Notes under the pieces: generated by a model | What the model was told of the DNA's origin: nothing | The model's database searches: none | Seen by the model: the letters and a program-made list of their open reading frames with translations, nothing else | Assembly: GCA_913055635.1 (NCBI GenBank) | Contig: CAJXLK010000023.1 | Location: forward strand, 4,610 to 68,609 | Length of the DNA: 64,000 nt | From: an uncultured Bacteroidota bacterium | Lineage (GTDB): Bacteria; Bacteroidota; Bacteroidia; Bacteroidales; UBA12077 | Reading direction: 5' to 3' | In this document: positions 1 through 64,000 of the stretch, piece after piece | Numbering within the stretch: the first letter of the stretch is position 1 | Layout of the letters: each line of letters starts with the position of its first letter | Made by a program: the position numbers and the translations under genes

Positions 1-54
1 GCGGTCCTGAAAAGCCTGCGTTTGGGTATCAATATGTGTTTCCAGTCTGTCCAC
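1..54 (-). CDS. 5' end of a CDS running off the window (GTG start; MDRLETHIDTQTQAFQDR), possibly an acyl-CoA carboxylase carboxyltransferase subunit
   Basis: Open frame from GTG at 54 to the window edge, co-oriented with the upstream peptidase; only 18 codons visible, product is a weak guess from N-terminal resemblance. Confidence 0.25.
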   Translation of the reverse strand, partial: MDRLETHIDTQTQAFQDR

Positions 55-189
55 GATCGGCGTTTTATTTATGATTTGTTGGGACAATTGTTAAACGGCA
101 GCAGGCCCCTTTTTGTTTAATAGTTGCCTTTTTAAATTTAAACAAAAGAAGCCTGCCTATATGTTCATACCGTAAATGGCGGTATTTGT

Positions 190-2337
190 TTAAAGGTGGT
201 TGTCAAAATAACGGGTGATTTTTTGCATCAGGTGAATCCGGTCCCTGCCTCTGACGTTATGCTGATGGGTAGGATAGATGAAATAGTCGACCTGTACGCC
301 TTCCTGGACACAGGTTCTCAGGAAACTGAGGCTGTGCTGAGGAACCACAATATCATCCATGTATCCCTGGATCACCATCAGGTCCCCTTCAAGGCTGTCG
401 ACATAATTTTTAAGGTTGGCTTGGCGGTAACCTTGGGGATTGTCCTGGGGGGTATCCATATACCTTTCTCCATACATGACCTCATAATATTTCCAGTCAA
501 TCACCGGTCCGCCGGCTACGCCTGCTTTAAAAACCCCGGGTTTTTTAAGCATCAGGGAAGTGGTCATGAAACCTCCATAGCTCCAGCCATGGACACCAAT
601 TCTCTGGTTATTGACATAATCGAGGTTTTTCAACATTTTGACCCCCTGCATCTGGTCGGCTACTTCATGCTGTCCGAGTTTGCGGTGGATGACGTTTTCA
701 AAGGCGCGGCCCCGGGCGTCTGATCCGCGGTTATCGAGTGTAAGCATCACATAACCTTTTTGAGCCATATAATACTGCCACAGGCGGGCTCCGCCCAGCC
801 AGCGGTTTTGAACCAGTTGGGCATGTGGCCCGCCGTAGACGTAAACAATGGCCGGGTATTTTTTGTCGGGATCCCAATCGGCAGGTTTAATCAGCCTATA
901 ATAGAGATCCGTTTGCTGGTCAGCGGCTTTTATCGTAGAGATGTTCATTTCTCCCAGGGCGTAGTTTTTCAAGGGGTTTGATGCCTCGAGCAGCTTTTGT
1001 TCTTTTTCGCCGGAATGGTTGATGATCCTTATGATGCGCGGGGTGTTTTTGCTGGAGTAGCGGTCGATGATGAATGCGCGGGGTTGAACGAGGGGGCGGT
1101 GGTAGCCCGGTTCATTCGTGAGGCGGGTCAGCTGACGTGAACTCACATCAACCTTGTAAAGATGGCGCTCCAGAGGACTTTCCCTGGTGGCCATAAAAAA
1201 GAGCTGATCCCCTTCATCATTGAATCCCTTGAATTGGGTTACTTCCCACACCCCGCGGGTTAACTGGCGGATAAGCTTCCCGCTGGTGTTATAGAGATAA
1301 AGGTGGTTGTAGCCGTCGCGCCGGCTTTGCCAGACAAATCGATCGGGAGTGTCCGGCAGAAAGGTGATCGGTGCCTGCGGCTCTACATATTTCTCATGCT
1401 TTTCTTCAAAAAGGGTCTGCTCCAGTTCACCGGTCTTCGCATTGTAACGGTTGAGCTTCAAATGATCCTGATCGCGGTTCAATACTGCAATGTATATATA
1501 CTGACCCCGGGGGCCCCATTTCACATTGGTCAGATACTGATCGGCCGGCTTGCCGGTTTTTAAAAAAACAGTGTCCTGTCTGCTGAGGTCGTAAACCCCC
1601 ACTCTGACATGATGGCTTTTCATCCCTGCCATGGGGTAATCAACGGGTTGGGCACTCGCAATCCGGCTGTTGATATCGACAAAGGGATAATCCGTGACCA
1701 TGCGCTCATCTTTGCGGTAAAAGGCAAGCTTTTTACCCCGGGGCGACCAGAAAGTTCCGGTATGGATGCCAAATTCACGCCGGTGCACTTGCTGTCCGTT
1801 AACAATGTCGGAATTTTGATCATCCGTGATCTGAACAGTACTGCCCTTAAAGGATCGAACAAACAGGTTGTTTTCTCGGGTGAAGGCAATATGTTGGTTC
1901 GCCGAACAATAGTCGGGGTTTTGGGCGCTCGAATCCAAACGGGTGTGCCCCTTTAACTTTTTTTCATAGGGGTTGACCCGATACCAATGTTGTTGATGAC
2001 TGAAAACGGCCTTGTTGGGACCTGTCCAGTTGAAACGGGGCATTCGCTCGAGTTCGGGTTGGTCATCTCCAACGATGGCGTTAAGCTCTTCCAGAGATAT
2101 GATGGGCTGGGACTGATCTTGTTCCGCATCTTGCTGCATCAATCGGTTGCCTTCCAGGTATGAAAACCGGTTGGTTTGAGGGATCCACTGCAGGCGTTGA
2201 ATATTTTCCGGGGCCAGTTCCCGCCAGCCTCCTATTACAGCCTGTTTGAGAGACAATTGTTTTTGCTGGGCCATAACGCTCCATGCGGGCAATAGTAGAG
2301 AGGTAATCAGCACCAGGCTGAAGATCTTTTTTTTCAT
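190..2337 (-). CDS. S9B family dipeptidyl-peptidase IV-like serine peptidase
   Basis: Signal peptide from MKKKIFSL (ATG 2337); DPPIV_N propeller motifs (FWSPRGKKLAF, YPMAG); catalytic GWSYGG, DDIV and H in the C-terminal hydrolase domain. Confidence 0.92.
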   Translation of the reverse strand: MKKKIFSLVLITSLLLPAWSVMAQQKQLSLKQAVIGGWRELAPENIQRLQWIPQTNRFSYLEGNRLMQQDAEQDQSQPIISLEELNAIVGDDQPELERMPRFNWTGPNKAVFSHQQHWYRVNPYEKKLKGHTRLDSSAQNPDYCSANQHIAFTRENNLFVRSFKGSTVQITDDQNSDIVNGQQVHRREFGIHTGTFWSPRGKKLAFYRKDERMVTDYPFVDINSRIASAQPVDYPMAGMKSHHVRVGVYDLSRQDTVFLKTGKPADQYLTNVKWGPRGQYIYIAVLNRDQDHLKLNRYNAKTGELEQTLFEEKHEKYVEPQAPITFLPDTPDRFVWQSRRDGYNHLYLYNTSGKLIRQLTRGVWEVTQFKGFNDEGDQLFFMATRESPLERHLYKVDVSSRQLTRLTNEPGYHRPLVQPRAFIIDRYSSKNTPRIIRIINHSGEKEQKLLEASNPLKNYALGEMNISTIKAADQQTDLYYRLIKPADWDPDKKYPAIVYVYGGPHAQLVQNRWLGGARLWQYYMAQKGYVMLTLDNRGSDARGRAFENVIHRKLGQHEVADQMQGVKMLKNLDYVNNQRIGVHGWSYGGFMTTSLMLKKPGVFKAGVAGGPVIDWKYYEVMYGERYMDTPQDNPQGYRQANLKNYVDSLEGDLMVIQGYMDDIVVPQHSLSFLRTCVQEGVQVDYFIYPTHQHNVRGRDRIHLMQKITRYFDNHL

Positions 2338-2460
2338 AATTCGGGAATTTTTTAAGATGAATGCAACGAAAAACATTAGATTTGGGTAGCAATTGAGCAT
2401 TTAAACATATAAATTTTTTGTTGGAATACTGCATTCCCCACTTTCCTAATTGAAGGATAT

Positions 2461-4236
2461 ATGGAACTCAAGTTCATTGATTGGCTGATTATCTTCCTCT
2501 ACATAGCTATTGCCGTGTTTATTGGTTTGCGTTATCGCAGCCGGGCAGGGCGAAGCCTGAGTGATTTTTTTCTGGGAGGCCGCAAACTACCCTGGTTTAT
2601 AGCGGGCATTTCGATGGTAGCCACTACTTTTGCTGCCGATACGCCACTGGCGGTTACGGAGATGGTCAATCAACACGGAATTTCGGGCAACTGGCTTTGG
2701 TGGAATATGTTGATCGGGGGCATGCTGACCACTTTCTTTTTTGCCGATTTATGGAGACGGGCCAATGTACTGACCGAGCTTGAATTCATAGAGTTTCGCT
2801 ACAGTGGAAAGCCTGCGGCTTTTTTACGGGGATTTAAGAGTCTTTACCTGGGGCTTTTTTTCAATGTATTGATTATAAGCTGGGTAAATTTGGCCCTGGA
2901 AAGCATTTTACAGGTTTTTTTTGATATTCCTCAGTCCCATTTGATCTGGTATATTGGCGGGGCGATGCTTGTAGCTTCCTTTTATTCTGCACTGGCAGGT
3001 TTGCTGGGGGTGGCTTTAACCGATGCCATCCAGTTCATTATCGCCATGGCGGGTTCGATCATTTTAGCCGTGATTGTGCTTTCGACTGAGCAGGTGGGGG
3101 GCATCACCGGGTTAAAGGCACAGGTTCCGGAATGGGCTTTTAACTTTTTTCCCCGCATCGGCAGCGGGCAGGGGAGTGGGGATGTGGCCTCCACCTTATC
3201 GATCAGCTTGGGGGCCTTTCTGGCCTACATTGGTGTTCAGTGGTGGGCCAGCTGGTATCCCGGGGCAGAACCTGGGGGCGGAGGCTATGTGGCTCAGCGG
3301 ATGATGAGCACCAAAAACGAAAAGCATGCCACAGGGGCCACCCTGTTTTTTCAAATTGCCCATTATGCCATCCGTCCCTGGCCCTGGATATTGGTAGCCC
3401 TGGCCACCCTGGTGCTTTATCCCGGCCTGGAAGAAGGCAGCGAGCGGCTCGGTTATGTCATGGCCATCCGCGATTATCTCCCGCCGGGGTTGACCGGCCT
3501 GTTGCTGGTGGCCATGCTGGCGGCCTACATGAGCACCATCTCAACCCAGCTAAACTGGGGGGCCAGCTTTATCGTGAATGATTTTTATAAACGTTTTGTT
3601 CACCGTCAGCGCCCCAACAAGGAGGCATCGAGACCGGATCAACAGGGTCAGGAAAAGCATTATGTGCTGATCAGCCGCCTGACTACCATTGTGATCATGT
3701 TGATTGCCCTCTATGTCACTACCATCGTCACATCAATCACCCAGGTATGGCACTTTTTGCTTGAGTGCGGAGCCGGCCTGGGACTGGTCCTGATTTTGCG
3801 TTGGTACTGGCAGCGGGTGAACGCCTGGAGCGAGATCACCGCCACGATCGTCCCCTTTATCGTCTTTGCCGTGGCCCGTTTTGGCCTTGAGCTGCAATTT
3901 CCCGACAGTTTCTTCATTACCGTGGGCATTACTACTGTTGCCTGGATCGCGGTAACTTATCTCACCCCACGAACCGATGCTAAGGTACTGCGTCATTTTT
4001 ATCAACGCGTTCAACCTCCCGGAATGTGGAATATTGACCCGGAAATCGGCCGCCGCAAAAACAAACGCATCCCCATGCTGGTAGGCGCCTGGTTGTCTTC
4101 GATTTTATTCACTTACTCCATCCTCTTTATGATTGGTAAGGTCATTTTTATGGAATGGCTCTGGAGTTTGATCTGGTTTGCCCTGGCTCTGACCGGATTT
4201 TTGATCTTTCAACGCAATATAAAACGATTGTTTTAA
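2461..4236 (+). CDS. Sodium:solute symporter (SSS) family transporter
   Basis: Many TM helices; DFFLGGRKLPW, SMVATTFAADT, AQRMMS, AAYMSTISTQLN motifs. Confidence 0.9.
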   Translation: MELKFIDWLIIFLYIAIAVFIGLRYRSRAGRSLSDFFLGGRKLPWFIAGISMVATTFAADTPLAVTEMVNQHGISGNWLWWNMLIGGMLTTFFFADLWRRANVLTELEFIEFRYSGKPAAFLRGFKSLYLGLFFNVLIISWVNLALESILQVFFDIPQSHLIWYIGGAMLVASFYSALAGLLGVALTDAIQFIIAMAGSIILAVIVLSTEQVGGITGLKAQVPEWAFNFFPRIGSGQGSGDVASTLSISLGAFLAYIGVQWWASWYPGAEPGGGGYVAQRMMSTKNEKHATGATLFFQIAHYAIRPWPWILVALATLVLYPGLEEGSERLGYVMAIRDYLPPGLTGLLLVAMLAAYMSTISTQLNWGASFIVNDFYKRFVHRQRPNKEASRPDQQGQEKHYVLISRLTTIVIMLIALYVTTIVTSITQVWHFLLECGAGLGLVLILRWYWQRVNAWSEITATIVPFIVFAVARFGLELQFPDSFFITVGITTVAWIAVTYLTPRTDAKVLRHFYQRVQPPGMWNIDPEIGRRKNKRIPMLVGAWLSSILFTYSILFMIGKVIFMEWLWSLIWFALALTGFLIFQRNIKRLF

Positions 4237-4309
4237 CCTGTATATGACTGGGCAGGGCTTTGATATGTGCTGATATTTTTTTTAATTAGCAAACGATAAA
4301 TCTTTTTAG

Positions 4310-5218
4310 ATGCGCTACTTTTTTCACTTTTGGAGGCATAAACCGTTAATATTCCTTGCTTTGCTGGTGGTTTTAGGGTGCGCTCAGAAAGACCGCAACC
4401 GTACTTCCCGGAAAGAGGCGCTGATGGAGAAAGAGATCGATACCACCAGTCTTTTGCTGAAATACAACGACAACCTTTTTTCGATCCCTTCCCCTTATCA
4501 GGCTGCTTATGTGATCCGCAAGCACCAGGTGCATTTCAATCAGCGTTTGCTGAATGATCCGGCCTTTTATACCCGCTATACCACCAACTTTAAAAAAGCC
4601 CTCAATATTGGCATCTATGGTACCGACCTGGGATATTTAAGCATTTTCAGCGGGGAAAAAAGGAGCCTGGAATATTTCAGTGTAATCCGAAAACTCTCGG
4701 AGGATTTGAGGTTACATAACGCTTTATCTTCAACCGACATCACGAATCTGAAGCACAGCCTCACCCGCCAGGATTCGATGATCCATTACCTGACGCAGGC
4801 CTACCGAAAATTTGATGCCTATTTAATCAAGAATGAACGCAAAAAAATTGGGGCTTTAATACTGGCCGGGGGCTGGGTGGAGAGCACCTATATACTCTCG
4901 CGCACGGTGCTCCAAACCCAGAAACGTCCCCTTGTTAACCGGCTGGGCCAACAAAAGCATGCCCTGGAAAACCTCATTGAATTGTTGTCGTCCTATTATT
5001 ATGATTCGGAGAAATATACCGAGTTGATTGATGCACTGGTCGATATTGCCTATGAATTTGACGGGGTGATCTACAATTATTATTATAAAGAACCCCTGGT
5101 CAAAGAGAAACAAAAACTCACCATCGTCCGTAGTACTTCCAATGTAGTGATTTCCGAATATCATTTAAGGAGTATTGCCAAAAAGATCAGCAAATTGCGA
5201 AATAAGATCACCACATGA
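4310..5218 (+). CDS. Uncharacterised lipoprotein (paralog of 18676..19611)
   Basis: Lipobox VLGC; shared motifs SIPSP, ALNIGIYGTDLGY, GGWVE; stop overlaps next start (ATGA). Confidence 0.8.
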   Translation: MRYFFHFWRHKPLIFLALLVVLGCAQKDRNRTSRKEALMEKEIDTTSLLLKYNDNLFSIPSPYQAAYVIRKHQVHFNQRLLNDPAFYTRYTTNFKKALNIGIYGTDLGYLSIFSGEKRSLEYFSVIRKLSEDLRLHNALSSTDITNLKHSLTRQDSMIHYLTQAYRKFDAYLIKNERKKIGALILAGGWVESTYILSRTVLQTQKRPLVNRLGQQKHALENLIELLSSYYYDSEKYTELIDALVDIAYEFDGVIYNYYYKEPLVKEKQKLTIVRSTSNVVISEYHLRSIAKKISKLRNKITT

Positions 5219-5679
5219 CATACGCGCGGTTAATATTTCTGGCATTGTTGATGGCCTGTGGGTTTGTATGGGCTCCGCCGGTTTACGGGCAGGATTCGGC
5301 CAATGTTTCCCTGGGGGATTGCACTGGATTGATGGGCAAGGAATATATCTCTGACGGGCAGGATTATAAGGCCAGGTTGAACAAGAACAACATGGCGCGG
5401 TTTCACACGGTTTTCTATGGGGGCAATCGTTATTGTCTGGTAGCTTGCAGCAACATAGAGGATCATCGGCTGATCATGAAGGTCTATGACAGCGAGCGGA
5501 ATTTGCTGTTCGACAACACCAGGCATCATCATACCCCTTTATGGCATCTGGAATTTAACTCGACTGTTCCTTGTGTTGTGGAAATCAAGGTAGAAGCAGA
5601 ACAACACATCGACAGACTGGTCAAGCTGATGATTGGCTTCAGGAAGCCTGATCAAACCCGACAAATGCCTGAACAATGA
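5215..5679 (+). CDS. Uncharacterised small secreted beta-rich protein (paralog of 18195..18662)
   Basis: Signal peptide; shared motifs YISDG, FY-x4-Y-x4-C, D-xx-RNLLFDN, MIGF; ATGA overlaps at both ends. Confidence 0.78.
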   Translation: MTYARLIFLALLMACGFVWAPPVYGQDSANVSLGDCTGLMGKEYISDGQDYKARLNKNNMARFHTVFYGGNRYCLVACSNIEDHRLIMKVYDSERNLLFDNTRHHHTPLWHLEFNSTVPCVVEIKVEAEQHIDRLVKLMIGFRKPDQTRQMPEQ

Positions 5680-8600
5680 GTGAACCTATTCTGAAAGCCC
5701 TGATGCAGCTGTTTGCCATCATTGCTTATCCAACCAGCTCGGCAGGGGACCGGCGTAAAATTGTGGAGTATTTTTTAAGACGACAGATCAATCGCCAGGC
5801 GGCCCAGGAATACCTGCAAATATTCGACTATTATTACAGCATCCACCATGAAAAGCTTAAAGAGAAGAGCAAGCGTAAGAAGCGTACGTCTTCGAGCTCG
5901 GTGAGGGTGTTGAAGATTTGCACCGAAATCAATGAGGAGCTCACCCAAAAGCAGAAAAACGTGGTGTTGGTGCGCCTGCTCGAATTTGTCAAGTCGGGGG
6001 GTGAAGTGACCGAACAACAAGTTGCTTTCATTTCGACGGTAGCCGATACATTTCATATACCGGGCGAGGAATTTTCCCTGATTAAGAGTTTTGTGCTCAA
6101 GCCCTTTGAAGAGCTGCCCGCTTCCCAGCACATCCTGATCATTGACCGCCAGCCGGAACTCTCCGGCTCGGGTATCCGTCACCTTCAAGCCCCGAACCTG
6201 GAGGGCGAATTGCGGGTGATCGAGTTGGAATCTTCCGGGATGTATTTCCTGCGTTATATCGGGGAAAGCGAAATATACCTGAACGGTCAGTTGTTGGAGC
6301 AGGATAAGGTATATGTAATGAATGTGGGGGCTTCGATCCGAAGTCCTAAAATACCACCAATCTATTATGGGGACATCATCACCCGTTTCAACATTGACCG
6401 GATTGAAGCCCAGATCACCTTTGAAGCCCGCGAAATATCCTATCAATTCAACACGGGAGATGTGGGGCTTCGGCCTATGAGCTTTTACGGGGAGTCGGCC
6501 AAGCTGATCGGGATCATGGGGGCCAGCGGTGCCGGCAAGTCGACCCTGCTCAATGTACTTAACGGTTCCTACCAACCTTCAAGCGGACAAGTGTTGATCA
6601 ACGGCATTGATATCCATCAGGATCAGGAAAAAGTGGAAGGGCTGATCGGATATGTCTCGCAGGATGACCTGCTTATTGAAGAGCTCACCGTGTTCCAGAA
6701 TCTTTACTTCAATGCCCGCTTTTGTTTTGCCAACTATACGCGTGAAGAACTGGAAAAGGTGGTGCATGATACCCTGGAAGATCTGGGTTTATACGATATC
6801 AAAGACATGACCGTGGGAACCCCGCTAAATAAGATGATCAGCGGGGGTCAACGTAAACGCCTCAATATTGCCCTGGAACTGATCCGCGAGCCGGCCGTCC
6901 TTTTCCTGGATGAGCCGACTTCGGGTTTGTCATCCCGCGACTCGGAGAACATCCTCGATCTGATGAAGGAATTAACCCTCAAAGGCAAAGTCGTCTTCGC
7001 GGTGATCCATCAACCCTCCTCCGATATATTTAAAATGTTCGATAAGCTGTTGATCCTGGATCAGGGCGGATATTTGATCTATGACGGGGAACCCATTGAG
7101 TCGCTGATCTATTTTAAATCCAGTATCCAGCACGCCAACTGGAATGAAAGTGAGTGCCCGGTTTGCGGCAACGTTAATCCGGAACAGATATTTAATATTG
7201 TCGAAACCAAGGTGCTCGATGAATACGGCAACTTTACCAATGAACGCAAAATAGCCCCTTCCGAATGGCATCAGAAATTTAAGCAATCCTCTGTTAAACA
7301 GCAGCAATCCAAGCCCAATCAGGGAGATGAACTCCCCCGGATCCACTTTAAAACCCCCAATAAATTCAAGCAATTCCTGATTTATCTTCAGCGGGATGTG
7401 CTCTCTAAACTGTCCAATACCCAGTATTTGTTCATTAACCTGTTCGAGGCACCGGTGCTGGCATTCATTCTATCTTACATCGTCAAGTATTATGACATCC
7501 ATAGCGAGCACGGTTATACCCTGGCCTCCAATTCCAACCTGCCGGTGTACATCTTCATGTCGGTTATTGTGGCCTTGTTTATTGGCTTGACCGTTAGTTC
7601 GGAGGAAATTATCAAAGACCGTAAGATATTGCGGCGCGAAGCCTTCCTGAACCTGAGCTGGAAGAGTTATCTGTTTTCCAAGATCGGGGTTCAGTTTATC
7701 ATTTCAGCCATCCAGGCCTGGCTTTTTGTTGTCATCGGCAATTCTATAATGGAGATTCCGGGGATGTTCTTTCATTACTGGCTGATCCTTTTCAGTGCAT
7801 GGTGCTTCTCCAATATGCTGGGCTTATTGATATCCGATAGCTTCAATACGGTGATCACCATCTATATCTTGATTCCCTTTTTAATCATTCCCCAGCTTAT
7901 TTTAAGCGGGGTGATTGTCAAATATGAAAAACTGAATCCCAGCATATCCAATCCCAAGAACATCCCTTTGTATGGAGAAGTTATAACTGCCCGTTGGGCT
8001 TATGAGGCTTTGGCTGTATACCAGTTCAAAAACAACGACTTTGAGCAGCCGCTTTATCCCTATGATAAAGTGATGAGCCGGGCCGATTTTAAGAAGAATT
8101 ACTGGATTACCACCCTACAGAACAAGGTCTCTTACTGTGGGCGGCACCTGGACGACAGCACCCATCAATCGCAGCTCCGCGACAACCTGGCCCTGATACG
8201 TCATGAGCTGAACCAGGAGGTGCGTTCCCCCTCGGGCCGGCTGGTGGAATTCGACCGCAGGGATGAATTGTACCCTCATCGTTTGAATCAAAAAACCATT
8301 GACAAACTTCATGATTACCTGGGAATGTTGAAGAAATATTACATCAAGCTTTACAATAAGGCCAGCAGCAAGAGGGATCAGGTGATGAGCCGGATGCAGC
8401 AAAGTGGGGAGGACAAAAAGCAGCTGATGCGATTAAGGCGAAACCATTACAATGAAAAACTGGCCGACTTTGTCACAAACAGTGGAGAGCTTCATCGGAT
8501 CATCGAATATGAAGGGGAACTGGTCCAGAAAATCGATCCCATTTTCAAAGACCCTGAATATCCATTTATCAAGGCCCATTTCTATGCCCCGCGCAAACAA

Positions 8601-8756
8601 CTGTTTGGTCAATACTACTCCACCTTTGCCGTTAATGTACTGGTTATTTGGATGATGAGTCTGATTCTCTATTTTATTCTGTATTTCCGACTTTTAAGAA
8701 AAGCCCTTGATTTTCTGGAAAATAAGAAATATGTGCTTACCAAAAAGCCACGCTGA
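5676..8756 (+). CDS. ABCG-type exporter with N-terminal TerB-like and FHA-like domains fused to NBD and ABC-2 membrane domain
   Basis: Walker A GASGAGKST, ISGGQRKR, LDEPTSGL, ABCG-type IHQPS H-loop; C-terminal TM helices; CxxC (ECPVCG); N-terminal domain calls are by resemblance only. Confidence 0.85.
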   Translation: MSEPILKALMQLFAIIAYPTSSAGDRRKIVEYFLRRQINRQAAQEYLQIFDYYYSIHHEKLKEKSKRKKRTSSSSVRVLKICTEINEELTQKQKNVVLVRLLEFVKSGGEVTEQQVAFISTVADTFHIPGEEFSLIKSFVLKPFEELPASQHILIIDRQPELSGSGIRHLQAPNLEGELRVIELESSGMYFLRYIGESEIYLNGQLLEQDKVYVMNVGASIRSPKIPPIYYGDIITRFNIDRIEAQITFEAREISYQFNTGDVGLRPMSFYGESAKLIGIMGASGAGKSTLLNVLNGSYQPSSGQVLINGIDIHQDQEKVEGLIGYVSQDDLLIEELTVFQNLYFNARFCFANYTREELEKVVHDTLEDLGLYDIKDMTVGTPLNKMISGGQRKRLNIALELIREPAVLFLDEPTSGLSSRDSENILDLMKELTLKGKVVFAVIHQPSSDIFKMFDKLLILDQGGYLIYDGEPIESLIYFKSSIQHANWNESECPVCGNVNPEQIFNIVETKVLDEYGNFTNERKIAPSEWHQKFKQSSVKQQQSKPNQGDELPRIHFKTPNKFKQFLIYLQRDVLSKLSNTQYLFINLFEAPVLAFILSYIVKYYDIHSEHGYTLASNSNLPVYIFMSVIVALFIGLTVSSEEIIKDRKILRREAFLNLSWKSYLFSKIGVQFIISAIQAWLFVVIGNSIMEIPGMFFHYWLILFSAWCFSNMLGLLISDSFNTVITIYILIPFLIIPQLILSGVIVKYEKLNPSISNPKNIPLYGEVITARWAYEALAVYQFKNNDFEQPLYPYDKVMSRADFKKNYWITTLQNKVSYCGRHLDDSTHQSQLRDNLALIRHELNQEVRSPSGRLVEFDRRDELYPHRLNQKTIDKLHDYLGMLKKYYIKLYNKASSKRDQVMSRMQQSGEDKKQLMRLRRNHYNEKLADFVTNSGELHRIIEYEGELVQKIDPIFKDPEYPFIKAHFYAPRKQLFGQYYSTFAVNVLVIWMMSLILYFILYFRLLRKALDFLENKKYVLTKKPR

Positions 8757-8769
8757 ATTCAGCGTGGCT
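8746..8769 (-). terminator. Perfect 24-bp palindrome, probable terminator between the convergent ABCG and siaC genes
   Basis: AGCCACGCTGAATTCAGCGTGGCT preceded by an A-run on + (U-run on -); overlaps the ABCG stop codon. Confidence 0.65.
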
Positions 8770-8836
8770 GGGAAGTTTCATATTGACAGGCAGGTATGGG
8801 GCTGGTGGGTGTGAATATTTGATCAACCGGGCGCGC

Positions 8837-9217
8837 TTAATCGACGATCTCGATCATCTTGAAGGGCACCCGGATGATGGATTCGTAATCTTCACCCGAT
8901 TCCAGCATATCTTCATCGTCTTCTTCATAATACCAGTTGATCACTACCTCATTGCGGGCCCGCTTTAATGATTCGAGCTTTTTAAAGATGTCAAGGATGC
9001 ATTTGGATGAGCTGGTGTTGAAATATTCCAACTGGACGTTAACGGTGGTTTTTTTGTTGGGATTTTTGGCATATTCATCCAGCCATTCGATGATGGGCCG
9101 GTAAAATTCAATGGAATTTTCCGGTATCGAACGGCCCTTGATCTCAATCACCCCGTCTTCCGGATTCATCTTTATCTCCGGGGTTTTGGTAGTAGCTTCA
9201 ATTGATATAGACTCCAT
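8837..9217 (-). CDS. siaC: SiaC family regulatory phosphoprotein (DUF1987)
   Basis: TPEI, GRSIPEN, YFNTSSSK (phosphoacceptor Thr motif), WYYEEDDEDMLESGEDY. Confidence 0.88.
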   Translation of the reverse strand: MESISIEATTKTPEIKMNPEDGVIEIKGRSIPENSIEFYRPIIEWLDEYAKNPNKKTTVNVQLEYFNTSSSKCILDIFKKLESLKRARNEVVINWYYEEDDEDMLESGEDYESIIRVPFKMIEIVD

Positions 9218-9233
9218 ATCGAGTTATGCTTTT

Positions 9234-9779
9234 TTAAACGTAAATATCCAGGTTGAAAAAGGAATATTCCTCATTGTAATGGTTGAATTGATAGGCCATT
9301 TGCCTGTCGGTGCGTTTGGCCATATCAATCAAACCCAGGCCGACGCCTCCTTTTTGTGTAAAGTCCTGGTTATTGAGTATTTGTTTGTACAGGTCTTTGA
9401 GTTCATCTTTGGTCATGGCCTTTACCCGATCCAGGCGGTCTTTCAGGGGCTGAATCTTTTCATTTCTGATAAAATTGCCGGTAGAAACTTTGTAACGTTC
9501 TCCTTCCCTGGTAATAACGAAAATGCCGAAATGTACGTCAAATTTTCCATCGCTGGTATCGGGCAGGTCATCAATATGATGATATAAGTTTTGAAGGCTT
9601 TCGACCAGCACGTTGTAGAGCTTTTTTTTAATGCTCTTCTTGATGATCAGGTCTTCCAGCTTGGCATCGATGACTTCCAGAACATTGGTGATCAATTCAG
9701 AAGATATGCTTCCTTTATAGGCCAGTATCACTTCTCCTGAGTTCATTCTGGAATAATACTGATCAATGTCAAAATGCAT
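9234..9779 (-). CDS. siaB: SiaB family protein kinase (DUF6272, GHKL-like)
   Basis: YKGSIS, VESLQNLYHH, TGNFI, GGVGLGLIDMA; directly upstream of siaC; ATG 9779 preferred over TTG 9791. Confidence 0.87.
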   Translation of the reverse strand: MHFDIDQYYSRMNSGEVILAYKGSISSELITNVLEVIDAKLEDLIIKKSIKKKLYNVLVESLQNLYHHIDDLPDTSDGKFDVHFGIFVITREGERYKVSTGNFIRNEKIQPLKDRLDRVKAMTKDELKDLYKQILNNQDFTQKGGVGLGLIDMAKRTDRQMAYQFNHYNEEYSFFNLDIYV

Positions 9780-9820
9780 ACAAGCCTTCAAATTGGGGTG
9801 ATTTTTGACTATAACCTAAG

Positions 9821-9828
9821 CAAATATA
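9821..9828 (-). promoter_or_regulatory. Bacteroidota -7 promoter box for siaBC
   Basis: TATATTTG on - strand matches TAnnTTTG, about 40 nt upstream of siaB. Confidence 0.6.
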
Positions 9829-9900
9829 GGAATTTTGAAACACAAAACAGCTTCACGAAGGATTTTTTTCTCCATAGGTTATGGTACGCATTGAAAAGCC

Positions 9901-11067
9901 TTAAGTTTTTCTTTTCTTCAAACTGCCCTGGTAAATCTGGTATTTTTGGAATTTACATTCCAATGGGCCATTGTAGAGGGTGTATTTTTTAGAAGGGTGT
10001 AGTCCCACGTTTTTTAAGGCTTTTATATGGTTGCTGAAGATCCATACCTGGTAGCCGGTGTATTTGTGTTTAAGGATATTGCCAATGCGTTGGTAGAAAT
10101 GCAGGATGTCCTTTTCCTTAAGTTTTTGGCCGTAAGGGGGATTCATGATCACCACCCCTTTATTTTGTTCAGGGGGTGTAAATTGTGCCAGGGATTCTTC
10201 AGAGAGGTGGATGTGATGGGTAAGGTTGGCTTTTTCCAGGTTTTTCCGGGCAGTTTGAATGGCTTGGGGTGAGATGTCGCAACCATGGATGGGAGGGGCG
10301 TTTTTTTTGGGTTGGGGCAGCAGGGAATTTTTCAATTCCTGGAACAGGTTGTGATCAAAGTCGTGCCAGGAAGTAAAGCCATAATGTTCGCGGTATGCGC
10401 CGGGGGCGATATCATGGGCGATAAGAGCGGCTTCAATGGGCAGGGTGGCAGATCCACACATGGGATCGATGAACCGGGAGGTTTTGTCCCATCCGGTGAG
10501 CATAATCATACCGGCGGCCAGGACTTCGTTGAGGGGGGCCCGCACATTTTTTGATTTATATCCCCTTTTATGCAGCGACTCGCCGGATGAGTCGAGGGAG
10601 AAGGTACACTGATCCCGGAAAATATGCAGGTTGATTCTATAATCGGGCTGGTTTTTATCGACCGAAGGCCGCCGCTGGTATTTGTCCCTGAATCGGTCGG
10701 CGATGGCATCTTTGGCTTTCAGGGCCGCATAGTGGGAATGTTTAAATATCCGGGAATGGACTACCCCATCGATGACAAAGGTGTTGTAAATGTTGAACAA
10801 TTCTTCCCAGGGATATTCGTAGACGGCTTGGTAAAGTTTTTTCTCATTGGGGCAGGCACATTTAAAAAGGGGAACCAGTATTTTAAGGGCGGTGCGCAAC
10901 TGCAGGTTGCTTCGATACAAAAGGGCCTGGTTGCCCCGGAACTTAACCGCACGGTTGAGTATCTCCACCTGATTCCCCTCCAGGGCTTTGATTTCTTCGG
11001 CCAGCACCCCTTCGAGGCCGGGAAAGGTCTTGGCAATGTATTCTTGTTGTTGGGCCATAGCAACCAT
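9901..11067 (-). CDS. THUMP-domain class I SAM-dependent RNA methyltransferase (RlmL/YpsC-like)
   Basis: GLEGVLAEE, DSSGESLHKRGY, APLNEVLAA, DPMCGS, NPPYG. Confidence 0.9.
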   Translation of the reverse strand: MVAMAQQQEYIAKTFPGLEGVLAEEIKALEGNQVEILNRAVKFRGNQALLYRSNLQLRTALKILVPLFKCACPNEKKLYQAVYEYPWEELFNIYNTFVIDGVVHSRIFKHSHYAALKAKDAIADRFRDKYQRRPSVDKNQPDYRINLHIFRDQCTFSLDSSGESLHKRGYKSKNVRAPLNEVLAAGMIMLTGWDKTSRFIDPMCGSATLPIEAALIAHDIAPGAYREHYGFTSWHDFDHNLFQELKNSLLPQPKKNAPPIHGCDISPQAIQTARKNLEKANLTHHIHLSEESLAQFTPPEQNKGVVIMNPPYGQKLKEKDILHFYQRIGNILKHKYTGYQVWIFSNHIKALKNVGLHPSKKYTLYNGPLECKFQKYQIYQGSLKKRKT

Positions 11068-11126
11068 GATGATCCGGGTTCATAATTCAGGGGGGCAAGA
11101 TACGGTAAAATTCGTGCAATGCCATA

Positions 11127-12560
11127 TCAGGCTTCGCTGGCAAGTTTTTGGATCATTCCCCTAAAGATGAATTGATGGAAGGGCCAGAGGGCATACCAGT
11201 ATAAACGTCCTGAGACCCCGCTTGGTCTGAAGGTAGCAATCTGATGCAGGATAAAGGGGGGGGCATCACCGGTCATTTTAAATTCGAGCCATGCTTCACC
11301 CGGAAGCTTCATCTCGGCATAAAGCAGCAAACGCCTGTTTTTTTTATCGGCTATAAGTACCCTCCAAAAGTCCAGGGCATCGCCGGGATGCAGTTCTTTT
11401 TGATGGGTTCTTCCCCGGCGCAGCCCGGTTCCGCCCATGGCTTTATCCACATAGCCCCGGATCTTCCAGAGGAAGTTGGCAAAGTACCAGCCCTGCTTCC
11501 CGCCAATGGCCCAGATTTTGTCGAGAACATCGGTGGGGGCCCTTTTCAGCAAATGGCGCCGATGATCGATGAAGCATCCCCGGGTCGGCACGTGAAAAGA
11601 GGCCGAGAGGCTGCTCTGTTCCATTGACGATATCAGGGCATCTTTCCAGCTCGAACCTACGTTGTCCGATTCCAGTTTGCGAAAAGACATGCGAACCGCT
11701 TCGTCGAAACCCATCAATGAAATGGGGCACATCTGGCGAATATAACTGTCATCGGCAATGACTTCCACTTTCATGCTGTCAACCAGATTGACAGCCAGTT
11801 TATAAGATACCGAAGTCACAAAGTAGAGCCAATATGAGGAGAGACGGGGGGTCATCACAGGCAGGGTCCAGATTATGCGCTTGAGATGGCGCACCTTGGC
11901 AAAACGCAAAAGCATCTGCTTATAGCTGAGCACCTCCGGGCCGCCAATATCCAGAGAACGATTCATGGCCTGGTCAAGCATCAGCACCGAGATCAGGTAT
12001 TCAATGACATTGACTATGGCAATGGGCTGGGATTTGGTGTTTAGCCAGCGGGGGGTGATCATCACCGGTAGTTTTTCAACCAGGTCGCGCATGATCTCAA
12101 ACGAGGAACTGCCCGATCCGATGATGATCCCTGCTTTGAGGGTGGTTAATGGAATGGACGAGCCGGCCAGGATATTTTCTACGTTCCGCCTTGAAGCCAG
12201 ATGCCTGGATAGATGGGGCTGGTTGGTGATGCCACTGAGATAGATGATTTGTTTGGCTTGGGTATGGCGGATATAATCCAGGAAATTTTTTGCTGCAGCG
12301 GCTTCCCGATCATGGAAATCAGAAATGGACATTGACATGGAATGAATCAGGTAATAGGCTGCATCGATGTGTTGAGGGGCGTCTTCGGGGTGGGGGCGTA
12401 AAAAATCATGTTCCCATACCTCTATGGAAGGGTAGGTGGGTTCAAGGGTGAAACGCTGTCGGTCCCTGACACAGCAGATCACATGATGGCCCTTTTTCAG
12501 GAGCACGGGTAAAAGTCGTTTGCCAATATAACCGTTGGCGCCGGTCAGCAATATATTCAC
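11127..12560 (-). CDS. SDR/NAD(P)-binding protein with C-terminal DUF2867 (YbjT-like)
   Basis: TGANGYIG Rossmann motif, YYLIHSM, GDALDFWRV, AEMKLPGEAWLEF; GTG start. Confidence 0.87.
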   Translation of the reverse strand: MNILLTGANGYIGKRLLPVLLKKGHHVICCVRDRQRFTLEPTYPSIEVWEHDFLRPHPEDAPQHIDAAYYLIHSMSMSISDFHDREAAAAKNFLDYIRHTQAKQIIYLSGITNQPHLSRHLASRRNVENILAGSSIPLTTLKAGIIIGSGSSSFEIMRDLVEKLPVMITPRWLNTKSQPIAIVNVIEYLISVLMLDQAMNRSLDIGGPEVLSYKQMLLRFAKVRHLKRIIWTLPVMTPRLSSYWLYFVTSVSYKLAVNLVDSMKVEVIADDSYIRQMCPISLMGFDEAVRMSFRKLESDNVGSSWKDALISSMEQSSLSASFHVPTRGCFIDHRRHLLKRAPTDVLDKIWAIGGKQGWYFANFLWKIRGYVDKAMGGTGLRRGRTHQKELHPGDALDFWRVLIADKKNRRLLLYAEMKLPGEAWLEFKMTGDAPPFILHQIATFRPSGVSGRLYWYALWPFHQFIFRGMIQKLASEA

Positions 12561-12737
12561 CGGAAGGAAAATTAATGAAAGGTTTGTAAAAGAGCTTTTT
12601 AAAAGCCATTGAAAAAAGGGGCTTTTGACATTAACCCCGCTTATTCGTGCTGTGTTTATACACCATAAGTCCGGGAAAGTTCATAGCTCGGGGCAATATT
12701 GAGCATTTTTTTCAGGCTATGCCTTCTTGCAGGTGTG

Positions 12738-13160
12738 CTATCCGGAACCTGGTGGGTTGTCGGGCTGGTCCTTTTCAGAGCAGGCATCGTGAAGGGCAGC
12801 CTTTACAAAGAAAGATGAACGGGTGGCCCCGGTAATGGCATCAAACTTGACCGACTGGCGGGTACGGATGCTGTCGGTGATTGTCGATTTGATTGAATTC
12901 CAGGGGGAAACAGTGAGCCGGGGGATGGCTATTTGTTGGACTTTGCCGTTTTTGACTTTGAATTGTACCCGGGCCAGGGTCAGCATATCAAAAGGTTGAA
13001 ACGAGCCCTGGTAGGTTCCATCGGCCAGGCTGTCGAGTTCGACCCGGGATTGTCCCACATAACGGTAGGCCTGGAGCCCGGCTTGCTTAAAGTATTGATA
13101 ACCTAAAAACAGAAAGGTTACCCCCAGCAAGATCAAAAGGTATTTCAGGTTTCGGTTCAT
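12738..13160 (-). CDS. Membrane-anchored FMN-binding domain protein
   Basis: N-terminal TM; LADGTYQG and flavinylation-type motif DAITGATRSS. Confidence 0.8.
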   Translation of the reverse strand: MNRNLKYLLILLGVTFLFLGYQYFKQAGLQAYRYVGQSRVELDSLADGTYQGSFQPFDMLTLARVQFKVKNGKVQQIAIPRLTVSPWNSIKSTITDSIRTRQSVKFDAITGATRSSFFVKAALHDACSEKDQPDNPPGSG

Positions 13161-13452
13161 GCGATGTATTTACTGCGTTTTAACTCGAAGATATTGTCTT
13201 TTATGGCACCAATGTTTTTAGTTTTGACTTTATGCAATGTGTTTACTGGGTATTTAACCCCTGTTAACTTCTATGTTGCTGATATTCTCCTTATTCAGCT
13301 GTAAGTATAAAGGTGCGCATCCCAGGGGTAAGCCTTTTGTGCCGGGTGCACCGGCATTGATATGAAGCATGTGATGTTGTCGGTCATACTGAATGGTTGA
13401 GGCTATGTGAATGGCCGAAAACAAAATATGTCGGGGGCCGTTATAAAATCCT

Positions 13453-13460
13453 TAACTTTG
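13453..13460 (+). promoter_or_regulatory. -7 promoter box for rsmE
   Basis: TAACTTTG 17 nt upstream of ATG 13478. Confidence 0.6.
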
Positions 13461-13477
13461 TCGCAAAATTAATCATT

Positions 13478-14182
13478 ATGCACTTATTTTACGCCCCCGA
13501 GCTAAAAAATAACTTCCATGAGCTTTCCCCGGAGGAATCGAAGCACTGCATCAAAGTGCTGCGCCTCAGTTCGGGAGATATTGTTCACCTTACCGATGGC
13601 AGGGGAACCCTTTATCAAACCCACATAATAGATGCCAACCCCCGAAAATGTCGGGTTGAGATCGACTCGTCACAGGTGGCCCCTCAAAATCGGCCATTTT
13701 ACCTGCATTTGGCCGTTGCCCCGACCAAAAACCTCAAACGCTTTGAGTGGCTGGTGGAAAAAGTTACTGAAATCGGGGTGGACGAGATTACCCCCATTCG
13801 CTGCTTCCATTCGGAACGCAAAACGCTCAATACCCAACGCTTGCAACGGATTATGGTGGCCGCCATGAAACAGTCCCTTAAAACCAGACTTCCCCTGCTC
13901 CATGACATGCAACCTTTTTCCGGCGTAACAGGGAAACAAACGCAGGCCGAAAAGTATATGGCACACCTGGAAAATAATGCGCCCCTTCATCTGCAAGATG
14001 CTTATTCCGCAGGCCGCGATGTGCTGATCCTGATTGGGCCCGAAGGAGATTTTAGTCAGGAGGAGATTGAACAGGCCCGCTCCAGGGGATTTAAAACGGT
14101 AATTTTAGGAAAAAGCCGCCTGCGAACCGAAACAGCAGGTATTGCAGCATGTTATGGCATCAATTGGCTCAATGGTTGTTAA
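13478..14182 (+). CDS. rsmE: 16S rRNA m3U1498 methyltransferase
   Basis: HCIKVLR, EKVTEIGV, IGPEGDFS, LGKSRLRTETAG SPOUT motifs. Confidence 0.94.
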   Translation: MHLFYAPELKNNFHELSPEESKHCIKVLRLSSGDIVHLTDGRGTLYQTHIIDANPRKCRVEIDSSQVAPQNRPFYLHLAVAPTKNLKRFEWLVEKVTEIGVDEITPIRCFHSERKTLNTQRLQRIMVAAMKQSLKTRLPLLHDMQPFSGVTGKQTQAEKYMAHLENNAPLHLQDAYSAGRDVLILIGPEGDFSQEEIEQARSRGFKTVILGKSRLRTETAGIAACYGINWLNGC

Positions 14183-14187
14183 GGCGG

Positions 14188-14235
14188 AAAAGAACAAGTT
14201 CGCCTCTGGAGGAGAAAAGAGACGAACTTGTTTTT
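14188..14235. terminator. Probable bidirectional terminator
   Basis: AACAAGTTCG...CGAACTTGTT stem with A/T runs between convergent genes. Confidence 0.6.
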
Positions 14236-14240
14236 AATGC

Positions 14241-14438
14241 TTATTGCCCGGAATTGGCATATCGCTGTGCAAAATGAATGACCTCCCCTGCGATTTTGTC
14301 ATCCACCTGAAAAAGATTCCTGTCGAGCATTTCGAAAATATCCGAAAATTTCTCAATGCCCAAAAATTCATCCTTTTCCGGGCTGTAAACCAGTTGGTTA
14401 GATTCCTCTTGCGAGGCTGATGTAGAATGATGCTTCAT
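14241..14438 (-). CDS. Small hypothetical protein downstream of the ECF sigma factor
   Basis: 65-aa ORF filling the gap, co-oriented with the sigma gene and ending at the terminator. Confidence 0.55.
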   Translation of the reverse strand: MKHHSTSASQEESNQLVYSPEKDEFLGIEKFSDIFEMLDRNLFQVDDKIAGEVIHFAQRYANSGQ

Positions 14439-14548
14439 AGGCTTAATGATTAAGGATTAAAATCATATCACAAAACGATGCCCTTCTTTTCAATATTGTA
14501 AGAAGCATTAACATTTTTTAACAAAGAATTGGCTACGAAGGGGAAGGA

Positions 14549-15139
14549 TCAGATGGTGTTGAGATTGAGGTTTTTATCCTTGATCAGCTTTCTCAGGTTG
14601 ATCAAGGCATAACGCATCCTACCCAGGGCAGTATTGATGCTGACATTGGTCTGGTCGGCAATTTCCTTGAAACTTAAACCTCCATAATGCCGCAAAAGAA
14701 CGACTTCTTTTTGTTCTTCGGGCAGGTAGTCGATTAGCTTGCGTACATCGTCGATGATTTGATTGCGCACCATCCGGTCTTCAACGGTTTTTTCAGAAAA
14801 TTTCTGGGAGTTGAAGATGTCCATCTCGTAATCGTCGTTGGAATAAACCCTGGATTGTTTGCCTTTTCTGAAATAATCAATAATCAGATTGTGGGCAATA
14901 CGAATTACCCAGGAAACAAATTTTCCACTTTCCTGGTATTTGCCCTGATGCAGGGATTTGATGACTTTTATGAATGTCTCCTGGAAAATATCTTCCGCCA
15001 GATGCTCGTTTTTGACCATTAAAAGGATGTAGGTATAGACTTTATCTTTATAACGGCCAATAAGCCGCTCAATGGCGGTTTGATCTCCGTCAAGATATTC
15101 GCGGATCAGTTTTTGGTCAGAATTTTCTTTTTTTGTCAC
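14549..15139 (-). CDS. ECF sigma-70 family RNA polymerase sigma factor
   Basis: AEDIFQETFIK, WVIRIAHNLIIDYFR, LSFKEIA...SINTALGRMRYA; GTG start. Confidence 0.93.
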   Translation of the reverse strand: MTKKENSDQKLIREYLDGDQTAIERLIGRYKDKVYTYILLMVKNEHLAEDIFQETFIKVIKSLHQGKYQESGKFVSWVIRIAHNLIIDYFRKGKQSRVYSNDDYEMDIFNSQKFSEKTVEDRMVRNQIIDDVRKLIDYLPEEQKEVVLLRHYGGLSFKEIADQTNVSINTALGRMRYALINLRKLIKDKNLNLNTI

Positions 15140-15262
15140 AATCTCCTCCTATTTATAATTGGGTAGTTTTGTTACTGTAAAACAAACCTTCCTTTCTATG
15201 GGTTTAAATCTATGCAAATAAATAAAAAAACCTCAGATTTCAAAATTTTGTCAAAACATTTC

Positions 15263-15270
15263 TAATTTTG
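15263..15270 (+). promoter_or_regulatory. -7 promoter box for uvrA
   Basis: TAATTTTG 23 nt upstream of the uvrA ATG. Confidence 0.55.
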
Positions 15271-15293
15271 TTCGGTTAAAAGGTGCAACAATC

Positions 15294-18125
15294 ATGCCAG
15301 ATAGACAAAGCAGCCGTAGTGGACACATCATTGTCCAGGGAGCCCGGGTTCACAATTTAAAGGATGTCAGTTTAAAGATACCACGGAATCAGTTTGTTGT
15401 GATCACGGGGGTATCCGGATCCGGCAAATCCTCGCTGGCTTTCGACACTTTATATGCGGAGGGGCAGCGTCGTTATGTGGAGAGCTTATCAGCCTATGCC
15501 CGGCAGTTCCTTGGCCGGATTGAGAAGCCCGATGTCGATTTCATTCATGGCCTGCCTCCGGCTATTGCCATTGAACAGAAAGTGAATACCCGCAATCCGC
15601 GCTCTACGGTAGGAACATCCACCGAAATATATGATTATCTCAAGCTTTTATACGCCCGAATTGGCAAGACGTATTCGCCTTATTCGGGGCGCCTGGTTCA
15701 GCGCGACAGCGTAAGTGATGTGGTCAATTACATCCTTTCCCTGGATAAAGGATTGAAGTTTTTGATTTTGGCCCCTTTTGTTCCGCCCAAAGAAGGCTCT
15801 GCCGAAGATTATCTGCGGTTATTGGCCAATCAGGGCACCACCCGGTTGGAAAAGGCGGGCGAGATCGTGCGGATCAACGATTTATTGGAAAGTCAAAACC
15901 CTTCCGGGATCGATTTGGAAGGGCTTCATATTGTGATTGACCGTGTTAAGGTGGCCGATGACGAGGATTCCCGCTCACGGTTTGCCGATTCGGTTCAGCT
16001 GGCCTTTTCAGAAGGCAATGGTTCCTGCCTGATCAAGTCGTTTCATGGGGAAGAGGTCAGGGAGCGATCTTTTTCAAACCGGTTTGAAGCCGATGGGGTT
16101 TGTTTTGAGGAACCCACCGAACACATGTTCAGTTTTAACAACCCCCTGGGAGCCTGCCCAACTTGTGAGGGTTACGGGCGCATCATAGGCATCGACGAAG
16201 ACCTGGTGGTTCCCAACAAGAGCCTTTCGGTTTACCAGGATGCCGTTGCCTGCTGGCGGGGTGAAAAGATGCAGGAATGGAAGAATCAGCTCATCCGGAA
16301 TGCAAAGCGGATGAATTTTCCCATTCACAAACCCTATTCGCAGCTGAGTGAGGCACAGAAAAAATTGCTTTGGACGGGCAATCAGTACTTTCATGGCTTA
16401 AATGCTTTTTTCCGATACCTCGAGCGCAAGAAATACAAAATTCAATACCGGGTGATGCTTTCCCGTTACCGGGGCAAAACGGTGTGCCCCGAATGCCATG
16501 GCACCCGGTTGAAGAAAGAAGCTTCTTATGTGAAGGTTGGAGGCAAGGCGATCACTGAACTGGTGGTCATGGCCATCGATCAGTTGTATCGTTTTTTTGA
16601 AGACCTCAGCCTTGATGACTATGACGCAGAGGTGGCCGAGCGCATTTTGAATGAAATCACCAGCCGCATCCATTTCCTCCTGGAAGTGGGCCTGGGCTAC
16701 CTGACCCTTAACCGCTTATCATCAACCCTTTCGGGAGGAGAGTCGCAACGCATCAACCTGGCCACTTCCCTGGGAAGCAGCCTGGTCGGGTCGATGTATA
16801 TTTTGGATGAACCCAGCGTTGGATTGCATCCCCGTGATAATCATCGTCTTATTGGAGTACTACGGCGGCTCCAGCAAATTGGCAATACCGTCGTCGTCGT
16901 TGAACATGATGAGGACATCATCCGGGCAGCCGACCAAATTATTGACCTGGGGCCGCTTGCCGGTCGCCTGGGAGGCGAGGTGGTCTTCCAGGGTCCGCAT
17001 CACGCCATTAAACAGGTCGCCGATAGTTATACCGGTCAATTCCTGCTCCGCGAAGAATATATCCCCTTGCCTGCCCAACGCAGGAAATGGAACAATTATA
17101 TTGAACTGAAAGGGGCCCGCGAGAATAACCTCCAGGGCATCGATGTGAAATTTCCGCTGAACTTGATTACCGTCATAACAGGGGTTAGTGGCTCTGGCAA
17201 ATCTTCCCTGGTGAAAAATATTCTGGCCCCCGCTTTGGACCGGCATTATAAGGGAAGTGGTCAGAAACCCGGACGATATGATGAGTTAAGGGGAGATCTG
17301 CATCTGCTTTCGGATGTGGAATACGTGGATCAGAACCCCATTGGCAAATCTTCGCGCTCCAATCCGGTGACCTATATCAAAGCCTACGATGAAATCCGCA
17401 AGTTGTTTGCCAGCCAGCATGCAGCCAAGATCAACAATTTCAAGCCGGCGCACTTTTCATTCAATACCCCTGGCGGCCGCTGTGAAACCTGTCAGGGAGA
17501 AGGGGTGATCAAGGTAGAGATGCAGTTTTTGCCCGATATTACCCTTACCTGCGAGGCCTGTAATGGCAAAAGGTTCCGGGATGAAGTGCTGGAAGTCAAA
17601 TATAAAGGGGTCAATATTTATCAGCTCCTGGAAATGACCATTAATGAAGCCATTGAATTTTTCTCTGACCGCAGCAACAACCAGGAGAAAAAGATTCTCC
17701 ATAAATTGAGCATCCTTCAGGATGTCGGACTGGGTTATCTCAAGCTGGGGCAGTCTTCCAGCACCCTCAGCGGCGGGGAAAGCCAGCGGGTCAAACTGGC
17801 TTCCTTTTTAGGACATGAAAGCCAGGAACATCCCCAGCTTTTTATTTTTGATGAACCCACTACCGGCCTGCATTACTATGACATCTCCAAATTGCTGGAT
17901 GCTTTTAATGCCCTGATCCGGAAAGGCCATAGCGTGGTGATCATCGAACATAATATGGAAGTGATTAAATCGGGCGACTGGATCATCGATCTGGGACCGG
18001 AAGGAGGAGAAGGTGGGGGGCGCGTTGTTTGTGAAGGCACCCCCGAGCAGTTGGCCCGTTGCCCCGATTCATTTACTGCCCGGTATCTGAGGGAGAAACT
18101 TCAGGAAAAACCCATCGCCCATTAA
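15294..18125 (+). CDS. uvrA: Excinuclease ABC subunit A
   Basis: GARVHNLK, two GVSGSGKSSL Walker A, AEGQRRYVESLS, two LSGGESQR, zinc-finger CxxC pairs. Confidence 0.97.
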   Translation: MPDRQSSRSGHIIVQGARVHNLKDVSLKIPRNQFVVITGVSGSGKSSLAFDTLYAEGQRRYVESLSAYARQFLGRIEKPDVDFIHGLPPAIAIEQKVNTRNPRSTVGTSTEIYDYLKLLYARIGKTYSPYSGRLVQRDSVSDVVNYILSLDKGLKFLILAPFVPPKEGSAEDYLRLLANQGTTRLEKAGEIVRINDLLESQNPSGIDLEGLHIVIDRVKVADDEDSRSRFADSVQLAFSEGNGSCLIKSFHGEEVRERSFSNRFEADGVCFEEPTEHMFSFNNPLGACPTCEGYGRIIGIDEDLVVPNKSLSVYQDAVACWRGEKMQEWKNQLIRNAKRMNFPIHKPYSQLSEAQKKLLWTGNQYFHGLNAFFRYLERKKYKIQYRVMLSRYRGKTVCPECHGTRLKKEASYVKVGGKAITELVVMAIDQLYRFFEDLSLDDYDAEVAERILNEITSRIHFLLEVGLGYLTLNRLSSTLSGGESQRINLATSLGSSLVGSMYILDEPSVGLHPRDNHRLIGVLRRLQQIGNTVVVVEHDEDIIRAADQIIDLGPLAGRLGGEVVFQGPHHAIKQVADSYTGQFLLREEYIPLPAQRRKWNNYIELKGARENNLQGIDVKFPLNLITVITGVSGSGKSSLVKNILAPALDRHYKGSGQKPGRYDELRGDLHLLSDVEYVDQNPIGKSSRSNPVTYIKAYDEIRKLFASQHAAKINNFKPAHFSFNTPGGRCETCQGEGVIKVEMQFLPDITLTCEACNGKRFRDEVLEVKYKGVNIYQLLEMTINEAIEFFSDRSNNQEKKILHKLSILQDVGLGYLKLGQSSSTLSGGESQRVKLASFLGHESQEHPQLFIFDEPTTGLHYYDISKLLDAFNALIRKGHSVVIIEHNMEVIKSGDWIIDLGPEGGEGGGRVVCEGTPEQLARCPDSFTARYLREKLQEKPIAH

Positions 18126-18194
18126 GGCTGGATTGATTCAATGATGGTGGATGGGCCCCTTGATCCGGTTTAAGGTATTGGGCAGGGTGGCCCA

Positions 18195-18662
18195 TCAAGG
18201 ACTGGCTTCCTTTTGCTGATCTTCCTTTTTGAGTCCGATCATGATGGCCACGCAACCGCTGATGGGATCACCCTCGCTGTCATTCTCCCCATCCTCTACT
18301 TTCAGGGATATGATCAATTGCTGGCTCGATTCCGGGATGAAATCCCATTTCATCTTGTAGCCATTGGTTTTGTTATCATACAATACGTTGCGATCGACGT
18401 CCAGCACCTGAAAATGGATCTTGGGCATGGCCGATGACTCACAGATATAAATGCGGTATTGCTGCTTGGCATAAAAGGTTTTGTACATCTCGGCGGTCTC
18501 ACCTTCGGTCAGAATGGCGGCATTGTAGTTGCCGTTGTGTATATAGGGAGCAAGTTCTTTTTGGCAAACCTGTTTGGCAAAATGCTTACATTGACTCTGT
18601 CCAAGCAGCGGTATAAGCATGAGAAAGGCCAGGATCGCTAAAGTATTCGATAGTTTGCTCAT
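18195..18662 (-). CDS. Uncharacterised small secreted Cys-containing protein (paralog of 5215..5679)
   Basis: Signal peptide; YIHNG, TFY-x4-YRIYIC, DRNVLYDN, CVAIMIG. Confidence 0.8.
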   Translation of the reverse strand: MSKLSNTLAILAFLMLIPLLGQSQCKHFAKQVCQKELAPYIHNGNYNAAILTEGETAEMYKTFYAKQQYRIYICESSAMPKIHFQVLDVDRNVLYDNKTNGYKMKWDFIPESSQQLIISLKVEDGENDSEGDPISGCVAIMIGLKKEDQQKEASP

Positions 18663-18675
18663 AACAGATGCTATT

Positions 18676-19611
18676 TTAAGAGATAAATTTGGTTCTTATT
18701 ACGTCAATTTTTTCTTTAAGTTGCTTATAAATCTGGGGTGTCATTGTTAAAGTCGTCTCCGATTTCAGGGTGGTTACATTGGTGGTGGTGTCCTTGACCG
18801 GGACAACTTTGGATGACTTAATGGTGATTTGGTCGTATATGCGCTTCAATTCCTTAATGTCCGACATGACCGACGAGAGGTGTTCATTGGAACGATGCTT
18901 CTGCTGCAACTTCATGATGGTGTTCAGGGCCATTTTCTGATCGGCTATGCGGGCAATCATCTCATTGTTGTTGATGTCCTGCTGGCTGGGGCTTTCTTCC
19001 ACCAGATGGGTGGCAATATACAGGCCCTCGACCCATCCCCCGATTAAAACAATGGTCGAAATGGCTTCCCTTTCGTTTTCTTTGAAAAAGGAGCTCGAAT
19101 TGAGGATGGTCTCGGAAATGATATCCAAAATCACATCCCGGTTGTTCACATTGGCCTCCAGGCGCTCGACGGTTTTTTGATCAATGGCGTGCATGATGCC
19201 CAGGCCTTCAGCCATTTTTTTGGCGGCATTGATGTAATCAATGGTGGTCTGGGTCTGGTCATACAAACTGGCGTAACTCAAATCGGTGGTGTATATGCCC
19301 AGATTCAGGGCCCGGCTTTTGGTGGTGACATACCTTGAATTGTGGGCAACCGGATTTAATAATTCCGGGTTGTACGATTTGCCTGCTTCCTTGAGGATCA
19401 TTGCCACTTCCAGGGGCGAGGGCATCGAGTAAAACATCTCCTTGACCTCTTTGACATCCTTGATCAATTGTTGGTCAATGGAATCAACCTGCACAACTTC
19501 TTTCTGGGAGGAACCCTCTTGGGTTTGCTTGTCTTTTTTACAACCGGGGGTAAAAACAAGGAATACAACAGCAAGGGTGGTGATCAACAAACTGAATGAT
19601 TGATTCTTCAT
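18676..19611 (-). CDS. Uncharacterised lipoprotein (paralog of 4310..5218)
   Basis: ATG 19611 MKNQSF..., lipobox TPGC; SMPSP, ALNLGIYTTDLSY, GGWVEG. Confidence 0.82.
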   Translation of the reverse strand: MKNQSFSLLITTLAVVFLVFTPGCKKDKQTQEGSSQKEVVQVDSIDQQLIKDVKEVKEMFYSMPSPLEVAMILKEAGKSYNPELLNPVAHNSRYVTTKSRALNLGIYTTDLSYASLYDQTQTTIDYINAAKKMAEGLGIMHAIDQKTVERLEANVNNRDVILDIISETILNSSSFFKENEREAISTIVLIGGWVEGLYIATHLVEESPSQQDINNNEMIARIADQKMALNTIMKLQQKHRSNEHLSSVMSDIKELKRIYDQITIKSSKVVPVKDTTTNVTTLKSETTLTMTPQIYKQLKEKIDVIRTKFIS

Positions 19612-19767
19612 GGTGGTTGCGTTTTTGATGTTTGATGCAGTTGGGTGTCTATACAAGACCGGGTGCCTGTTTGACCACGGTATCCTTTGTAAGGCTTTAC
19701 AATCAAAGCCTAAAATAAAAACAATTTTTAGATTCCCCAAAATTATTCACCGAAATTAGAAATATTC

Positions 19768-19775
19768 TAACTTTG
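19768..19775 (+). promoter_or_regulatory. -7 promoter box
   Basis: TAACTTTG 22 nt upstream of ATG 19798. Confidence 0.55.
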
Positions 19776-19797
19776 CGGTAGCAAAAATTAGCATCAT

Positions 19798-20322
19798 ATG
19801 GGCGAGCAAAAACCGAACATCAAGGAGCTGCGCTCGGGTTTATCCAGCAATGACGCCAACATTGTGATCAATACCCTTCAGCAGGTAAGAAATGCCGGCA
19901 GTAAGGTGCTGATACCCGAGTTGGTGGCCCTTTTAAGGAATTCCCGTGGAAGTGAAGTCAAAACCCATGTGTTGACCATCCTGAATAACCTGAAATATCA
20001 ATCCTCGGCCGGGGAGCTGGTCAAAGCCATACGAAATGAACAGGATCCCGAGGTGGTTGCTTTGTTGGTGGCTGCATGCTGGAAAAACGGGCTGGATTAC
20101 AGCGATTACATCGACGATTTTGTGGATATATTCATGCGCTACGATTATACCACTGCCCTGGATGCCCTGACGGTGATTGAAAACGCAACCAGGGAACTTC
20201 AATCCGCTGCTACCGGCGAGAGGATCCAGAAACTGAAGGCCCGCCTGGATGAAAGTGAAGAAAATAAAAAGAGGCTGACCATGGAGCTGATTCATACCCT
20301 CCAGCAAAAAATCTCTGAATAA
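19798..20322 (+). CDS. HEAT/ARM-repeat-like helical protein
   Basis: Amphipathic helical repeats (IPELVALL, ELVKAI, LVAACWKNGLDYS). Confidence 0.7.
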   Translation: MGEQKPNIKELRSGLSSNDANIVINTLQQVRNAGSKVLIPELVALLRNSRGSEVKTHVLTILNNLKYQSSAGELVKAIRNEQDPEVVALLVAACWKNGLDYSDYIDDFVDIFMRYDYTTALDALTVIENATRELQSAATGERIQKLKARLDESEENKKRLTMELIHTLQQKISE

Positions 20323-20342
20323 GGATCCTGGCTGTTTTTCCT

Positions 20343-21683
20343 ATGTATGCCGTCATTGATGTTGAGACCACCGGACTGAAGCCTGCCAGTGAAAAAATCA
20401 TTGACATTGCTGTCCTGCTGCATGATGGAGATCAGGTGGTGGATGAGTTTCAGAGTCTGATCAATCCTGAACGCATCATCCCGGCCCATATTACCCGATT
20501 AACAGGAATTACCAATGAAATGATCCAGGAGGCCCCTAAATTCTGGGAAATAGCACGCGATTTGGTGCTGATGACGCAGGATAGGACCTTTGTGGCGCAC
20601 AATGCGAATTTTGATTATAATTTCGTGCGCAAGGAATTTGCAGAGCTTGGTTATACCTTTAAAAGAAAAAAGTTATGTACGGTGCAGTTAAGCCGTCGGT
20701 TGTTGCCCGGGAGGAAGTCTTACAGCCTGGGCAACATTTGCCGGGATTTGAATTGTAACATCAACCATCGGCACAGGGCCTATGGGGATGCCCGGGCTAC
20801 AGCAATGCTTTTTTCCCACCTTTTACAGATTGATCAGCAAAAAAATCAGGGGCATAAGCCACGCGGAGTCTCTGACCTGGATTTGATCCGTCATCTGCCG
20901 GCTTGCACCGGCGTTTATTATTTTTGGAACGAGCAGGATGAGATGATTTATGTGGGCAAAAGTAAAAATATTCACGCCCGTGTTTTGGCCCATTTTCAGG
21001 ATGGAAGTTCCCGTCGTTCCCGGAAAATGCTCGAACAAATCCACCAAATTACCTATGAAGAAACCGGCAGCGAACTGATTGCCCTGCTGAAGGAATCCCA
21101 TGAAATAAAACATTACAAGCCAATCTATAACCGAAAACAACGGAGAGCTTCCACCGACTTCGGGGTCTTTTGGTATTATGACCTCCAGGGCTACATCCGT
21201 TTTCAAGTGGCTAAAAATCAGGAAAATAAAGAATTGCTCGCCAGTTTTACTTCTTATAAACAGGCCCGCGCCTATTTGTTTAACCTTTGCAGCAATTACC
21301 AGCTTTGCCAAAAACTCTGCGGATTATATGAGGCGGCTGGTGCGTGTTTTTATTACCATGTGGGCCAGTGTTATGGCGCCTGCATAAGAGAGGAGCCAGC
21401 GGATACCTATAACCGCCGTGCCCAGTCAGCAATTCAAAACTTAACCCTGCAGCACGAAAACTTTTTTGTTCTTGAGCCTGGCCGTCATCAACAGGAATGG
21501 GCTGTGGTCCAGATTGAAAACAATCAGTATCGGGGCTATGGTTACCTCGATGAAGGTTCTGATCCTTCCGAAATCGAACTTTTGAAAGATGTTGTTCGTC
21601 ATTATCCTGATAATCAGGATATACAGAGAATATTGAGGCAGTATTTGCGCACTTCCGGCCAGATTCGCATTATACCCTATTGA
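20343..21683 (+). CDS. DEDDh 3'-5' exonuclease (Pol III epsilon-like) fused to a UvrC/Cho-like GIY-YIG domain
   Basis: DVETTG, VAHNANFD, HRAYGDA; GVYYF...IYVGKS...R; Cys cluster LCQKLCG...C...C...C. Confidence 0.9.
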   Translation: MYAVIDVETTGLKPASEKIIDIAVLLHDGDQVVDEFQSLINPERIIPAHITRLTGITNEMIQEAPKFWEIARDLVLMTQDRTFVAHNANFDYNFVRKEFAELGYTFKRKKLCTVQLSRRLLPGRKSYSLGNICRDLNCNINHRHRAYGDARATAMLFSHLLQIDQQKNQGHKPRGVSDLDLIRHLPACTGVYYFWNEQDEMIYVGKSKNIHARVLAHFQDGSSRRSRKMLEQIHQITYEETGSELIALLKESHEIKHYKPIYNRKQRRASTDFGVFWYYDLQGYIRFQVAKNQENKELLASFTSYKQARAYLFNLCSNYQLCQKLCGLYEAAGACFYYHVGQCYGACIREEPADTYNRRAQSAIQNLTLQHENFFVLEPGRHQQEWAVVQIENNQYRGYGYLDEGSDPSEIELLKDVVRHYPDNQDIQRILRQYLRTSGQIRIIPY

Positions 21684-21815
21684 CTTCCGCTACCATTAGC
21701 CCTGCCTGCCTGTTTTACCTCCAAGGGGGCATTACTAAAGTCGTCCTTTGTTTTTTTTATTGATGGCTTTTTGTTGTTTTTCTTCTGATAATTAAATATT
21801 TTAGAAGCAGATTTT

Positions 21816-22763
21816 ATGGTACGCGCAATCCTCATACTTTTCCTAATGGGTCTGCTTGCCGGAGGCCGAGCGGTCGGACAGGATTCTCTGCGGCTCGTCG
21901 GGGAGATATTTCATGGTGAAAAAAAACTTTCCGATGTCAACATTACCGTTAAGAGGGATTCGGTCGTGGATAAAATCTACCATTCCAGAGAAGACGGCCA
22001 GTTTAACTTTAAATTGCCCTATGACAGCCTGTATACCGTGATTTTTTCCCGCCGGCATTTTATGTCAAAGTCCTTATTGGTCAATACTTCCTTTCCTGAT
22101 TACATCAAAGCATCCAGACAGCAACTGGTGCGCATTCAGCTGGAACTGATTGAAAACCTGGGACAAACCGAACAGAGCAGTAAGCCGCTGGGCCGTATTG
22201 TTTTTAGCCGAACCACCGGGGAGTTTGAGTATCAGTCCCATTATCAGAGAAATATGACCACCAGCTTTGAGGTAGCCGGAACAGACTTCAGGTTCGCCGA
22301 TTTGCTCAATGAAAAAGAAGAACCTGAAAAAGCCGGAACGGATCAAGAAGAGCTCCAAAAACAGAATCAAAAGGTACCGAATGGGGAAGTACAAAGTGTC
22401 AGCCCCCAAAAACGCCGTTATTACCATAAGATCTTGGAGCGGAGGGACCAATTTCTGGGAAAAAACCCCGATCGGGTTGATCTCCATAAGAAATTGCCTG
22501 CTTCGGGAGAAGCCATCAAAAAGTTGGATTTTGATACCGCGGTTAGCCATTATTCGAGGAAAGGCATGGATGTGACTGAGGTGATAGTTAATAAAGGGGA
22601 TATTCTGAGGGTATACCACCGGGTGAAGCATTACTGGGGGGCTGTTTTCTATTTCAGGAATTACCGCCCCATCACCAAAACCCTTTACAAGCTGGAAACA
22701 TCCCTTTCAAAAGATCAATCTTTTTCCTCGCAAACCGACTCAACAAAAAGGGCATCGAGATAA
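21816..22763 (+). CDS. Secreted hypothetical protein with N-terminal carboxypeptidase-regulatory-like beta-sandwich
   Basis: Signal peptide; LSDVNITV...DGQFNFKLPYDSLYTVIFS pattern. Confidence 0.65.
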   Translation: MVRAILILFLMGLLAGGRAVGQDSLRLVGEIFHGEKKLSDVNITVKRDSVVDKIYHSREDGQFNFKLPYDSLYTVIFSRRHFMSKSLLVNTSFPDYIKASRQQLVRIQLELIENLGQTEQSSKPLGRIVFSRTTGEFEYQSHYQRNMTTSFEVAGTDFRFADLLNEKEEPEKAGTDQEELQKQNQKVPNGEVQSVSPQKRRYYHKILERRDQFLGKNPDRVDLHKKLPASGEAIKKLDFDTAVSHYSRKGMDVTEVIVNKGDILRVYHRVKHYWGAVFYFRNYRPITKTLYKLETSLSKDQSFSSQTDSTKRASR

Positions 22764-22952
22764 AATGCAGGCAAATGTTAATGAATCATAAAGCTACAGA
22801 TATATGGTTGTTGGCAGGAAGGCCAGGAAATCTGCCTACATTGATTTATGCAAATTCACTGCACAAAACAGTGGTTTGTATTATGATCGAGCTGATTTAA
22901 CGATTTAAGATTTCATTACGTTGTTTTTTACCCTTAATAAGTTTTCATACTG

Positions 22953-24116
22953 ATGAAACGGTTTTTTTTCAGTGGTTTAATTTTCATTTTGTTCATGACA
23001 GTTTTCCTTACAGCCATGCAGGGGCAGGATCAATTGTTGCGGGATTATGGCATTGAGATTGGTGTTTTGGAACCCGGGATGGGCAATGCCATTACAGATA
23101 TTGAAGGGGTTGAAGTCGGCCAGGTAACCCTCAGGGAAGGCGAGCGTGTTCGAACCGGGGTTACGGCCATTTTACCCCATGGGGGCAATTTATATCAAAA
23201 CAAGGTGCCCGGGGCGGTATATGTGGGCAATGGATTTGGGAAACTAACAGGGGTTACCCAGGTAAGGGAGCTGGGTTCCATTGAGACGCCCATTGTTTTA
23301 ACCAACACCCTGGATGTACCGACGGCGGCGGGAGCTGTAATCGATTATACTTTATCGCGCCCGGGCAATGAGCAGGTCCGCTCGGTTAATCCTGTGGTGG
23401 GGGAAACCAATGACGGGTGGCTCAATGACATTCGCGGCCGGCATGTTCAGGGGCATCATGTTTTAGAAGCCTTGCATAAGGCTGATACAGGGACCCTTCG
23501 TCAGGGCAATGTAGGGGCTGGTACCGGCACGGTGTGTTTTGGATTTAAAGGGGGCATCGGAAGTGCATCCCGTGTTTTGCCTGAGAAAGCCGGAGGATAT
23601 AGGGTAGGGGTGCTGGTTCAGACCAATTTTGGCGGGGTTTTGCAGATTAAGGGTGCACCTGTGGGCCAGGAGCTGGGCCGTTATTATATGAGCGATTACC
23701 GAGAGCAGGCCCCTGGTGGTTCCTGTATGATTGTGGTGGCCACCAATGCCCCGCTCAGTGCCCGCAACCTGGAAAGGCTGGCCAAAAGGGCCATGCTCGG
23801 TTTGGCCCGTACCGGCGGGGTCTCTACCAACGGCAGCGGGGATTACGTGATCGCCTTTTCTACCAGCCAGCAGGTACGCATTTCCAGAGCTGACCACCAG
23901 ACCCCACGGTCGGTTGAAGTACTTCCCAATGGGGCCACCTCACCACTTTTCCTGGCCACTATTGAAGCCACCCAGGAAGCCATTGTCAACTCCCTGTTTG
24001 CCGCTCAAACCTTGACCGGCATGAATGGACGTACATGCCAGGAATTGCCTGAAAAAAAGGTCCTCGACATCCTCCAGCGGTATGGATACCCAAGCGAAAA
24101 AAACAACCGGCCATGA
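22953..24116 (+). CDS. P1 (DmpA) family aminopeptidase
   Basis: NAITDIEGVEVG, NGFGK, VGETNDGWLN, GAGTG, GS autoproteolysis site (GGSCMIVVAT), NGSGDY; signal peptide. Confidence 0.9.
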   Translation: MKRFFFSGLIFILFMTVFLTAMQGQDQLLRDYGIEIGVLEPGMGNAITDIEGVEVGQVTLREGERVRTGVTAILPHGGNLYQNKVPGAVYVGNGFGKLTGVTQVRELGSIETPIVLTNTLDVPTAAGAVIDYTLSRPGNEQVRSVNPVVGETNDGWLNDIRGRHVQGHHVLEALHKADTGTLRQGNVGAGTGTVCFGFKGGIGSASRVLPEKAGGYRVGVLVQTNFGGVLQIKGAPVGQELGRYYMSDYREQAPGGSCMIVVATNAPLSARNLERLAKRAMLGLARTGGVSTNGSGDYVIAFSTSQQVRISRADHQTPRSVEVLPNGATSPLFLATIEATQEAIVNSLFAAQTLTGMNGRTCQELPEKKVLDILQRYGYPSEKNNRP

Positions 24117-24892
24117 ACATCATTGGTATAATTGGTGGAGTGGGACCCTTTGCAGGGGTAGATCTGACCTCCAAAATCTTTACCCAAACCATGGCCCGGT
24201 GTGATCAGGACCATCTTCCTGTCGCCCTGCTCTCCTTTCCCGAAAAAATCCCTGACCGAACCGACTACCTGCTCGGACGGGTTGCTGTTAATCCTGCCCG
24301 GCCCGTTAGCCATCTCATCCTGCAATTGGAAAATCTGGGGGCTTCTGTGGTGGGTATACCCTGCAATACCATGCATGCACCCGGAATTTTCGATGTGATT
24401 CAAAGCCACCTCAAACAGAAGGGAAGCCGCATAGAGCTGCTGCATATGGTCGGGGAAGTTGTAGGGTTTATTAAGGCCGTTTTTCCTGATATGCAGCAAG
24501 TAGGGGTTTTATCTACTACCGGAACCTGGAAGACAGGGGTCTATCGCCATGCCTTGCAGCGGGCAGGTTTTCAACCCATGGTGCCCGAACGGGATTTGCA
24601 GGATTTGGTGCATCAGGCCATATACAATAAATCTTATGGCATTAAAGCCATGTCGAACCCGATTCACCCAAAAGCCCAACAACAATTGATCAAGGCAGCG
24701 CGCGTGTTAAAAAAAGAAGGCGCCGAGGGCCTGATCCTGGGGTGTACCGAAATATCCTATGCCTTCAACCAGCAGAGCCTGGAGGGGTTGCCCCTTTTCG
24801 ATCCCACCTGGATCCTGGCCCGGCGCCTTATAGAGGCGACCTATCCCGAACGCCTTAAACCCCTTGAAGATTTTTACCATTATTCCTGGTAG
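24113..24892 (+). CDS. Aspartate/amino-acid racemase (Asp/Glu racemase family)
   Basis: IGIIGGVGP, DQDH, both catalytic Cys motifs PCNT and GCTE; ATGA overlap with the peptidase. Confidence 0.9.
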   Translation: MNIIGIIGGVGPFAGVDLTSKIFTQTMARCDQDHLPVALLSFPEKIPDRTDYLLGRVAVNPARPVSHLILQLENLGASVVGIPCNTMHAPGIFDVIQSHLKQKGSRIELLHMVGEVVGFIKAVFPDMQQVGVLSTTGTWKTGVYRHALQRAGFQPMVPERDLQDLVHQAIYNKSYGIKAMSNPIHPKAQQQLIKAARVLKKEGAEGLILGCTEISYAFNQQSLEGLPLFDPTWILARRLIEATYPERLKPLEDFYHYSW

Positions 24893-25029
24893 CTGATCCG
24901 ATAAATGGCTGACCCGAATCCCAACGGCCTTGAAACAGGTATCGTTTTTACCTCTGTTGCTGATAGGTGATCGGGTAGATGGCTGATGCGAACGGGCACG
25001 GCATCGACCCAACGATATTGTTTTATACT

Positions 25030-26178
25030 TTATTTCTGATAGGTTATTCGATAGATGGCGTTTCCGTAATCGTCGGAAACCAACAGGGACCCGTCATGGA
25101 GTTGAACAAGATCAACTGGCCGGCCCCATACCTGTTCGCCCTGCAACCAGCCGGTGGCAAAGGGCTTATAGGACCGCGCCTCCCCGTCTTTTACCCCTAC
25201 CTGCATGATCCGGTATCCAATTTTCTCTGACCGGTTCCAGCTTCCATGTTCGGCAATGAGGATCTGATGTTGGTATTTTTCAGGAAACATATCCCCGGTG
25301 TAAAAAATCATCCCAAGGGCAGCCACATGTGGGCCCAGTTCCTGTGCGGGTGCGGTGTATTTGTTGCAACTCTGCTTGTCCCCGAACTTGGGATCGGGAA
25401 GGTCCTTTCCGTGGCAGAAGGGATAGCCAAAATGCATGCCTTTTTGCGGGGCTTTATTCAGCTCATCGGGGGGGCGGTTGTCGCCTAGCATGTCGCGGCC
25501 ATTGTCTGTAAACCAAAGGTTTTGGGTTTCGGGATGCCAGGTGAAACCCACGGTATTGCGGATGCCTTCGGCATAAATCTCCATATCACTCCCATCCGGG
25601 TCCATCCGGGTGATCGTGGCATAAATATCGCGTTCCGGATTGCAAATGTTACAGGGAGCTCCTACCGGCACGTAGAGCTTGCCCTGTGGTCCGAAGGCAA
25701 TGTATTTCCAGCCATGATGGCGATCCGTGGGATAATCGCTATAGATCACCTGATAGGAGGGGTCCTGTTGATAGGTGTTCATGATATCCGGAAATCTTAG
25801 GATTCGGTCGACTTCAGCCACGTATAGGTTGCCCTGGTGGTAAGCCACCCCATTGGGCATGTTTAGCCCTTCAACAATGATATGGCGCTCATCGGCTTTG
25901 AAATCCCCGTCGGTGTCGCGCAGCAGGTAAACCTTGTCTTCGGTTCGGTTGCCTACAAAAATATTGCCGCGGGGGCCTTTGGCCATTGAACGGGCATCGT
26001 CCAGCCCGGTGGCATAGGTGTCAATTTGAAAACCCCCGGGCAGCTCGATCAAATCGAGGTAGAGTTTTCCATCCTGAATGTCTTCCGGAGCGTTAACTGT
26101 TCGCTCCTGCTGAGCTCCGGCCGGTGCGCTTATGAAAAGCATAAGCCCCAGTAAATAGGAAAAAATGGTTCGAATCAT
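25030..26178 (-). CDS. PQQ-dependent sugar/sorbosone dehydrogenase family beta-propeller protein
   Basis: Signal peptide from MIRTIF; HHGWK, GAPCNIC, GIRNTVG, DNGRD, HGSWNR, GRPVD. Confidence 0.9.
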   Translation of the reverse strand: MIRTIFSYLLGLMLFISAPAGAQQERTVNAPEDIQDGKLYLDLIELPGGFQIDTYATGLDDARSMAKGPRGNIFVGNRTEDKVYLLRDTDGDFKADERHIIVEGLNMPNGVAYHQGNLYVAEVDRILRFPDIMNTYQQDPSYQVIYSDYPTDRHHGWKYIAFGPQGKLYVPVGAPCNICNPERDIYATITRMDPDGSDMEIYAEGIRNTVGFTWHPETQNLWFTDNGRDMLGDNRPPDELNKAPQKGMHFGYPFCHGKDLPDPKFGDKQSCNKYTAPAQELGPHVAALGMIFYTGDMFPEKYQHQILIAEHGSWNRSEKIGYRIMQVGVKDGEARSYKPFATGWLQGEQVWGRPVDLVQLHDGSLLVSDDYGNAIYRITYQK

Positions 26179-26238
26179 AATGTTTTTTTTGTTCTTTACA
26201 GCATTCATAGGTTCAACAAAATCTAGCCCTGATCGTTC

Positions 26239-26437
26239 AACTGGAACCCCGCTAACTGGCACCCCGCTTAGCGGGGTCTTGAACTGGCACCCCGCTAACT
26301 GGCACCCCGCTTAGCGGGGTCTTGAACTGGCACCCCGCTAACTGGAACCCCGCTTAGCGGGGTCTTGAACTGGCACCCCGCTAACTGGAACCCCGCTTAG
26401 CGGGGTCTTGTTCTTGGTATACCCCGCTAAGCGGGGT
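26239..26437. repeat. Four tandem 43-bp units carrying the ACCCCGCTTAGCGGGGT palindrome plus one inverted core copy
   Basis: Unit AACTGG(A/C)ACCCCGCT-AACTGG(C/A)ACCCCGCTTAGCGGGGTCTTG at 26239, 26282, 26325, 26368; ACCCCGCTAAGCGGGGT at 26421. Confidence 0.95.
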
Positions 26438-26472
26438 CGCAAAAGTGAGCTCGGAATTCCGTCAATTTTGTG

Positions 26473-26480
26473 TAAATTTG
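26473..26480 (+). promoter_or_regulatory. -7 promoter box
   Basis: TAAATTTG upstream of ATG 26508. Confidence 0.5.
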
Positions 26481-26507
26481 AGGGGTAACTATTTAATCTA
26501 TTTACTT

Positions 26508-26720
26508 ATGGAATCCTATACGAGAATTTTGACCCTGGAGAATGAGATGGAAGCCCAGCGGCTTTCCTCGATTTTGGATGAAGAGCACATTCCCCATGTT
26601 GTGCGCTCTTATCATGATTCGGTATATGACGGCATCTTTCAGACGGTAAGGGGATGGGGCCACCTGGAGGCACCAGAGAACTACCGCGATAAAATCCTTT
26701 CCCTTTACGAAAACATGTAA
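26508..26720 (+). CDS. Small DUF2007-like (putative signal transducing) protein
   Basis: LENEMEAQRLSSILDEEHIP...DSVYDG...GWG pattern. Confidence 0.72.
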   Translation: MESYTRILTLENEMEAQRLSSILDEEHIPHVVRSYHDSVYDGIFQTVRGWGHLEAPENYRDKILSLYENM

Positions 26721-26815
26721 TTCTGGAGGCTTTAGGGCCTATATTGGTGTCTTTCCTGGGAGCGGCCCAATTAGAGGTGTTTTTGATGCATTGATTTTTT
26801 CTAACCTATTTGATC

Positions 26816-28612
26816 ATGGGCACGATTTGGCGGAACTCGCTTGGCAATATTGACCGGACCTTCCGTTTTATCTATCGCCATTCCCCGAAATGGACCCTGC
26901 TACATATTGTGACTGCCACTATTATGGGGCTTTTGCCCCTGGGGTTGATTTATCTGATCAAGCTGTTGGTCGATGAAGTCACGGCAGCTGTTGAAGAAGG
27001 CGGGGCGGGGGGATTGGAAAACATCGTGTGGATCATTCTGGCAACCGGCATTGTTTTTTTTCTAAACAGTGCCGTGGGCTCCTGGTTTAATTTCATCAAG
27101 GAGAAACATACCCGCCAGATCGAAGATCTGATGTTTGGTAAGATTCAAGCCAAGGCCTCCACCCTGGACCTGGAATATTTTGAGAACCCCCATTATCATG
27201 ATGTCATATACCGGGCGGAACAGGAATCCCGTTACAGGCCACAGCAGATCATTACCGGGTTGATTACTGTCATTCAGAACACCATTTCGCTGATTACCGT
27301 GGCCCTGATGCTAACCTCCCTGAACTGGCTTATTATAGTGGTCTTGGCGGTTGCGGTGCTGCCTGCCGTATATGTAAAATTCCGCTACAACGAACGCAAT
27401 TACAGGTTGTTTCGAAGCCATACCGAGGATCTGCGCAAGACCTTTTACTTCAACCGGATGCTGACCGAGAAAAGTTTTACCAAGGAGTTGCGGTTGTTTG
27501 GGCTGGCCCCGTATTTTCGCCGACAGTTTGAACAGCTCCGCGATAAGGTGTGGCGTCAGAAGTACCGTTTATTGCGCAACAAGACCATTTATGAGACGCT
27601 CACCCATTTGGTGGCAGCAGGAGCCATCTTTGGGGCTTTTGCCTGGCTTGCGCGGGATGCCATGCAGGGGGCAATTACCATTGGGTCATTGGTGATGTAT
27701 TTTTTGGTGATCCGGCGGGGATTTACTTTTTTGAAGAGCTTGATGGATGGCTTTTCAAAGCTTTATGAGCAGAATCTTTTTCTGGACAACCTCTTTGAAT
27801 TTCTCAATCTGAAACCCCGGGTGCAAGCCCCTAAACAGAAGGTGCCTGCATTGAAACAGCCCCTCTCCATCACCCTGAAAGGGGTTGATTTTCGTTATCC
27901 CAATACCGGGGCGATGGTCTTAAAGGATGTGAACCTGCATATCCCGGCCGGCAAAACGGTGGCTTTTGTGGGGGCCAACGGAGCGGGCAAAACCACCCTG
28001 ATTAAACTGTTGTGTCGTTTTTATGATCCCACCGCCGGGTCGATTCTCTTTAATGGGATCAACCTGAGAGATATGCCCAAGGAGCAGGTTTTTGACCAGG
28101 TGAGCGTTATGTTTCAGGATTTTATCCATTATCACCTGACCGCCGGGGAAAACATCTGGTTTGGTGACATTGCCAAGCCCTATGATTGGCGGTATTTATC
28201 TCATTCTGCCGAAAATGCAGGAATCCGCGAGCGGATTGAATCGCTTCACGATCAATACAATACCTATTTGGGCAACCTGTTCAACAACAGTGCCGAGCTG
28301 AGTATAGGGGAGTGGCAGAAACTGGCCATTGCCCGGGCCTATTTCCGCGATGCCGGGCTGTATATCCTGGATGAACCCTCCAGCTCAATGGATGCTGTCA
28401 CCGAGCAGGAAGTGTTCAGCCGTTTTAAAGAACTGATTCAGGGCAGAACAGCTATCGTTATCAGCCATCGCTTTACCACCATCAGCATGGTTGATTATAT
28501 ATATGTTCTGGATCAGCACACCATCCGGGAATCAGGAACCCATCAGGAACTTATGCAGCAGGAAGGCCTTTACGCCCGGCTTTATCGCACCCAGGCCCGC
28601 CATTATCAGTAA
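26816..28612 (+). CDS. ABC exporter, fused TMD+NBD
   Basis: N-terminal TM helices; GANGAGKTT, variant signature LSIGEWQK, LDEPSS, ISHR. Confidence 0.92.
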   Translation: MGTIWRNSLGNIDRTFRFIYRHSPKWTLLHIVTATIMGLLPLGLIYLIKLLVDEVTAAVEEGGAGGLENIVWIILATGIVFFLNSAVGSWFNFIKEKHTRQIEDLMFGKIQAKASTLDLEYFENPHYHDVIYRAEQESRYRPQQIITGLITVIQNTISLITVALMLTSLNWLIIVVLAVAVLPAVYVKFRYNERNYRLFRSHTEDLRKTFYFNRMLTEKSFTKELRLFGLAPYFRRQFEQLRDKVWRQKYRLLRNKTIYETLTHLVAAGAIFGAFAWLARDAMQGAITIGSLVMYFLVIRRGFTFLKSLMDGFSKLYEQNLFLDNLFEFLNLKPRVQAPKQKVPALKQPLSITLKGVDFRYPNTGAMVLKDVNLHIPAGKTVAFVGANGAGKTTLIKLLCRFYDPTAGSILFNGINLRDMPKEQVFDQVSVMFQDFIHYHLTAGENIWFGDIAKPYDWRYLSHSAENAGIRERIESLHDQYNTYLGNLFNNSAELSIGEWQKLAIARAYFRDAGLYILDEPSSSMDAVTEQEVFSRFKELIQGRTAIVISHRFTTISMVDYIYVLDQHTIRESGTHQELMQQEGLYARLYRTQARHYQ

Positions 28613-28749
28613 AAACACGCCAATCCCTCCAGGTTTATCCATCCGTTTGAACCCCATTGCTGTTTATCTCCGCCTGATACACCTACTGCTTTGTGCGCCT
28701 TAAAAATCCAATAATAGCCGGGAGAGATTCAGATCTGCCGGCAGAGGAT

Positions 28750-29157
28750 TTACTTGAGGCCCTTTTTCTGAAACAACGGGGCATACTTTTGATCAGTGCC
28801 CATGATGTGCTTGAGCAACCAGTTTTTTAGATAGGTCAGCAAGTCGATTACATCGCTGGTGTTATCGGCATCCAGGTTGGCCCGATAGCTGGCGATCTTC
28901 TCCTTGAAGTTTTCATGTTCCTGCCGGTGTGCTTCATAACCTTCAAAACCGTAAAGCTGCATGAACTTCTCCTCATGATTGAAGTGATAAACCGCGTATT
29001 CTTCAAGCTCTGAAAAGATTTTTTCCAGATCCTGGTTGCTGATTCCCTGATAGAACTTGTTGTAAAGCTCATTGATCAAGTGAACCAGGTGCTTGTGCTG
29101 ATCATCAATCGAGGGAATCTTGACCGAATAGTTGTCTTTCCATGTAATGAATTCCAT
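28750..29157 (-). CDS. Bacteriohemerythrin
   Basis: W-x3-YSV, IDDQH, HFNHEE, HRQEH, HIMGTD: full di-iron ligand set. Confidence 0.93.
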   Translation of the reverse strand: MEFITWKDNYSVKIPSIDDQHKHLVHLINELYNKFYQGISNQDLEKIFSELEEYAVYHFNHEEKFMQLYGFEGYEAHRQEHENFKEKIASYRANLDADNTSDVIDLLTYLKNWLLKHIMGTDQKYAPLFQKKGLK

Positions 29158-29182
29158 ACCATTTAAGGTTTGTATTGAAACA

Positions 29183-30418
29183 TCAGTTGAGTTGCATGCC
29201 AATAAGGGTTACGTCGTCGATTTGTTCATGGTTGCCTTTCCACTGCTCGAATCTTTGGGTGATGAAATTTTTCTGATTTTGAAGCCCCTGTTGATGAATT
29301 TCATGAAGCATTTGTCTGAACTGTTTCTTGCCAAACTTTTTGTGGTAAGGCCCGCCAAACTGATCCTGATATCCGTCGGAAAACATATAGAGCATGTCGC
29401 CGGGATGATAGTCGATCTGATGAAGGGTGAAATCCCGGGAGTCTACAAAAGCTCCTACCGGCATATTGTTGCCTTTGATTTCAAGGGGTTCTCCCTGGTG
29501 AACCAGGATAATCCGGCTGTTGGCCCCTGCAAAATAGAGTTTTTTTTCCCGGGGATGGATGGCGCAGATGGAGATGTCCATACCGTCCTGCTGGTTTTGC
29601 TCGGCTGAGCTGTTAAGCTCTTCGATGATTTGGCTCCGCAATTCATTGAGGATGAAATGGGGCTGAACAACCTGCCTGCCTTTTACAATGTCGTTCAGTG
29701 CCGTTATGCCCAGCATCGTTATCAAAGCACCGGGAATCCCGTGGCCTGTACAATCGGCTACACTGATCAGGGTGGTTTGATCCAGGCGTTGGGTCCAGTA
29801 AAAATCGCCTCCAATGATTTGTTGGGGTTTATAGAATAGAAAATAGGGAGAAAGATTCTCCTTTAACACGCTATCATCAGGAAGCATGGCATTCTGGATG
29901 CGCTCGGCATAACGAATGCTGCTGTAAATTTCCTGGTTTTGCCGGTTCAGCCTTTGTTTTTGTTTTTCGCGTTCAGTTACATCATCCACGATGAGCAAAG
30001 CCATCCGTTCACCCTGATAAGAGACGGCTTTAACGCTATAGTAAAAGTATTTGGTGAAGGTTTGTTCCCCCCGGTGAATGTACTTGGTATCATATATGTT
30101 TTTCAGGGCATCGGTGTTTTGTGAAAATATCTGGTTGATTGCATTCAGGAGCGGACACCGATGGCAGTGCTCGGAAAAACCACAGCTTATTGTTCCATTG
30201 TCGGTATACATACAATCCAGGGCATTGCCGAAGAGGCGGTTGATAGTAGCTTTCTCATCTTTGTTTAAAAGGGCAATGCCGGTTTGGTTGTAATTTTTTA
30301 TTTCCCGGTTCCTGGAGAGTACAAACACACTGGAATGCAGATTTTCCAGTACTGTATTTAAAAATGCACTGGATTGGCGGATGTTTTCCGGCTCCATACC
30401 ATGAAAGGTATTTTCCAT
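29183..30418 (-). CDS. Cys4-PAS-like domain + SpoIIE/PP2C phosphatase (SiaA-like)
   Basis: GNALDC-x9-CG-x4-CHRC; GGDFYW, ADCTGHGIPGA, DGMDI, SDGYQDQFGG, DDVT. Confidence 0.9.
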   Translation of the reverse strand: MENTFHGMEPENIRQSSAFLNTVLENLHSSVFVLSRNREIKNYNQTGIALLNKDEKATINRLFGNALDCMYTDNGTISCGFSEHCHRCPLLNAINQIFSQNTDALKNIYDTKYIHRGEQTFTKYFYYSVKAVSYQGERMALLIVDDVTEREKQKQRLNRQNQEIYSSIRYAERIQNAMLPDDSVLKENLSPYFLFYKPQQIIGGDFYWTQRLDQTTLISVADCTGHGIPGALITMLGITALNDIVKGRQVVQPHFILNELRSQIIEELNSSAEQNQQDGMDISICAIHPREKKLYFAGANSRIILVHQGEPLEIKGNNMPVGAFVDSRDFTLHQIDYHPGDMLYMFSDGYQDQFGGPYHKKFGKKQFRQMLHEIHQQGLQNQKNFITQRFEQWKGNHEQIDDVTLIGMQLN

Positions 30419-30429
30419 CTTAGAACTGT

Positions 30430-30870
30430 TTAGGGATTTGACTTGGTCTTGTCAACTTGCTGTTCAAGGTCACTTTTCATGTTTTCTTGCTGGTTGTTTA
30501 TATTTTTGGATTTTTCTTCGATGGCTTCGATTAAACCGATCAGCTTGTCCGATTCTTCCTCCAGCCGGTTGTATTGATTGGTGGCTTTTTGAAGATCGCC
30601 GGTTTTTTTCAGTTTAGGAATTTCTTCAACCACTTGATGGATAAGTTGATGCTTATCCACCAGTTGTTGCATCTCCGGGTGGTGTTTATAGGCTTCCCAG
30701 CCGACCTGATTGATCCATTGGCCCAGCTCACATTCCTGATCGGAAACGATTTTGTTTTCATCCAGGTCGTCCAGGCCAAGCAGATAGGCCTTCAATTTCA
30801 TCTTCCACATGCGGTGTTTGTGTTTGGCGTAGAAAAAGTTCAGTTCCATAGGCGCGGTTTTAGCAGTCAT
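30430..30870 (-). CDS. Stand-alone CZB (chemoreceptor zinc-binding) domain protein
   Basis: HRMW, ECELGQW, HQLIH: 3His/1Cys set. Confidence 0.85.
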   Translation of the reverse strand: MTAKTAPMELNFFYAKHKHRMWKMKLKAYLLGLDDLDENKIVSDQECELGQWINQVGWEAYKHHPEMQQLVDKHQLIHQVVEEIPKLKKTGDLQKATNQYNRLEEESDKLIGLIEAIEEKSKNINNQQENMKSDLEQQVDKTKSNP

Positions 30871-32617
30871 TGATTTTTTCTTCGGCGTTTTCGAGCTGTT
30901 TCATCCAGGTGGTGAACATCAGATCTATTTCTTGCTCATACATTTTTCGGGTTTGTTGTTCTTTTCGGGTTTGTTGTTCTTTCATTTGTTTGATTTCCTG
31001 TATTTTGCGCTCGTTGTCGTGGTTGAGTTTTTCGATTGCTTGCTTTTGTTTTTGATCCTTATCCTCAAGTTCTTCCTGAGTGGCTTTCAATTCTTCGATA
31101 TGTTGGCGGAGCTGTTCGTCCTGGGTGCGTACTTCTTCCATTTGCTGCTGGGCTTCTTCTTCCGCCTTTTTCTGTTCGCTGATATCGCGGAGCATCCCCA
31201 CGAACATCCGCTTATTGTCGAGCCAGGCTTCTTCTACCCGTATTTCAAGGGGGAAGACATTGCCCTGCTTGGTGATGCCTTGTTCATGCCGGGCTTTACC
31301 CAAAATACGCCGCTCTCCAGTTTTTTTATAGTGATCAATGTATTGGTCATGTTCCTGGGCATATTCGCGGGGCATCAGCAGGCTGACGTTTTCTCCCTGG
31401 ACTTCCGATGCAGTGTATCCAAAAAGTTTTTCGGCCGAGGGGCTGAACTGATCGATAATGCCATGGTCATCGATCGTAACAATGGCATCCATGGCGTTTT
31501 CAAAGATCATTTTATTTTTAGCCTGGCTTTGCTCCAGCGATTCCTGGGTGGCTTTCATCTCTTCCATGTTCTGGCGGAGTTCTTCCTCCTGGGAAGCAAG
31601 TTCTTCGGCTTGTTGCTGACTTTTGGCCAGCAGTTCATTGGTACGCTTGTTGATCTTGATCGAGGAGAGGGTGGCCGCTATGCTTTCGGCCAGCCGTTCA
31701 ACAAAGTCGCGGTGATGTTGCTCAAATTCGCTGAATGAAGCCATTTCAATAACCCCCAGAACTTTGTCTTCAAGCTGAAGGGGCACAATCAACAACGCCC
31801 GGGGGTTGGCATCGCCCAACCCAGAGGTGATGTGGATGTAATCATCAGGAATCTCAGTCATATAGATGGACTTATGTTCAAGGGCTACCGCCCCGACAAG
31901 CCCTTCGCCCCATTCAATTTTTTTTGTCAGATATTTCTTACGGTTGAATGCATATGCAGCTGCAAGCTCAAAATATTGCTCCTCCCCGCTTTGTTGTGCC
32001 TGAGATTGTTGATTGGCTTGAGCCTGAGCTTCTCCTTCTTCTTCATCTCCCTGCAGGATGAAAAGTCCACCCTGGTTGGCCCCTACATACTGAACCAGGT
32101 TGCTGATGATGTCGTAGGACAACTCATATAGGTCATTGTTCTTATTTTGGCGGAGGATGTCATTGAATTTGGCCAATCCATCTGATATCCAGTTCCTTCG
32201 CTCATCTTCTTTCTGCCGCTCAATTTCCTCCTGGCGGTTTTTCTGAAGGCGGTCGCGAAGACTGATCAGCACTTCTCCAATTTGATCGTTTTCTTCTAAA
32301 TCATAGGAAATATCCATATTTCCTTTTTCCAGCTCCTGTGCAAACCGAAATGCCTTTTTCTGGGTTTGATGCAGATTTTGTTTTTCCTGTTGAAGGCTCA
32401 CTTTGTCTTTCTTGCACCTTTCGCTCCGGCGAATGAACCAGAGCATCATTCCCGTAAACAGGTACATTGCCCAAATCAGAGGATTGCTTGCATGGAGCTG
32501 GCCAATGCTTTTAAAAGAAAAATGCGGATTGGTCACTTCCAGGCTCAGGATGTTGAACAAGATAATCACCATGAGTCCTGCACCCAATAATATTGGGTCA
32601 AGTCTTTTCATGCCCAT
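30860..32617 (-). CDS. Membrane sensor: 2 TM, coiled coil, GAF, FixL-like PAS, C-terminal coiled coil; no catalytic output domain
   Basis: GAF (GEGLVG, LIVPL, GVIEMAS); PAS DAIVTID...AEKLFGY...LLMP...EHDQY...GKAR...G-x2-FP. Confidence 0.88.
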   Translation of the reverse strand: MGMKRLDPILLGAGLMVIILFNILSLEVTNPHFSFKSIGQLHASNPLIWAMYLFTGMMLWFIRRSERCKKDKVSLQQEKQNLHQTQKKAFRFAQELEKGNMDISYDLEENDQIGEVLISLRDRLQKNRQEEIERQKEDERRNWISDGLAKFNDILRQNKNNDLYELSYDIISNLVQYVGANQGGLFILQGDEEEGEAQAQANQQSQAQQSGEEQYFELAAAYAFNRKKYLTKKIEWGEGLVGAVALEHKSIYMTEIPDDYIHITSGLGDANPRALLIVPLQLEDKVLGVIEMASFSEFEQHHRDFVERLAESIAATLSSIKINKRTNELLAKSQQQAEELASQEEELRQNMEEMKATQESLEQSQAKNKMIFENAMDAIVTIDDHGIIDQFSPSAEKLFGYTASEVQGENVSLLMPREYAQEHDQYIDHYKKTGERRILGKARHEQGITKQGNVFPLEIRVEEAWLDNKRMFVGMLRDISEQKKAEEEAQQQMEEVRTQDEQLRQHIEELKATQEELEDKDQKQKQAIEKLNHDNERKIQEIKQMKEQQTRKEQQTRKMYEQEIDLMFTTWMKQLENAEEKINDC

Positions 32618-32939
32618 AAGTGGAGATGTTTTTAGTTTATTTCCATCGCAGAATATAATATGGAACCTGCAAACTTGGAAAAATTTTGTTTAATATCAAA
32701 GGGGGTCATACCATCCATTTTATTGGGTTTGAATGGCTCGAAGGCGGTGGTTGTTTAATGTTTTAGCATGAAGGTATTTATATGTGTGTATATATACAAT
32801 AACCTGATATATATCATGGGTGAATGGATAAGTTATTGCGTGTTTTTGTTCGGAGATTTTCAGCCTTCAAGCAGGATAGAACTACTGAAAGGTCCATTTG
32901 TTGGTGCGGAGACTGATTTTTACCGGGAGGAGAGGGGAA

Positions 32940-33716
32940 TCAGAATTTTACGCCCAGAACCGTTACGTCATCAACCTGGTCTTTGTTGCCTTTCCACTGG
33001 TTGAAGTTTTCCTGCATGGCTCGTTTTTGCTCATCGAGATTTTGGTGGCGAATATTACGGATCAATTCCTTGAATCTTTGCTTACCAAATTTTTTATCGA
33101 TGCGTTGTCCGAATTGGTTTTTATACCCGTCCGTAAACAGGTAGATCATATCGCCGGGTTGATAACCAATTTCACGGACGGTAAAATCGGTATCATCCCA
33201 AAAGGGGCCCACGGGCATGTTGTTGCCTTTAATCTCGATCATTTCGTTTTGGCGCACCACCAGGATGGAGCTGTTCGCGCCTGCAAACATAAATGATTGG
33301 CTATTCGGGTTGACCGAGCAAATGGCAATGTCCATGCCATCGTAATGGTTCAGGTTGTCCGATTCATTGAGTTCTCCCACGATCTGCCCCCGTAATTTTT
33401 TGAGGATGACGTTGGGGTGGGTTTCTTTTTGCGATTTCACAATGTCATTCAGGGCGCTTATGCCCAACATGGTGATCAGTGCCCCGGGGATTCCATGGCC
33501 GGTGCAATCGCCAACACTCAATATGGTATGTTCGCCTCGTTCACTGGTCCAGTAGAAATCGCCGCCTACAATGTTTTTGGGTCGGTAGAAAAGGAAATAA
33601 TCGGCGAATAACTCTTTAAAATCCTTTTCATCCGGCAAAAGAGCTTTCTGAATCCTTTCAGCATACCGGAAACTAATGGATATTTCTTCGTTTTGTTCGC
33701 CAAGCATTTTTTCCAT
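32940..33716 (-). CDS. SpoIIE/PP2C phosphatase without sensor domain (paralog of 29183..30418)
   Basis: RYAERIQ, GGDFYW, DCTGHGIPGALITMLG, DGMDI, TDGY, DDVT. Confidence 0.88.
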   Translation of the reverse strand: MEKMLGEQNEEISISFRYAERIQKALLPDEKDFKELFADYFLFYRPKNIVGGDFYWTSERGEHTILSVGDCTGHGIPGALITMLGISALNDIVKSQKETHPNVILKKLRGQIVGELNESDNLNHYDGMDIAICSVNPNSQSFMFAGANSSILVVRQNEMIEIKGNNMPVGPFWDDTDFTVREIGYQPGDMIYLFTDGYKNQFGQRIDKKFGKQRFKELIRNIRHQNLDEQKRAMQENFNQWKGNKDQVDDVTVLGVKF

Positions 33717-34191
33717 TCTTTCTGGATTTTACCTTTAGTAAAGGTGAGGAGATCCATTGATATAATCAAGGATGATCTCCCTTATTTTGACAGACGACCT
33801 CAGATTTTTTTTGTTCAAATCAATTTGTGTGATGAATGAACAAAAATGGGTCTGTGGCTTAACCCATTCTAAGTAATTTATGCCGAGGATTTTCCACGTT
33901 CATGAGGCCGCTCCGCCTGATAAATGGCCAGTGGTTTCGCCCCTCTGACATAAATCGTATTCCAAAAAGTTTTATACGGAATTTAACCGCCAGGGTTCGG
34001 TTATTCCGTCTTTTTCTTGTTTTCATATTTTCTGTCTTCGGCTTCACCCTAAGTATACAATGGGACTTAACGCCCCGGGGGATCCCAGGGTGAAATGCCT
34101 TCGACCCGGGGTACGGGTGGACTGAGTTTTCGTTTAGCCACACTTAAATGCAACTGCCCGGAATGAAGAAATCTCAGGGGATGGTTGTTTT

Positions 34192-35363
34192 TTGTCCAAA
34201 CGAACGGGGGGTAAATCAACCACCGCCGAGGTTAAAACGGTGGTAGAAGAGAAAGAACTCGCTGCCCGGTGGTTGGTCATAGAGAGCGATCCCTCAAAGG
34301 CCAATGTGTTTATTGACGGTAAACTGGCTGGCAGGACGCCATTTCACCGGAAATATGAAGAAGGCGAATATACCTACCGCATTGAAAAAAGCCGCTACCA
34401 CAACAAAGCAGGCAAGATTACCCTAAAAGGTGAAAAAAAGAGCTTGCAAATTGAGTTGAAACCCAATTTTGGAGATATACAAGTTACATCAGTACCCGAA
34501 GAGGGGATGATGATCTTTCTCGACGGAGAAAATACGGGTAAGGAAACCCCGGCCACTTTGAACGAAATATCCTCGGGTGAACATACCCTTCAATTGCAAA
34601 GCCGCTGGTATCAACCCCAGACCAAAAAGGTAACCGTGAAGGAGGAACAAACCACAGCTGCAGATTTTAAAATGGAACCGGCTTTTGCCAATATCACCGT
34701 ACAAACACAACCGGAAATGCGGATGTCGTTTCAACCCCAATCAAGGCGGAAGTTTATGTGGATGGAGACAAAAAGGGCATCACCCCTTTAACCCTCAGCG
34801 ATTTTCTGGTTGGAAAATACAACCTGAAAATTTCAAAACAGGGCTATGGTACGGTTACAAAAACGCTGACCATTCAGGAAGGCGAGACCATCTCGGTTGA
34901 TGCGCAATTGCCCCAGGCCAAAAAAGTTGCCATCACCAGCCAGCCTTCCGGGGCAGATCTGTATATCGACGGCAGTTATATAGGCAAAACCCCTTATGAG
35001 GGTGAATTGGGTTTTGGAAGAAGAAAAGTGAAAATGATAAATGGAGAAAGAACGAAGCAGAGAAGCATTCATGTTACAGATGGAGGAAAAGACATATGGA
35101 GGTTTGAAGTTTTTGCAAATAAAGGAACTTTTATTGACTCCCGCGATGGCCAAACTTATGAGTGGGTGCGTATAGGCGACCAGGTGTGGATGGCCGAGAA
35201 CCTGAATTACGATCAGGATGCTTATGGCGATGATAAGTGTTATAATAATGATCCATCCAATAGCGATACTTACGGGCGTTTATATAACTGGGATGCTGTA
35301 ATGCAGGGTGAAAGCAGCAGCCATCGCAACTATAAGACACCTCACATGCTGATCGGAGGCTGA
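34192..35363 (+). pseudogene. Degraded PEGA-repeat + FISUMP (Fib_succ_major) domain gene
   Basis: PEGA repeats (SDPSKANVFIDG...GRTP) in two frames with a shift near 34713; FIDSRDGQTY...IGDQVWMAENLNY...YGRLYNW domain ends prematurely; no signal peptide or clear start. Confidence 0.8.
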
Positions 35364-35422
35364 TGTAACCCGCAAATAAATGCATCCTTATTTTTCTTTG
35401 TTGTATGTTCGTTTGTAGGTAT

Positions 35423-35462
35423 AAAAAAGAGGCACCCACAAAAGCGTTTTTGTAAGCACCTC
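35423..35462 (-). terminator. Intrinsic terminator of tRNA-Arg(CCG)
   Basis: GAGGTGCTTACAAAA-ACGC-TTTTGTGGGTGCCTC-TTTTTT on - strand. Confidence 0.7.
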
Positions 35463-35471
35463 ACTATCAAG

Positions 35472-35545
35472 TGAACCAGGGGGGACTCGAACCCCCAACC
35501 TTCTGATCCGGAGTCAGATACTCTATCCAATTGAGCTACAGGTTC
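35472..35545 (-). tRNA. tRNA-Arg(CCG)
   Basis: Cloverleaf: GAACCTG/CTGGTTC acceptor (one U-U), TCTGA-CTCCGGA-TCAGA anticodon arm, GGGGG-TTCGAGT-CCCCC T arm; CCA not encoded. Confidence 0.95.
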
Positions 35546-35588
35546 ATCCGTTAAATCTATTGTCTCTGCGCTTGCCTGAAAAGCGGGT

Positions 35589-35596
35589 CAAAGTTA
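35589..35596 (-). promoter_or_regulatory. -7 promoter box for tRNA-Arg(CCG)
   Basis: TAACTTTG on - strand. Confidence 0.6.
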
Positions 35597-35660
35597 CAAA
35601 AATATCCCCGCCCTACAAACTGAAGGCCCCTATCCTGTAAGTTTTATTCTTCCTTCTTTC

Positions 35661-35697
35661 AAAAAAAGCACCTACAGAATACCTCTGTAAGTGCTTT
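35661..35697 (-). terminator. Intrinsic terminator of tRNA-Arg(ACG)
   Basis: AAAGCACTTACAGA...TCTGTAGGTGCTTTTTTT on - strand. Confidence 0.7.
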
Positions 35698-35706
35698 ATT
35701 ATCAGG

Positions 35707-35780
<74 letters not shown>

Positions 35781-35847
35781 ATCTATGTGGAAAATTCTTC
35801 ACCGCTCTGTGAAGTATCTTTTCCTGTTCCGGCCTTAACCGGATGTG

Positions 35848-35855
35848 CAAATATA
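35848..35855 (-). promoter_or_regulatory. -7 promoter box for tRNA-Arg(ACG)
   Basis: TATATTTG on - strand. Confidence 0.6.
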
Positions 35856-36132
35856 TAAAATTTTCACCATTTACCTCCAAATTTAAACAGGAATTCTCTT
35901 CCACTTCCATTGTTGCCCTGAGCCCGAACGCATTTTTTTTCAGAACCCCCTCTTATTATCTTTTTATCCCTGACCGTACTGGCTGTTGCTAAAAAAGGAT
36001 TTTTCAGAGGTATCCTGAAAACCAGGATAGAATTAAATCAATCGACCTTCTGGTGAACTTTCGCCCCGGTGCGTGCATTATTCCCTAATAATTCTTATTT
36101 TTGAATAAAACCCTTGCATAACCAGATAAGCC

Positions 36133-38943
36133 ATGAAAAAATTTTTGAAAACCCTCGTTGTGATCATCTTTGCGTTGTTGATCCTGCTCATCACGATACC
36201 ATATCTTTTTAAGGATCAAATCCTTAACAAGACCCGTGAAATCATCAATGAAAATGTAGAGGCCCGGGTCAGCTTTGACGACGTCAGTGTTTCGCTGTTG
36301 AAGCGATTTCCCGATCTGAATGTCGGCATTCACCATTTGATCGTCTCCGGCAAAGGCCAGTTCCGGGAGGATACCCTGGTCCAGTTCAAAACCTTACATG
36401 CTGAGGTGGATCTGTTAAGCATTTTGAAAAAGCAGATCGTTATGGAAGGGGTGTATTTGGAAGAACCCAGGCTGAAAGCACGCATTGCCCCTGACAGCAG
36501 TGTCAACTGGGATATCATGAAGGAGGCCCCGGAGCCTGCCCCATCTGAACAGGTCGATACGGCCGCTGAGCCTTCTGATTACCGTGTTGAATTGAAGACT
36601 TTTCAGATCACCGGGGGAAGGCTCCTGTTTGATGATCAACCGGGTGATATGAGTTTTTCGGCCCACAACCTGAATTTTACCATGAGCGGAGACCTGGGCG
36701 CTGACTCTTCTGACCTGGATATGAGCCTGGATGTAGAGCCGGTGAATTTTCGGATGGGCGCCGTGCGGTATTTGAATCAGACCGATGTATCCTTTGAGGC
36801 CGGTATCGCTGCCAACCTCAAAGAAGAACGGTATCATATCCGCAACAATCAACTGAATGTTAACGGGTTGGTTCTGAATTTTGATGGGTTGGTCTCCATG
36901 GCCGAATCGGGTCGTATTGATACTGACATTGAGTTTGCCTCGGGCAAAACGAATTTTAAGAGCCTGCTCTCGCTGATTCCCGCCTTCTACATGCAGGATT
37001 TTAAAGCGTTGGAAACCGCCGGCAACCTGACCCTCAATGGCCAGATCTCCGGTTATTACCACCAGGATGTCTTCCCCTCGCTGGATATGAACCTGCAGGT
37101 GGAAGATGCCATGTTCCACTATCCGGATTTGCCTGAACGGGCGAGCAACATTCAAATTTCCCTCCAAACCTATTTTGACGGCAAGAAACCGGACAAGACC
37201 AAAGTCAACCTGGAGCGCTTTCACCTCGAGATGGCGGGTAGCCCCTTCGATGCCTCTTTATTACTGCGAAACCCCATCAGCAATCCCACGGTTAATGGCG
37301 CCTTAACCGGTAAAGTGGTCCTGGATCAGCTCGCGAAGGTTGTTCCCATGGAAGACCTCGAGCTTCGGGGTGTGATCGACTCCGATTTGGAATTTGCCGG
37401 CAGCCTGGACATGGTGGAGCAGAAACGCTACAATGAATTTAAGGCCAACGGTTCGGTGAATGTGACGGATTTGTATGTAGCCACTCCAAGCCTGCCTGAA
37501 GCCCTTACCCTGAATGCCCGGATGGTATTCACCCCGCAATACCTTGATTTGAAATCTTTAACCGGAAAGCTCGGGAAAAGCGATTTTAGTATGACAGGCA
37601 AAGTAAGCGATTATATTGGTTATGTTTTGGAAGACGGGGTGTTAAGGGGTGATTTCACTCTGAAATCCGGTTATTTGAATGTTAATCCATTCCTGGCAAA
37701 AGGAGAGGGGCAGACCCCGGACGATACAGCTGCCCCACAGGAGATGGAAGTGTTTAAGGTCCCCTCACGCATAGATTTCAAAATGGATGCCGGCATGGAC
37801 CGTATCCGTTATGACCGGATGCAGATTACCAATGCCGGCGGCACCGTGCTGGTGAGAGATCAGTCGGTATATCTGAATGATTTTGCCATGAACCTTTTTG
37901 AGGGCCGGCTTCAGGCCGACGGGGCGTATAATACTCCGGATACGGCCGATGCTTCGGTCAACTTTGATATGGCCCTGTCCGATCTTCAGATTCAAAATGC
38001 CCTGCAATCCTTCCGGATGATGGACACCCTGGCCCCGATTTTAAAGCGGGCCGAAGGGAAGATTTCGATGGATTTGCAGTATATGTCGCAGTTAAAAACC
38101 AACATGATGCCGAAGATGCCTACGGTCAATGGTTTTGGAGAGCTGAGGAGTAAGCAGATCCGCCTGAGTGGTTCCCGCTCTTTGGGCAGGATCCTGAAGG
38201 CCCTTGATTTGAGTGAATCGGGTGAACAGACGTTAAATGACTTAAAGATCAACTTTTTGCTACGCCAGGGCGAATTGGTCATTAAGCCTTTTGATGTCCA
38301 GCTGGCCGGCATGGGCATGACCGTGAGCGGTTCTCAGCGTTATGACCGGACGATGGACTATGACATCCAGATGCGCATTCCACGCTCCAAGCTGGGAGGA
38401 GCGGCCAACCAGGTTATTAATAATCTGGTGGATAAAGCAGCTTCCCGGGGTTTGGACATCAGCCCCGGTGAAAACATTCCGGTGGGGGTCGATCTGACCG
38501 GCACCTTTTCAGAGCCTAAGGTTGGCCTTAGCTTTGGCCGTGGGGAAGGAGAAGCAGGCAAGGATGTCAAACAGCAGGTCAGGGAGAAGGTGGAAGAGAC
38601 GGTTCAGCAGCAAAAGCAGCAGGCTGAAAAAAAGGCCAGGGAAGAAGCCTCTGAAAAAGCCCGCCAAATAATAGATCAGGCTCAGAAGAAGGCCGACCGC
38701 ATCATCCGACAAGCCCGCCAGGCTGCTGAAAAGCTCAGAGAAGAGGCGGATAAACGTGCCAACCAAGTAGAAAAGGAAGCCGAGGGCAAGAATTTGTTGG
38801 TTCGTAAAGCGGCTGAGGAATCGGCCAAAAAAATCCGTCAACAGGCCGATAAAAAGGCCCGCCAGCTTATTGATGAAGCCGAAAGTAAAGCCGACAGCCT
38901 CGTGGCAGAAGCCAGGAAAGAGGCCCGGAAGATTCAACAGTGA
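36133..38943 (+). CDS. AsmA family protein with C-terminal A/E/K-rich coiled coil
   Basis: N-terminal TM anchor, SLLKRFP, NWDI, long beta-strand-rich body, helical tail. Confidence 0.85.
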   Translation: MKKFLKTLVVIIFALLILLITIPYLFKDQILNKTREIINENVEARVSFDDVSVSLLKRFPDLNVGIHHLIVSGKGQFREDTLVQFKTLHAEVDLLSILKKQIVMEGVYLEEPRLKARIAPDSSVNWDIMKEAPEPAPSEQVDTAAEPSDYRVELKTFQITGGRLLFDDQPGDMSFSAHNLNFTMSGDLGADSSDLDMSLDVEPVNFRMGAVRYLNQTDVSFEAGIAANLKEERYHIRNNQLNVNGLVLNFDGLVSMAESGRIDTDIEFASGKTNFKSLLSLIPAFYMQDFKALETAGNLTLNGQISGYYHQDVFPSLDMNLQVEDAMFHYPDLPERASNIQISLQTYFDGKKPDKTKVNLERFHLEMAGSPFDASLLLRNPISNPTVNGALTGKVVLDQLAKVVPMEDLELRGVIDSDLEFAGSLDMVEQKRYNEFKANGSVNVTDLYVATPSLPEALTLNARMVFTPQYLDLKSLTGKLGKSDFSMTGKVSDYIGYVLEDGVLRGDFTLKSGYLNVNPFLAKGEGQTPDDTAAPQEMEVFKVPSRIDFKMDAGMDRIRYDRMQITNAGGTVLVRDQSVYLNDFAMNLFEGRLQADGAYNTPDTADASVNFDMALSDLQIQNALQSFRMMDTLAPILKRAEGKISMDLQYMSQLKTNMMPKMPTVNGFGELRSKQIRLSGSRSLGRILKALDLSESGEQTLNDLKINFLLRQGELVIKPFDVQLAGMGMTVSGSQRYDRTMDYDIQMRIPRSKLGGAANQVINNLVDKAASRGLDISPGENIPVGVDLTGTFSEPKVGLSFGRGEGEAGKDVKQQVREKVEETVQQQKQQAEKKAREEASEKARQIIDQAQKKADRIIRQARQAAEKLREEADKRANQVEKEAEGKNLLVRKAAEESAKKIRQQADKKARQLIDEAESKADSLVAEARKEARKIQQ

Positions 38944-38968
38944 TCAAATGAACCTTGCATCAGAATAT

Positions 38969-39006
38969 AAAAAATCCCGTACCTGCTTGGGTACGGGATA
39001 TCTTTT
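38969..39006. terminator. Probable bidirectional terminator between asmA and rplS
   Basis: ATCCCGTACC...GGTACGGGAT stem with flanking A/T runs. Confidence 0.75.
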
Positions 39007-39034
39007 ATGCAGAAACCGATCGATGGGTTTGCTT

Positions 39035-39388
39035 TTACACCCTGCGCTCTTTGATCTTCGCTTTGGCTTTTTTGCCGGTAAGCCCACGCAGGTAAAATAT
39101 CTTGGATTTTCTCACCTTCCCGCGCTTGTTCACATCTACCCCCGCAATGTTCGGTGAATGTACAGGGAAAATCCGCTCTACCCCTACACTTCCCGACATC
39201 TTCCGAACCGTAAAGGTCTCGGAAAGTCCTTCTCCTTTGCGCTGAATGACAACTCCCTGAAAGTTCTGGATCCTTTCTTTATTGCCCTCCTTAATCTTAT
39301 AGTGAACGGTGATCGTATCTCCGGCTCTGAAGCGCGGCATCTGGTGATCTGTGCCGAATTCTTTTTCTACTTCTTTCATTAAGTCCAT
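39035..39388 (-). CDS. rplS: 50S ribosomal protein L19
   Basis: [27 protein letters not shown]...[19 protein letters not shown]. Confidence 0.98.
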
Positions 39389-39670
39389 GCCAGTCTCTTA
39401 TTTTGTGGTTACTATTGCTCGTTTACGGAGCGCAATATTAAAAAGATTTTTTTACATCGCATAACATTTGCCTAAAAATCACACAACATTTTATCGCATG
39501 AGATCCGATGAGATGTAGCACCATTGTCAGATGTTTGGTCTATAAGATGTTGTTTTTTAATGTTTTGTTAAACGATCACCCGATGCTTTGTGCCAAGATA
39601 TTTTACCGTGTATCTGTGTTGTTTTCCTTTGGGTGTTTTATCCGGCCATGGTCCGTGGTGACCTATTCTT

Positions 39671-40681
39671 TTATTCTATCGGGTAGTAAACCATGGTAAC
39701 CCATAGGGTGGAATCGGGTTCGGTTTGGGGATCAGTAAGATAAGTCTCCCAGAACTCGCCCTTTCGTTTTAAATTTTTTTCCATGGCATGTTTGATCACC
39801 TTGTTATAGGTGATAAACAGTGATTGATAGGGGCCTGTGTGTTGGGCGGTTATGGCTCTGCCAGCCGGATAGATTTTAAAGGAAATATTGCTTTCGGAGG
39901 GAATTTCCTGTTCGACCGGAAAGCCGGCTTCAAAGCGCAGGGGCTGGCCCGACTCGTAAGCGCCTGTATAGCGAGCAAACGGAGGGCCGGCAGGGATTAC
40001 ATCGTTCCGGGTTAAATACTCCATCAACTCTCCATAGGCTTCTCCCATGCTCTTGGCGATCTCTTCCATAGAGGATTGCTTTTCGACAACTACTGCGCGC
40101 ATTTCAGGCATTTCTTTGACCCGGATGGCTGAAGTTCTCCCTGGCCAGTTGGGCAGGCGTTCGATATAGTTTTTAAAGTTGTTTAAACCCTTTTGAAAGG
40201 ATTTTATGATGTCGCCTTTCATAAACAACCCGGCCCAACGGGCAAAAAAGTTGCCCCATTCACCCTTCATCTGCCAGGTAAGTTCTGTACCCCCCGCATT
40301 GGGATTGAAATTCCAGACCATCCGCGCGGAATCGGTCCCATTGCCCATAAAATGAATGGTGGAGCGTATCTGCTCGTGGATGTTGACCGAACGCACGGTG
40401 ATTTTTCCTTTCCCAACCTTTTCTCCGTCCCACTCCCAGACAGAGCCCATGCCGTTTTCTGTCATTTTGGTGTAGGTGTGTGCCCGGGGGTCCTCCTCAA
40501 TCCAGGGATCCCATTGGGGCCGGTTGTTGAAATCGAGGGCATGAAAATAGGCTACTTCGGGTGAACGCTGAACCATAGCCTTCGCCTCAATCTTATAGCG
40601 ATTGGGCAGGACCAGTCCGACCAATACAAACAGTATGATCAGAACCAGCAATGACAATGCAATGTACCTGAAGGTTTTCAT
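39671..40681 (-). CDS. Membrane-anchored SRPBCC + GyrI-like small-molecule-binding protein
   Basis: ATG 40681 MKTFRY; TM; WDPW, WEWDG..VGKG (SRPBCC); AGPPFARY, HTGPY, WETYLTDP (GyrI-like). Confidence 0.87.
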   Translation of the reverse strand: MKTFRYIALSLLVLIILFVLVGLVLPNRYKIEAKAMVQRSPEVAYFHALDFNNRPQWDPWIEEDPRAHTYTKMTENGMGSVWEWDGEKVGKGKITVRSVNIHEQIRSTIHFMGNGTDSARMVWNFNPNAGGTELTWQMKGEWGNFFARWAGLFMKGDIIKSFQKGLNNFKNYIERLPNWPGRTSAIRVKEMPEMRAVVVEKQSSMEEIAKSMGEAYGELMEYLTRNDVIPAGPPFARYTGAYESGQPLRFEAGFPVEQEIPSESNISFKIYPAGRAITAQHTGPYQSLFITYNKVIKHAMEKNLKRKGEFWETYLTDPQTEPDSTLWVTMVYYPIE

Positions 40682-40712
40682 AAGTTTATTTTTTTTGTTA
40701 ATATATTGGCCG

Positions 40713-41042
40713 TATGGAACCTGCATGAATAATCATGTCCTTGTTGTGTAAGTCCTTGCATGCAGGTTTCATAAGGATATACTTTAATTAAAAGCTTGTA
40801 AATCAATATGATCTGAATCTTAAAACAGACATTATGTGGTCAATCATTATGGAACCCGCATGTATATCCATGTCCTTGTTGTGTGTGTCCTTGCATGCAG
40901 GTTTATTCGTATAAAGTTTATTAACGGTTTGTATTTCAGTATAATAATGGTATATAATCCGTTGGTCTCGGTAACCTCTGCTATGGAAGCCCCATGCTTT
41001 ATTCATTTCCTTGTTGTGTAAGTTCTTGGATGGGGTTTCATT
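40713..41042. repeat. Three 61-nt imperfect hairpin repeats with 135-nt period (candidate structured RNA array)
   Basis: Copies at 40713, 40848, 40982; conserved core TCCTTGTTGTGT; terminal inverted repeats with compensatory changes. Confidence 0.88.
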
Positions 41043-41240
41043 TGGGATGAACATTTGGTTAAGTGTTGTATCGTTCCACACGATGGACTTCATTTGAATG
41101 TTAAGGGTTCCACACCATTGTGTAAGCTGCCGGTATTGGATAACTCTTTGAATTACATCTCATTGTTAAGGGGCGATAAATAAAAGGAGGCTTCATACAA
41201 AGGTATGGAATTTCTCCATAGAAGGCCACAGAAAGGCCAC

Positions 41241-41272
41241 AAAAAAAGACCGGCCTTAAAACCGGTCTTTTT
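41241..41272. terminator. Intrinsic terminator downstream of the C69 peptidase
   Basis: AAAAAAAGACCGG...CCGGTCTTTTT. Confidence 0.8.
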
Positions 41273-41343
41273 AGTGAAGCGGATAAATTTGTGTTGGGGG
41301 CAGATTGATGCTCCGGGTAAAAAGGCAGCTGCTAGTGGCTGTC

Positions 41344-43047
41344 TTACTCGGGCACTTTGAATTTATCGCCGGTTTCTTCAATCAGCTTTTTGTACCATTC
41401 TTTGCTATAACCAGGTTGTTTGAGTTTGACCACGCCGGTTCCGTTGCTCTTGAAGTCTCTGCCGTCGGTTTTTTTGACGTTGCCGTCCATGAATTTCATG
41501 AACAAGAACTGGTAAAATCTTTTCCATTTGTGCACCAAAGCGTTGGCATTATCAACGGAAAAGTTGGATACCAGCTCTTCAGCTTTTTGTTGATCCTGTT
41601 GATAGATTTCTTTGGCTTTTTGATCGACCATTTCGGTGTACTGGACAAAGCGTTTCTCCAGTTCCTGCTGGAGGTCGTGGATATAGGGATGGATCAGGTC
41701 GTAGCGGGTATAGGCCAGGTTGGAGACCTGGTTGAAAGTCCAGAAGGCGGAGTTGTTGGACCATTCCATCATCGAGCCGTTGCCTTCGGCGTAAGTTGCC
41801 GGTGCTTTCTGGAGTCCGGCATAGAGTGGGGTATAGACGGTACTGGCGGCATCGTCGACGCTGAACCAGAAAATACCGCCAACCGGGTCGGGCAACCAGC
41901 TTCTGGCCTGGGCTACGAAAGAAAAGCCGGTTTGCTGGGTAGCGGTAGCCCGCTCATTACAGTAAGTCTTGCCATCTACTTTCCAGGTCAGCGGACGCCA
42001 CCGGTAAGGCCGGTCGAAGGGGCCGGCACCAAAGTCTTTACGCATGTCCAGCTTGGTATCCTCGTAATGGTCGCGCATGAAATTCATCATGTCGCGGGCG
42101 GAAATTTTCTTGTTGGGCTTGATCCACAGGGGCATCCGGTTGTCCAGGTCATGGCCCATGGCATATTCCAGGTACTGGTCCATGTTGTCGTGAACATCCT
42201 TGAAAAACGACCATACGCGGGCTTCGCAGAAACGGGCCCCGCCAAAAGTCATCGGTGCGTAAGTGTCAGAAAAGCTGAAGTCCTCGTCTTTGCCTTCATA
42301 GAAGCCCATTTCCCTGGCAAAGGAGATGACATCGTCGGAATAGACGGTGGTCACTTCCGGGTTGGAAATCTCATCGATGTTGCTAAAAGTGATGCTCTCC
42401 TCCTCATCGGCCAAGGGAAAGGTCTGGATGCGGGCCTGGTTGGCGTGGGCCGATACATAACCGTCGGGTATCTTGCGGGCAACCCATACCGCGCCTTTAC
42501 CGGCCGGGCCTTTTCCGATGATCTCCAATATCCATACCTCATTGGGATCGGCAATGGAAAAGGATTCACCCGTGCTGTAATAGCCATATTTGTCGACCAG
42601 GGTGGTCATCACTTTGATGGCCTCCCGGGCTGTTTTGGCCCTTTGAAGGGTGACATACATCAGGCTTCCGTAATCCATGATGGCGTTGGTGTCTTTTACC
42701 GCCAGCTCCTCGCGGCCTCCGTATGTGGTTTCTCCTATGGAGACCTGGTGCTCATTCATGTTGCCTACCACGCGGTAAGTATGACGAACCTGGGGAATCT
42801 TGCCCAGGAATTTACCGGTGTCCCATTCGCGGATATCCATCATGGCCCCTTCCGGATAATCGGCAGCCGGGGTGAAATACAATTCCCCGTAAAGCACATG
42901 TGAGTCGGCAGCATAGGTGATCATCGTCGATCCATCAGTCGAGGCGCCTTTGGTCACCAGAAAATTGGTGCAGGCATTACTGGTCAAATGCCCGGCTAAA
43001 ATGGAAACGAGAAGAACCAGTGTGAATCGGAGTGATTTGGTTTTCAT
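41344..43047 (-). CDS. C69 family dipeptidase
   Basis: Signal peptide then ACTNFLV (N-terminal Cys nucleophile), NMNEHQVSIGETT, LQRAKTAREAI, HANQARI. Confidence 0.9.
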   Translation of the reverse strand: MKTKSLRFTLVLLVSILAGHLTSNACTNFLVTKGASTDGSTMITYAADSHVLYGELYFTPAADYPEGAMMDIREWDTGKFLGKIPQVRHTYRVVGNMNEHQVSIGETTYGGREELAVKDTNAIMDYGSLMYVTLQRAKTAREAIKVMTTLVDKYGYYSTGESFSIADPNEVWILEIIGKGPAGKGAVWVARKIPDGYVSAHANQARIQTFPLADEEESITFSNIDEISNPEVTTVYSDDVISFAREMGFYEGKDEDFSFSDTYAPMTFGGARFCEARVWSFFKDVHDNMDQYLEYAMGHDLDNRMPLWIKPNKKISARDMMNFMRDHYEDTKLDMRKDFGAGPFDRPYRWRPLTWKVDGKTYCNERATATQQTGFSFVAQARSWLPDPVGGIFWFSVDDAASTVYTPLYAGLQKAPATYAEGNGSMMEWSNNSAFWTFNQVSNLAYTRYDLIHPYIHDLQQELEKRFVQYTEMVDQKAKEIYQQDQQKAEELVSNFSVDNANALVHKWKRFYQFLFMKFMDGNVKKTDGRDFKSNGTGVVKLKQPGYSKEWYKKLIEETGDKFKVPE

Positions 43048-43181
43048 ACATCTGTTTTTATGGGATTAAACTTTAAAATAGGTACTGATGTGCATGGCGA
43101 AAAAAATACGTCTATGTCTGATTTAACAAAAATAGAATTTTTTATTCAATTGCATTTATGACCCCTGCAAAAAACTCCGGT

Positions 43182-44270
43182 TTAAATGGTATGAACCACT
43201 CCACCGCAATTATCTCGGGATGCTCCGGTTGCAGAGGCCAGACAGTTGTTTTCGTTCCTGATCCTGAGCAACCCCATGAGGGCAAAAATTAAGGCCTCTT
43301 TGAAGTCGATGACTTTTGGGGAAGGTTTAATGAGTCGGTGGGGGGTATGGTGTTGAAGTACTTCCATGAGGAAGGTATTGTGTGCCCCGCCACCAGTCAC
43401 CAGCATCTTTCCGGGGGGCAGGTGGCGGGTATGGGCAGCAAGCTGAAGGGCAATGTGTTCATAGAGGGTTCTGAGTTGGTCGGCCACCGACAGATCCTGG
43501 TGTTGGTGGATCAAAGGCATGAACTGTTGATTGAACCAGCCGTCTCCAAGGCTTTTGGGTGGGGGTTGCCGGTAATAGTCCAGGTTGTTCAGGGCTGCCA
43601 GCAGGGAAGGGGAGATGTTTCCTTTGCGGGCCAGACTGCCGTTGAAGTCTATATCCCGGCCTATTTGACGGGCCAACAGGTTGATGGCCTTGTTCACCGG
43701 CGATATGTCGAAGGCTCGGCGACGGCCTTGTTCTGACCAGGAGATGTTGCTGTATCCTCCCAAATTCAGGCAAAACTCGTATTGATGAAAAAGCAACGCA
43801 TCGCCAATGGGCACCAAAGGGGCTCCCTGGCCTCCAAGGGCCACATCCATCGAGCGAAAATCGGTGATGGTCGGAATGCCGGTGATGGCAGCGATGGATG
43901 CCCCATCCCCAATCTGGCAGGTATAACCTTCAGCCGGGTTATGAAAGGCTGTATGGCCGTGAGAGGCAATATAGCGAATCCTGCTTTCTTCGGATTCCGA
44001 AAAGAACCGCTTTAGGGTATCGCCTATATAGTGCCCGAGCCTGACGCTTAAGTGGGCAAAGGCTTCGGCCGGTATCTGCGACAGCTTATGCAGCTCCTCC
44101 CTCAGCCCGGCCGGATAAGTGAACGTCTCAGCCTTTATGATTTCATATTCCCACCCTTGGGCTGTCCGGGTGAAAACGCAATGGGCCACATCCAACCCGT
44201 CAAGAGAAGATCCTGACATCACACCGGCCAATTCATACCGGTGCCCGGATGGACTAGCCAAGTCATTCAT
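43182..44270 (-). CDS. anmK: Anhydro-N-acetylmuramic acid kinase
   Basis: GVMSGSSLDGLD, SHGHT, DFRSMDVALGGQGAPLVP, GGGAHN, KEALIFA. Confidence 0.94.
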   Translation of the reverse strand: MNDLASPSGHRYELAGVMSGSSLDGLDVAHCVFTRTAQGWEYEIIKAETFTYPAGLREELHKLSQIPAEAFAHLSVRLGHYIGDTLKRFFSESEESRIRYIASHGHTAFHNPAEGYTCQIGDGASIAAITGIPTITDFRSMDVALGGQGAPLVPIGDALLFHQYEFCLNLGGYSNISWSEQGRRRAFDISPVNKAINLLARQIGRDIDFNGSLARKGNISPSLLAALNNLDYYRQPPPKSLGDGWFNQQFMPLIHQHQDLSVADQLRTLYEHIALQLAAHTRHLPPGKMLVTGGGAHNTFLMEVLQHHTPHRLIKPSPKVIDFKEALIFALMGLLRIRNENNCLASATGASRDNCGGVVHTI

Positions 44271-44931
44271 TCAAATGGCCGTTGATTAAATCCTTAACCG
44301 CTTTCCGGTGAAGGGTGGCCAGGGTTACCCGGCCGGTATCATCCTGCCCCCGCTCAGTGAAACTGCCGAATAGGGCCTGCTCTACTTTGAGCGGCTTATC
44401 CGCCTGGTGCTCTCCATGCCAGCGGTCAACCGGCAATATCCCTTCATTGTTGTAAACGGTGATGTCAATGTCATAGCGGGGAAAGGTTACCTCTTCCGCC
44501 AAATCCGGGTTCTTTTCTCGACGCTCCTGGGTCTTGCTGTCCAGCTTGATTTCTACTTTAAAGTAATACGGGGAATCACCCTCCCTCATAGCCTTGGAAA
44601 TGCTGGCTTTGGGATATCCAAACGGGTCATATTTTACCGCCTGCATGAAGCTATTGATCGGCAGAATGCTGATCTGAAGGCTGTCTTCCAGCATCGGCGT
44701 CATGTTATAATACAGATGATGCACGATCAACGCCTTTAATCGGTCTTTGGCCTCTTTGTTATGCACTTGAGCCGATTCAATATAGGAATTCAGCGGCTTC
44801 AGGTCTTCCCTGATTTCCTTGGTAATCTTTAAATTATAATTGATCAGGGCAAACTGCTTGTTGGCATAATTCTGGGCAAAAATTCCCACGGTTACCAGTA
44901 GGAAAAGTGCGGTAAGGATTGTCTTTTTCAT
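44263..44931 (-). CDS. Secreted hypothetical protein
   Basis: Signal peptide MKKTIL...IFAQ; overlaps the anmK start. Confidence 0.7.
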   Translation of the reverse strand: MKKTILTALFLLVTVGIFAQNYANKQFALINYNLKITKEIREDLKPLNSYIESAQVHNKEAKDRLKALIVHHLYYNMTPMLEDSLQISILPINSFMQAVKYDPFGYPKASISKAMREGDSPYYFKVEIKLDSKTQERREKNPDLAEEVTFPRYDIDITVYNNEGILPVDRWHGEHQADKPLKVEQALFGSFTERGQDDTGRVTLATLHRKAVKDLINGHLNE

Positions 44932-45325
44932 ATCTCGGATTGTTGTTCCCCGACAAATTTATAAAATGATGGTGAAATTCTATGTGTTGGTTGATTTGAT
45001 TCTCACCATAAGTGCATTTTCAATGCTAAGCCACGATTATGATGTTTCGCCAGCTTGACAATGTGCCGGGATCCGTTTGATTTGAAGGAAGACTTATATA
45101 AAGCTTGTACATTGGTATCATTGTAAGTTATTTAATTGTTATTGACCGCCTTGCCATCAGACCTACATGCTTTCTGCCAATCCTGGTTGGGAAGGTCCGT
45201 ATATGTGGGTTTCTTTTAATTGAGGGTTTCTTTTAATTCGGCGAGATGGCTGCTTTTCGGTGGAATGTTGTTGAATAACATGCCATTTTTTGGATCAAAT
45301 ATTTGACCGGTGTTTAGGGATGAAT

Positions 45326-45372
45326 TATATTTGACCAATTGGTTAAATCATGTAGTTAAACCAATTGGTTAG
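45326..45372 (+). promoter_or_regulatory. -7 box followed by tandem palindromic TetR-type operators
   Basis: TATATTTG 45326-33; ACCAATTGGT 45334-43; AACCAATTGGTT 45359-70; degenerate copy between. Confidence 0.75.
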
Positions 45373-45389
45373 TATAGATACAATTGCTT

Positions 45390-45998
45390 ATGGCCGATCA
45401 ATCGACGAATACGCAAACCAAGATCCTGGAAGCAGCCAGCCGTGTTTTTCAGAGAAAAGGCATGGAGGGGGCCAGGATGCAGGAGATTGCCGATGAGGCA
45501 GGAATCAACAAGGCTTTGCTGCATTACTATTACCGCAGCAAAGACAAATTGTTCCTGGAAGTCTTTCGCCTGGCGATCCATGACTTTATTCCCGGTATCA
45601 GGGACATCCTCTTTAGGGATGTCCCCCTGACCCAAAAGCTGGATCACTTTATCAGGGAATACATGCGGGTTCTGCTGGAAAACCCATTTGTTCCGATGTT
45701 CATCATCCATGAGCTTCAGCGGGATCCCGACCGGCTGTTTCAGGTGTTTGTAGAGGCCGGTATTGATCCTTCCGAGATTCTTCAGCAAGTAGAGAGGTCT
45801 TTAAAGGATAACGACCACCGTTCGATGGATCCGAAACATTTGATGATCAATGTGCTTTCGCTGTGCATTTTTCCGGTGGCAGGCCGGCCTTTGTTGCAAC
45901 GGATTATGTTCGACAACGATGGCCGGGCCTACGAAGCCTTTTTAGAGGAGCGTTATCAGGTAGTTTCGAATTTTGTAATAAATGCCCTTCAATCATGA
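45390..45998 (+). CDS. TetR/AcrR family regulator
   Basis: KILEAA..VF..KG..GARMQEIADEAGINKALLHYYYRSKDKLF. Confidence 0.94.
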   Translation: MADQSTNTQTKILEAASRVFQRKGMEGARMQEIADEAGINKALLHYYYRSKDKLFLEVFRLAIHDFIPGIRDILFRDVPLTQKLDHFIREYMRVLLENPFVPMFIIHELQRDPDRLFQVFVEAGIDPSEILQQVERSLKDNDHRSMDPKHLMINVLSLCIFPVAGRPLLQRIMFDNDGRAYEAFLEERYQVVSNFVINALQS

Positions 45999-47260
45999 GA
46001 AGAATTGCTGTCTTACTGTTATTATTAACGCAGGCATCATTTGCACAGGTGGATACATTGGAGTTGGCCCGGTGTTTGGATGCGCTCGAACAAAATCAAC
46101 CCGTGGCCGACCAGAAACCTTTGATCCATAAGCAGACCCTGCTGAAGTTGAAAAATTTAAAATCGCGCTGGTATCCCGGGCTGGATTTCTCGGCCCAGGC
46201 CACCTATCAGAGTGAAACGGTGCAGATTGATCCGGATCTGCCTTTTGAAGCCGATTTTCCGACGCCATCGCGCGATCAGTACAAGGCCACCGTGGAGATC
46301 TCTCAGCTGCTGTATGATGGGGGGATGGTGAAGGCTTCCCGTAAGTCGGAGCGCATCGGGGAAAAAGTCGACAACCAATCGGTGCGGGTGGATCTGCATC
46401 AGGTGAAGGAACAGGTCATGGAGGTTTACTTTGGAATTTTGCTGTTGAACAAACAGCGCGACATCCTTGAATCGACCCGGAAAGAACTTGATGGCAAGCT
46501 AGCCACGGTCAAGGCAGCCGTCGAGCATGGCACGCTGCTGCCTTCTGATTTAAAAACCATTCAGGCTGAAAAGCTTCACCTGGAGCAAAACATGGATGAA
46601 TTGACCGTACAGGTTCACGCCAGTTACCAGGTGCTTGGTGAATTAACCGGTCTGAAGACCGATTCTTCCATGGTCCTTGACCCCCCGGAGTTGGAAGTCG
46701 AATCCTCCGCGAAAATAGAGCGACCCGAGAATAAGCTCTTTGACCTGAGGAGTCAGCGCCTAAAGGCCCAAAGTCAGGTTATCCGCTCCGAAAGGCGCCC
46801 CACCGTATCGGCTTTTGCCCAGGTGGGTTACGGCAAGCCGGGATTGAACATGCTCAGCGATCAATTCAAGGGCTTTTACTATGTAGGAGCCCGTTTAAGC
46901 TGGAATATCTGGGATTGGGGTCAAAATCAACGCCAAAGGCAAATCACCCGGATTGAGCGGGAAAAAATAGACACCCGGGAGCGTGCCTTTAATCAAAACA
47001 TTCAGGTACAACTCTCCCGGATTGAATCCACCATCAGCCAGTATCAAAAGGCCCTTGAGAAAGATGATCAGATCATTAACCTGCGGCGCCAGGTCACCCA
47101 AAGTGCCCGGTCCAAACTGAAGAACGGGGTGATCACCTCGGCCGATTACATTGCCGATCTCAATGAACTCACCCAAGCACGGATCACCCATGAAAGACAT
47201 CAAATAGAATTGTTAAGGGCCAAAGCCCATTATCAGTTAACAACCGGTAAAATGCAATAA
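45995..47260 (+). CDS. TolC family outer-membrane efflux protein
   Basis: ATG 45995 (ATGA overlap), signal peptide, QLLYDGG, LSWNIWDWG. Confidence 0.9.
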   Translation: MRRIAVLLLLLTQASFAQVDTLELARCLDALEQNQPVADQKPLIHKQTLLKLKNLKSRWYPGLDFSAQATYQSETVQIDPDLPFEADFPTPSRDQYKATVEISQLLYDGGMVKASRKSERIGEKVDNQSVRVDLHQVKEQVMEVYFGILLLNKQRDILESTRKELDGKLATVKAAVEHGTLLPSDLKTIQAEKLHLEQNMDELTVQVHASYQVLGELTGLKTDSSMVLDPPELEVESSAKIERPENKLFDLRSQRLKAQSQVIRSERRPTVSAFAQVGYGKPGLNMLSDQFKGFYYVGARLSWNIWDWGQNQRQRQITRIEREKIDTRERAFNQNIQVQLSRIESTISQYQKALEKDDQIINLRRQVTQSARSKLKNGVITSADYIADLNELTQARITHERHQIELLRAKAHYQLTTGKMQ

Positions 47261-47262
47261 AA

Positions 47263-48192
47263 ATGAAGATCATGAAACGCACCATTTTTCAAATACTTTC
47301 ATTCACAGTTGCTGTGTTTTTTGCAGCCTGTTCCTCGCAGGAGGAAAAGTCCGATGCCTATGGCAATTTTGAAGCCCGCGAGATCATGGTTTCGGCTCAG
47401 TCGCAGGGTGAGCTCACAGAATTACAAGTGCAGGAAGGCCAGACCCTCCAGGCGGGCAAAACCGTTGGATGGATCGATACCTCTTCGCTTGCAGCCAAAA
47501 GGGAACAGCTTCAGGCACGGATCCACTCTCTTTCGGCAAAACTGGCCAATATTCGGGCCCAGGCCGACGTCCAGCAGGAGCAGATCAAAACCCTGAAAAC
47601 CGAGCAATCAAGGATAAAACGATTGTTGAAAGAACAAGCTGCCACCCCTCAGCAATATGACAACATCACCGGCCAGTTGCATGTGGCCCAAAAAAAGCTT
47701 CAATCCATCCGCACCCAGAAGCAATCGGTTTATTCCGAACGAAAAGTTTTACAAAAACAAATCGGCGAGTTGGAGACCCAGATCAACAAATGCCGAATCA
47801 CCAACCCAATCCGGGGCACTGTTCTGGAGCAATACCTGGAAGCCTGTGAGGTTGCTTCCCCGGGAAAACCCGTATATAAAATCGCTGATTTGTCACAGAT
47901 GACCCTCCGGGTTTATATCAGCGGGGCTCAGCTGCCTGATGTTGAGATTGGACAGCCTGTTGAGGTGCTGGTCGATAAGAATGCAACAGAAAACCAGGCT
48001 TTTCAGGGTCAGGTGACCTGGATATCGCCCCGGGCAGAGTTTACCCCAAAGATCATTCAAACCAAGGAAGAACGGGTGGATTTGGTGTATGCCGTTAAAG
48101 TCCGCGTGGACAACGATGGCACCTTAAAAATCGGGATGCCCGGGGAGGTGAACTTTAAAAACCAAGAAGACCATGGCGGCGGTAACAGTTGA
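47263..48192 (+). CDS. HlyD family membrane-fusion lipoprotein (YbhG-like)
   Basis: Lipobox FAAC; GNFEA, AEFTPKIIQTKEER, LKIGMPG. Confidence 0.92.
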   Translation: MKIMKRTIFQILSFTVAVFFAACSSQEEKSDAYGNFEAREIMVSAQSQGELTELQVQEGQTLQAGKTVGWIDTSSLAAKREQLQARIHSLSAKLANIRAQADVQQEQIKTLKTEQSRIKRLLKEQAATPQQYDNITGQLHVAQKKLQSIRTQKQSVYSERKVLQKQIGELETQINKCRITNPIRGTVLEQYLEACEVASPGKPVYKIADLSQMTLRVYISGAQLPDVEIGQPVEVLVDKNATENQAFQGQVTWISPRAEFTPKIIQTKEERVDLVYAVKVRVDNDGTLKIGMPGEVNFKNQEDHGGGNS

Positions 48193-49081
48193 TCATATAA
48201 GCAAGCATTACGGGAGCACGGCAGCCTTAAGACAGGCTAGCTTTGAGGTGGATCCCGGCGAGCTTTTTGGCCTTATCGGACCCGATGGGGCAGGCAAAAC
48301 CACCCTGTTCCGTATACTTACCACTTTGTTGATCCCCGATCAGGGACAGGTCCGCGTCAGGGGATACGATCCGGTGGGCGAATACCGCAAGCTCAGAAGG
48401 CTGATCGGATACATGCCCGGTGATTTTTCCCTTTATGGTGACTTAACGGTGGAAGAAAATCTGGATTTCTTTGCCACCATTTTTGATACCACCATTGAAG
48501 CCAATTATCATCTGATCCGCGATATTTATCAGCAGATCGAGCCATTTAAGCGCCGTCTGGCAAAGAACCTGTCCGGGGGGATGCAACAGAAGCTGGCTTT
48601 GAGCTGTGCCCTGATCCACAAACCCGAAGTGCTGATCCTGGATGAACCCACCACCGGGGTAGATGCAGTCTCGCGGAAGGAATTCTGGGACATGTTGCTC
48701 AAGCTTAAACAACAGGGCATTACCATCCTGGTTTCGACCCCTTATATGGATGAAGCCGGTTTGTGTGACCGGGTGGCCCTGATACAGCAGGGCCAGCTGA
48801 TGAAAATGGATGCCCCTGCCCGGATCATTGAGGCTTTTCCCAAAAAACTCTGGATCGCCAAGGCCGACCATCCTTACCGGTTGTTGCTGGATCTGCGGGA
48901 GTGGTCGGATTTGGCTGCGGTGTATCCGTTTGGTGATTCCATGCACCTGACGGCCCACAGCGACGACCTGGATGAAACCCGGCTGAAACAATTTCTCCGT
49001 GAGCGAAACCATACCTCGGTGGAAGTGGCCCGGGCCAACCCCACCATTGAAGATTGTTTTATGGATTTGATGAATCAATAG
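48173..49081 (+). CDS. ABC ATPase (YbhF N-half-like)
   Basis: GPDGAGKTT, LSGGMQQK, LDEPTTGVD, STPYMDEA. Confidence 0.92.
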   Translation: MAAVTVDHISKHYGSTAALRQASFEVDPGELFGLIGPDGAGKTTLFRILTTLLIPDQGQVRVRGYDPVGEYRKLRRLIGYMPGDFSLYGDLTVEENLDFFATIFDTTIEANYHLIRDIYQQIEPFKRRLAKNLSGGMQQKLALSCALIHKPEVLILDEPTTGVDAVSRKEFWDMLLKLKQQGITILVSTPYMDEAGLCDRVALIQQGQLMKMDAPARIIEAFPKKLWIAKADHPYRLLLDLREWSDLAAVYPFGDSMHLTAHSDDLDETRLKQFLRERNHTSVEVARANPTIEDCFMDLMNQ

Positions 49082-49088
49082 CCTTGTG

Positions 49089-49814
49089 ATGGAAACCCCG
49101 TATATGATCACAGCCAGGAACATGGTCAAAAAGTTTGGCCACTTTATCGCCAACGACCATCTTACTTTTCAGGTAAGAAAAGGCGAAATTTTTGGCTTTC
49201 TTGGCGCCAACGGCGCAGGGAAAACCACTGCCATGCGCATTCTTTGTGGTTTGTCGGCCCCCACCTCGGGCGAAATCTCCGTGGCCGGTTACAATGTTTA
49301 TCGCCAAAAGGAAAAGATCAAGCGCAGCATTGGCTATATGAGCCAGAAATTTTCCCTGTACGAGGATTTAACCGTGCGGGAAAATTTCAGGTTCTATGGC
49401 GGCATTTATGGCCTGCCGCGCAAAAGGATCCGGGAGAGAACCGCTTATTTGCTGGAGAAACTGAATTTTTCCCATGCCATCGATAAAAAGATTGCCCAGA
49501 TCCCTTTGGGCTGGAAACAAAAGCTGGCCTTTTCCATTGCCATCATCCATTCCCCGCGCATCGTTTTTCTGGATGAACCCACCAGCGGTGTCGATCCAAT
49601 AACCCGCCGCCAGTTCTGGGAGATGATCTACGAAACGGCTTCCCGGGAAGTGACCGTTTTTGTCACCACCCATTACATGGACGAGGCCGAATACTGCAAC
49701 CGGGTATCCATCATGGACCAGGGGCGGATTGAAGCACTGGATACCCCGGCCCGCCTGAAAGAGAAATATCAGGCTGCCAATATGAACCAGGTTTTTGTCC
49801 AAATCGCCCGGTGA
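49089..49814 (+). CDS. ABC ATPase (YbhF C-half-like)
   Basis: GANGAGKTT, IPLGWKQK, LDEPTSGVD, TTHYMDEA. Confidence 0.92.
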   Translation: METPYMITARNMVKKFGHFIANDHLTFQVRKGEIFGFLGANGAGKTTAMRILCGLSAPTSGEISVAGYNVYRQKEKIKRSIGYMSQKFSLYEDLTVRENFRFYGGIYGLPRKRIRERTAYLLEKLNFSHAIDKKIAQIPLGWKQKLAFSIAIIHSPRIVFLDEPTSGVDPITRRQFWEMIYETASREVTVFVTTHYMDEAEYCNRVSIMDQGRIEALDTPARLKEKYQAANMNQVFVQIAR

Positions 49815-49841
49815 TTTTGATTAACCGGTAAAACCTCAGCT

Positions 49842-50948
49842 ATGAAACGATTTTTTGGATTTGTGCGCAAAGAGTTCATCCACATTTTCCGCGATAAGCG
49901 AACCCTGCTTATCCTTTTTGGCATGCCCATCGCCCAAATTCTGATCTTTGGATATGTGGTAACCAATGAGATCAAAGAAGCCCGCATCGCCATCTACGAT
50001 AAATCAAAGGATGCAGTAACGCACGAAATTACCGACAAACTCCTTTCTTCTGACTATTTCAGACTGGCCAAAACCATCGAAGATGAACAGCAGATCGAGG
50101 CCACATTTGAAAAAGGAGATGTCAAGGAAGTCATCGTATTTGAATCTGATTTTGATGAAAAACTGCACCATGAGCAATCGGCCCAGGTCCAGATTTTGCT
50201 GGATGCCACCGATGCCAACATGGCCAATTTGCTGCAAAGCTATACCTCCGGCATCATCAATGACTATTCGCGCCATATTAAAGTGTCTTCTGGCAATATG
50301 CCGGCGATCAAACCCAAACCCCGCATGCTGTTCAACAATGAACTGAAAGGGGTTTATATGTTTGTCCCCGGTACCATGGCCCTGATTTTAATGCTGGTAA
50401 CCGCTATGATGACCTCCATTTCCATTACCCGTGAGAAGGAAATGGGCACCATGGAAGTATTGCTGGTCTCGCCCCTTAAATCAGTTCAGATCATAGCCGG
50501 AAAGGTAATGCCTTATGTGGCCCTGGCCTTCCTCAATGGGGTGGCCATATTGGCCCTGGGATATCTGGTCTTTGATATGCCGGTTCATGGAAACGTTGTC
50601 CTTTTGCTGGGGGAAACCCTGCTTTACATCATAATGGCCCTTTCCCTGGGCATATTCATCTCGACGGTCAGCCCCACCCAGCAGGTGGCCATGTTTATTT
50701 CCATGTTCGCCCTGATGCTCCCTACCATGCTGCTGTCGGGTTTCATCTTTCCCATTGAAAACATGCCCTGGCCCCTGCAGTGGTTGAGCACCATCATACC
50801 GGCCAAATATTTTATCATTCTGATCAAGCACATCATGATTAAAGGCACCGGTTTCGTTTTTGTTTGGAAAGAAACCCTGGTGCTCTTGGGGATGACGGCC
50901 ATTTTTATCGGTTTGAGCATCAAAAATTTTAAGATAAGACTGGAATAG
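49842..50948 (+). CDS. ABC-2 permease (YbhS-like)
   Basis: KEFIHIFRD, REKEMGTMEVL, LSGFIFPIENMP. Confidence 0.92.
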   Translation: MKRFFGFVRKEFIHIFRDKRTLLILFGMPIAQILIFGYVVTNEIKEARIAIYDKSKDAVTHEITDKLLSSDYFRLAKTIEDEQQIEATFEKGDVKEVIVFESDFDEKLHHEQSAQVQILLDATDANMANLLQSYTSGIINDYSRHIKVSSGNMPAIKPKPRMLFNNELKGVYMFVPGTMALILMLVTAMMTSISITREKEMGTMEVLLVSPLKSVQIIAGKVMPYVALAFLNGVAILALGYLVFDMPVHGNVVLLLGETLLYIIMALSLGIFISTVSPTQQVAMFISMFALMLPTMLLSGFIFPIENMPWPLQWLSTIIPAKYFIILIKHIMIKGTGFVFVWKETLVLLGMTAIFIGLSIKNFKIRLE

Positions 50949-50976
50949 GCTTTTCAATGTTTAAAACGCCATTGCC

Positions 50977-52095
50977 ATGAAGACGATACGATTCTTGTTA
51001 CAAAAAGAGTTTATACAGATCCTTCGCAACCGGACGATGCTTCCGCTGATCATATTAATGCCCTTTATCCAGCTTATTATCCTGGTCAATGCCGCGACAT
51101 TCGACATGAAAAACATCGACATCTACGTGGTGGATCAGGATCTATCTTCCACGTCTCGGGGGTTGGTCGATAAATTTGAGGCTTCGCCTTTTTACCATCT
51201 GGAGGGCCGTTCATTCAATGTAGAGGATGGCCGGGAGGATCTACTGACAAACGAAGCAGAGATGATCTTAAACATTCCGGAAGGCTTCGAACGTGACCTG
51301 CGCCGGAAAAACCAGGCTTCGTTACAATTGCTGATCAATGCCATCAATGGCAATGCCGCCGGTTTGATACAGGCCTATTCCAATCACATCATCTCCGGTT
51401 ACAACCAGCACATCGCGGTAGAATGGACCCAGGGTGTGGCGGCTCAGAAACAGCAGCCCCTGGAGGTGGTCTATTCCTACTGGTACAATCCCGAAATGAA
51501 CTATAAGATTTATATGGTCCCAGGAATACTGGTGATACTGGTGACCATTATCAGCCTTTTTCTGACAGCCATGAACATTGTAAGGGAAAAGGAAATGGGC
51601 ACCATTGAGCAGATCAATGTGACGCCCATCAAAAAATATCAGTTCATTATCGGTAAATTGCTGCCTTTTTTGATCATTGCTTTATTTGAGTTGGCTTTTG
51701 GCCTGCTTTTGGGGCGATTAATCTTTGACGTACCCATTGTGGGAAGTTTATGGGTACTTTTTGGGGTAACCGTTGTTTATCTTTTGGTGATCCTGGGATT
51801 TGGTCTTTTCCTTTCAGAAATATCTGATTCCCAGCAACAGGTTATGTTTGTCACCTTTTTCTTTATGCTGGTTTTTATCCTGATGAGCGGCATATTCACC
51901 CCAACTGAAAGCATGCCTGACTGGGCCAATAAAGTGAACGTGATCAACCCCATTGCTTATCTGATGCGCATCATCCGGATGATCCTTTTAAAAGGTTCGG
52001 GTTTTGCTGATATATGGCAGGAATTTTACAGTTTGCTTATATATGCTTTCCTGAGCCTGGGCCTGGCGGTATGGCGGTACCGCAAAACGGCCTGA
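50977..52095 (+). CDS. ABC-2 permease (YbhR-like)
   Basis: KEFIQILRN, WYNPEM, REKEMGTIEQ, SGIFTPTESMP. Confidence 0.92.
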   Translation: MKTIRFLLQKEFIQILRNRTMLPLIILMPFIQLIILVNAATFDMKNIDIYVVDQDLSSTSRGLVDKFEASPFYHLEGRSFNVEDGREDLLTNEAEMILNIPEGFERDLRRKNQASLQLLINAINGNAAGLIQAYSNHIISGYNQHIAVEWTQGVAAQKQQPLEVVYSYWYNPEMNYKIYMVPGILVILVTIISLFLTAMNIVREKEMGTIEQINVTPIKKYQFIIGKLLPFLIIALFELAFGLLLGRLIFDVPIVGSLWVLFGVTVVYLLVILGFGLFLSEISDSQQQVMFVTFFFMLVFILMSGIFTPTESMPDWANKVNVINPIAYLMRIIRMILLKGSGFADIWQEFYSLLIYAFLSLGLAVWRYRKTA

Positions 52096-52166
52096 GATTG
52101 TTCAGGGCATCTCCCGTCCCGTTTGGTTTGCTTTGAATAATTATTTATATTTAAATGGATAAATCT

Positions 52167-52174
52167 TATATTTG
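52167..52174 (+). promoter_or_regulatory. -7 promoter box
   Basis: TATATTTG about 30 nt upstream of 52204. Confidence 0.55.
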
Positions 52175-52203
52175 TGGATTTTGAGCCGTTTAAATAAGGA
52201 GGA

Positions 52204-54699
52204 ATGATGCGCCTTTTTCGTTTGTTGCTGATTGTTTTACTGCTGGCATCTATCTGCACGGGGTGTGGCAAGGATAATCGGGTAACGATTAATAAAGCTG
52301 CCTGGTCGAGCAGGGCACCCTTTAATATTCCCCTGAAACGTCGCATCAAGGAGCAGGAAGAGGGCAATAAGGTCATCAATCCCTCCTTTGAACGGGGCAG
52401 ATATTTCAATGACCGGCTTAATACCTACGAACTGGTTGGCTGGACGGAGGTGGGCAATGCCACCGAGTGGGTCGATGCAGACAAGCCGGAATATGGCGGG
52501 GAAGAGGTTTCAGGGGGCCGTCATGCGGTGAAGATAAGGCGGGAAGATGTAGATGAAGTGGTTCAGGAGGGCTCGGGGATGCTCAGCGACTATATAAAGG
52601 TCATCCCGGGCAATTACCGGTTGTCTTACTCCATTCGCCTGGAAAATATTTCTCCTTATAAAGAGCGATTGGGCAGCAGGTTGGAAGATGCCATAGATGT
52701 GCGCGTTTACTATTACAACAAAAATAAGGTGCGCATTGGCGGTTCCAGCAAACATCCCCTTACCGGCAAGCGATTCGACAATGAATTCAAGGCCCTGCCT
52801 TTTGCCGGATTTTGGAATATCGATCGGCTGGATTGGACCAGGGTACGGGGGATTAGCCACAAGTTCCCCTTTTCGGACGGCGATCTGCCTGAGAACACCC
52901 GCTATGTCAGGTTGTTCTTTGGCCTTAAAGGCGCCGGTACCATGTGGGTGGACCAGGTCCATTTCAGTTTTACCCCCCGCAACTTTTCCCTCTACGAAAA
53001 GATCCGCCCATGGCAGGATAGCACTTTTACCCCCTATGATCTGATTATTCCACGGCCCAAGCAAATGAAGCCCGGGCCAAGTTATAGCCTTCTTGATTCC
53101 TCTGTCAGTCAATCCATCCCCGTTATTGTTATTCCCCGAAGGCCGGCCCCGCTGGTTGAAGAAGCGGCCAAGCTGTTGCAGGATGAACTCAGAAAAATTC
53201 TTCAGCCCGGGGCAGCGGGTGGCCAGCTTAACATACCAATGGTGGATTCCCTTGGCGCGGAAGAAATTCAGCAGAGCTCCATCGTCTTTTCATTGGGCAA
53301 CAACGCATTGAACAAGGCGCATCGTTCAAAGTTGCCCTATTCGAATCTGCCCGACAATGCCCAGGCTTATTTCATCCATCAAACCACCAACCCCTCTCCA
53401 TTGGTACACATAGATGGCCATCAACCTTTGGGGGTATACTACGGAGCAACCAGCCTGGTTCAATTGTTGGATCAGCCACAGGGCCAATATCACCATGCCG
53501 ACATCATCGATTATCCGGATGTTCACCAAAGGAGTGTGTATTGTCCACGGGGTGAGGGCATGTCGGCTGCATTGGATTTTCTCACCAGCAATCGGTTCAA
53601 CCGGATTCACCTGAAAGTGGAGCCGCCCTATCAAACACTTGATAATCAGAGAATGATAAGAGAAATGGGTGAGGCCTCATTCCATGCCGCATTGTTTATT
53701 CCTGGGCTGTCGGTCCGCCCCTATCAACATTCTCCCCTGAAGAATTTTGACCCGGACAATGCTTTGGCTCATGAACAAAAGTTATACGAGCTTGTCCGAT
53801 ACAGCAGGGCCCATGATTTTAAAAGGGTTCTTGTGAGGATGGATGCCCCTAAAGGGAAGGGGGCGCCTGACAGTTGCACGGTAAAACTTACCAAAGACTT
53901 AAACCCTCAGAAATATCAAAACATGTTGGATGTGCACACTGAGTTGATCGGAAACTTAACCTCCATTGGTGGGGGCGAGACCGAGGTGGCTTATCTGCCG
54001 GTTTGGCACAACAATGCATGTATACTCAAAAGTCATGGCAGGGGGGAGTTGTATTTGAACGAGTTGTTCAAGAAAGTGCCTGAGCGGGTTAAATTTTTAT
54101 GGACCGGCGCAGTGGGACATCCCTTGATTGTGGATCAATCAGAGGTAGCCTATGTCCGAAAACGGGTGGGCCGGGCACCAGGCTTTTTCAGTCTTTCTAT
54201 CCACCCATACGGCCGCGAAGAATTTTTAAGGGCCTATCCGGGGAAGGCTCGCATGGCAAGTCTTTTCCGGCATTTCATGCTGGACCTTCCCAAGGGTCTA
54301 TTCCATCGTTCAAACAACGGCTTTTATGCCGATATCTCTCCCCGTGATGCATTGGATCAAATCAGGCTCCGTACACTGGCTGAATATTTGTGGAATGCCG
54401 ACAGGTTCAATCCCGAACGTGCGTTGTTGCGGGTTTTAATCGCTCAGTACGGAAAAGAAACCGCTTTTCGCCTGATTCAATTTAATGATGCCTATTATGG
54501 CCTTTATGAGATGTACCAAAAAGTCACCACGCGCGAAAGTAAAGTCAGGTATATCCGGTCAGCCGAGGCTTTCAAACATCAGTTGGAACAACACATGAGC
54601 CAACTTGAACGGGATCTGGCCAACAGCAGCCTTATACCCCTGCTGGCCGAATATCGGAATCAAGCCAGAACCTATTTTCAAAGGCTTTTAGACCAATAG
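52204..54699 (+). CDS. Lipoprotein with jelly-roll domain, GH20b-like domain and degenerate GH84-like barrel
   Basis: Lipobox CTGC; NPSFE; IIPRPKQM, GVYYGATSLVQL, IIDYPD..QR; FLWTG; LAEYLWN...P. Confidence 0.72.
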   Translation: MMRLFRLLLIVLLLASICTGCGKDNRVTINKAAWSSRAPFNIPLKRRIKEQEEGNKVINPSFERGRYFNDRLNTYELVGWTEVGNATEWVDADKPEYGGEEVSGGRHAVKIRREDVDEVVQEGSGMLSDYIKVIPGNYRLSYSIRLENISPYKERLGSRLEDAIDVRVYYYNKNKVRIGGSSKHPLTGKRFDNEFKALPFAGFWNIDRLDWTRVRGISHKFPFSDGDLPENTRYVRLFFGLKGAGTMWVDQVHFSFTPRNFSLYEKIRPWQDSTFTPYDLIIPRPKQMKPGPSYSLLDSSVSQSIPVIVIPRRPAPLVEEAAKLLQDELRKILQPGAAGGQLNIPMVDSLGAEEIQQSSIVFSLGNNALNKAHRSKLPYSNLPDNAQAYFIHQTTNPSPLVHIDGHQPLGVYYGATSLVQLLDQPQGQYHHADIIDYPDVHQRSVYCPRGEGMSAALDFLTSNRFNRIHLKVEPPYQTLDNQRMIREMGEASFHAALFIPGLSVRPYQHSPLKNFDPDNALAHEQKLYELVRYSRAHDFKRVLVRMDAPKGKGAPDSCTVKLTKDLNPQKYQNMLDVHTELIGNLTSIGGGETEVAYLPVWHNNACILKSHGRGELYLNELFKKVPERVKFLWTGAVGHPLIVDQSEVAYVRKRVGRAPGFFSLSIHPYGREEFLRAYPGKARMASLFRHFMLDLPKGLFHRSNNGFYADISPRDALDQIRLRTLAEYLWNADRFNPERALLRVLIAQYGKETAFRLIQFNDAYYGLYEMYQKVTTRESKVRYIRSAEAFKHQLEQHMSQLERDLANSSLIPLLAEYRNQARTYFQRLLDQ

Positions 54700-54792
54700 G
54701 CTTATGTTAACAAAACGTGCAAAAGGTTTGCCTGGTAAAGGCTTGTCGATATCAATTTTATTTATAGATTTACAGCGATTAAAAGCGGCTTT

Positions 54793-56211
54793 ATGAAAGG
54801 AAGTCATCGACCCAATTATTTCGGAGACAATCAGTTTGACGAATTGTTGGCCCGGTATGAGAAAATGCTTGGAGAAGGGGAGCAGTATTATTTTGATGTG
54901 GAAGATTTTGAGCAGATCATTGACCATTATCTGGATGTCAGCAAAACAGGCAAAGCCCTTCATGCTGTGCGGTATGCTTTCAGACTTCATCCCAACGCAT
55001 TCGCCCTGAAGGTAAAAAAAGCCCAGATTCATCTGCGCAACAAAAATCCCAAACGCGCTTTATCCACCCTTAAGGAAGTACAGGGGCTGGAAGCTTCCAA
55101 CAACGAATTTTATATCACCCTCGGCCACGCTTATTTATTGCTGGGGGATCAGCAAACGGCCGAAAAACATTATCAAAATGCCCTGGAGCAAGTCAGCGAC
55201 CGGGAAGAAACCCTTGAACTGCTGCAGAATATTGCCCAGACCCTTCAGTTTTCCGACATGCACCGGGCAGCCATCAAATATCTTAAAAAGGCCCATGAAC
55301 TGGAACCCAAAAATTTACTGATCATCTATGACCTGGCCTATTGCTATGAAAAAACAGATCAACCGAAAAAAAGCCTGTCGTTTTATTTGACATATGTGGA
55401 TATTGAGCCCTACAGTGAGCACATATGGTTTTCCATGGGCAAGCTTTACCATGAAACCGCTCAATTGGCCAATGCCCTGGATGCATACGAAATGGCAGTA
55501 GCGATTAATCCCGATTATGCCGATGCCCTGTTTGAACTGGCCATGCTTCAGGATGAACAGGGGCATGAGCGAAAAGCCATCGACAACTACCTGGAGTACC
55601 TTGAGCGGGACCCTGATTCGGCTGAAGTCCATTTCTTCCTGGCCAATTGTTATTACCGCGAGGGCCAGGATGAAAACGCACTGGGACACTATCAGAAAGC
55701 CCTGAAGCTGGAATCCTATAATCCAGGCGTATATTACGGGATTGCCCGGGTGCTTTTCCGCCAGGAACATCTGTGGGATGCCCTGTTTTATGCAAAACGC
55801 GCCACCATGTTGGATGATAGCGATTATAAGCTCTTTGTCCTTTACGGCAACATCAATTCCAGGCTGAGGATGTACAAGGAGTCGGCCAAAGCCTATCTGA
55901 AAGCCGTGGAGTTGAAACCCGAAACCTTAAGCCATTGGATTCATTTGACCGATGAGTTGATCCACAATCAGAAGTATGACCAGGCCCTGAAATATGTGCT
56001 ACAGGGACTTGAAATGCACGCCAGCAGCCCACTGCTTTATTTCCGCCTGGCTGCCCTCTACTATAAGACCGACCGCCTGCGCAATGCTGTCCGCTCCTTC
56101 AAAAAAGGTATGCTCATGGATGCCGACTATTATGAGGAATTTTTCAAAGTTTGTCCGGAAGCCAAACGTTCCAGAGAAATCAAGAAACTGTTGAAAAATC
56201 AAATTACTTAA
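54793..56211 (+). CDS. Tetratricopeptide repeat protein
   Basis: Multiple TPR-like units (A..Y.KA..L.P); YFDVEDFEQIIDHY N-terminus. Confidence 0.9.
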   Translation: MKGSHRPNYFGDNQFDELLARYEKMLGEGEQYYFDVEDFEQIIDHYLDVSKTGKALHAVRYAFRLHPNAFALKVKKAQIHLRNKNPKRALSTLKEVQGLEASNNEFYITLGHAYLLLGDQQTAEKHYQNALEQVSDREETLELLQNIAQTLQFSDMHRAAIKYLKKAHELEPKNLLIIYDLAYCYEKTDQPKKSLSFYLTYVDIEPYSEHIWFSMGKLYHETAQLANALDAYEMAVAINPDYADALFELAMLQDEQGHERKAIDNYLEYLERDPDSAEVHFFLANCYYREGQDENALGHYQKALKLESYNPGVYYGIARVLFRQEHLWDALFYAKRATMLDDSDYKLFVLYGNINSRLRMYKESAKAYLKAVELKPETLSHWIHLTDELIHNQKYDQALKYVLQGLEMHASSPLLYFRLAALYYKTDRLRNAVRSFKKGMLMDADYYEEFFKVCPEAKRSREIKKLLKNQIT

Positions 56212-56224
56212 AAAAATAACCTTT

Positions 56225-57001
56225 ATGAATGCAAATTTACCCTATATTCCGGAACGCCAGCAGAAAAAACGCAATCATGGCATCACCATGGTTATGGATA
56301 AGGGGTTAAGTCTCAGGCAAGTTGAGGATTATATCCAGAGTGCCGGTTCCTACGTGGATTATGTGAAGCTTGGTTTTGGAACCGCTTTGGTGACTGAACG
56401 GCTCGCAGATAAGGTGCGCCTCTATAAGGAAGCCCGGATTGAGCCATATTTTGGCGGAACCCTCTATGAGGTCTATAAGATCCGGGATATGTTTGACGAT
56501 TTCCGGCATTTCCTGAGCCAATATAAGGTGGAGATGGCAGAGATTTCAGATGGTTCGATACACCTTTCCCATGAAGATAAGCTCAAGGACATTAACCGCT
56601 TGTCGCAGGATTTTACGGTCTTATCAGAAGTCGGCTCCAAGCGGGCTGAGGATGTGATCACCCCCGACCAGTGGGTCTCAATGATGAGATCGGAGCTGGA
56701 AGCCGGCAGCAGCAAGGTTATCGCTGAAGCCCGGGAAAGCGGAACCATTGGAATTTATAATAAAGATGGTTCAGCCAAAACCGAACTGATTGACGATATT
56801 TCCCACCACGTCAGGATGGAAAACATCATCTGGGAAGCCCCCCAGAAAAATCAACAGGTATGGTTTATCAAGCATTTTGGCAGCAATGTCAACCTGGGTA
56901 ATATTGCTTTTCCGGAGGTCATTCCCCTGGAGACGCTCCGCACTGGCTTAAGAGGGGATACCTTTTTTCAGTTTCTGCCCCAGGAAATGAAAAATCACTA
57001 G
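56225..57001 (+). CDS. comA: Phosphosulfolactate synthase (ComA family)
   Basis: GITMVMDKGL, VKLGFGT, GGTLYE, EISDG, SEVGSK, EARESG, LETLRTGLRGDT. Confidence 0.92.
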   Translation: MNANLPYIPERQQKKRNHGITMVMDKGLSLRQVEDYIQSAGSYVDYVKLGFGTALVTERLADKVRLYKEARIEPYFGGTLYEVYKIRDMFDDFRHFLSQYKVEMAEISDGSIHLSHEDKLKDINRLSQDFTVLSEVGSKRAEDVITPDQWVSMMRSELEAGSSKVIAEARESGTIGIYNKDGSAKTELIDDISHHVRMENIIWEAPQKNQQVWFIKHFGSNVNLGNIAFPEVIPLETLRTGLRGDTFFQFLPQEMKNH

Positions 57002-57075
57002 ACGCCACCCCGACAATTGCAATGACTTCGCCCGTAAACTTTGCGATGGCGAAGTTTTTTTATGGAACCTTGAAA

Positions 57076-58026
57076 ATGAGTGCCCCTGTGAAAAGAAATA
57101 TCTTTGATTATTTGATCCTGACCCTTAAAGGGATGGGGATGGGAGCAGCGGATATTGTACCCGGTGTTTCGGGAGGAACCATCGCCTTTATCACCGAGAT
57201 CTATGAGGAGTTGGTCAATTCCATCAAGTCGATCAACCTGAATTCGGTACGGAAGATTTTCCAACAAGGCCTGCCTGCCTTCTGGAAGGGCATCAACGGT
57301 TCATTTTTGGCCGCTGTTTTGCTGGGGATTCTGATCAGTGTGTTTTCACTGGCCCAGCTCCTGGAACACCTCCTGCATGAGGCCCCCATATTGGTCAGGT
57401 CCTTTTTCTTTGGTTTGATTGTGGCTTCGGCCCTTTATATAGCCGGCAAGATTGGCTCCTGGAATTTAGCCCGGATCATTGCGCTTTTGGCCGGCATCGT
57501 CGCTGCTTATTTTATCACCCAGCTTACCCCGGCCCAAACCCCGCAAGTTGGCTGGTTTATTTTTCTGTCCGGGGCCCTGGCCATATGTGCCATGATACTG
57601 CCGGGCATTAGCGGGGCTTTTATCCTGCTTTTACTGGGCAAATACCAGTTTGTCATTGAAGCCGTGGGCAGCATCGACCTCTATGTGCTTGGAATACTGG
57701 CAGCAGGAGCCCTGTTTGGCATCATTGCCTTTTCCAACGTGCTGTCCTGGTTCCTGCGCAAATATCATGACCTGACCATTGCCGTTTTATCGGGCTTTAT
57801 GATTGGCTCGCTCAACAAAATATGGCCCTGGAGGATGGCCACTGAAACTTTTACCAACCGTCACGGGGAAGTGGAACCCCTGGTGGAGAAAAATATTCTT
57901 CCCACACATTTTACCGCTCAAACCGGCCAGGATCCGTTGTTGCTTGAGGCGGTTCTTTTGGCCCTGGCAGGCTTCGCGGTCATTTTTATTATAGAGGGGG
58001 TAAACCGGACAAAATCGAGGCCATGA
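57076..58026 (+). CDS. DUF368 family membrane protein (putative undecaprenyl-phosphate translocase)
   Basis: MGAADIVPGVSGGTIA, AMILPGISG, GSLNKIWPW. Confidence 0.9.
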   Translation: MSAPVKRNIFDYLILTLKGMGMGAADIVPGVSGGTIAFITEIYEELVNSIKSINLNSVRKIFQQGLPAFWKGINGSFLAAVLLGILISVFSLAQLLEHLLHEAPILVRSFFFGLIVASALYIAGKIGSWNLARIIALLAGIVAAYFITQLTPAQTPQVGWFIFLSGALAICAMILPGISGAFILLLLGKYQFVIEAVGSIDLYVLGILAAGALFGIIAFSNVLSWFLRKYHDLTIAVLSGFMIGSLNKIWPWRMATETFTNRHGEVEPLVEKNILPTHFTAQTGQDPLLLEAVLLALAGFAVIFIIEGVNRTKSRP

Positions 58027-58796
58027 AGCTCTTTGGTCTGATTGGTTATCCCCTGGAACATTCTTTTTCCCCGGATTATTTTAGGGAAAAATTCAGGCGT
58101 GAGCAGATTCAAGCCCAATACCGGTTGTTTCCCCTGGCCAGCATCGGAGAATTCCCCTCCCTTGTGCGTCAGTTTCCAAGGCTTTGCGGATTAAATGTCA
58201 CCATCCCCTACAAAAGACAAATTATGCCTTTTTTGTGGCAGATTAAGGATGAAGCCGCCGAAATCGGGTCGGTCAATACCATTGCTTTCATCCGGGAGAA
58301 AGGGGAACCCGTAGAGCCACTGGGCTTTAACACTGATGCCTATGGGTTGGAACAGGCCCTGAAACCCTTTCTCAATGAAGACCACCGCAACGCTTTGATA
58401 TTGGGAACCGGAGGATCTGCCCATACTGCAGGCTATGTATTGAGGAAACTGGGCATTCATGTCCAATGGGTTTCGCGTTCTGAACACAATGAAAACGGTC
58501 AATACAGCGATTCAGACGTGTTGACCTACGGGCAATTAACCCCGGAGGTGGTGGCCCACAACAGGCTTATCATCAATACCACTCCGCTGGGGATGTATCC
58601 CCATACCGATGGTCGGCCTGACATCCCCTATGATGGCATTGGCCCGCACCACCTGCTTTTTGATTTGATATATAATCCCCCGCTAACCGCTTTTCTCCGG
58701 GAAGGGCAAAAACGCGGGGCTACTGTGGAAAACGGCTACAATATGCTGCGCCACCAGGCTGAACAAGCCTGGCACATCTGGAACCAATTTATCTAG
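58023..58796 (+). CDS. aroE: Shikimate dehydrogenase
   Basis: GYPLEHSFS, GLNVTIPYK, GSVNT, NTD, LGTGG, NTTPLGM, DLIYNP. Confidence 0.94.
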   Translation: MKLFGLIGYPLEHSFSPDYFREKFRREQIQAQYRLFPLASIGEFPSLVRQFPRLCGLNVTIPYKRQIMPFLWQIKDEAAEIGSVNTIAFIREKGEPVEPLGFNTDAYGLEQALKPFLNEDHRNALILGTGGSAHTAGYVLRKLGIHVQWVSRSEHNENGQYSDSDVLTYGQLTPEVVAHNRLIINTTPLGMYPHTDGRPDIPYDGIGPHHLLFDLIYNPPLTAFLREGQKRGATVENGYNMLRHQAEQAWHIWNQFI

Positions 58797-58815
58797 CCGG
58801 TTCTTCCCCCTCCAG

Positions 58816-58927
58816 AACCCCGCTTTCAGACCCCCGCTTAGCGGGGTCGCTTGTCGGAATCCCGCTTAGCGGGGTAGGTTTTCAGACCCCCGCTTAGCGG
58901 GGTCGCTTGTCAGAATCCCTTTTAGGG
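58816..58927. repeat. Second cluster of the CCCGCTTAGCGGGG palindrome (about two 56-bp units)
   Basis: Half site at 58816, full palindromes near 58832, 58861, 58888, degenerate TCCCTTTTAGGGA at 58916. Confidence 0.92.
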
Positions 58928-59216
58928 AATCTCCTTTTTTACCGGAAAACTTAGCCGGCTCCTAGAAAAGCCTTGATAAGTTCTTGCTTATTCTCTTACT
59001 GATAAGGCTTTCGCCCTGGAGACGGGATAACACCCGCGAATTGCCGGACAGATGTCGGATCGTGGCGTGCCTCAAATCCCCGATAGGATTTGGCTGGCCG
59101 GGATTGTTATGGAACACATATGGCCCTGACATATTTCATGATTTATGTTGGACAAAAAAGCCATTTTTGATTATCTTTACGAGCGCAAATGTGAAATATA
59201 TAAATAATTGATTAGC

Positions 59217-60224
59217 ATGGACTTAATAAAACAGATTCAGGATAGTGCCAAAAAGGTTAATAAACGCATAGTATTGCCCGAGTCAACCGAGGAGAGGACC
59301 CTGAAAGCGGCCAACGAAATACTCCGCAAAGGCCTGGCGCAGGTTATCCTACTGGGTGGCCCGGAAAAGATCAAACAGCAAGCCTCCAACCATCAGCTTG
59401 CTCATATTGAACAAGCTACCATTATTGATCCGGCCAATCATGACAAGCGGGATAAGTACATCGACTTGCTGGTGGAGCTCAGGCAGCACAAAGGTCTTAC
59501 CCGCGAGGAGGCCGCTAAGCTGGTGGAAGATCCCCTTTATTTATCTACCCTGATGATTAAGAACGGTGATGCTGATGGGGAGGTAGCCGGCGCGGAAAAT
59601 GCCACTGGTGATGTGTTGCGTCCGGCTTTTCAGATTGTCAAGACCAAACCGGGCATCAGTGTGGTTTCCGGTGCTTTTCTGATGAGTTTAAAAGATAAGG
59701 AATATGGTGAAGACGGATTGCTGGTCTTTGCCGATTGTGCTGTTCATCCCGATCCGACCAAGGAGGAGCTGGCCGAGATAGCCGTGGCCACGGCCGATAC
59801 CACCAGGGCCATAGCTGGTTTTGAACCCCGGGTTGGGATGCTGAGTTTTTCCACCAAAGGCAGCGCCCAACATGAGATGGTTGACAAAGTCATCGAAGCA
59901 ACTAAGATTGCCCGCGAGAAGCAGCCCGGATTGAAGATCGATGGCGAATTGCAAGCGGATGCGGCCCTGGTAGAGGCCATTGGTAAAAAGAAAGCCCCGG
60001 ACAGTGACATTGCCGGTAAAGCCAATGTGTTGATCTTCCCGAATCTGGAATGCGGGAACATCGCCTATAAACTGGTGCAGCGATTGGCCCATGCCGAGGC
60101 AACCGGTCCGGTCCTCCAGGGAATGGCTGCCCCCATCAATGACCTCTCACGGGGTTGCTCGGTCGAGGATATTGTCAACCTGGTGGCTATCACCGCTAAC
60201 CAGGCAGCCAATGAACAACAGTAA
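59217..60224 (+). CDS. pta: Phosphate acetyltransferase
   Basis: RIVLPE, FADCAV, LSFSTKGS, DGELQADAA, GNIAYKL, NDLSRGC. Confidence 0.95.
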   Translation: MDLIKQIQDSAKKVNKRIVLPESTEERTLKAANEILRKGLAQVILLGGPEKIKQQASNHQLAHIEQATIIDPANHDKRDKYIDLLVELRQHKGLTREEAAKLVEDPLYLSTLMIKNGDADGEVAGAENATGDVLRPAFQIVKTKPGISVVSGAFLMSLKDKEYGEDGLLVFADCAVHPDPTKEELAEIAVATADTTRAIAGFEPRVGMLSFSTKGSAQHEMVDKVIEATKIAREKQPGLKIDGELQADAALVEAIGKKKAPDSDIAGKANVLIFPNLECGNIAYKLVQRLAHAEATGPVLQGMAAPINDLSRGCSVEDIVNLVAITANQAANEQQ

Positions 60225-60274
60225 CCTGATCGCATCCAAATTCGATTAATAAACAGACAAAACCATAAAAGATT

Positions 60275-61486
60275 ATGAAGGTATTAGTATTAAACTGCGG
60301 GAGTTCATCCATTAAATTTCAGCTTTTCAACATGGAGGATGCTACCGTCCTGACCAAGGGGATTGTAGAAAAGATTGGGCTGGAAGATTCATTCGTCAAA
60401 CTCGAGTGCAATGGGCGGAAAGAAAAATTTAACTATGATGTGCCGGAACATACCAAAGGCATTGAACATATCCTGGAATTGCTCGTAAGTGAGGACTATG
60501 GCACAATTGAATCCCACGATGAAATTGATGCGGTAGGCCACCGCGTGGCCCATGGCGGGGAAAAATTTGGCGAAAGCGTTTTGATTGACCAACAAGTGGC
60601 CAGCGAGATTGATCAGCTCAGCACTTTGGCTCCCCTGCATAACCCCAATAACCTGAAGGGCATCAGGGCCATTGAAAAGCTCCTGCCCAGTGTTCAGCAG
60701 GTGGCCGTATTCGACACGGCATTTCATCAAACCATGCCTGCTTATGCTTACATGTACGGTTTACCCTACGAGATGTACGAAAAGCATCGTGTACGCCGGT
60801 ATGGTTTTCATGGGACCAGCCACCGTTATGTGGCGGAAGAAGCCTGCAAGCACCTGAATGTCAACATAGAGGATCAGCGAATCATTACCTGTCACCTGGG
60901 CAATGGGGCCTCGATCACCGCCATCGACCATGGCCAATCCGTCGACACTTCCATGGGCCTTACACCAGTGGAAGGTTTGATTATGGGCACCCGTTCAGGC
61001 GATCTTGATCTGGGGGCCTTTACCTTCATTATGGAAAAAGAAAATCTGGACATCCAACAGGCCAATACCCTGATCAATAAGAAAAGCGGCATGCTGGGAG
61101 TAACCGGTGTTTCACCTGATATGAGGGAGATCAGGGAAGAAGCAGCTAAAGGCAATAAGCGGGCCGAACTGGGCCTTCAAATGTATGATTACCGGGTGAA
61201 GAAATACATCGGGGCTTATACTGCTGCAATGGGCGGTGTTGATTTGATCGTCTTTACCGGTGGTGTAGGGGAGAATGATTATGAAACCCGTGAAGGATCC
61301 CTGCGGGGGCTGGAGTACCTGGGTGTTGAGTTTGATCCCGGCAAAAACGACGGGGTAAAAGGAGAACAAAAAGTGATCACCACCGATAACTCGAAGGTAA
61401 CGGCCATGATCGTCCCGACCAATGAGGAGTTGGTCATTGCCCGGGATACCCAGAGAATCATCGAAGGCAAAAACCAAACCCAATAA
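60275..61486 (+). CDS. ackA: Acetate kinase
   Basis: LNCGSSSIK, GHRVAHGG, APLHN, FDTAFH, YGFHGTSH, HLGNGAS, PTNEE. Confidence 0.97.
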   Translation: MKVLVLNCGSSSIKFQLFNMEDATVLTKGIVEKIGLEDSFVKLECNGRKEKFNYDVPEHTKGIEHILELLVSEDYGTIESHDEIDAVGHRVAHGGEKFGESVLIDQQVASEIDQLSTLAPLHNPNNLKGIRAIEKLLPSVQQVAVFDTAFHQTMPAYAYMYGLPYEMYEKHRVRRYGFHGTSHRYVAEEACKHLNVNIEDQRIITCHLGNGASITAIDHGQSVDTSMGLTPVEGLIMGTRSGDLDLGAFTFIMEKENLDIQQANTLINKKSGMLGVTGVSPDMREIREEAAKGNKRAELGLQMYDYRVKKYIGAYTAAMGGVDLIVFTGGVGENDYETREGSLRGLEYLGVEFDPGKNDGVKGEQKVITTDNSKVTAMIVPTNEELVIARDTQRIIEGKNQTQ

Positions 61487-61488
61487 AT

Positions 61489-62385
61489 ATGGATTTAAAA
61501 CACCTTGATGATCTGATTGACATTGCTGAAAAAAAGCCTACCAAACGGCTGGCCATTGCGGCAGCCGGTGATCAGGCTGTATTGGAGGCCGTGCACAAAG
61601 CCATCGAAAAAGGCATCATCAGTCCGGTACTGGTTGGAGACGAGCAAAAGATCAGGCGCATTGCAGGCGATTTGGGCATGGACGCCAATGACCTGGCCAT
61701 CCATCATGAGCCCGATCCGGGTGAAGCTTCCCGCAAGGCGGTTGCCCTGATTCGTCAGGGAGAAGCCGACATTCTGATGAAAGGACTGGTCAGCACTGCG
61801 CCCTTGCTGAAAGCAGTCCTGGATAAAGAGCAGGGGCTGAGGAAAGGGGGTACCCTTAGTCATTTTGCCCTGGTTGAATCCCCTCATTATCATAAACTTG
61901 TGGGGGTAACCGATGCGGCTATGAACATCGCCCCGGAGTTTCAGGAGAAAGTGGATATGATCAACAATGCGGTGGAAGTTTATCATGGCCTGGGCTTTCC
62001 CGAGCCCAAAGTTGCGGTGCTTGGCCCCCTGGAAGTGGTCAATCCCAAGATCGAGTCCACTTCCCATGCCGCTATGCTGGCCAAAATGAACGACCGCGGC
62101 CAGTTGAAGGACTGTATCGTCGACGGGCCTTTTGCCATTGACAATGCCGTTTCAAGAGAGGCTGCCGAACATAAGAAAATATACAGCCCTGTAGCCGGTG
62201 ATGCAGATATTTTGATGACCCCCGAACTCAACAGTGGCAATGTGCTATATAAAACCCTTATGTTTATGGGAGGTGCCACCTCCGCCGCGGTGATCATGGG
62301 GGCGAAGGTTCCCATTGTGCTGACTTCACGGGCCGACACCGAGAAGAGCAAAATGATGTCGATCGCCCTGGCTGCCGCGATGTAA
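61489..62385 (+). CDS. ptb: Phosphate butyryltransferase
   Basis: LMKGLV, LSH, TDAAMNIAP, DGPFAIDNA, PIVLTSRAD. Confidence 0.92.
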   Translation: MDLKHLDDLIDIAEKKPTKRLAIAAAGDQAVLEAVHKAIEKGIISPVLVGDEQKIRRIAGDLGMDANDLAIHHEPDPGEASRKAVALIRQGEADILMKGLVSTAPLLKAVLDKEQGLRKGGTLSHFALVESPHYHKLVGVTDAAMNIAPEFQEKVDMINNAVEVYHGLGFPEPKVAVLGPLEVVNPKIESTSHAAMLAKMNDRGQLKDCIVDGPFAIDNAVSREAAEHKKIYSPVAGDADILMTPELNSGNVLYKTLMFMGGATSAAVIMGAKVPIVLTSRADTEKSKMMSIALAAAM

Positions 62386-62412
62386 CCGATTGTCTCATAT
62401 AATCTCTAATCT

Positions 62413-63492
62413 ATGGAAAAACGCTATATCTTACTGGCCATCAATCCCGGATCTACCTCCACCAAAATCGCTGTATTTAAAAATACCAAATCGGTTTTTC
62501 TCAAAACCATTCGCCATACCTCGGAAAATTTGCAACACTACGACCGCATATCCGATCAGTTTCATTTCAGGAAGGATGTGGTGCTCAAGGAGCTGGAAGA
62601 CAGCGAAGTTGATCCCCGCCAGATTTCGGCTGTTATCGGCCGGGGTGGTCTGATCAAACCTGTTCAATCGGGCGTTTATGAAGTCAACGATGCCATGGAA
62701 ACCGATTTACGGGAAGGCAAACGCGGGGAACATGCCAGCAACCTTGGGGGGTTGATTGCCCGCGACATTGCCCGATCCCTCCCGGATGCCCGTGCCTTTA
62801 TTGCCGACCCGGTGGTGGTCGATGAGATGGAGGATGTGGCCCGCGTTTCCGGACACCCCTATTTCCAGCGCTTCTCCATTTTTCACGCCCTTAACCAAAA
62901 AGCCATTGCCCGCAACCATGCCCAAAGCATCGACCGCAATTATGAGGAGATGAACCTGATTGTTGCCCACCTGGGTGGGGGGATATCCGTTGGGGCCCAT
63001 CGAAAGGGTAAGGTCGTCGATGTCAACAATGCCCTCAACGGTGACGGACCCTTCTCACCCGAGCGTTCCGGTGGCCTGCCCGTTGGCCAGCTGGTTGATC
63101 TGTGCTTCAGCAATGACTATACCCAACAGGAGATTAAACGCATGATTAAAGGCCATGGGGGCCTGGTGGCTTACCTCGATACCAACGACGCCTACGAGGT
63201 GGAACTGATGGTTCGCGAGGGCAATGAAAAAGCCAGACTCATTCAAAACGCCATGGCCTACCAGATCGGAAAAGAGATTGGTGGCATGAGTGCTGTCCTT
63301 AGTGGTGAAGTGGATTCCATTATTCTTACCGGAGGAATTGCCCATAATCCAATGGTCGTCGATTATGTACGCAGCATGGTGCGTTTCATTGCCCCGGTGG
63401 CCATTTATCCCGGCGAAGATGAAATGCAGGCACTGGCTGAAAACGGCCTGCGCGTGCTTCAGGGTTATGAAACCCCCAAAAAGTATGAGTAA
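62413..63492 (+). CDS. buk: Butyrate kinase
   Basis: INPGSTSTK, GRGG, HASNLG, DPVVVDE, HALNQKA, HLGGGIS, YPGEDE. Confidence 0.96.
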   Translation: MEKRYILLAINPGSTSTKIAVFKNTKSVFLKTIRHTSENLQHYDRISDQFHFRKDVVLKELEDSEVDPRQISAVIGRGGLIKPVQSGVYEVNDAMETDLREGKRGEHASNLGGLIARDIARSLPDARAFIADPVVVDEMEDVARVSGHPYFQRFSIFHALNQKAIARNHAQSIDRNYEEMNLIVAHLGGGISVGAHRKGKVVDVNNALNGDGPFSPERSGGLPVGQLVDLCFSNDYTQQEIKRMIKGHGGLVAYLDTNDAYEVELMVREGNEKARLIQNAMAYQIGKEIGGMSAVLSGEVDSIILTGGIAHNPMVVDYVRSMVRFIAPVAIYPGEDEMQALAENGLRVLQGYETPKKYE

Positions 63493-63571
63493 AACACCCC
63501 TCTTCCATTGCGTTGACAAAAGGTTCAATCATTGATGCTTCTATCTCTTTTTATTAACCTCTGATCTAATG

Positions 63572-63596
63572 AAAGGGCGCCTTCGGGGGCCCTTTT
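63572..63596 (+). terminator. Intrinsic terminator of the pta-ackA-ptb-buk operon
   Basis: AAAGGGC-G-CC-TTCG-GG-G-GCCCTTTT with C(UUCG)G loop. Confidence 0.75.
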
Positions 63597-63866
63597 CTTC
63601 TGAGAACAGGCCAACTCCATTAAATGCATTCATTGATGGCAATTGACGCGTTGAATGGCTGTTTTTTTGACGGGCGGATAAAAAGGGTGACTGGGATCTT
63701 GTTTATCCGCCTCAAAACAGGGACAGGGGCAATTTTACTGACCCCCCGCCAGGGATGAGCCCCTTGCTTTATCCTGGCCTTAAGTGATTTGGTTTCCACA
63801 ATTTTTAAATGAAAAAAGAGTTTTCAACTGTAAAAAGATAATTTTGTAACAAATGAGGCAGACTCT

Positions 63867-64000
63867 ATGTTAAAATATATTTTCATGGCCCTTTTCACGG
63901 GGGTTGTTTTGATACAAACCCCGGCATTGGCCCAAAAAAATGCAGTTACAAAGAAGCAGCCCGATCAGGAGGAAGCCGATACCACCTTCAGGGATAAATT
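63867..64000 (+). CDS. 5' end of a secreted protein running off the window
   Basis: MLKYIFMALFTGVVLIQTPALAQK... signal peptide, frame open to the edge. Confidence 0.6.
   Translation, partial: MLKYIFMALFTGVVLIQTPALAQKNAVTKKQPDQEEADTTFRDK

Follow-up and report, generated by a model that had tools for sequence, protein, structure and literature searches.

A lipoprotein-associated ABCG-like half-transporter adjoining siaB-siaC in Bacteroidota: a candidate envelope exporter

What is the role of a bacterial ABCG-like half-transporter whose gene is the last in an overlapping series, after those of a lipoprotein and of a small protein that is likewise exported, and do the three products act together? 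The question is raised by a locus at 4310-8756 of a 64,000-nt stretch of DNA from an uncultured Bacteroidota bacterium (GCA_913055635.1 CAJXLK010000023.1:4610-68609; host genome 99% complete), referred to here as the window. Our analysis suggests, with a probability of roughly 0.4, that the locus encodes an ATP-driven inner-membrane exporter, likely for a lipid-like envelope substrate and likely gated by the products of neighboring siaB and siaC genes.

Gene layout and the transporter

The three genes were described in the first-pass annotation as coupled by ATGA overlaps, and both junctions indeed overlap in this way, with all genes on the same strand (Table 1). The siaB-siaC pair immediately downstream lies just outside the coordinates of that annotation, which missed it; siaC and the ABC gene stand tail-to-tail with their stop codons 80 bases apart. 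The inverted repeat at the end of the ABC gene is probably the terminator of the siaB-siaC transcript. Since the region contains nine terminator-like sites compared to 9.0 expected from shuffling, this repeat stands out by its stem length only, and a sigma-70 promoter scan was at chance level (14 compared to 12.6).

Table 1. Features of the locus and of related genes in the window
Feature	Position	Strand	Description
Lipoprotein gene	4310..5218	+	302 aa
Small exported protein gene	5215..5679	+	154 aa
ABCG-like half-transporter gene	5676..8756	+	1026 aa
Perfect inverted repeat, 12-nt arms	8746..8769	-	spans ABC stop codon; T-tail on minus strand
SiaC-family phosphoprotein, siaC	8837..9217	-	126 aa; PF09345 160.5 bits
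SiaB-family protein kinase, siaB	9234..9791	-	185 aa; NF038262 158.5 bits (cut-off 85); DUF6272
Second, paralogous lipoprotein + small-protein pair	18195..19740	-	beside uvrA, no transporter adjoining

The transporter had been read as having its NBD before its TMD, an IHQPS loop of the ABCG/White type and a CPVC motif after the NBD, and all of these features were recovered: Pfam places ABC_tran at 265-416 and ABC2_membrane at 566-755, the NBD spans about 247-480, and the two motifs occupy residues 444-448 and 494-497, respectively. Six membrane stretches were found by hydropathy (585-603, 622-640, ~670-692, ~702-733, 729-747 and 984-1002), giving a single chain with the NBD ahead of a six-helix ABC2-type TMD as in ABCG/White proteins. 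The catalytic motifs (Walker A GASGAGKST, Q-loop YVSQDD, signature ISGGQR, Walker B VLFLDEPT, H-loop VIHQPS) are present, and Walker A, the Q-loop, the signature, the Walker B Glu and the H-loop are conserved over 160 homologues. Judged by these motifs, the protein is a catalytically intact ABCG-like half-transporter.

The domain order, the six TM helices and the IHQP H-loop are shared with the eukaryotic ABCG/White and PDR transporters (ABCG1, ABCG2, ABCG5/G8, Pdr5, Cdr1; TIGR00955), and ABCG/PDR exporters also provide the best sequence matches, including those in the PDB; the TIGR00955 score of 243.9 is below the curated cut-off of 736.35. An NPXDFXXD motif after the NBD is given as a feature of ABCG transporters in the available part of PMC8100176. 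This motif is absent here, and CxxCGNVNPEQIF, which aligns with the CP...ANPAE region of Cdr1, occupies the equivalent position. The CPVC motif opens this CxxCGNxNPE segment, so that an NP-containing motif is found at the site of the ABCG NPXDF dimer motif, but reads NPEQIF and is preceded by a CxxC that is retained in 157 of 160 homologues. In further contrast to ABCG/PDR transporters, the protein carries a 245-aa TerB and FHA head and a TM5-TM6 loop of about 235 aa, and it has a dedicated lipoprotein and small protein. The loop had been described as a helical insertion of roughly 200 aa before the last TM; the insertion is real (236 aa, 748-983; median 234 in 155 homologues) and predicted to be periplasmic, while its helical nature is only partly supported, as hydrophobic periodicity, averaged across the family, has its peak at 94-112 degrees in the segments 806-847 and 866-907 and not throughout. 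A profile search of the PDB with the loop gave no significant match (best E 0.048), and Pfam scans of its alignment yielded no family common to more than 5 of 73 members.

The 245 residues preceding the NBD bear out the earlier proposal of a TerB-like helical domain followed by an FHA-like sandwich. For residues 3-141 Pfam and structure matches agree: TerB (PF05099) scores 26.4 bits on the isolated head (cut-off 24.4) and 23.2 bits in the whole protein, its profile matches 71 of 77 transporter heads at E<=0.05, and the head structure resembles 2h5n (Z 9.4) and the TerB-family entry 2ou3 (Z 7.7). These are the TerB-fold proteins PG1108 and Npun_F6341, whose helical fold corresponds to residues 1-141; in contrast to them, the domain is here fused to a transporter as its head, and ter operon genes are not among the recurrent neighbors listed. 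The top Foldseek rows for residues 148-245 were FHA domains or FHA-containing chains, with probabilities up to 1.0 although E values were no better than 4e-3 to 7e-2 (structure Z 6-7). A profile search of the PDB with the head gave nothing significant (best E 0.37), and Pfam FHA matches only 2 of 77 heads, weakly. The position of the pThr-binding Arg is occupied by Arg in 3 of 160 homologues and by Gly-Arg in none, and the conserved pThr-binding Ser is absent in either of the two registers tried. As both residues are essential for pThr binding by FHA domains according to the accessible part of PMC3138270, the domain probably does not read phosphopeptides in the canonical way, and this mode of recognition was rejected.

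The lipoprotein and the small protein as partners

The lipoprotein consists of a signal peptide, Cys24 (118 of 119 homologues have a Cys aligned with it), a tether of about 35 aa, a helical body and a beta-hairpin at about 254-280. Its homologues fall into 3,392 clusters (50% identity, E<=0.001), and many of its conserved residues are Tyr or Trp. The predicted structure is a helical bundle (pLDDT 85.9). No Pfam family was found for the protein, scans of its alignment gave none common to more than 3 of 62 members, and a profile search of the PDB was not significant (best E 0.37). Foldseek likewise returned no clear match (best E 0.57, with faint EfeM/EfeO/imelysin rows at E 1.4-2.3), and a VIA fold search returned generic bundle matches only, with designed helical bundles at the top (Z 11.1); such results neither establish the fold as new nor speak against a known one. 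In Bacteroidota, surface-exposed lipoproteins carry an export signal after Cys+1, as described in excerpts of PMC5080379. Of 118 homologues, none has a minimal form of this signal, K-(D/E)2 or Q-A-(D/E)2, and 12 have an acidic form in the broader sense; the lipoprotein of this locus has a basic N-terminus and lacks the signal. The small protein, which contains Cys, has a hydrophobic, signal-like N-terminus (6-24) and is likely a beta-sandwich. No Pfam family was assigned to it and a PDB profile search was not significant (best E 0.29). One Atlas feature-hit cluster carries PPC on 10% of its members and PF04151 matches 0 of 56 members of the family, so that a PPC-like identity can be taken as a lead only.

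The distribution of the three families was determined in a family-balanced sample of 201 genomes of the order and in 151 genomes of the phylum, in both of which related genomes are not independent. In line with the initial idea that the three proteins may act together, phylogenetic profiling found the transporter in 95, the lipoprotein in 91 and both in 90 genomes of the order; the two were found in the identical 5 of 151 phylum genomes, and in a further count the lipoprotein was present in 41 of 41 transporter genomes. The small protein occurred in 84 order genomes, in all of which the transporter head and in 83 of which SiaC was also found. Up to six transporter paralogues exist per order genome, and the lipoprotein and small-protein trees repeat the paralogue clades of the transporter with few exceptions; the second pair at uvrA belongs to a separate clade. 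Of 70 loci in which the upstream DNA was long enough, 38 have both partners adjoining the transporter and 32 do not. Among scorable cases, the small gene comes after all 91 lipoproteins with the hairpin and after 0 of 26 short ones, a correlation that goes back to one change in the tree (support 51). In six order genomes a strong transporter match is accompanied by a short lipoprotein only, with neither a small gene nor SiaC. The idea of a three-protein unit is thus upheld with respect to co-occurrence and co-duplication, while the trio is not obligate since a form with lipoprotein and ABC protein only exists. On comparative grounds, the lipoprotein and the transporter are the core of the module, and the three genes very probably constitute a functional module. 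No characterized equivalent was found in literature and sequence searches, and the largely open-access literature searched contained no description of such a three-part system.

The neighboring SiaB and SiaC proteins

By gene context, siaB-siaC is the strongest partner of the module. Y65-N67-T68-S69 of the siaC product carry the residue numbers that they have in SiaC of P. aeruginosa, and the protein scores 103.4 bits with NF038265, below the cut-off of 150. The locus hence combines a SiaB kinase with a SiaC that has the phosphorylatable Thr68, as in SiaABCD of Pseudomonas aeruginosa (portions of PMC8457831 and PMC7647112). The invariance of T68 in our SiaC alignment is partly due to selection, as motif-bearing copies were preferred when sequences were chosen. 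Unlike SiaABCD, the locus has no SiaD: a search of five genomes, among them that of the host, found GGDEF (PF00990) in none (control positive in 8 of 14). In addition, the SpoIIE/PP2C phosphatase SiaA is absent beside siaB-siaC here and present in paralogous loci, and two SpoIIE genes of the window lie at a distance of about 20 kb. In a same-strand paralogous locus of the same genome (CheR-CheR-CheB-GAF-SpoIIE-SiaB-SiaC-ABC-lipoprotein-small) the transporter gene takes the output position.

The SiaC profile was used uniterated, because an iterated one drew in SiaB via fusion proteins. In the order sample (n=201), 84 genomes had the transporter head and SiaC, 11 the head only, 6 SiaC only and 100 neither. 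Of 167 transporter loci, 66 have SiaC no more than 2.5 kb away, and its orientation differs by transporter clade (convergent in 38 of 86, same-strand upstream in 16 of 32, divergent in 10 of 10), two clades being almost free of adjoining SiaC (0 of 11 and 2 of 28). SiaC subfamilies largely track the transporter clades. Among genomes with a single SiaC, the gene is beside the transporter in G106 and G110 and on a different contig in G179 and G190. Order genomes have up to 20 or more SiaC copies, and 8 of 10 SiaC genes in the host genome are not beside a transporter; these many distant copies imply that SiaC has other targets. Moreover, the opposite strand of siaB-siaC means that the pair is not co-transcribed with the three-gene module. 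When residues 1-535 of the transporter were modeled in complex with the adjoining SiaC, the scores of 0.28 and 0.29 stayed below the mark of 0.32, with controls not folded, so that the prediction counts neither for nor against binding.

Proposed mechanism, alternatives and significance

The intact NBD, the six TM helices, the TerB and FHA folds and the long TM5-TM6 loop provide the starting point for the export mechanism. Two transporter copies would pair as a homodimer, as expected from the ABCG family, and their CxxC-NPE segments would meet at the two-fold axis of the NBDs, possibly sharing a zinc or forming a disulfide clasp. Co-occurrence and co-duplication suggest that the lipoprotein would be an obligate periplasmic partner contacting the loop, its flexible tether allowing reach from the membrane anchor, and the substrate would be passed up a periplasmic stalk to it, while the one correlated change on the tree suggests that the small protein may dock on the lipoprotein hairpin as an accessory subunit. 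Both the contact between loop and lipoprotein and the clasp are weakened by two genomes in which the loop is cut to 145 aa and the CxxC is gone and a divergent lipoprotein is still kept; a loss of the lipoprotein together with the loop was thus seen in neither of the genomes where it could be tried. In the cytoplasm, unphosphorylated SiaC binds its target via N67/T68/S69, and DUF1987 proteins have been suggested to modulate adjacent proteins, according to excerpts of PMC8457831. By analogy with SiaC-SiaD, unphosphorylated SiaC would bind the cytoplasmic head and phosphorylation of T68 by SiaB would free it, with the FHA fold acting as a protein-contact surface rather than a pThr reader. Substrate, direction of transport and gating are putative, and all support for partnership, substrate and gating comes from comparative genomics. 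Export of a hydrophobic substrate is somewhat favored on this basis, and the chances that the Sia proteins gate the transporter directly appear even. More tentatively, and with considerable doubt, the system might represent a new trans-envelope ABC class, namely an ABCG homodimer with a cysteine clasp at the NBD interface, a long lipoprotein-capped periplasmic stalk, a hairpin-docked subunit and a TerB/FHA head switched directly by SiaC; no earlier transporter output of a Sia switch would then be known, and this one would occur in bacteria without c-di-GMP cyclases.

Paralogues lie among signaling genes (in one clade CheR/CheB/GAF/SpoIIE, in another upstream receiver-histidine kinases), the number of paralogues per genome would suit a sensor family, the small protein accompanies SiaC, and a biosynthetic or substrate gene is not a recurrent neighbor among the clusters listed. 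The proteins may thus form a sensor or mechanotransducer rather than a bulk exporter, in which a cue from the periplasm or outer membrane is picked up by the lipoprotein and the small protein, relayed by the ATP cycle and fed by the head into the SiaB/SiaC switch, so that information flows inward. This is unlikely, as the full ABC2-type TMD has strongly conserved helices and the minimal lipoprotein and ABC form persists in genomes where SiaC was not found. It is also rather improbable that an exporter exists on which the Sia pair does not act, its adjacency reflecting an ancient neighborhood or shared regulation. The genes at the locus are convergent and separately transcribed, siaB-siaC sits within a conserved Bacteroidales synteny block with unrelated flanking genes, and many SiaC copies lie elsewhere; moreover, the clade of this locus and the same-strand clade are sisters, and both arrangements may therefore descend from one event. 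However, three orientations occur in three clades, one of them beyond the midpoint root, the ABC-SiaC junction is maintained while the genes beyond siaB vary among lineages, and SiaC is still encoded in 16 of 16 genomes whose transporters are mostly non-adjacent.

A dedicated lipoprotein partner is typical of importers, and the near-obligate lipoprotein of this system could serve an importer or retrograde lipid transporter as a binding protein of unusual type, bringing cargo to its periplasmic loop; conserved Tyr and Trp of the lipoprotein could line a pocket, and a sodium:solute symporter neighbors 9 of 84 loci. The fusion of NBD and TMD, the best matches to exporters and the helical-bundle model of the lipoprotein, which classical binding proteins do not resemble, make import quite improbable. 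M. tuberculosis Rv1747 (FHA-FHA-NBD-TMD), with PknF, similarly combines an N-terminal FHA fold on a bacterial ABC exporter with a neighboring Thr kinase gene (excerpts of PMC3138270). An Rv1747-type transporter with canonical phosphothreonine binding by the FHA domain, for example of phospho-SiaC T68, would agree with the match to FHA-2 of Rv1747 (6cah, Z 6.2), with Thr as the site of SiaC phosphorylation and with Arg158 at the FHA Arg position of this transporter. Unlike Rv1747, the protein has one degenerate FHA fold only, N-terminal to the NBD and behind a TerB fold, the neighboring kinase is of the SiaB and not the Hanks type, and periplasmic partners are present. The Arg and Ser are not conserved in the family, Pfam FHA matches are weak and PF00069 had no match in the host genome; such an Rv1747-type reading is very improbable.

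The module was found in about 45% of the order sample (91/201), often in 3-6 copies, whereas the search for it came up empty in the majority of the other Bacteroidota genomes covered (5/151 with it). Named cultured or near-cultured relatives exist, such as Crocinitomix catalasitica ATCC 23190. Two of the three families, the lipoprotein and the small protein, are without a Pfam model. If the exporter reading is correct, the Sia partner switch would gain an output other than a diguanylate cyclase. Likewise, an ABCG-like transporter that works with periplasmic partners in bacteria would bear on the movement of envelope lipids in Bacteroidota and on the evolution of ABCG transporters.

Gene layout and transporter anatomy

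The three genes of the module are coupled by ATGA overlaps, both junctions being seen in the window, and the 1026-aa transporter has the ABCG-like order with the nucleotide-binding domain (NBD; ABC_tran, 265-416) before the membrane domain (ABC2_membrane, 566-755), both as the first-pass annotation had described. It contains six hydrophobic stretches, the final one at 984-1002, and all catalytic motifs are intact in the window protein and in the alignment of 160 homologues. White/ABCG and PDR transporters were its top family and PDB matches, while no Pfam or NCBIfam family matched the lipoprotein or the small protein. Although the system appears to work similarly to ABCG transporters and, loosely, to Rv1747 and SiaABCD, each of these has defining features that it lacks. 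The listings and abstract openings covered by our literature searches contained no description of this three-gene system, and those module homologues that carry names are from Bacteroidales/Bacteroidota.

An AlphaFold2 model of the transporter N-terminus (head; residues 1-245, 77-row alignment, pLDDT 84) consists of seven helices (3-141) followed by a beta domain (153-222). The helices match TerB by profile and structure, and the modeled beta part matches FHA domains, in agreement with the TerB-like and FHA-like folds proposed earlier. The top Foldseek rows for the beta domain were FHA domains or chains containing one, with no row attaining E 0.001, and structure comparison with FHA domains, Rv1747 FHA-2 among them, gave Z 6-7. 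The CPVC motif noted after the NBD is present but is more exactly part of CxxCGNxNPE, both Cys of which occur in 157/160 homologues. This segment aligns with the stretch preceding the ABCG NPXDF motif, which sits at the two-fold NBD interface (excerpt of PMC8100176), and we infer that the CxxC pairs of two chains may form a shared metal site or disulfide clasp. As for the supposed helical insertion of about 200 aa before the last TM, a long periplasmic loop was found (median 234 aa in 155 homologues), but helical periodicity in part of it only.

Features of the window and of related loci (L numbers, loci in other genomes; C1, contig of the window's genome)
Feature	Location	Strand	Remarks
DPP IV-family peptidase	190-2400	-	
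Sodium:solute symporter	2461-4236	+	73 bases upstream of module, same strand
Lipoprotein gene	4310-5218	+	302 aa
Small-protein gene	5215-5679	+	154 aa
Transporter gene	5676-8756	+	1026 aa
Second lipoprotein and small-protein pair	18195-19740	-	no adjacent transporter; beside uvrA
Signaling cluster	28750-33716	-	hemerythrin, SpoIIE phosphatase, CZB domain, GAF-PAS protein, second SpoIIE
PEGA-repeat / Fib_succ_major gene	34192-35363	+	two overlapping ORFs, different frames, 199 + 201 aa
Natural SiaB-SiaC fusions	L130, L137, L138, L140 (e.g. L137:5987-6901)	- (L137)	~303 aa; divergent from transporter paralogue
Three tandem SiaC-family genes	C1:127217-128554		no SiaB or transporter adjoining
Two tandem SiaC genes before transporter	L136, L145, L151, L154		
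Divergent transporter	L254:5924-8530, L255:6817-9417		866-868 aa; loop 145 aa, no CxxC

Co-occurrence of the three families and their core

The genome of the window encodes four full-length transporter paralogues, each adjoining a lipoprotein paralogue and three also a small-protein paralogue, besides one lipoprotein/small-protein pair without transporter. Of 80 related loci, 70 extend 2.5 kb or more upstream, and in 38 of these both partners adjoin the transporter; lipoproteins are encoded in 41/41 genomes tested, picked mostly from loci without a lipoprotein neighbor. Head and lipoprotein occur in the identical 5 of 151 Bacteroidota genomes (phylum sample) and in 95 and 91, respectively, of 201 genomes of the order, 90 having both; these genomes are related, and the counts are not independent trials. 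Four of the 95 head genomes are weak matches (E > 1e-9; the one inspected is a 261-aa frame), and in the sole order genome with a strong head and no detected lipoprotein a divergent lipoprotein adjoins the transporter gene. The earlier expectation that all three families co-occur was borne out insofar as all 84 small-protein genomes have the head, but the small protein is absent from one clade. The transporter tree (160 sequences; checked with 47 of them, clade support 85-100) yields five clades, labeled by us, each with a distinct gene order, which the lipoprotein and small-protein trees match with few exceptions. The pair beside uvrA belongs to a clade of its own (10 lipoproteins); in several genomes it lies 10-25 kb from a window-clade transporter, and it may act with transporters whose own pair has been lost.

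The lipoprotein Cys is aligned in 118/119 homologues; the tether behind it measures 30-45 aa in most. Since the surface-export signal, as given in the accessible part of PMC5080379, was not found in the window protein and its broad acidic form in just 12/118 homologues, the lipoprotein likely faces the periplasm, judging from sequence. At 50% identity this large family still comprises 3,392 clusters; the lipoprotein model is helical with a single long beta-hairpin at 254-280 (pLDDT 86). The small protein begins with a signal-like sequence, and members of its family have 2-6 Cys each; its Atlas neighbors are unnamed Bacteroidota clusters, PPC being a lead only.

One transporter clade comprises lipoprotein and transporter only, and its lipoproteins are without hairpin. 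Among 118 lipoproteins scored, a small gene follows 91/91 long (hairpin) forms with downstream DNA, one further long form lying at a contig end, vs 0/26 short forms; this correlation goes back to a single evolutionary change (support 51 in a tree built without the hairpin columns) and should therefore be taken as a clean lead rather than as a statistic. In the order sample, six genomes that have a strong transporter match but neither small protein nor SiaC carry one short lipoprotein each. Two genomes with the short-loop, CxxC-less transporter keep a divergent lipoprotein elsewhere, which counts against a strict loop-lipoprotein link. The genes of these transporters, a natural deletion variant, lie directly behind a gene for a 756-aa membrane protein.

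Genomic association with SiaB and SiaC

The genes for the phosphoprotein SiaC and then the kinase SiaB directly follow the window transporter gene, tail to tail. SiaC lies within 2.5 kb of the transporter in 66/167 loci, all reached through the transporter and many cut by contig ends, and its orientation varies by clade: convergent in the window clade (38/86), same-strand upstream in the sister clade (16/32) and divergent in the third (10/10), with nearby SiaC in 0/11 and 2/28 of the remaining two. The sister-clade copy in the window's genome is operon-like (CheR-CheR-CheB-GAF-SpoIIE-SiaB-SiaC-transporter-lipoprotein-small), and third-clade loci contain a SpoIIE gene, with SiaB and SiaC fused in 4/10. 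Of the 201 order genomes, 84 have both head and SiaC, 11 the head only, 6 SiaC only and 100 neither. In the phylum sample SiaC is found in 10 genomes including all 5 transporter genomes, adjacent in each, and it is present in 16/16 genomes whose transporter copies are mostly non-adjacent. Transporter-adjacent SiaC proteins cluster largely by transporter clade. Window SiaC retains N67-T68-S69, through which unphosphorylated SiaC binds SiaD in Pseudomonas (excerpts of PMC8457831, PMC7647112); DUF1987 proteins were suggested in the former excerpt to modulate adjacent proteins. In third-clade SiaC the Thr is replaced by Ser, and the phospho-Thr of the fusions likewise. GGDEF was not found in the 5 genomes searched, nor Hanks kinase or Pfam FHA in the genome of the window.

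Where two tandem SiaC genes precede the transporter, the transporter-proximal one is more divergent, its Thr motif missing in some. Candidate phosphatases for the SiaC pair are encoded in the signaling cluster. Near the module, the symporter recurs in 9/84 loci and the peptidase in 13/84. Two small genes of about 115 aa each, which we tentatively take to be Hpt-like and STAS-like, recur upstream of the transporter in 21/84 and 29/84 loci (L008, L011-L013, L015-L018, others). The split PEGA-repeat gene is possibly a frameshift or assembly error.

Alternative readings and proposed mechanism

Control of the head by canonical FHA binding of phosphothreonine (pThr), to which one Arg and one Ser are essential (excerpt of PMC3138270), is highly improbable despite the FHA fold, since the Arg position holds Arg in 3/160 homologues, the window protein among them, Gly-Arg occurs in 0/160, and no conserved Ser was found with the register taken either from strand order or from a profile alignment (weak, E 0.017; 25 canonical FHA domains from 30 loci). 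An exporter unconnected with Sia is unlikely given the adjacency in three orientations in three clades, but is favored by the position of 8/10 SiaC genes of the window's genome (ten SiaC and six SiaB genes) away from a transporter, by the window siaB-siaC genes lying on the opposite strand inside conserved synteny, and by two single-SiaC genomes that carry SiaC away from the transporter. A sensor that feeds the Sia switch appears just as unlikely. An importer is more doubtful still.

Assembly, substrate, direction and gating are here read from sequence, folds, motifs and gene context, which in our view point tentatively, with a probability of roughly 0.4, to a Sia-gated envelope exporter. The transporter would act as a homodimeric ABCG-type pump, with the lipoprotein as its obligate periplasmic partner and the small protein as an accessory docked on the lipoprotein hairpin, and SiaC would bind the transporter head depending on T68 phosphorylation.

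Follow-up and report, generated by a model that had tools for sequence, protein, structure and literature searches.

The analysed window, a stretch of 64,000 nucleotides from an uncultured Bacteroidota bacterium, carries a minus-strand run of four genes, G1, G2, G3 and G4, at positions 28750-32617 (Table 1). The end of G1 overlaps the ATG of G2 by 11 nt (30860-30870), and the spacers measure 11 nt between G2 and G3 (30419-30429) and 25 nt between G3 and G4, given a G4 start at ATG 29157. The first-pass annotation had described this packing, and its coordinates were correct when re-checked; every ligand motif that it had named was found in the translations of the four proteins. No terminator-like sites above shuffle expectation were found between the four genes, which, with the short same-strand spacers, fits a single transcript. 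The AT-rich spacer upstream of G1 is, as read from its sequence, a likely promoter region. It contains a candidate promoter, TTTG-N19-CAAGTTTG, at 32670-32700, which resembles the Bacteroidota -33/-7 consensus.

Domain searches and structure predictions were run for each protein. The matches (Pfam, NCBIfam, PDB profiles, AF2/Foldseek) were far above chance and support the originally proposed PP2C output and the assignment of all four sensor domains. As had also been stated, no histidine kinase, response regulator, CheA/CheW or GGDEF domain was found within approximately 5 kb of the four genes, using the open reading frame list and domain searches.

Table 1. Features of the locus and of the wider window, with the evidence for each.
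Feature	Position	Strand	Evidence
G1, GAF + FixL-like heme-PAS protein, no output domain, 585 aa	30860..32617	-	Pfam, NCBIfam, PDB
G1 N-terminal hairpin, likely membrane anchor, aa 8-62	32432..32596	-	read from translation
G1 GAF domain, aa 162-317	31667..32134	-	Pfam GAF_2 52.5 bits, GAF 37.8 bits
G1 FixL-type PAS, aa 363-488	31154..31531	-	TIGR00229 aa 363-488, alignment to FixL 8js5/1dp6
G1 C-terminal helix, aa 561-582, YEQEIDLMFTTWMKQLENAEEK, predicted CZB docking site	30872..30937	-	complex prediction
G2, stand-alone CZB, 146 aa, H19/C47/H74/H78	30430..30870	-	Pfam, NCBIfam
G3, Cys4-PAS + helical linker + SiaA-type PP2C, 411 aa	29183..30418	-	Pfam, NCBIfam, PDB
G3 N-terminal Cys4-PAS, aa 1-147	29978..30418	-	AF2, Foldseek, family profile
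G3 Cys4 motif, C69-x9-C79-G-x4-C85-x2-C88	30155..30214	-	codon positions checked
G3 helical linker from PAS to PP2C, aa 148-178	29885..29977	-	helix in models
G4, bacteriohemerythrin, full di-iron ligand set, 135 aa from ATG 29157	28750..29157	-	NF033749
Spacer 5' of G1, AT-rich, 322 nt, likely promoter region	32618..32939	-	sequence read directly
Sensor-less SiaA-type PP2C, 258 aa, resident gene of the locus	32940..33716	-	SpoIIE E 3.8e-27
SiaC-family phosphoprotein, 126 aa	8837..9217	-	Pfam SiaC 160.5 bits
SiaB-family protein kinase, 185 aa	9234..9791	-	NF038262 158.5 bits vs cut-off 85; Pfam DUF6272

The Membrane Protein and the Stand-Alone CZB Protein

Near its N-terminus, G1 has two hydrophobic stretches, ILLGAGLMVIILFNILSL and PLIWAMYLFTGMMLWFI, with approximately 20 residues between them, and this hairpin is likely a membrane anchor. 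Pfam identified GAF_2 (E 7.8e-14), PAS_9 (E 8.9e-12) and PAS (aa 371-481), and aa 350-496 scored 108.5 bits against the NCBIfam FixL model. No catalytic domain was found in G1 by Pfam or NCBIfam. The PDB matches at E ≤ 1e-3 were heme-PAS proteins in 14/14 cases, led by FixL 8js5 (E 2.3e-22). In the alignment to 8js5, the G1 motif EHDQY pairs its His with that of FixL 'rsrHDSY', and GKAR pairs its Arg with that of FixL 'IGIGR', in agreement with the FixL-like PAS first suggested by these two motifs. We take the aligned residues to be the proximal His and distal Arg positions of FixL, and the position of FixL Arg206 is a His in G1. Both the His and the Arg were retained in the four orthologs having a FixL-type PAS (4/4). 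In three G1-like partners of CZB proteins, from genomes G080, G039 and G096, the PAS is not of the FixL type and lacks the His. The likeness to the FixL heme domain extends over ~120 residues (E 1e-21 to 2e-22) and includes the His and Arg positions; unlike FixL and DosP, G1 has no histidine kinase or EAL output, and a membrane anchor and a GAF domain precede its PAS.

G2 reached 36.4 bits against the Pfam CZB model (cut-off 29.4) and an E of 1.8e-7 against the DgcZ-type NCBIfam model. Its ligands H19, C47, H74 and H78 were invariant in 4/4 orthologs, and the stand-alone CZB with a complete 3His/1Cys set was upheld. The best PDB profile match, to DgcZ 3t9o, aligned the Cys and HxxxH but had an E of 0.22. 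The 3His/1Cys set is shared with TlpD, McpA and DgcZ; unlike these, the CZB of G2 is a separate polypeptide lacking both an MCP signalling domain and a GGDEF, a 'CZB only' class that is listed without function in PMC8262984. It is unlikely that HOCl, previously put forward as what CZBs sense, is a general signal, as recent work favours CZBs as reporters of Zn2+ availability or redox state.

The last helix of G1 is predicted to dock on the CZB, through contacts between G1 561-582 and CZB 13-33, the helix bearing His19. The complex predictions scored 0.72, 0.73 and 0.71, compared to a top score of 0.00 among three controls; the score mark is reached by 116/157 solved complexes and 2/215 mismatched pairs, a calibration only roughly valid here, the alignments being small and self-built (3 and 4 rows). 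The runs agreed in at least 100% of contacts, with a partner pLDDT of at least 86. The tail motif was present in 6/6 G1-like proteins encoded ahead of a CZB-only gene, and was missing in the G018 ortholog, the sole one without a CZB gene. The prediction may echo the CZB-on-coiled-coil packing of solved proteins: in TlpD, CZB domains straddle the receptor coiled coil downstream of a PAS, and the predicted packing recalls this arrangement.

The Cys4-PAS Phosphatase and the Hemerythrin

The C-terminal part of G3 matched Pfam SpoIIE (aa 214-409, E 1.9e-25), and aa 148-410 matched the SiaA model with 176.5 bits; G3 also matched PDB 6k4e, the SiaA PP2C domain, with an E of 8.3e-37. The N-terminal domain was modelled by AF2 with a pLDDT of 93.1 (130-sequence alignment), and Foldseek showed a PAS fold with a probability of 1.0 to the DosP, FixL and LOV PAS domains at an identity of ≤16%. 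The linker was helical over residues 148-178 in one model and 148-164 in the domain model. The Cys4 motif was found in 151/151 proteins examined; its cysteines (C-x9-C-x5-C-x2-C) were invariant across 130/130 aligned family members and lie, in the model, after the early helices and before the F-alpha-equivalent helix. The modelled fold, the SpoIIE match and the invariant cysteines bear out the earlier description of a PAS-like cysteine domain fused to a PP2C.

The family profile collected 830 clusters at E ≤ 1e-10, and among 62 family representatives the domain was fused to histidine kinases in 41, SpoIIE in 11, GGDEF in 3 and a cyclase in 1. By sequence, the Cys4-PAS is a large, uncharacterised and portable sensor family.

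G4 scored 132.5 bits against NF033749 (cut-off 84). An alternative TTG start at 29202 would give a protein of 150 aa overlapping G3; the NCBIfam hemerythrin model starts at residue 18 of this long form, which favours the ATG. The best solved relative is the hemerythrin domain of DcrH, a Desulfovibrio chemoreceptor (DcrH-Hr 2avk, E 1.8e-19), with the H, HxxxE, HxxxH and HxxxxD positions all aligned, as expected from the di-iron ligand set already recognised. DcrH-Hr is a signalling, not a carrier, hemerythrin; unlike this receptor domain, G4 is free-standing.

Further Phosphatases and Putative Partners in the Genome

A second PP2C gene lies 322 nt upstream of G1 on the same strand, and its product scored 178.5 bits against the SiaA model and is 55% identical to the PP2C of G3 over 257 aa. 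The first-pass annotation had named Ser/Thr dephosphorylation as the only catalytic output; the PP2C output stands, and 'only' needs widening, as the locus holds two PP2Cs and putative kinase and substrate partners (SiaB/SiaC, STAS) are encoded elsewhere in the genome.

A SiaB/SiaC gene pair lies 19 kb from the operon, with no phosphatase adjacent to the SiaB gene. The SiaC protein scored 103.4 bits against NF038265, under the equivalog cut-off of 150. These SiaB and SiaC proteins are candidates for the counter-kinase and the substrate, respectively. Neither the pair nor the upstream PP2C appeared in the first-pass annotation.

The inventory of the same genome comprised 14 SpoIIE, 10 SiaC, 5 SiaB over the cut-off plus one below it, and 3 small STAS proteins, and the order PP2C-SiaB-SiaC was found at two loci. 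On contig C22, a paralog of 868 aa has a G1-like N-terminus (37% identity, aa 11-359), continues with a GAF, two PAS and a SpoIIE domain, and precedes SiaB and SiaC genes.

Occurrence in Related Genomes

A conserved gene order did not emerge from the synteny survey: among the genomes and contigs examined, the source alone carried all four genes together, and elsewhere only sub-modules recurred. In G012, of the same genus, an ABC transporter and the ortholog of the upstream PP2C that abuts it (64% identity) lie 208 nt apart, with nothing of the 4-kb block between them. Neighbouring G1 and CZB-only genes occur in the source genome and in six others (G015, G014, G079, G080, G039 and G096). The pairs of these six have no PP2C nearby, so that the usual output may be something else. 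In a 301-genome sample of gene order, six genomes besides the source held this type of CZB, with a G1-like gene directly upstream in 4/6. In G018, which has no CZB gene, G1 adjoins a Cys4-PP2C at a distance of 20 nt. The hemerythrin was next to a PP2C in one of four known contexts, that of the source genome; the G015 ortholog (62% identity) stands alone near a racemase, with no PP2C beside it. The flanks of the full-length Cys4-PP2C orthologs of G209 and G074 (up to ~1.5 kb per side, less at contig ends) contained no match to G1, CZB or hemerythrin, and a CZB or hemerythrin beside a PP2C was not seen on contigs L022 and L023.

The multi-input sensing system proposed for this locus was therefore sustained in part. 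A functional tie of G1 to both the CZB and a PP2C gains support from the recurring pairs, the predicted interface and the fused paralog on C22, while the full set is unconserved. We give about an even chance to the operon being a strain-specific mosaic, a split SiaA-like redox-sensing phosphatase built from modules found separately elsewhere.

It is possible, though rather unlikely, that the genes are merely co-located and functionally separate, their packing reflecting recent insertion and not integration. G1 and the CZB would then be self-contained with a remote output, possibly the CheR/CheB-linked pathways of their paralogs, G3 would be an autonomous Cys4-PAS sensor phosphatase, and the hemerythrin would buffer O2 or iron. 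The separate occurrence of the sub-modules and the G012 locus are consistent with this, as is the finding of CheB beside G1-family paralogs, both in relatives and within the C17 che cluster of the same genome. However, a second genome (G018) pairs G1 with the Cys4-PP2C, the C22 paralog joins a G1-like module covalently to a PP2C, and the tight one-strand spacing, with no terminator-like site above shuffle, fits one transcript.

Comparison with Known Systems

The PP2C domains of G3 and the upstream gene are closest to SiaA of the Pseudomonas aeruginosa SiaABCD partner switch (NCBIfam, 176-178 bits), and score far under the SiaA equivalog cut-off of 700. Compared to SiaABCD, no SiaB or SiaC gene adjoins the operon, and the sensor consists of a Cys4-PAS and separate proteins. 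The source genome, 99.3% complete, yielded no GGDEF domain, so that a SiaD-type output is missing. According to PMC12143880, RsbP of the Bacillus subtilis energy-stress module is a PAS-linker-PP2C protein activated at its PAS/linker interface by the small co-encoded RsbQ. G3 likewise comprises a PAS, a helical linker and a PP2C; unlike RsbP, its PAS has a Cys4 site and no RsbV or RsbW gene is adjacent, and where RsbP has an alpha/beta hydrolase partner, the operon offers the CZB, the hemerythrin and the membrane heme-PAS protein G1. The heme-RsbR stressosome of Vibrio, a Gram-negative organism, places a heme O2 sensor ahead of a putative RsbU-type PP2C. A putative heme sensor similarly precedes the PP2C here, but the globin-STAS sensor, stressosome and RsbT kinase are all missing from the operon.

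The Cys4 site probably binds iron, as an Fe-S cluster or rubredoxin-like Fe, or possibly zinc, which can have a solely structural role in sites of this kind. As in NreB and OrpR, the cysteines cluster in the central region of an output-regulating PAS, and the Fe-S ligands of OrpR (C52/C61/C65) and NreB (C63/C66/C78) lie in the corresponding part of the fold. The family motif, C-x7-11-CG-x4-C-x2-C, differs from the CX2CX11C(X2C) or C-x8-C-x3-C of these proteins, and no sequence relationship of the Cys4-PAS to them was detected. It is improbable, in our estimate, that the cysteines form a structural Zn(Cys)4 knuckle in a PAS whose signal is a small molecule or partner protein, which would leave three redox chemistries in the operon and not four. 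The C...CG...C-x2-C spacing would suit a zinc knuckle, relatives with a cofactor annotation were absent from the Pfam and PDB matches, and AF2 models the fold well without a cofactor. Against a knuckle stand the position shared with the Fe-S ligands and, as a weak and indirect indication, the titled genome records carrying the domain (n = 9), eight of which bear the names of anaerobic lineages (Bacteroidales, Tindallia, Fusibacter, Clostridiales twice, Clostridiaceae, Syntrophobacter and Elusimicrobia).

A very improbable reading is that an assembly error in this metagenome-assembled genome created the block as a chimeric contig, or that the genes form no operon at all: the assembly has 77 contigs and a close relative lacks the block, but both flanks are syntenic with G012 and G005, the GC of the block (0.43-0.47) lies within the range of the window (0.43-0.52), the G1-CZB pair is present in two genomes of the same genus, G015 and G014 (with a racemase close by in the latter), and the contamination estimate is 0.72%.

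Proposed Model

For the split SiaA-like phosphatase, the scheme given here includes cofactors, a flow of signal to the PP2C, the identity of the substrate and co-transcription, all of which we infer. G1 would be a membrane-anchored scaffold (GAF, FixL-type heme-PAS and coiled coil) with no enzymatic output, and the CZB, docked on its last helix, would sense zinc or redox state through a Zn(His3Cys) site. The two would form a non-covalent PAS, coiled coil and CZB receptor, similar to TlpD minus the kinase-control tip. G3 would be a dimeric PAS-linker-PP2C with a metal-binding Cys4 site, and G4 a signalling-type hemerythrin.

Shifts in O2 or redox state would alter the heme ligation, Zn occupancy, Cys4 metal site and di-iron site. 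These changes would act on the linker and PP2C dimer of G3, directly from the Cys4-PAS and via protein contacts from G1-CZB and the hemerythrin, and the upstream PP2C may respond too. The phosphatase would then dephosphorylate switch proteins of the SiaC or STAS type, to be phosphorylated again by SiaB or RsbW-like kinases from other loci. In this bacterium, the four proteins probably report oxygen or redox state together.

Organization of the Four-Gene Block

The four tightly packed minus-strand ORFs that the first-pass annotation had placed at 28750-32617 are real: coordinates, packing, domains and ligand motifs were all recovered, and the observation is confirmed by the ORF packing together with the domain assignments of G1 to G4. 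The ATG at 29157 was favoured as the start of the hemerythrin gene, as the NCBIfam hemerythrin model begins at residue 18 of the longer, TTG-start form. The GC content of the block (0.43-0.47) was inside the range of the window. A TTTG-N19-CAAGTTTG element was present upstream of G1 (32670-32700) and is a promoter candidate, judged against the Bacteroidota consensus. Scans for sigma-70 promoters (7 sites vs 8.6 in shuffles) and terminators (6 sites vs 7.5 in shuffles) were uninformative for this lineage.

Features of the block and of other parts of the window, in window coordinates
Feature	Position	Strand	Description
G1	30860-32617	-	585-aa ORF; GAF and predicted heme-PAS protein
G2	30430-30870	-	146 aa; stand-alone CZB; its start (ATG) and the G1 end share 11 nt
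G3	29183-30418	-	411 aa; Cys4-PAS-PP2C; 11-nt gap after G2
G4	ATG 29157	-	135 aa; bacteriohemerythrin; 25 nt past G3 with the ATG start
Solo PP2C	32940-33716	-	SiaA-type, sensor-less; 322 nt upstream of G1
SiaB-family kinase and SiaC phosphoprotein pair	8837-9791	-	~19 kb from the operon; no adjacent phosphatase
Tandem array	26236-26450		Four 43-nt units, palindromic core ACCCCGCTTAGCGGGGT
First PEGA ORF	34192-34791	+	PEGA domain
Second PEGA ORF	34758-35363	+	PEGA and Fib_succ_major domains; overlaps the first
tRNA-Arg (CCG)	35471-35545	-	Highly conserved across the genus
tRNA-Arg (ACG)	35705-35780	-	Highly conserved across the genus

Elsewhere in the window, the tandem array looks like a REP-like element, and short stretches resembling it match several contigs of the source genome and of the same genus. 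The two PEGA ORFs may be separate genes or the halves of a single frameshifted gene.

A Predicted FixL-Type Heme-PAS in G1

Pfam analysis of G1 identified a GAF domain (aa 162-317) and a PAS domain (aa 371-481), the latter also covered by the NCBIfam FixL model (aa 350-496). In a phmmer search of the PDB, the best match was FixL (8js5, E 2.3e-22), and all 14 matches at E <= 1e-3 were heme-PAS proteins; by its PDB and NCBIfam matches, the domain has similarity of the FixL/DosP heme-domain type. Aligned to FixL, the His of EHDQY lies over the His of HDSY and the Arg of GKAR over the Arg of IGIGR, and both residues were retained in 4/4 orthologs. We take them to be the proximal heme ligand on F-alpha and the distal-pocket Arg, respectively. 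On this similarity, the PAS domain of G1 is a predicted FixL-type heme-PAS. The whole protein is not a FixL two-component sensor, scoring 108.5 bits vs an equivalog cut-off of 850 and having no HisKA or HATPase domain, and Pfam and NCBIfam scans found no kinase or other output domain. Two hydrophobic stretches read from the translation (aa 8-62) suggest a membrane hairpin. G1 also contains an internal 87-nt repeat (31064-31150 and 31532-31618, 72% identity), which encodes two Glu/Gln-rich helices (QEEELRQNMEEMKATQE-like) either side of the PAS domain.

G2 and a Predicted Docking Helix on G1

G2 was identified as a CZB protein by Pfam (PF13682, 36.4 bits vs a gathering score of 29.4) and has the 3His/1Cys zinc ligand set, with H19, C47, H74 and H78 invariant across 4/4 orthologs. 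The CZB ligand motif was assumed to be H..W, C.LG.W and HxxxH. The Cys and HxxxH aligned with those of DgcZ (3t9o), but with an E value of 0.22, and a single-sequence PDB search returned no meaningful match. A CZB fused within a longer protein was found in 0/523 candidates at E <= 1e-5, which argues weakly against fused forms.

Alignment of G1-like proteins revealed a C-terminal motif, YE.EI..M[FYM]..W..[HQK]L, which was present in 6/6 full-length members preceding a CZB-only gene (those of the source genome, G015, G079, G080, G039 and G096) and missing from the G1 ortholog of G018, a relative without the CZB gene. The same-genus genome G014 was excluded from this count, its G1 tail being out of frame. 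Complex prediction for segments of G1 (aa 486-585) and the CZB (aa 1-125) gave scores of 0.72, 0.73 and 0.71 (best control 0.00), with a contact agreement among runs of at least 100% and a partner pLDDT of at least 86. The mark used was reached by 116/157 solved complexes and 2/215 mismatched pairs, counts that apply only roughly here because the prediction was built on small self-made alignments. The predicted interface sets G1 561-582 against CZB 13-33, the helix carrying His19, and the tail residues 564, 568, 572 and 575 of G1 are among its contacts. The result may, in part, reflect the CZB/coiled-coil packing of known structures.

In a preprint on the TlpD structure, the CZB domains straddle the receptor coiled coil downstream of a PAS. 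The predicted packing of the CZB on the G1 helix is similar; unlike TlpD, G1 has no MCP signalling domain (Pfam), and it is therefore not a chemoreceptor. As modelled, G1 and the CZB look like a split TlpD-like receptor without the kinase-control tip. Three of the G1-like partners of CZB-only genes have a different PAS without the His, so the heme-PAS would be a variable cassette on a conserved scaffold. HOCl, initially proposed as the CZB signal, was set aside, as published CZB work points to Zn availability or redox state, either of which is more plausible.

The Cys4-PAS Domain of G3 Belongs to a Large Family

An initial word-based search with the Cys4 domain of G3 returned 8 proteins including the query (49-57% identity), with the four Cys in all. 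A profile from seven N-terminal Cys4 domains was run against 1.84 billion cluster representatives and matched 4541 proteins at E <= 1e-3, of which 830 reached 1e-10 and 15 reached 1e-30. The pattern C-x6-12-C-x4-7-C-x2-C was found at the same place in 151/151 proteins (the best 149 new matches, plus the proteins P0001 and P0002). A 130-sequence alignment showed no variation at the four Cys and at least 90% conservation of the Gly (G80) that follows the second. The family, as defined here, comprises a PAS fold with invariant C-x7-11-C-x5-C-x2-C, usually with a Gly directly after the second Cys, and includes the N-terminal domain of G3. Among 62 representatives (Pfam), the domain was fused to histidine kinases (41), SpoIIE (11), GGDEF (3) or a nucleotide cyclase (1); the remainder had PAS alone (2) or no domain (4). 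No Pfam model, solved structure or paper for the family was found in the databases and literature searched. A description of the motif was likewise not found in that literature, including passages of a PAS survey (PMC10468136), although this does not prove its absence.

The AF2 model of the domain from the 130-sequence alignment (pLDDT 93.1) superseded a full-length G3 model from 8 sequences, in which pLDDT was below 50 over most of aa 1-84. Foldseek matched it to the PAS domains of DosP, FixL, LOV and Rv1364c (probability 1.0, identity <= 16%), and a PDB sequence search gave no significant relative. The Cys cluster (aa 69-88) directly precedes a helix (aa 89-99), in the same region of the PAS fold as the Fe-S ligands of OrpR (C52/C61/C65) and NreB (C63/C66/C78). 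The motif of G3 differs from theirs and there is no significant PDB sequence match, and neither homology nor motif places G3 in the NreB/OrpR group. The Cys4 site could be an Fe-S cluster, a single-iron site or a zinc site.

A second Cys4-PAS is present in the source genome, in a 1510-aa multi-PAS histidine kinase (L012, C50:8000-23138); a chance PAS match was ruled out, as the Cys4 motif is present. Downstream lie genes for a REC-PAS-LuxR regulator, a REC protein and a double-CZB MCP. In G015, a homologous kinase and regulator are found just upstream of the G1-CZB pair. On a Fusibacter-titled contig (L015:3323-3766) and a metagenome contig (L025:2611-2859), Cys4-PAS-PP2C genes have an RseC/MucC-family gene just downstream, an arrangement that may link these phosphatases to Fe-S or redox handling.

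Phosphatase Domains and the Hemerythrin

The SpoIIE-type PP2C domain of G3 (PF07228, aa 214-409) is full length, covering profile positions 3-190 of 192 (E 1.9e-25). D222, D348, D401 and D402, which we take to be the metal-binding acidic residues of PP2C, were invariant in 8/8 homologs. The nearest relatives were SiaA (NCBIfam) and PDB 6k4e (E 8.3e-37). G3 is not a SiaA equivalog (NF038263, 176.5 vs 700 bits); the PP2C part alone aligns. SiaA itself has a membrane/HAMP N-terminus and adjoins siaB-siaC-siaD; no SiaB or SiaC adjoins G3. G3 is predicted to work like SiaA but is not classed as SiaA.

The solo PP2C shows 55% identity to the PP2C of G3 and has only ~60 aa ahead of its catalytic domain. 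Its place beside the ABC transporter is conserved in G012, a genome of the same genus. Regulation in trans, or heterodimer formation with G3, is possible for this protein. G3 was ruled out as a recent duplicate of this gene, given the 55% identity between the two and the G012 ortholog of the solo PP2C, which shares more with the solo copy (64%) than with G3 (52%).

G4 is a bacteriohemerythrin (NF033749, 132.5 bits vs a cut-off of 84), which matches the hemerythrin domain of DcrH (E 1.8e-19) at all the di-iron ligand positions (seven ligands).

Conservation in Relatives

G018 carries the sole clear Cys4-PP2C ortholog among 40 relatives (36% identity); its locus comprises a G1 ortholog (50%), 20 nt and the Cys4-PP2C gene (40%), with no CZB or hemerythrin there. 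G012 has just 208 nt between its ABC transporter (83% identity) and its solo PP2C (64%), and lacks the whole ~4.1-kb block. G015 carries G1 (61%) followed by the CZB (64%), and its hemerythrin ortholog (62%) lies on a separate contig near the racemase. G014 carries the CZB (65%) and a G1 without PAS, the tail of which is in a different reading frame.

The CZB type of the block was found in 7/301 order-sample genomes, including the source genome. In 4/6 of the others (G079, G080, G039 and G096), a G1-like gene lies directly upstream on the same strand; in G166, one lies ~860 nt downstream, and in G062 none was found within the 1.5 kb examined. The Cys4-PAS was present in 44/301 genomes (E <= 1e-12), with full-length Cys4-PP2C orthologs in G209 and G074 only, where G1, CZB and hemerythrin were not found in the flanks examined. 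Similarly, CZB and hemerythrin were not found beside the PP2C on metagenome contigs L022 and L023.

G1 and the CZB form a conserved pair, and the pairing of G1 with the Cys4-PP2C recurs once; from this pattern of recurring sub-modules, G1 is the hub of the block. The hemerythrin is linked to the operon by its spacing in the source genome alone. The four-gene set was not found in any other genome or contig among the relatives, order sample and metagenome contigs examined. The proposal of a multi-input oxygen/oxidant system acting on a PP2C thus stood in part, supported by the domains and by the G1-CZB and G1-PP2C ties and weakened by this restriction of the full set. The block is apparently a mosaic, strain-specific variant of sensor-PP2C partner-switch inputs.

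G1-Type Modules and Partner Switches in the Source Genome

The N-terminal module of G1 was matched in 131/301 order genomes (E <= 1e-20), and many of the matches are output-less TM-GAF-PAS3 proteins of ~760 aa next to CheB (L036-L061, order relatives). A G1 paralog of the source genome closes a cheA-cheW...cheB cluster (C17:37087-39547). Another, of 868 aa, joins a G1-like N-terminus (37% identity, aa 11-359) to a GAF, two PAS and a SpoIIE PP2C domain; two CheR genes, a CheB and a GAF-protein gene come before it and SiaB and SiaC after it, all on one strand (C22:14500-22500, L110), the CheB there being methylesterase only. This fusion is Rosetta-stone evidence that G1-type modules may control SiaA-type PP2Cs. 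Chemotaxis-type methylation enzymes adjoin a Ser/Thr partner switch at this locus.

The source genome (99.3% complete) encodes 14 SpoIIE domains, 10 SiaC genes, 5 SiaB above the cut-off and 1 below, 3 small STAS proteins, and 1-2 RsbW-like kinases in housekeeping contexts. No GGDEF domain was found in it; the target of the SiaC switches would therefore not be a SiaD-like cyclase. The gene upstream of the SiaB/SiaC pair in the window encodes an RlmL-type methyltransferase. On a further contig (L072, C57:13500-19483), the gene directly downstream of a 138-aa RsbW-like ATPase encodes a 452-aa protein that resembles Fe-hydrogenases and has Fe-S domains; the pair may be a sensory hydrogenase module.

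Proposed Mechanism and Significance

According to PMC12143880, PAS-linker-PP2C proteins are probably switched through a dimeric helical linker, and co-encoded partners bind the sensor/linker interface (RsbQ on RsbP, RsbT on RsbU). G3 has a helix of this kind between PAS and PP2C in the AF2 models (aa 148-178), and two routes of control are proposed on this basis. The Cys4-PAS could set G3 activity directly, and G1-CZB, and possibly the hemerythrin, could act as partner inputs to G3. The output would be how far SiaC- or STAS-type switches are phosphorylated, as in the SiaABC system. The solo PP2C and the SiaB-SiaC pair in the window may be partners of the operon. The Vibrio stressosome offers a precedent, with a heme-based sensor of O2 upstream of a putative RsbU.

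A Bacteroidales-wide design, with the operon as one instance, could also be envisaged, although we consider it improbable. Output-less membrane TM-GAF-PAS scaffolds of the G1 family, encoded beside CheR/CheB, might be methyl-modified on their repeated Glu/Gln-rich helices, would use their C-terminal helix to bring in docking sensors (CZB-only proteins, for example), and would drive SiaA-type PP2C/SiaB/SiaC switches with a target other than c-di-GMP. The inputs in this strain would be four metal sites: heme, Zn(His3Cys), a new iron-binding Cys4-PAS and the di-iron hemerythrin.

Two elements of the block are genuinely little known, the Cys4-PAS family and the predicted docking of a CZB-only protein on its partner. 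A predicted docking helix on a GAF-PAS membrane protein supplies the orphan "CZB only" class with a concrete partner, and a large unnamed sensor family is exposed (830 clusters at 50% identity, E <= 1e-10). SiaB/SiaC switches apparently run in a GGDEF-less genome. Although sensor-PP2C partner switches are established, most of the signals that feed them are not, and at this locus four metal-based inputs to a single phosphatase can be put to the test.
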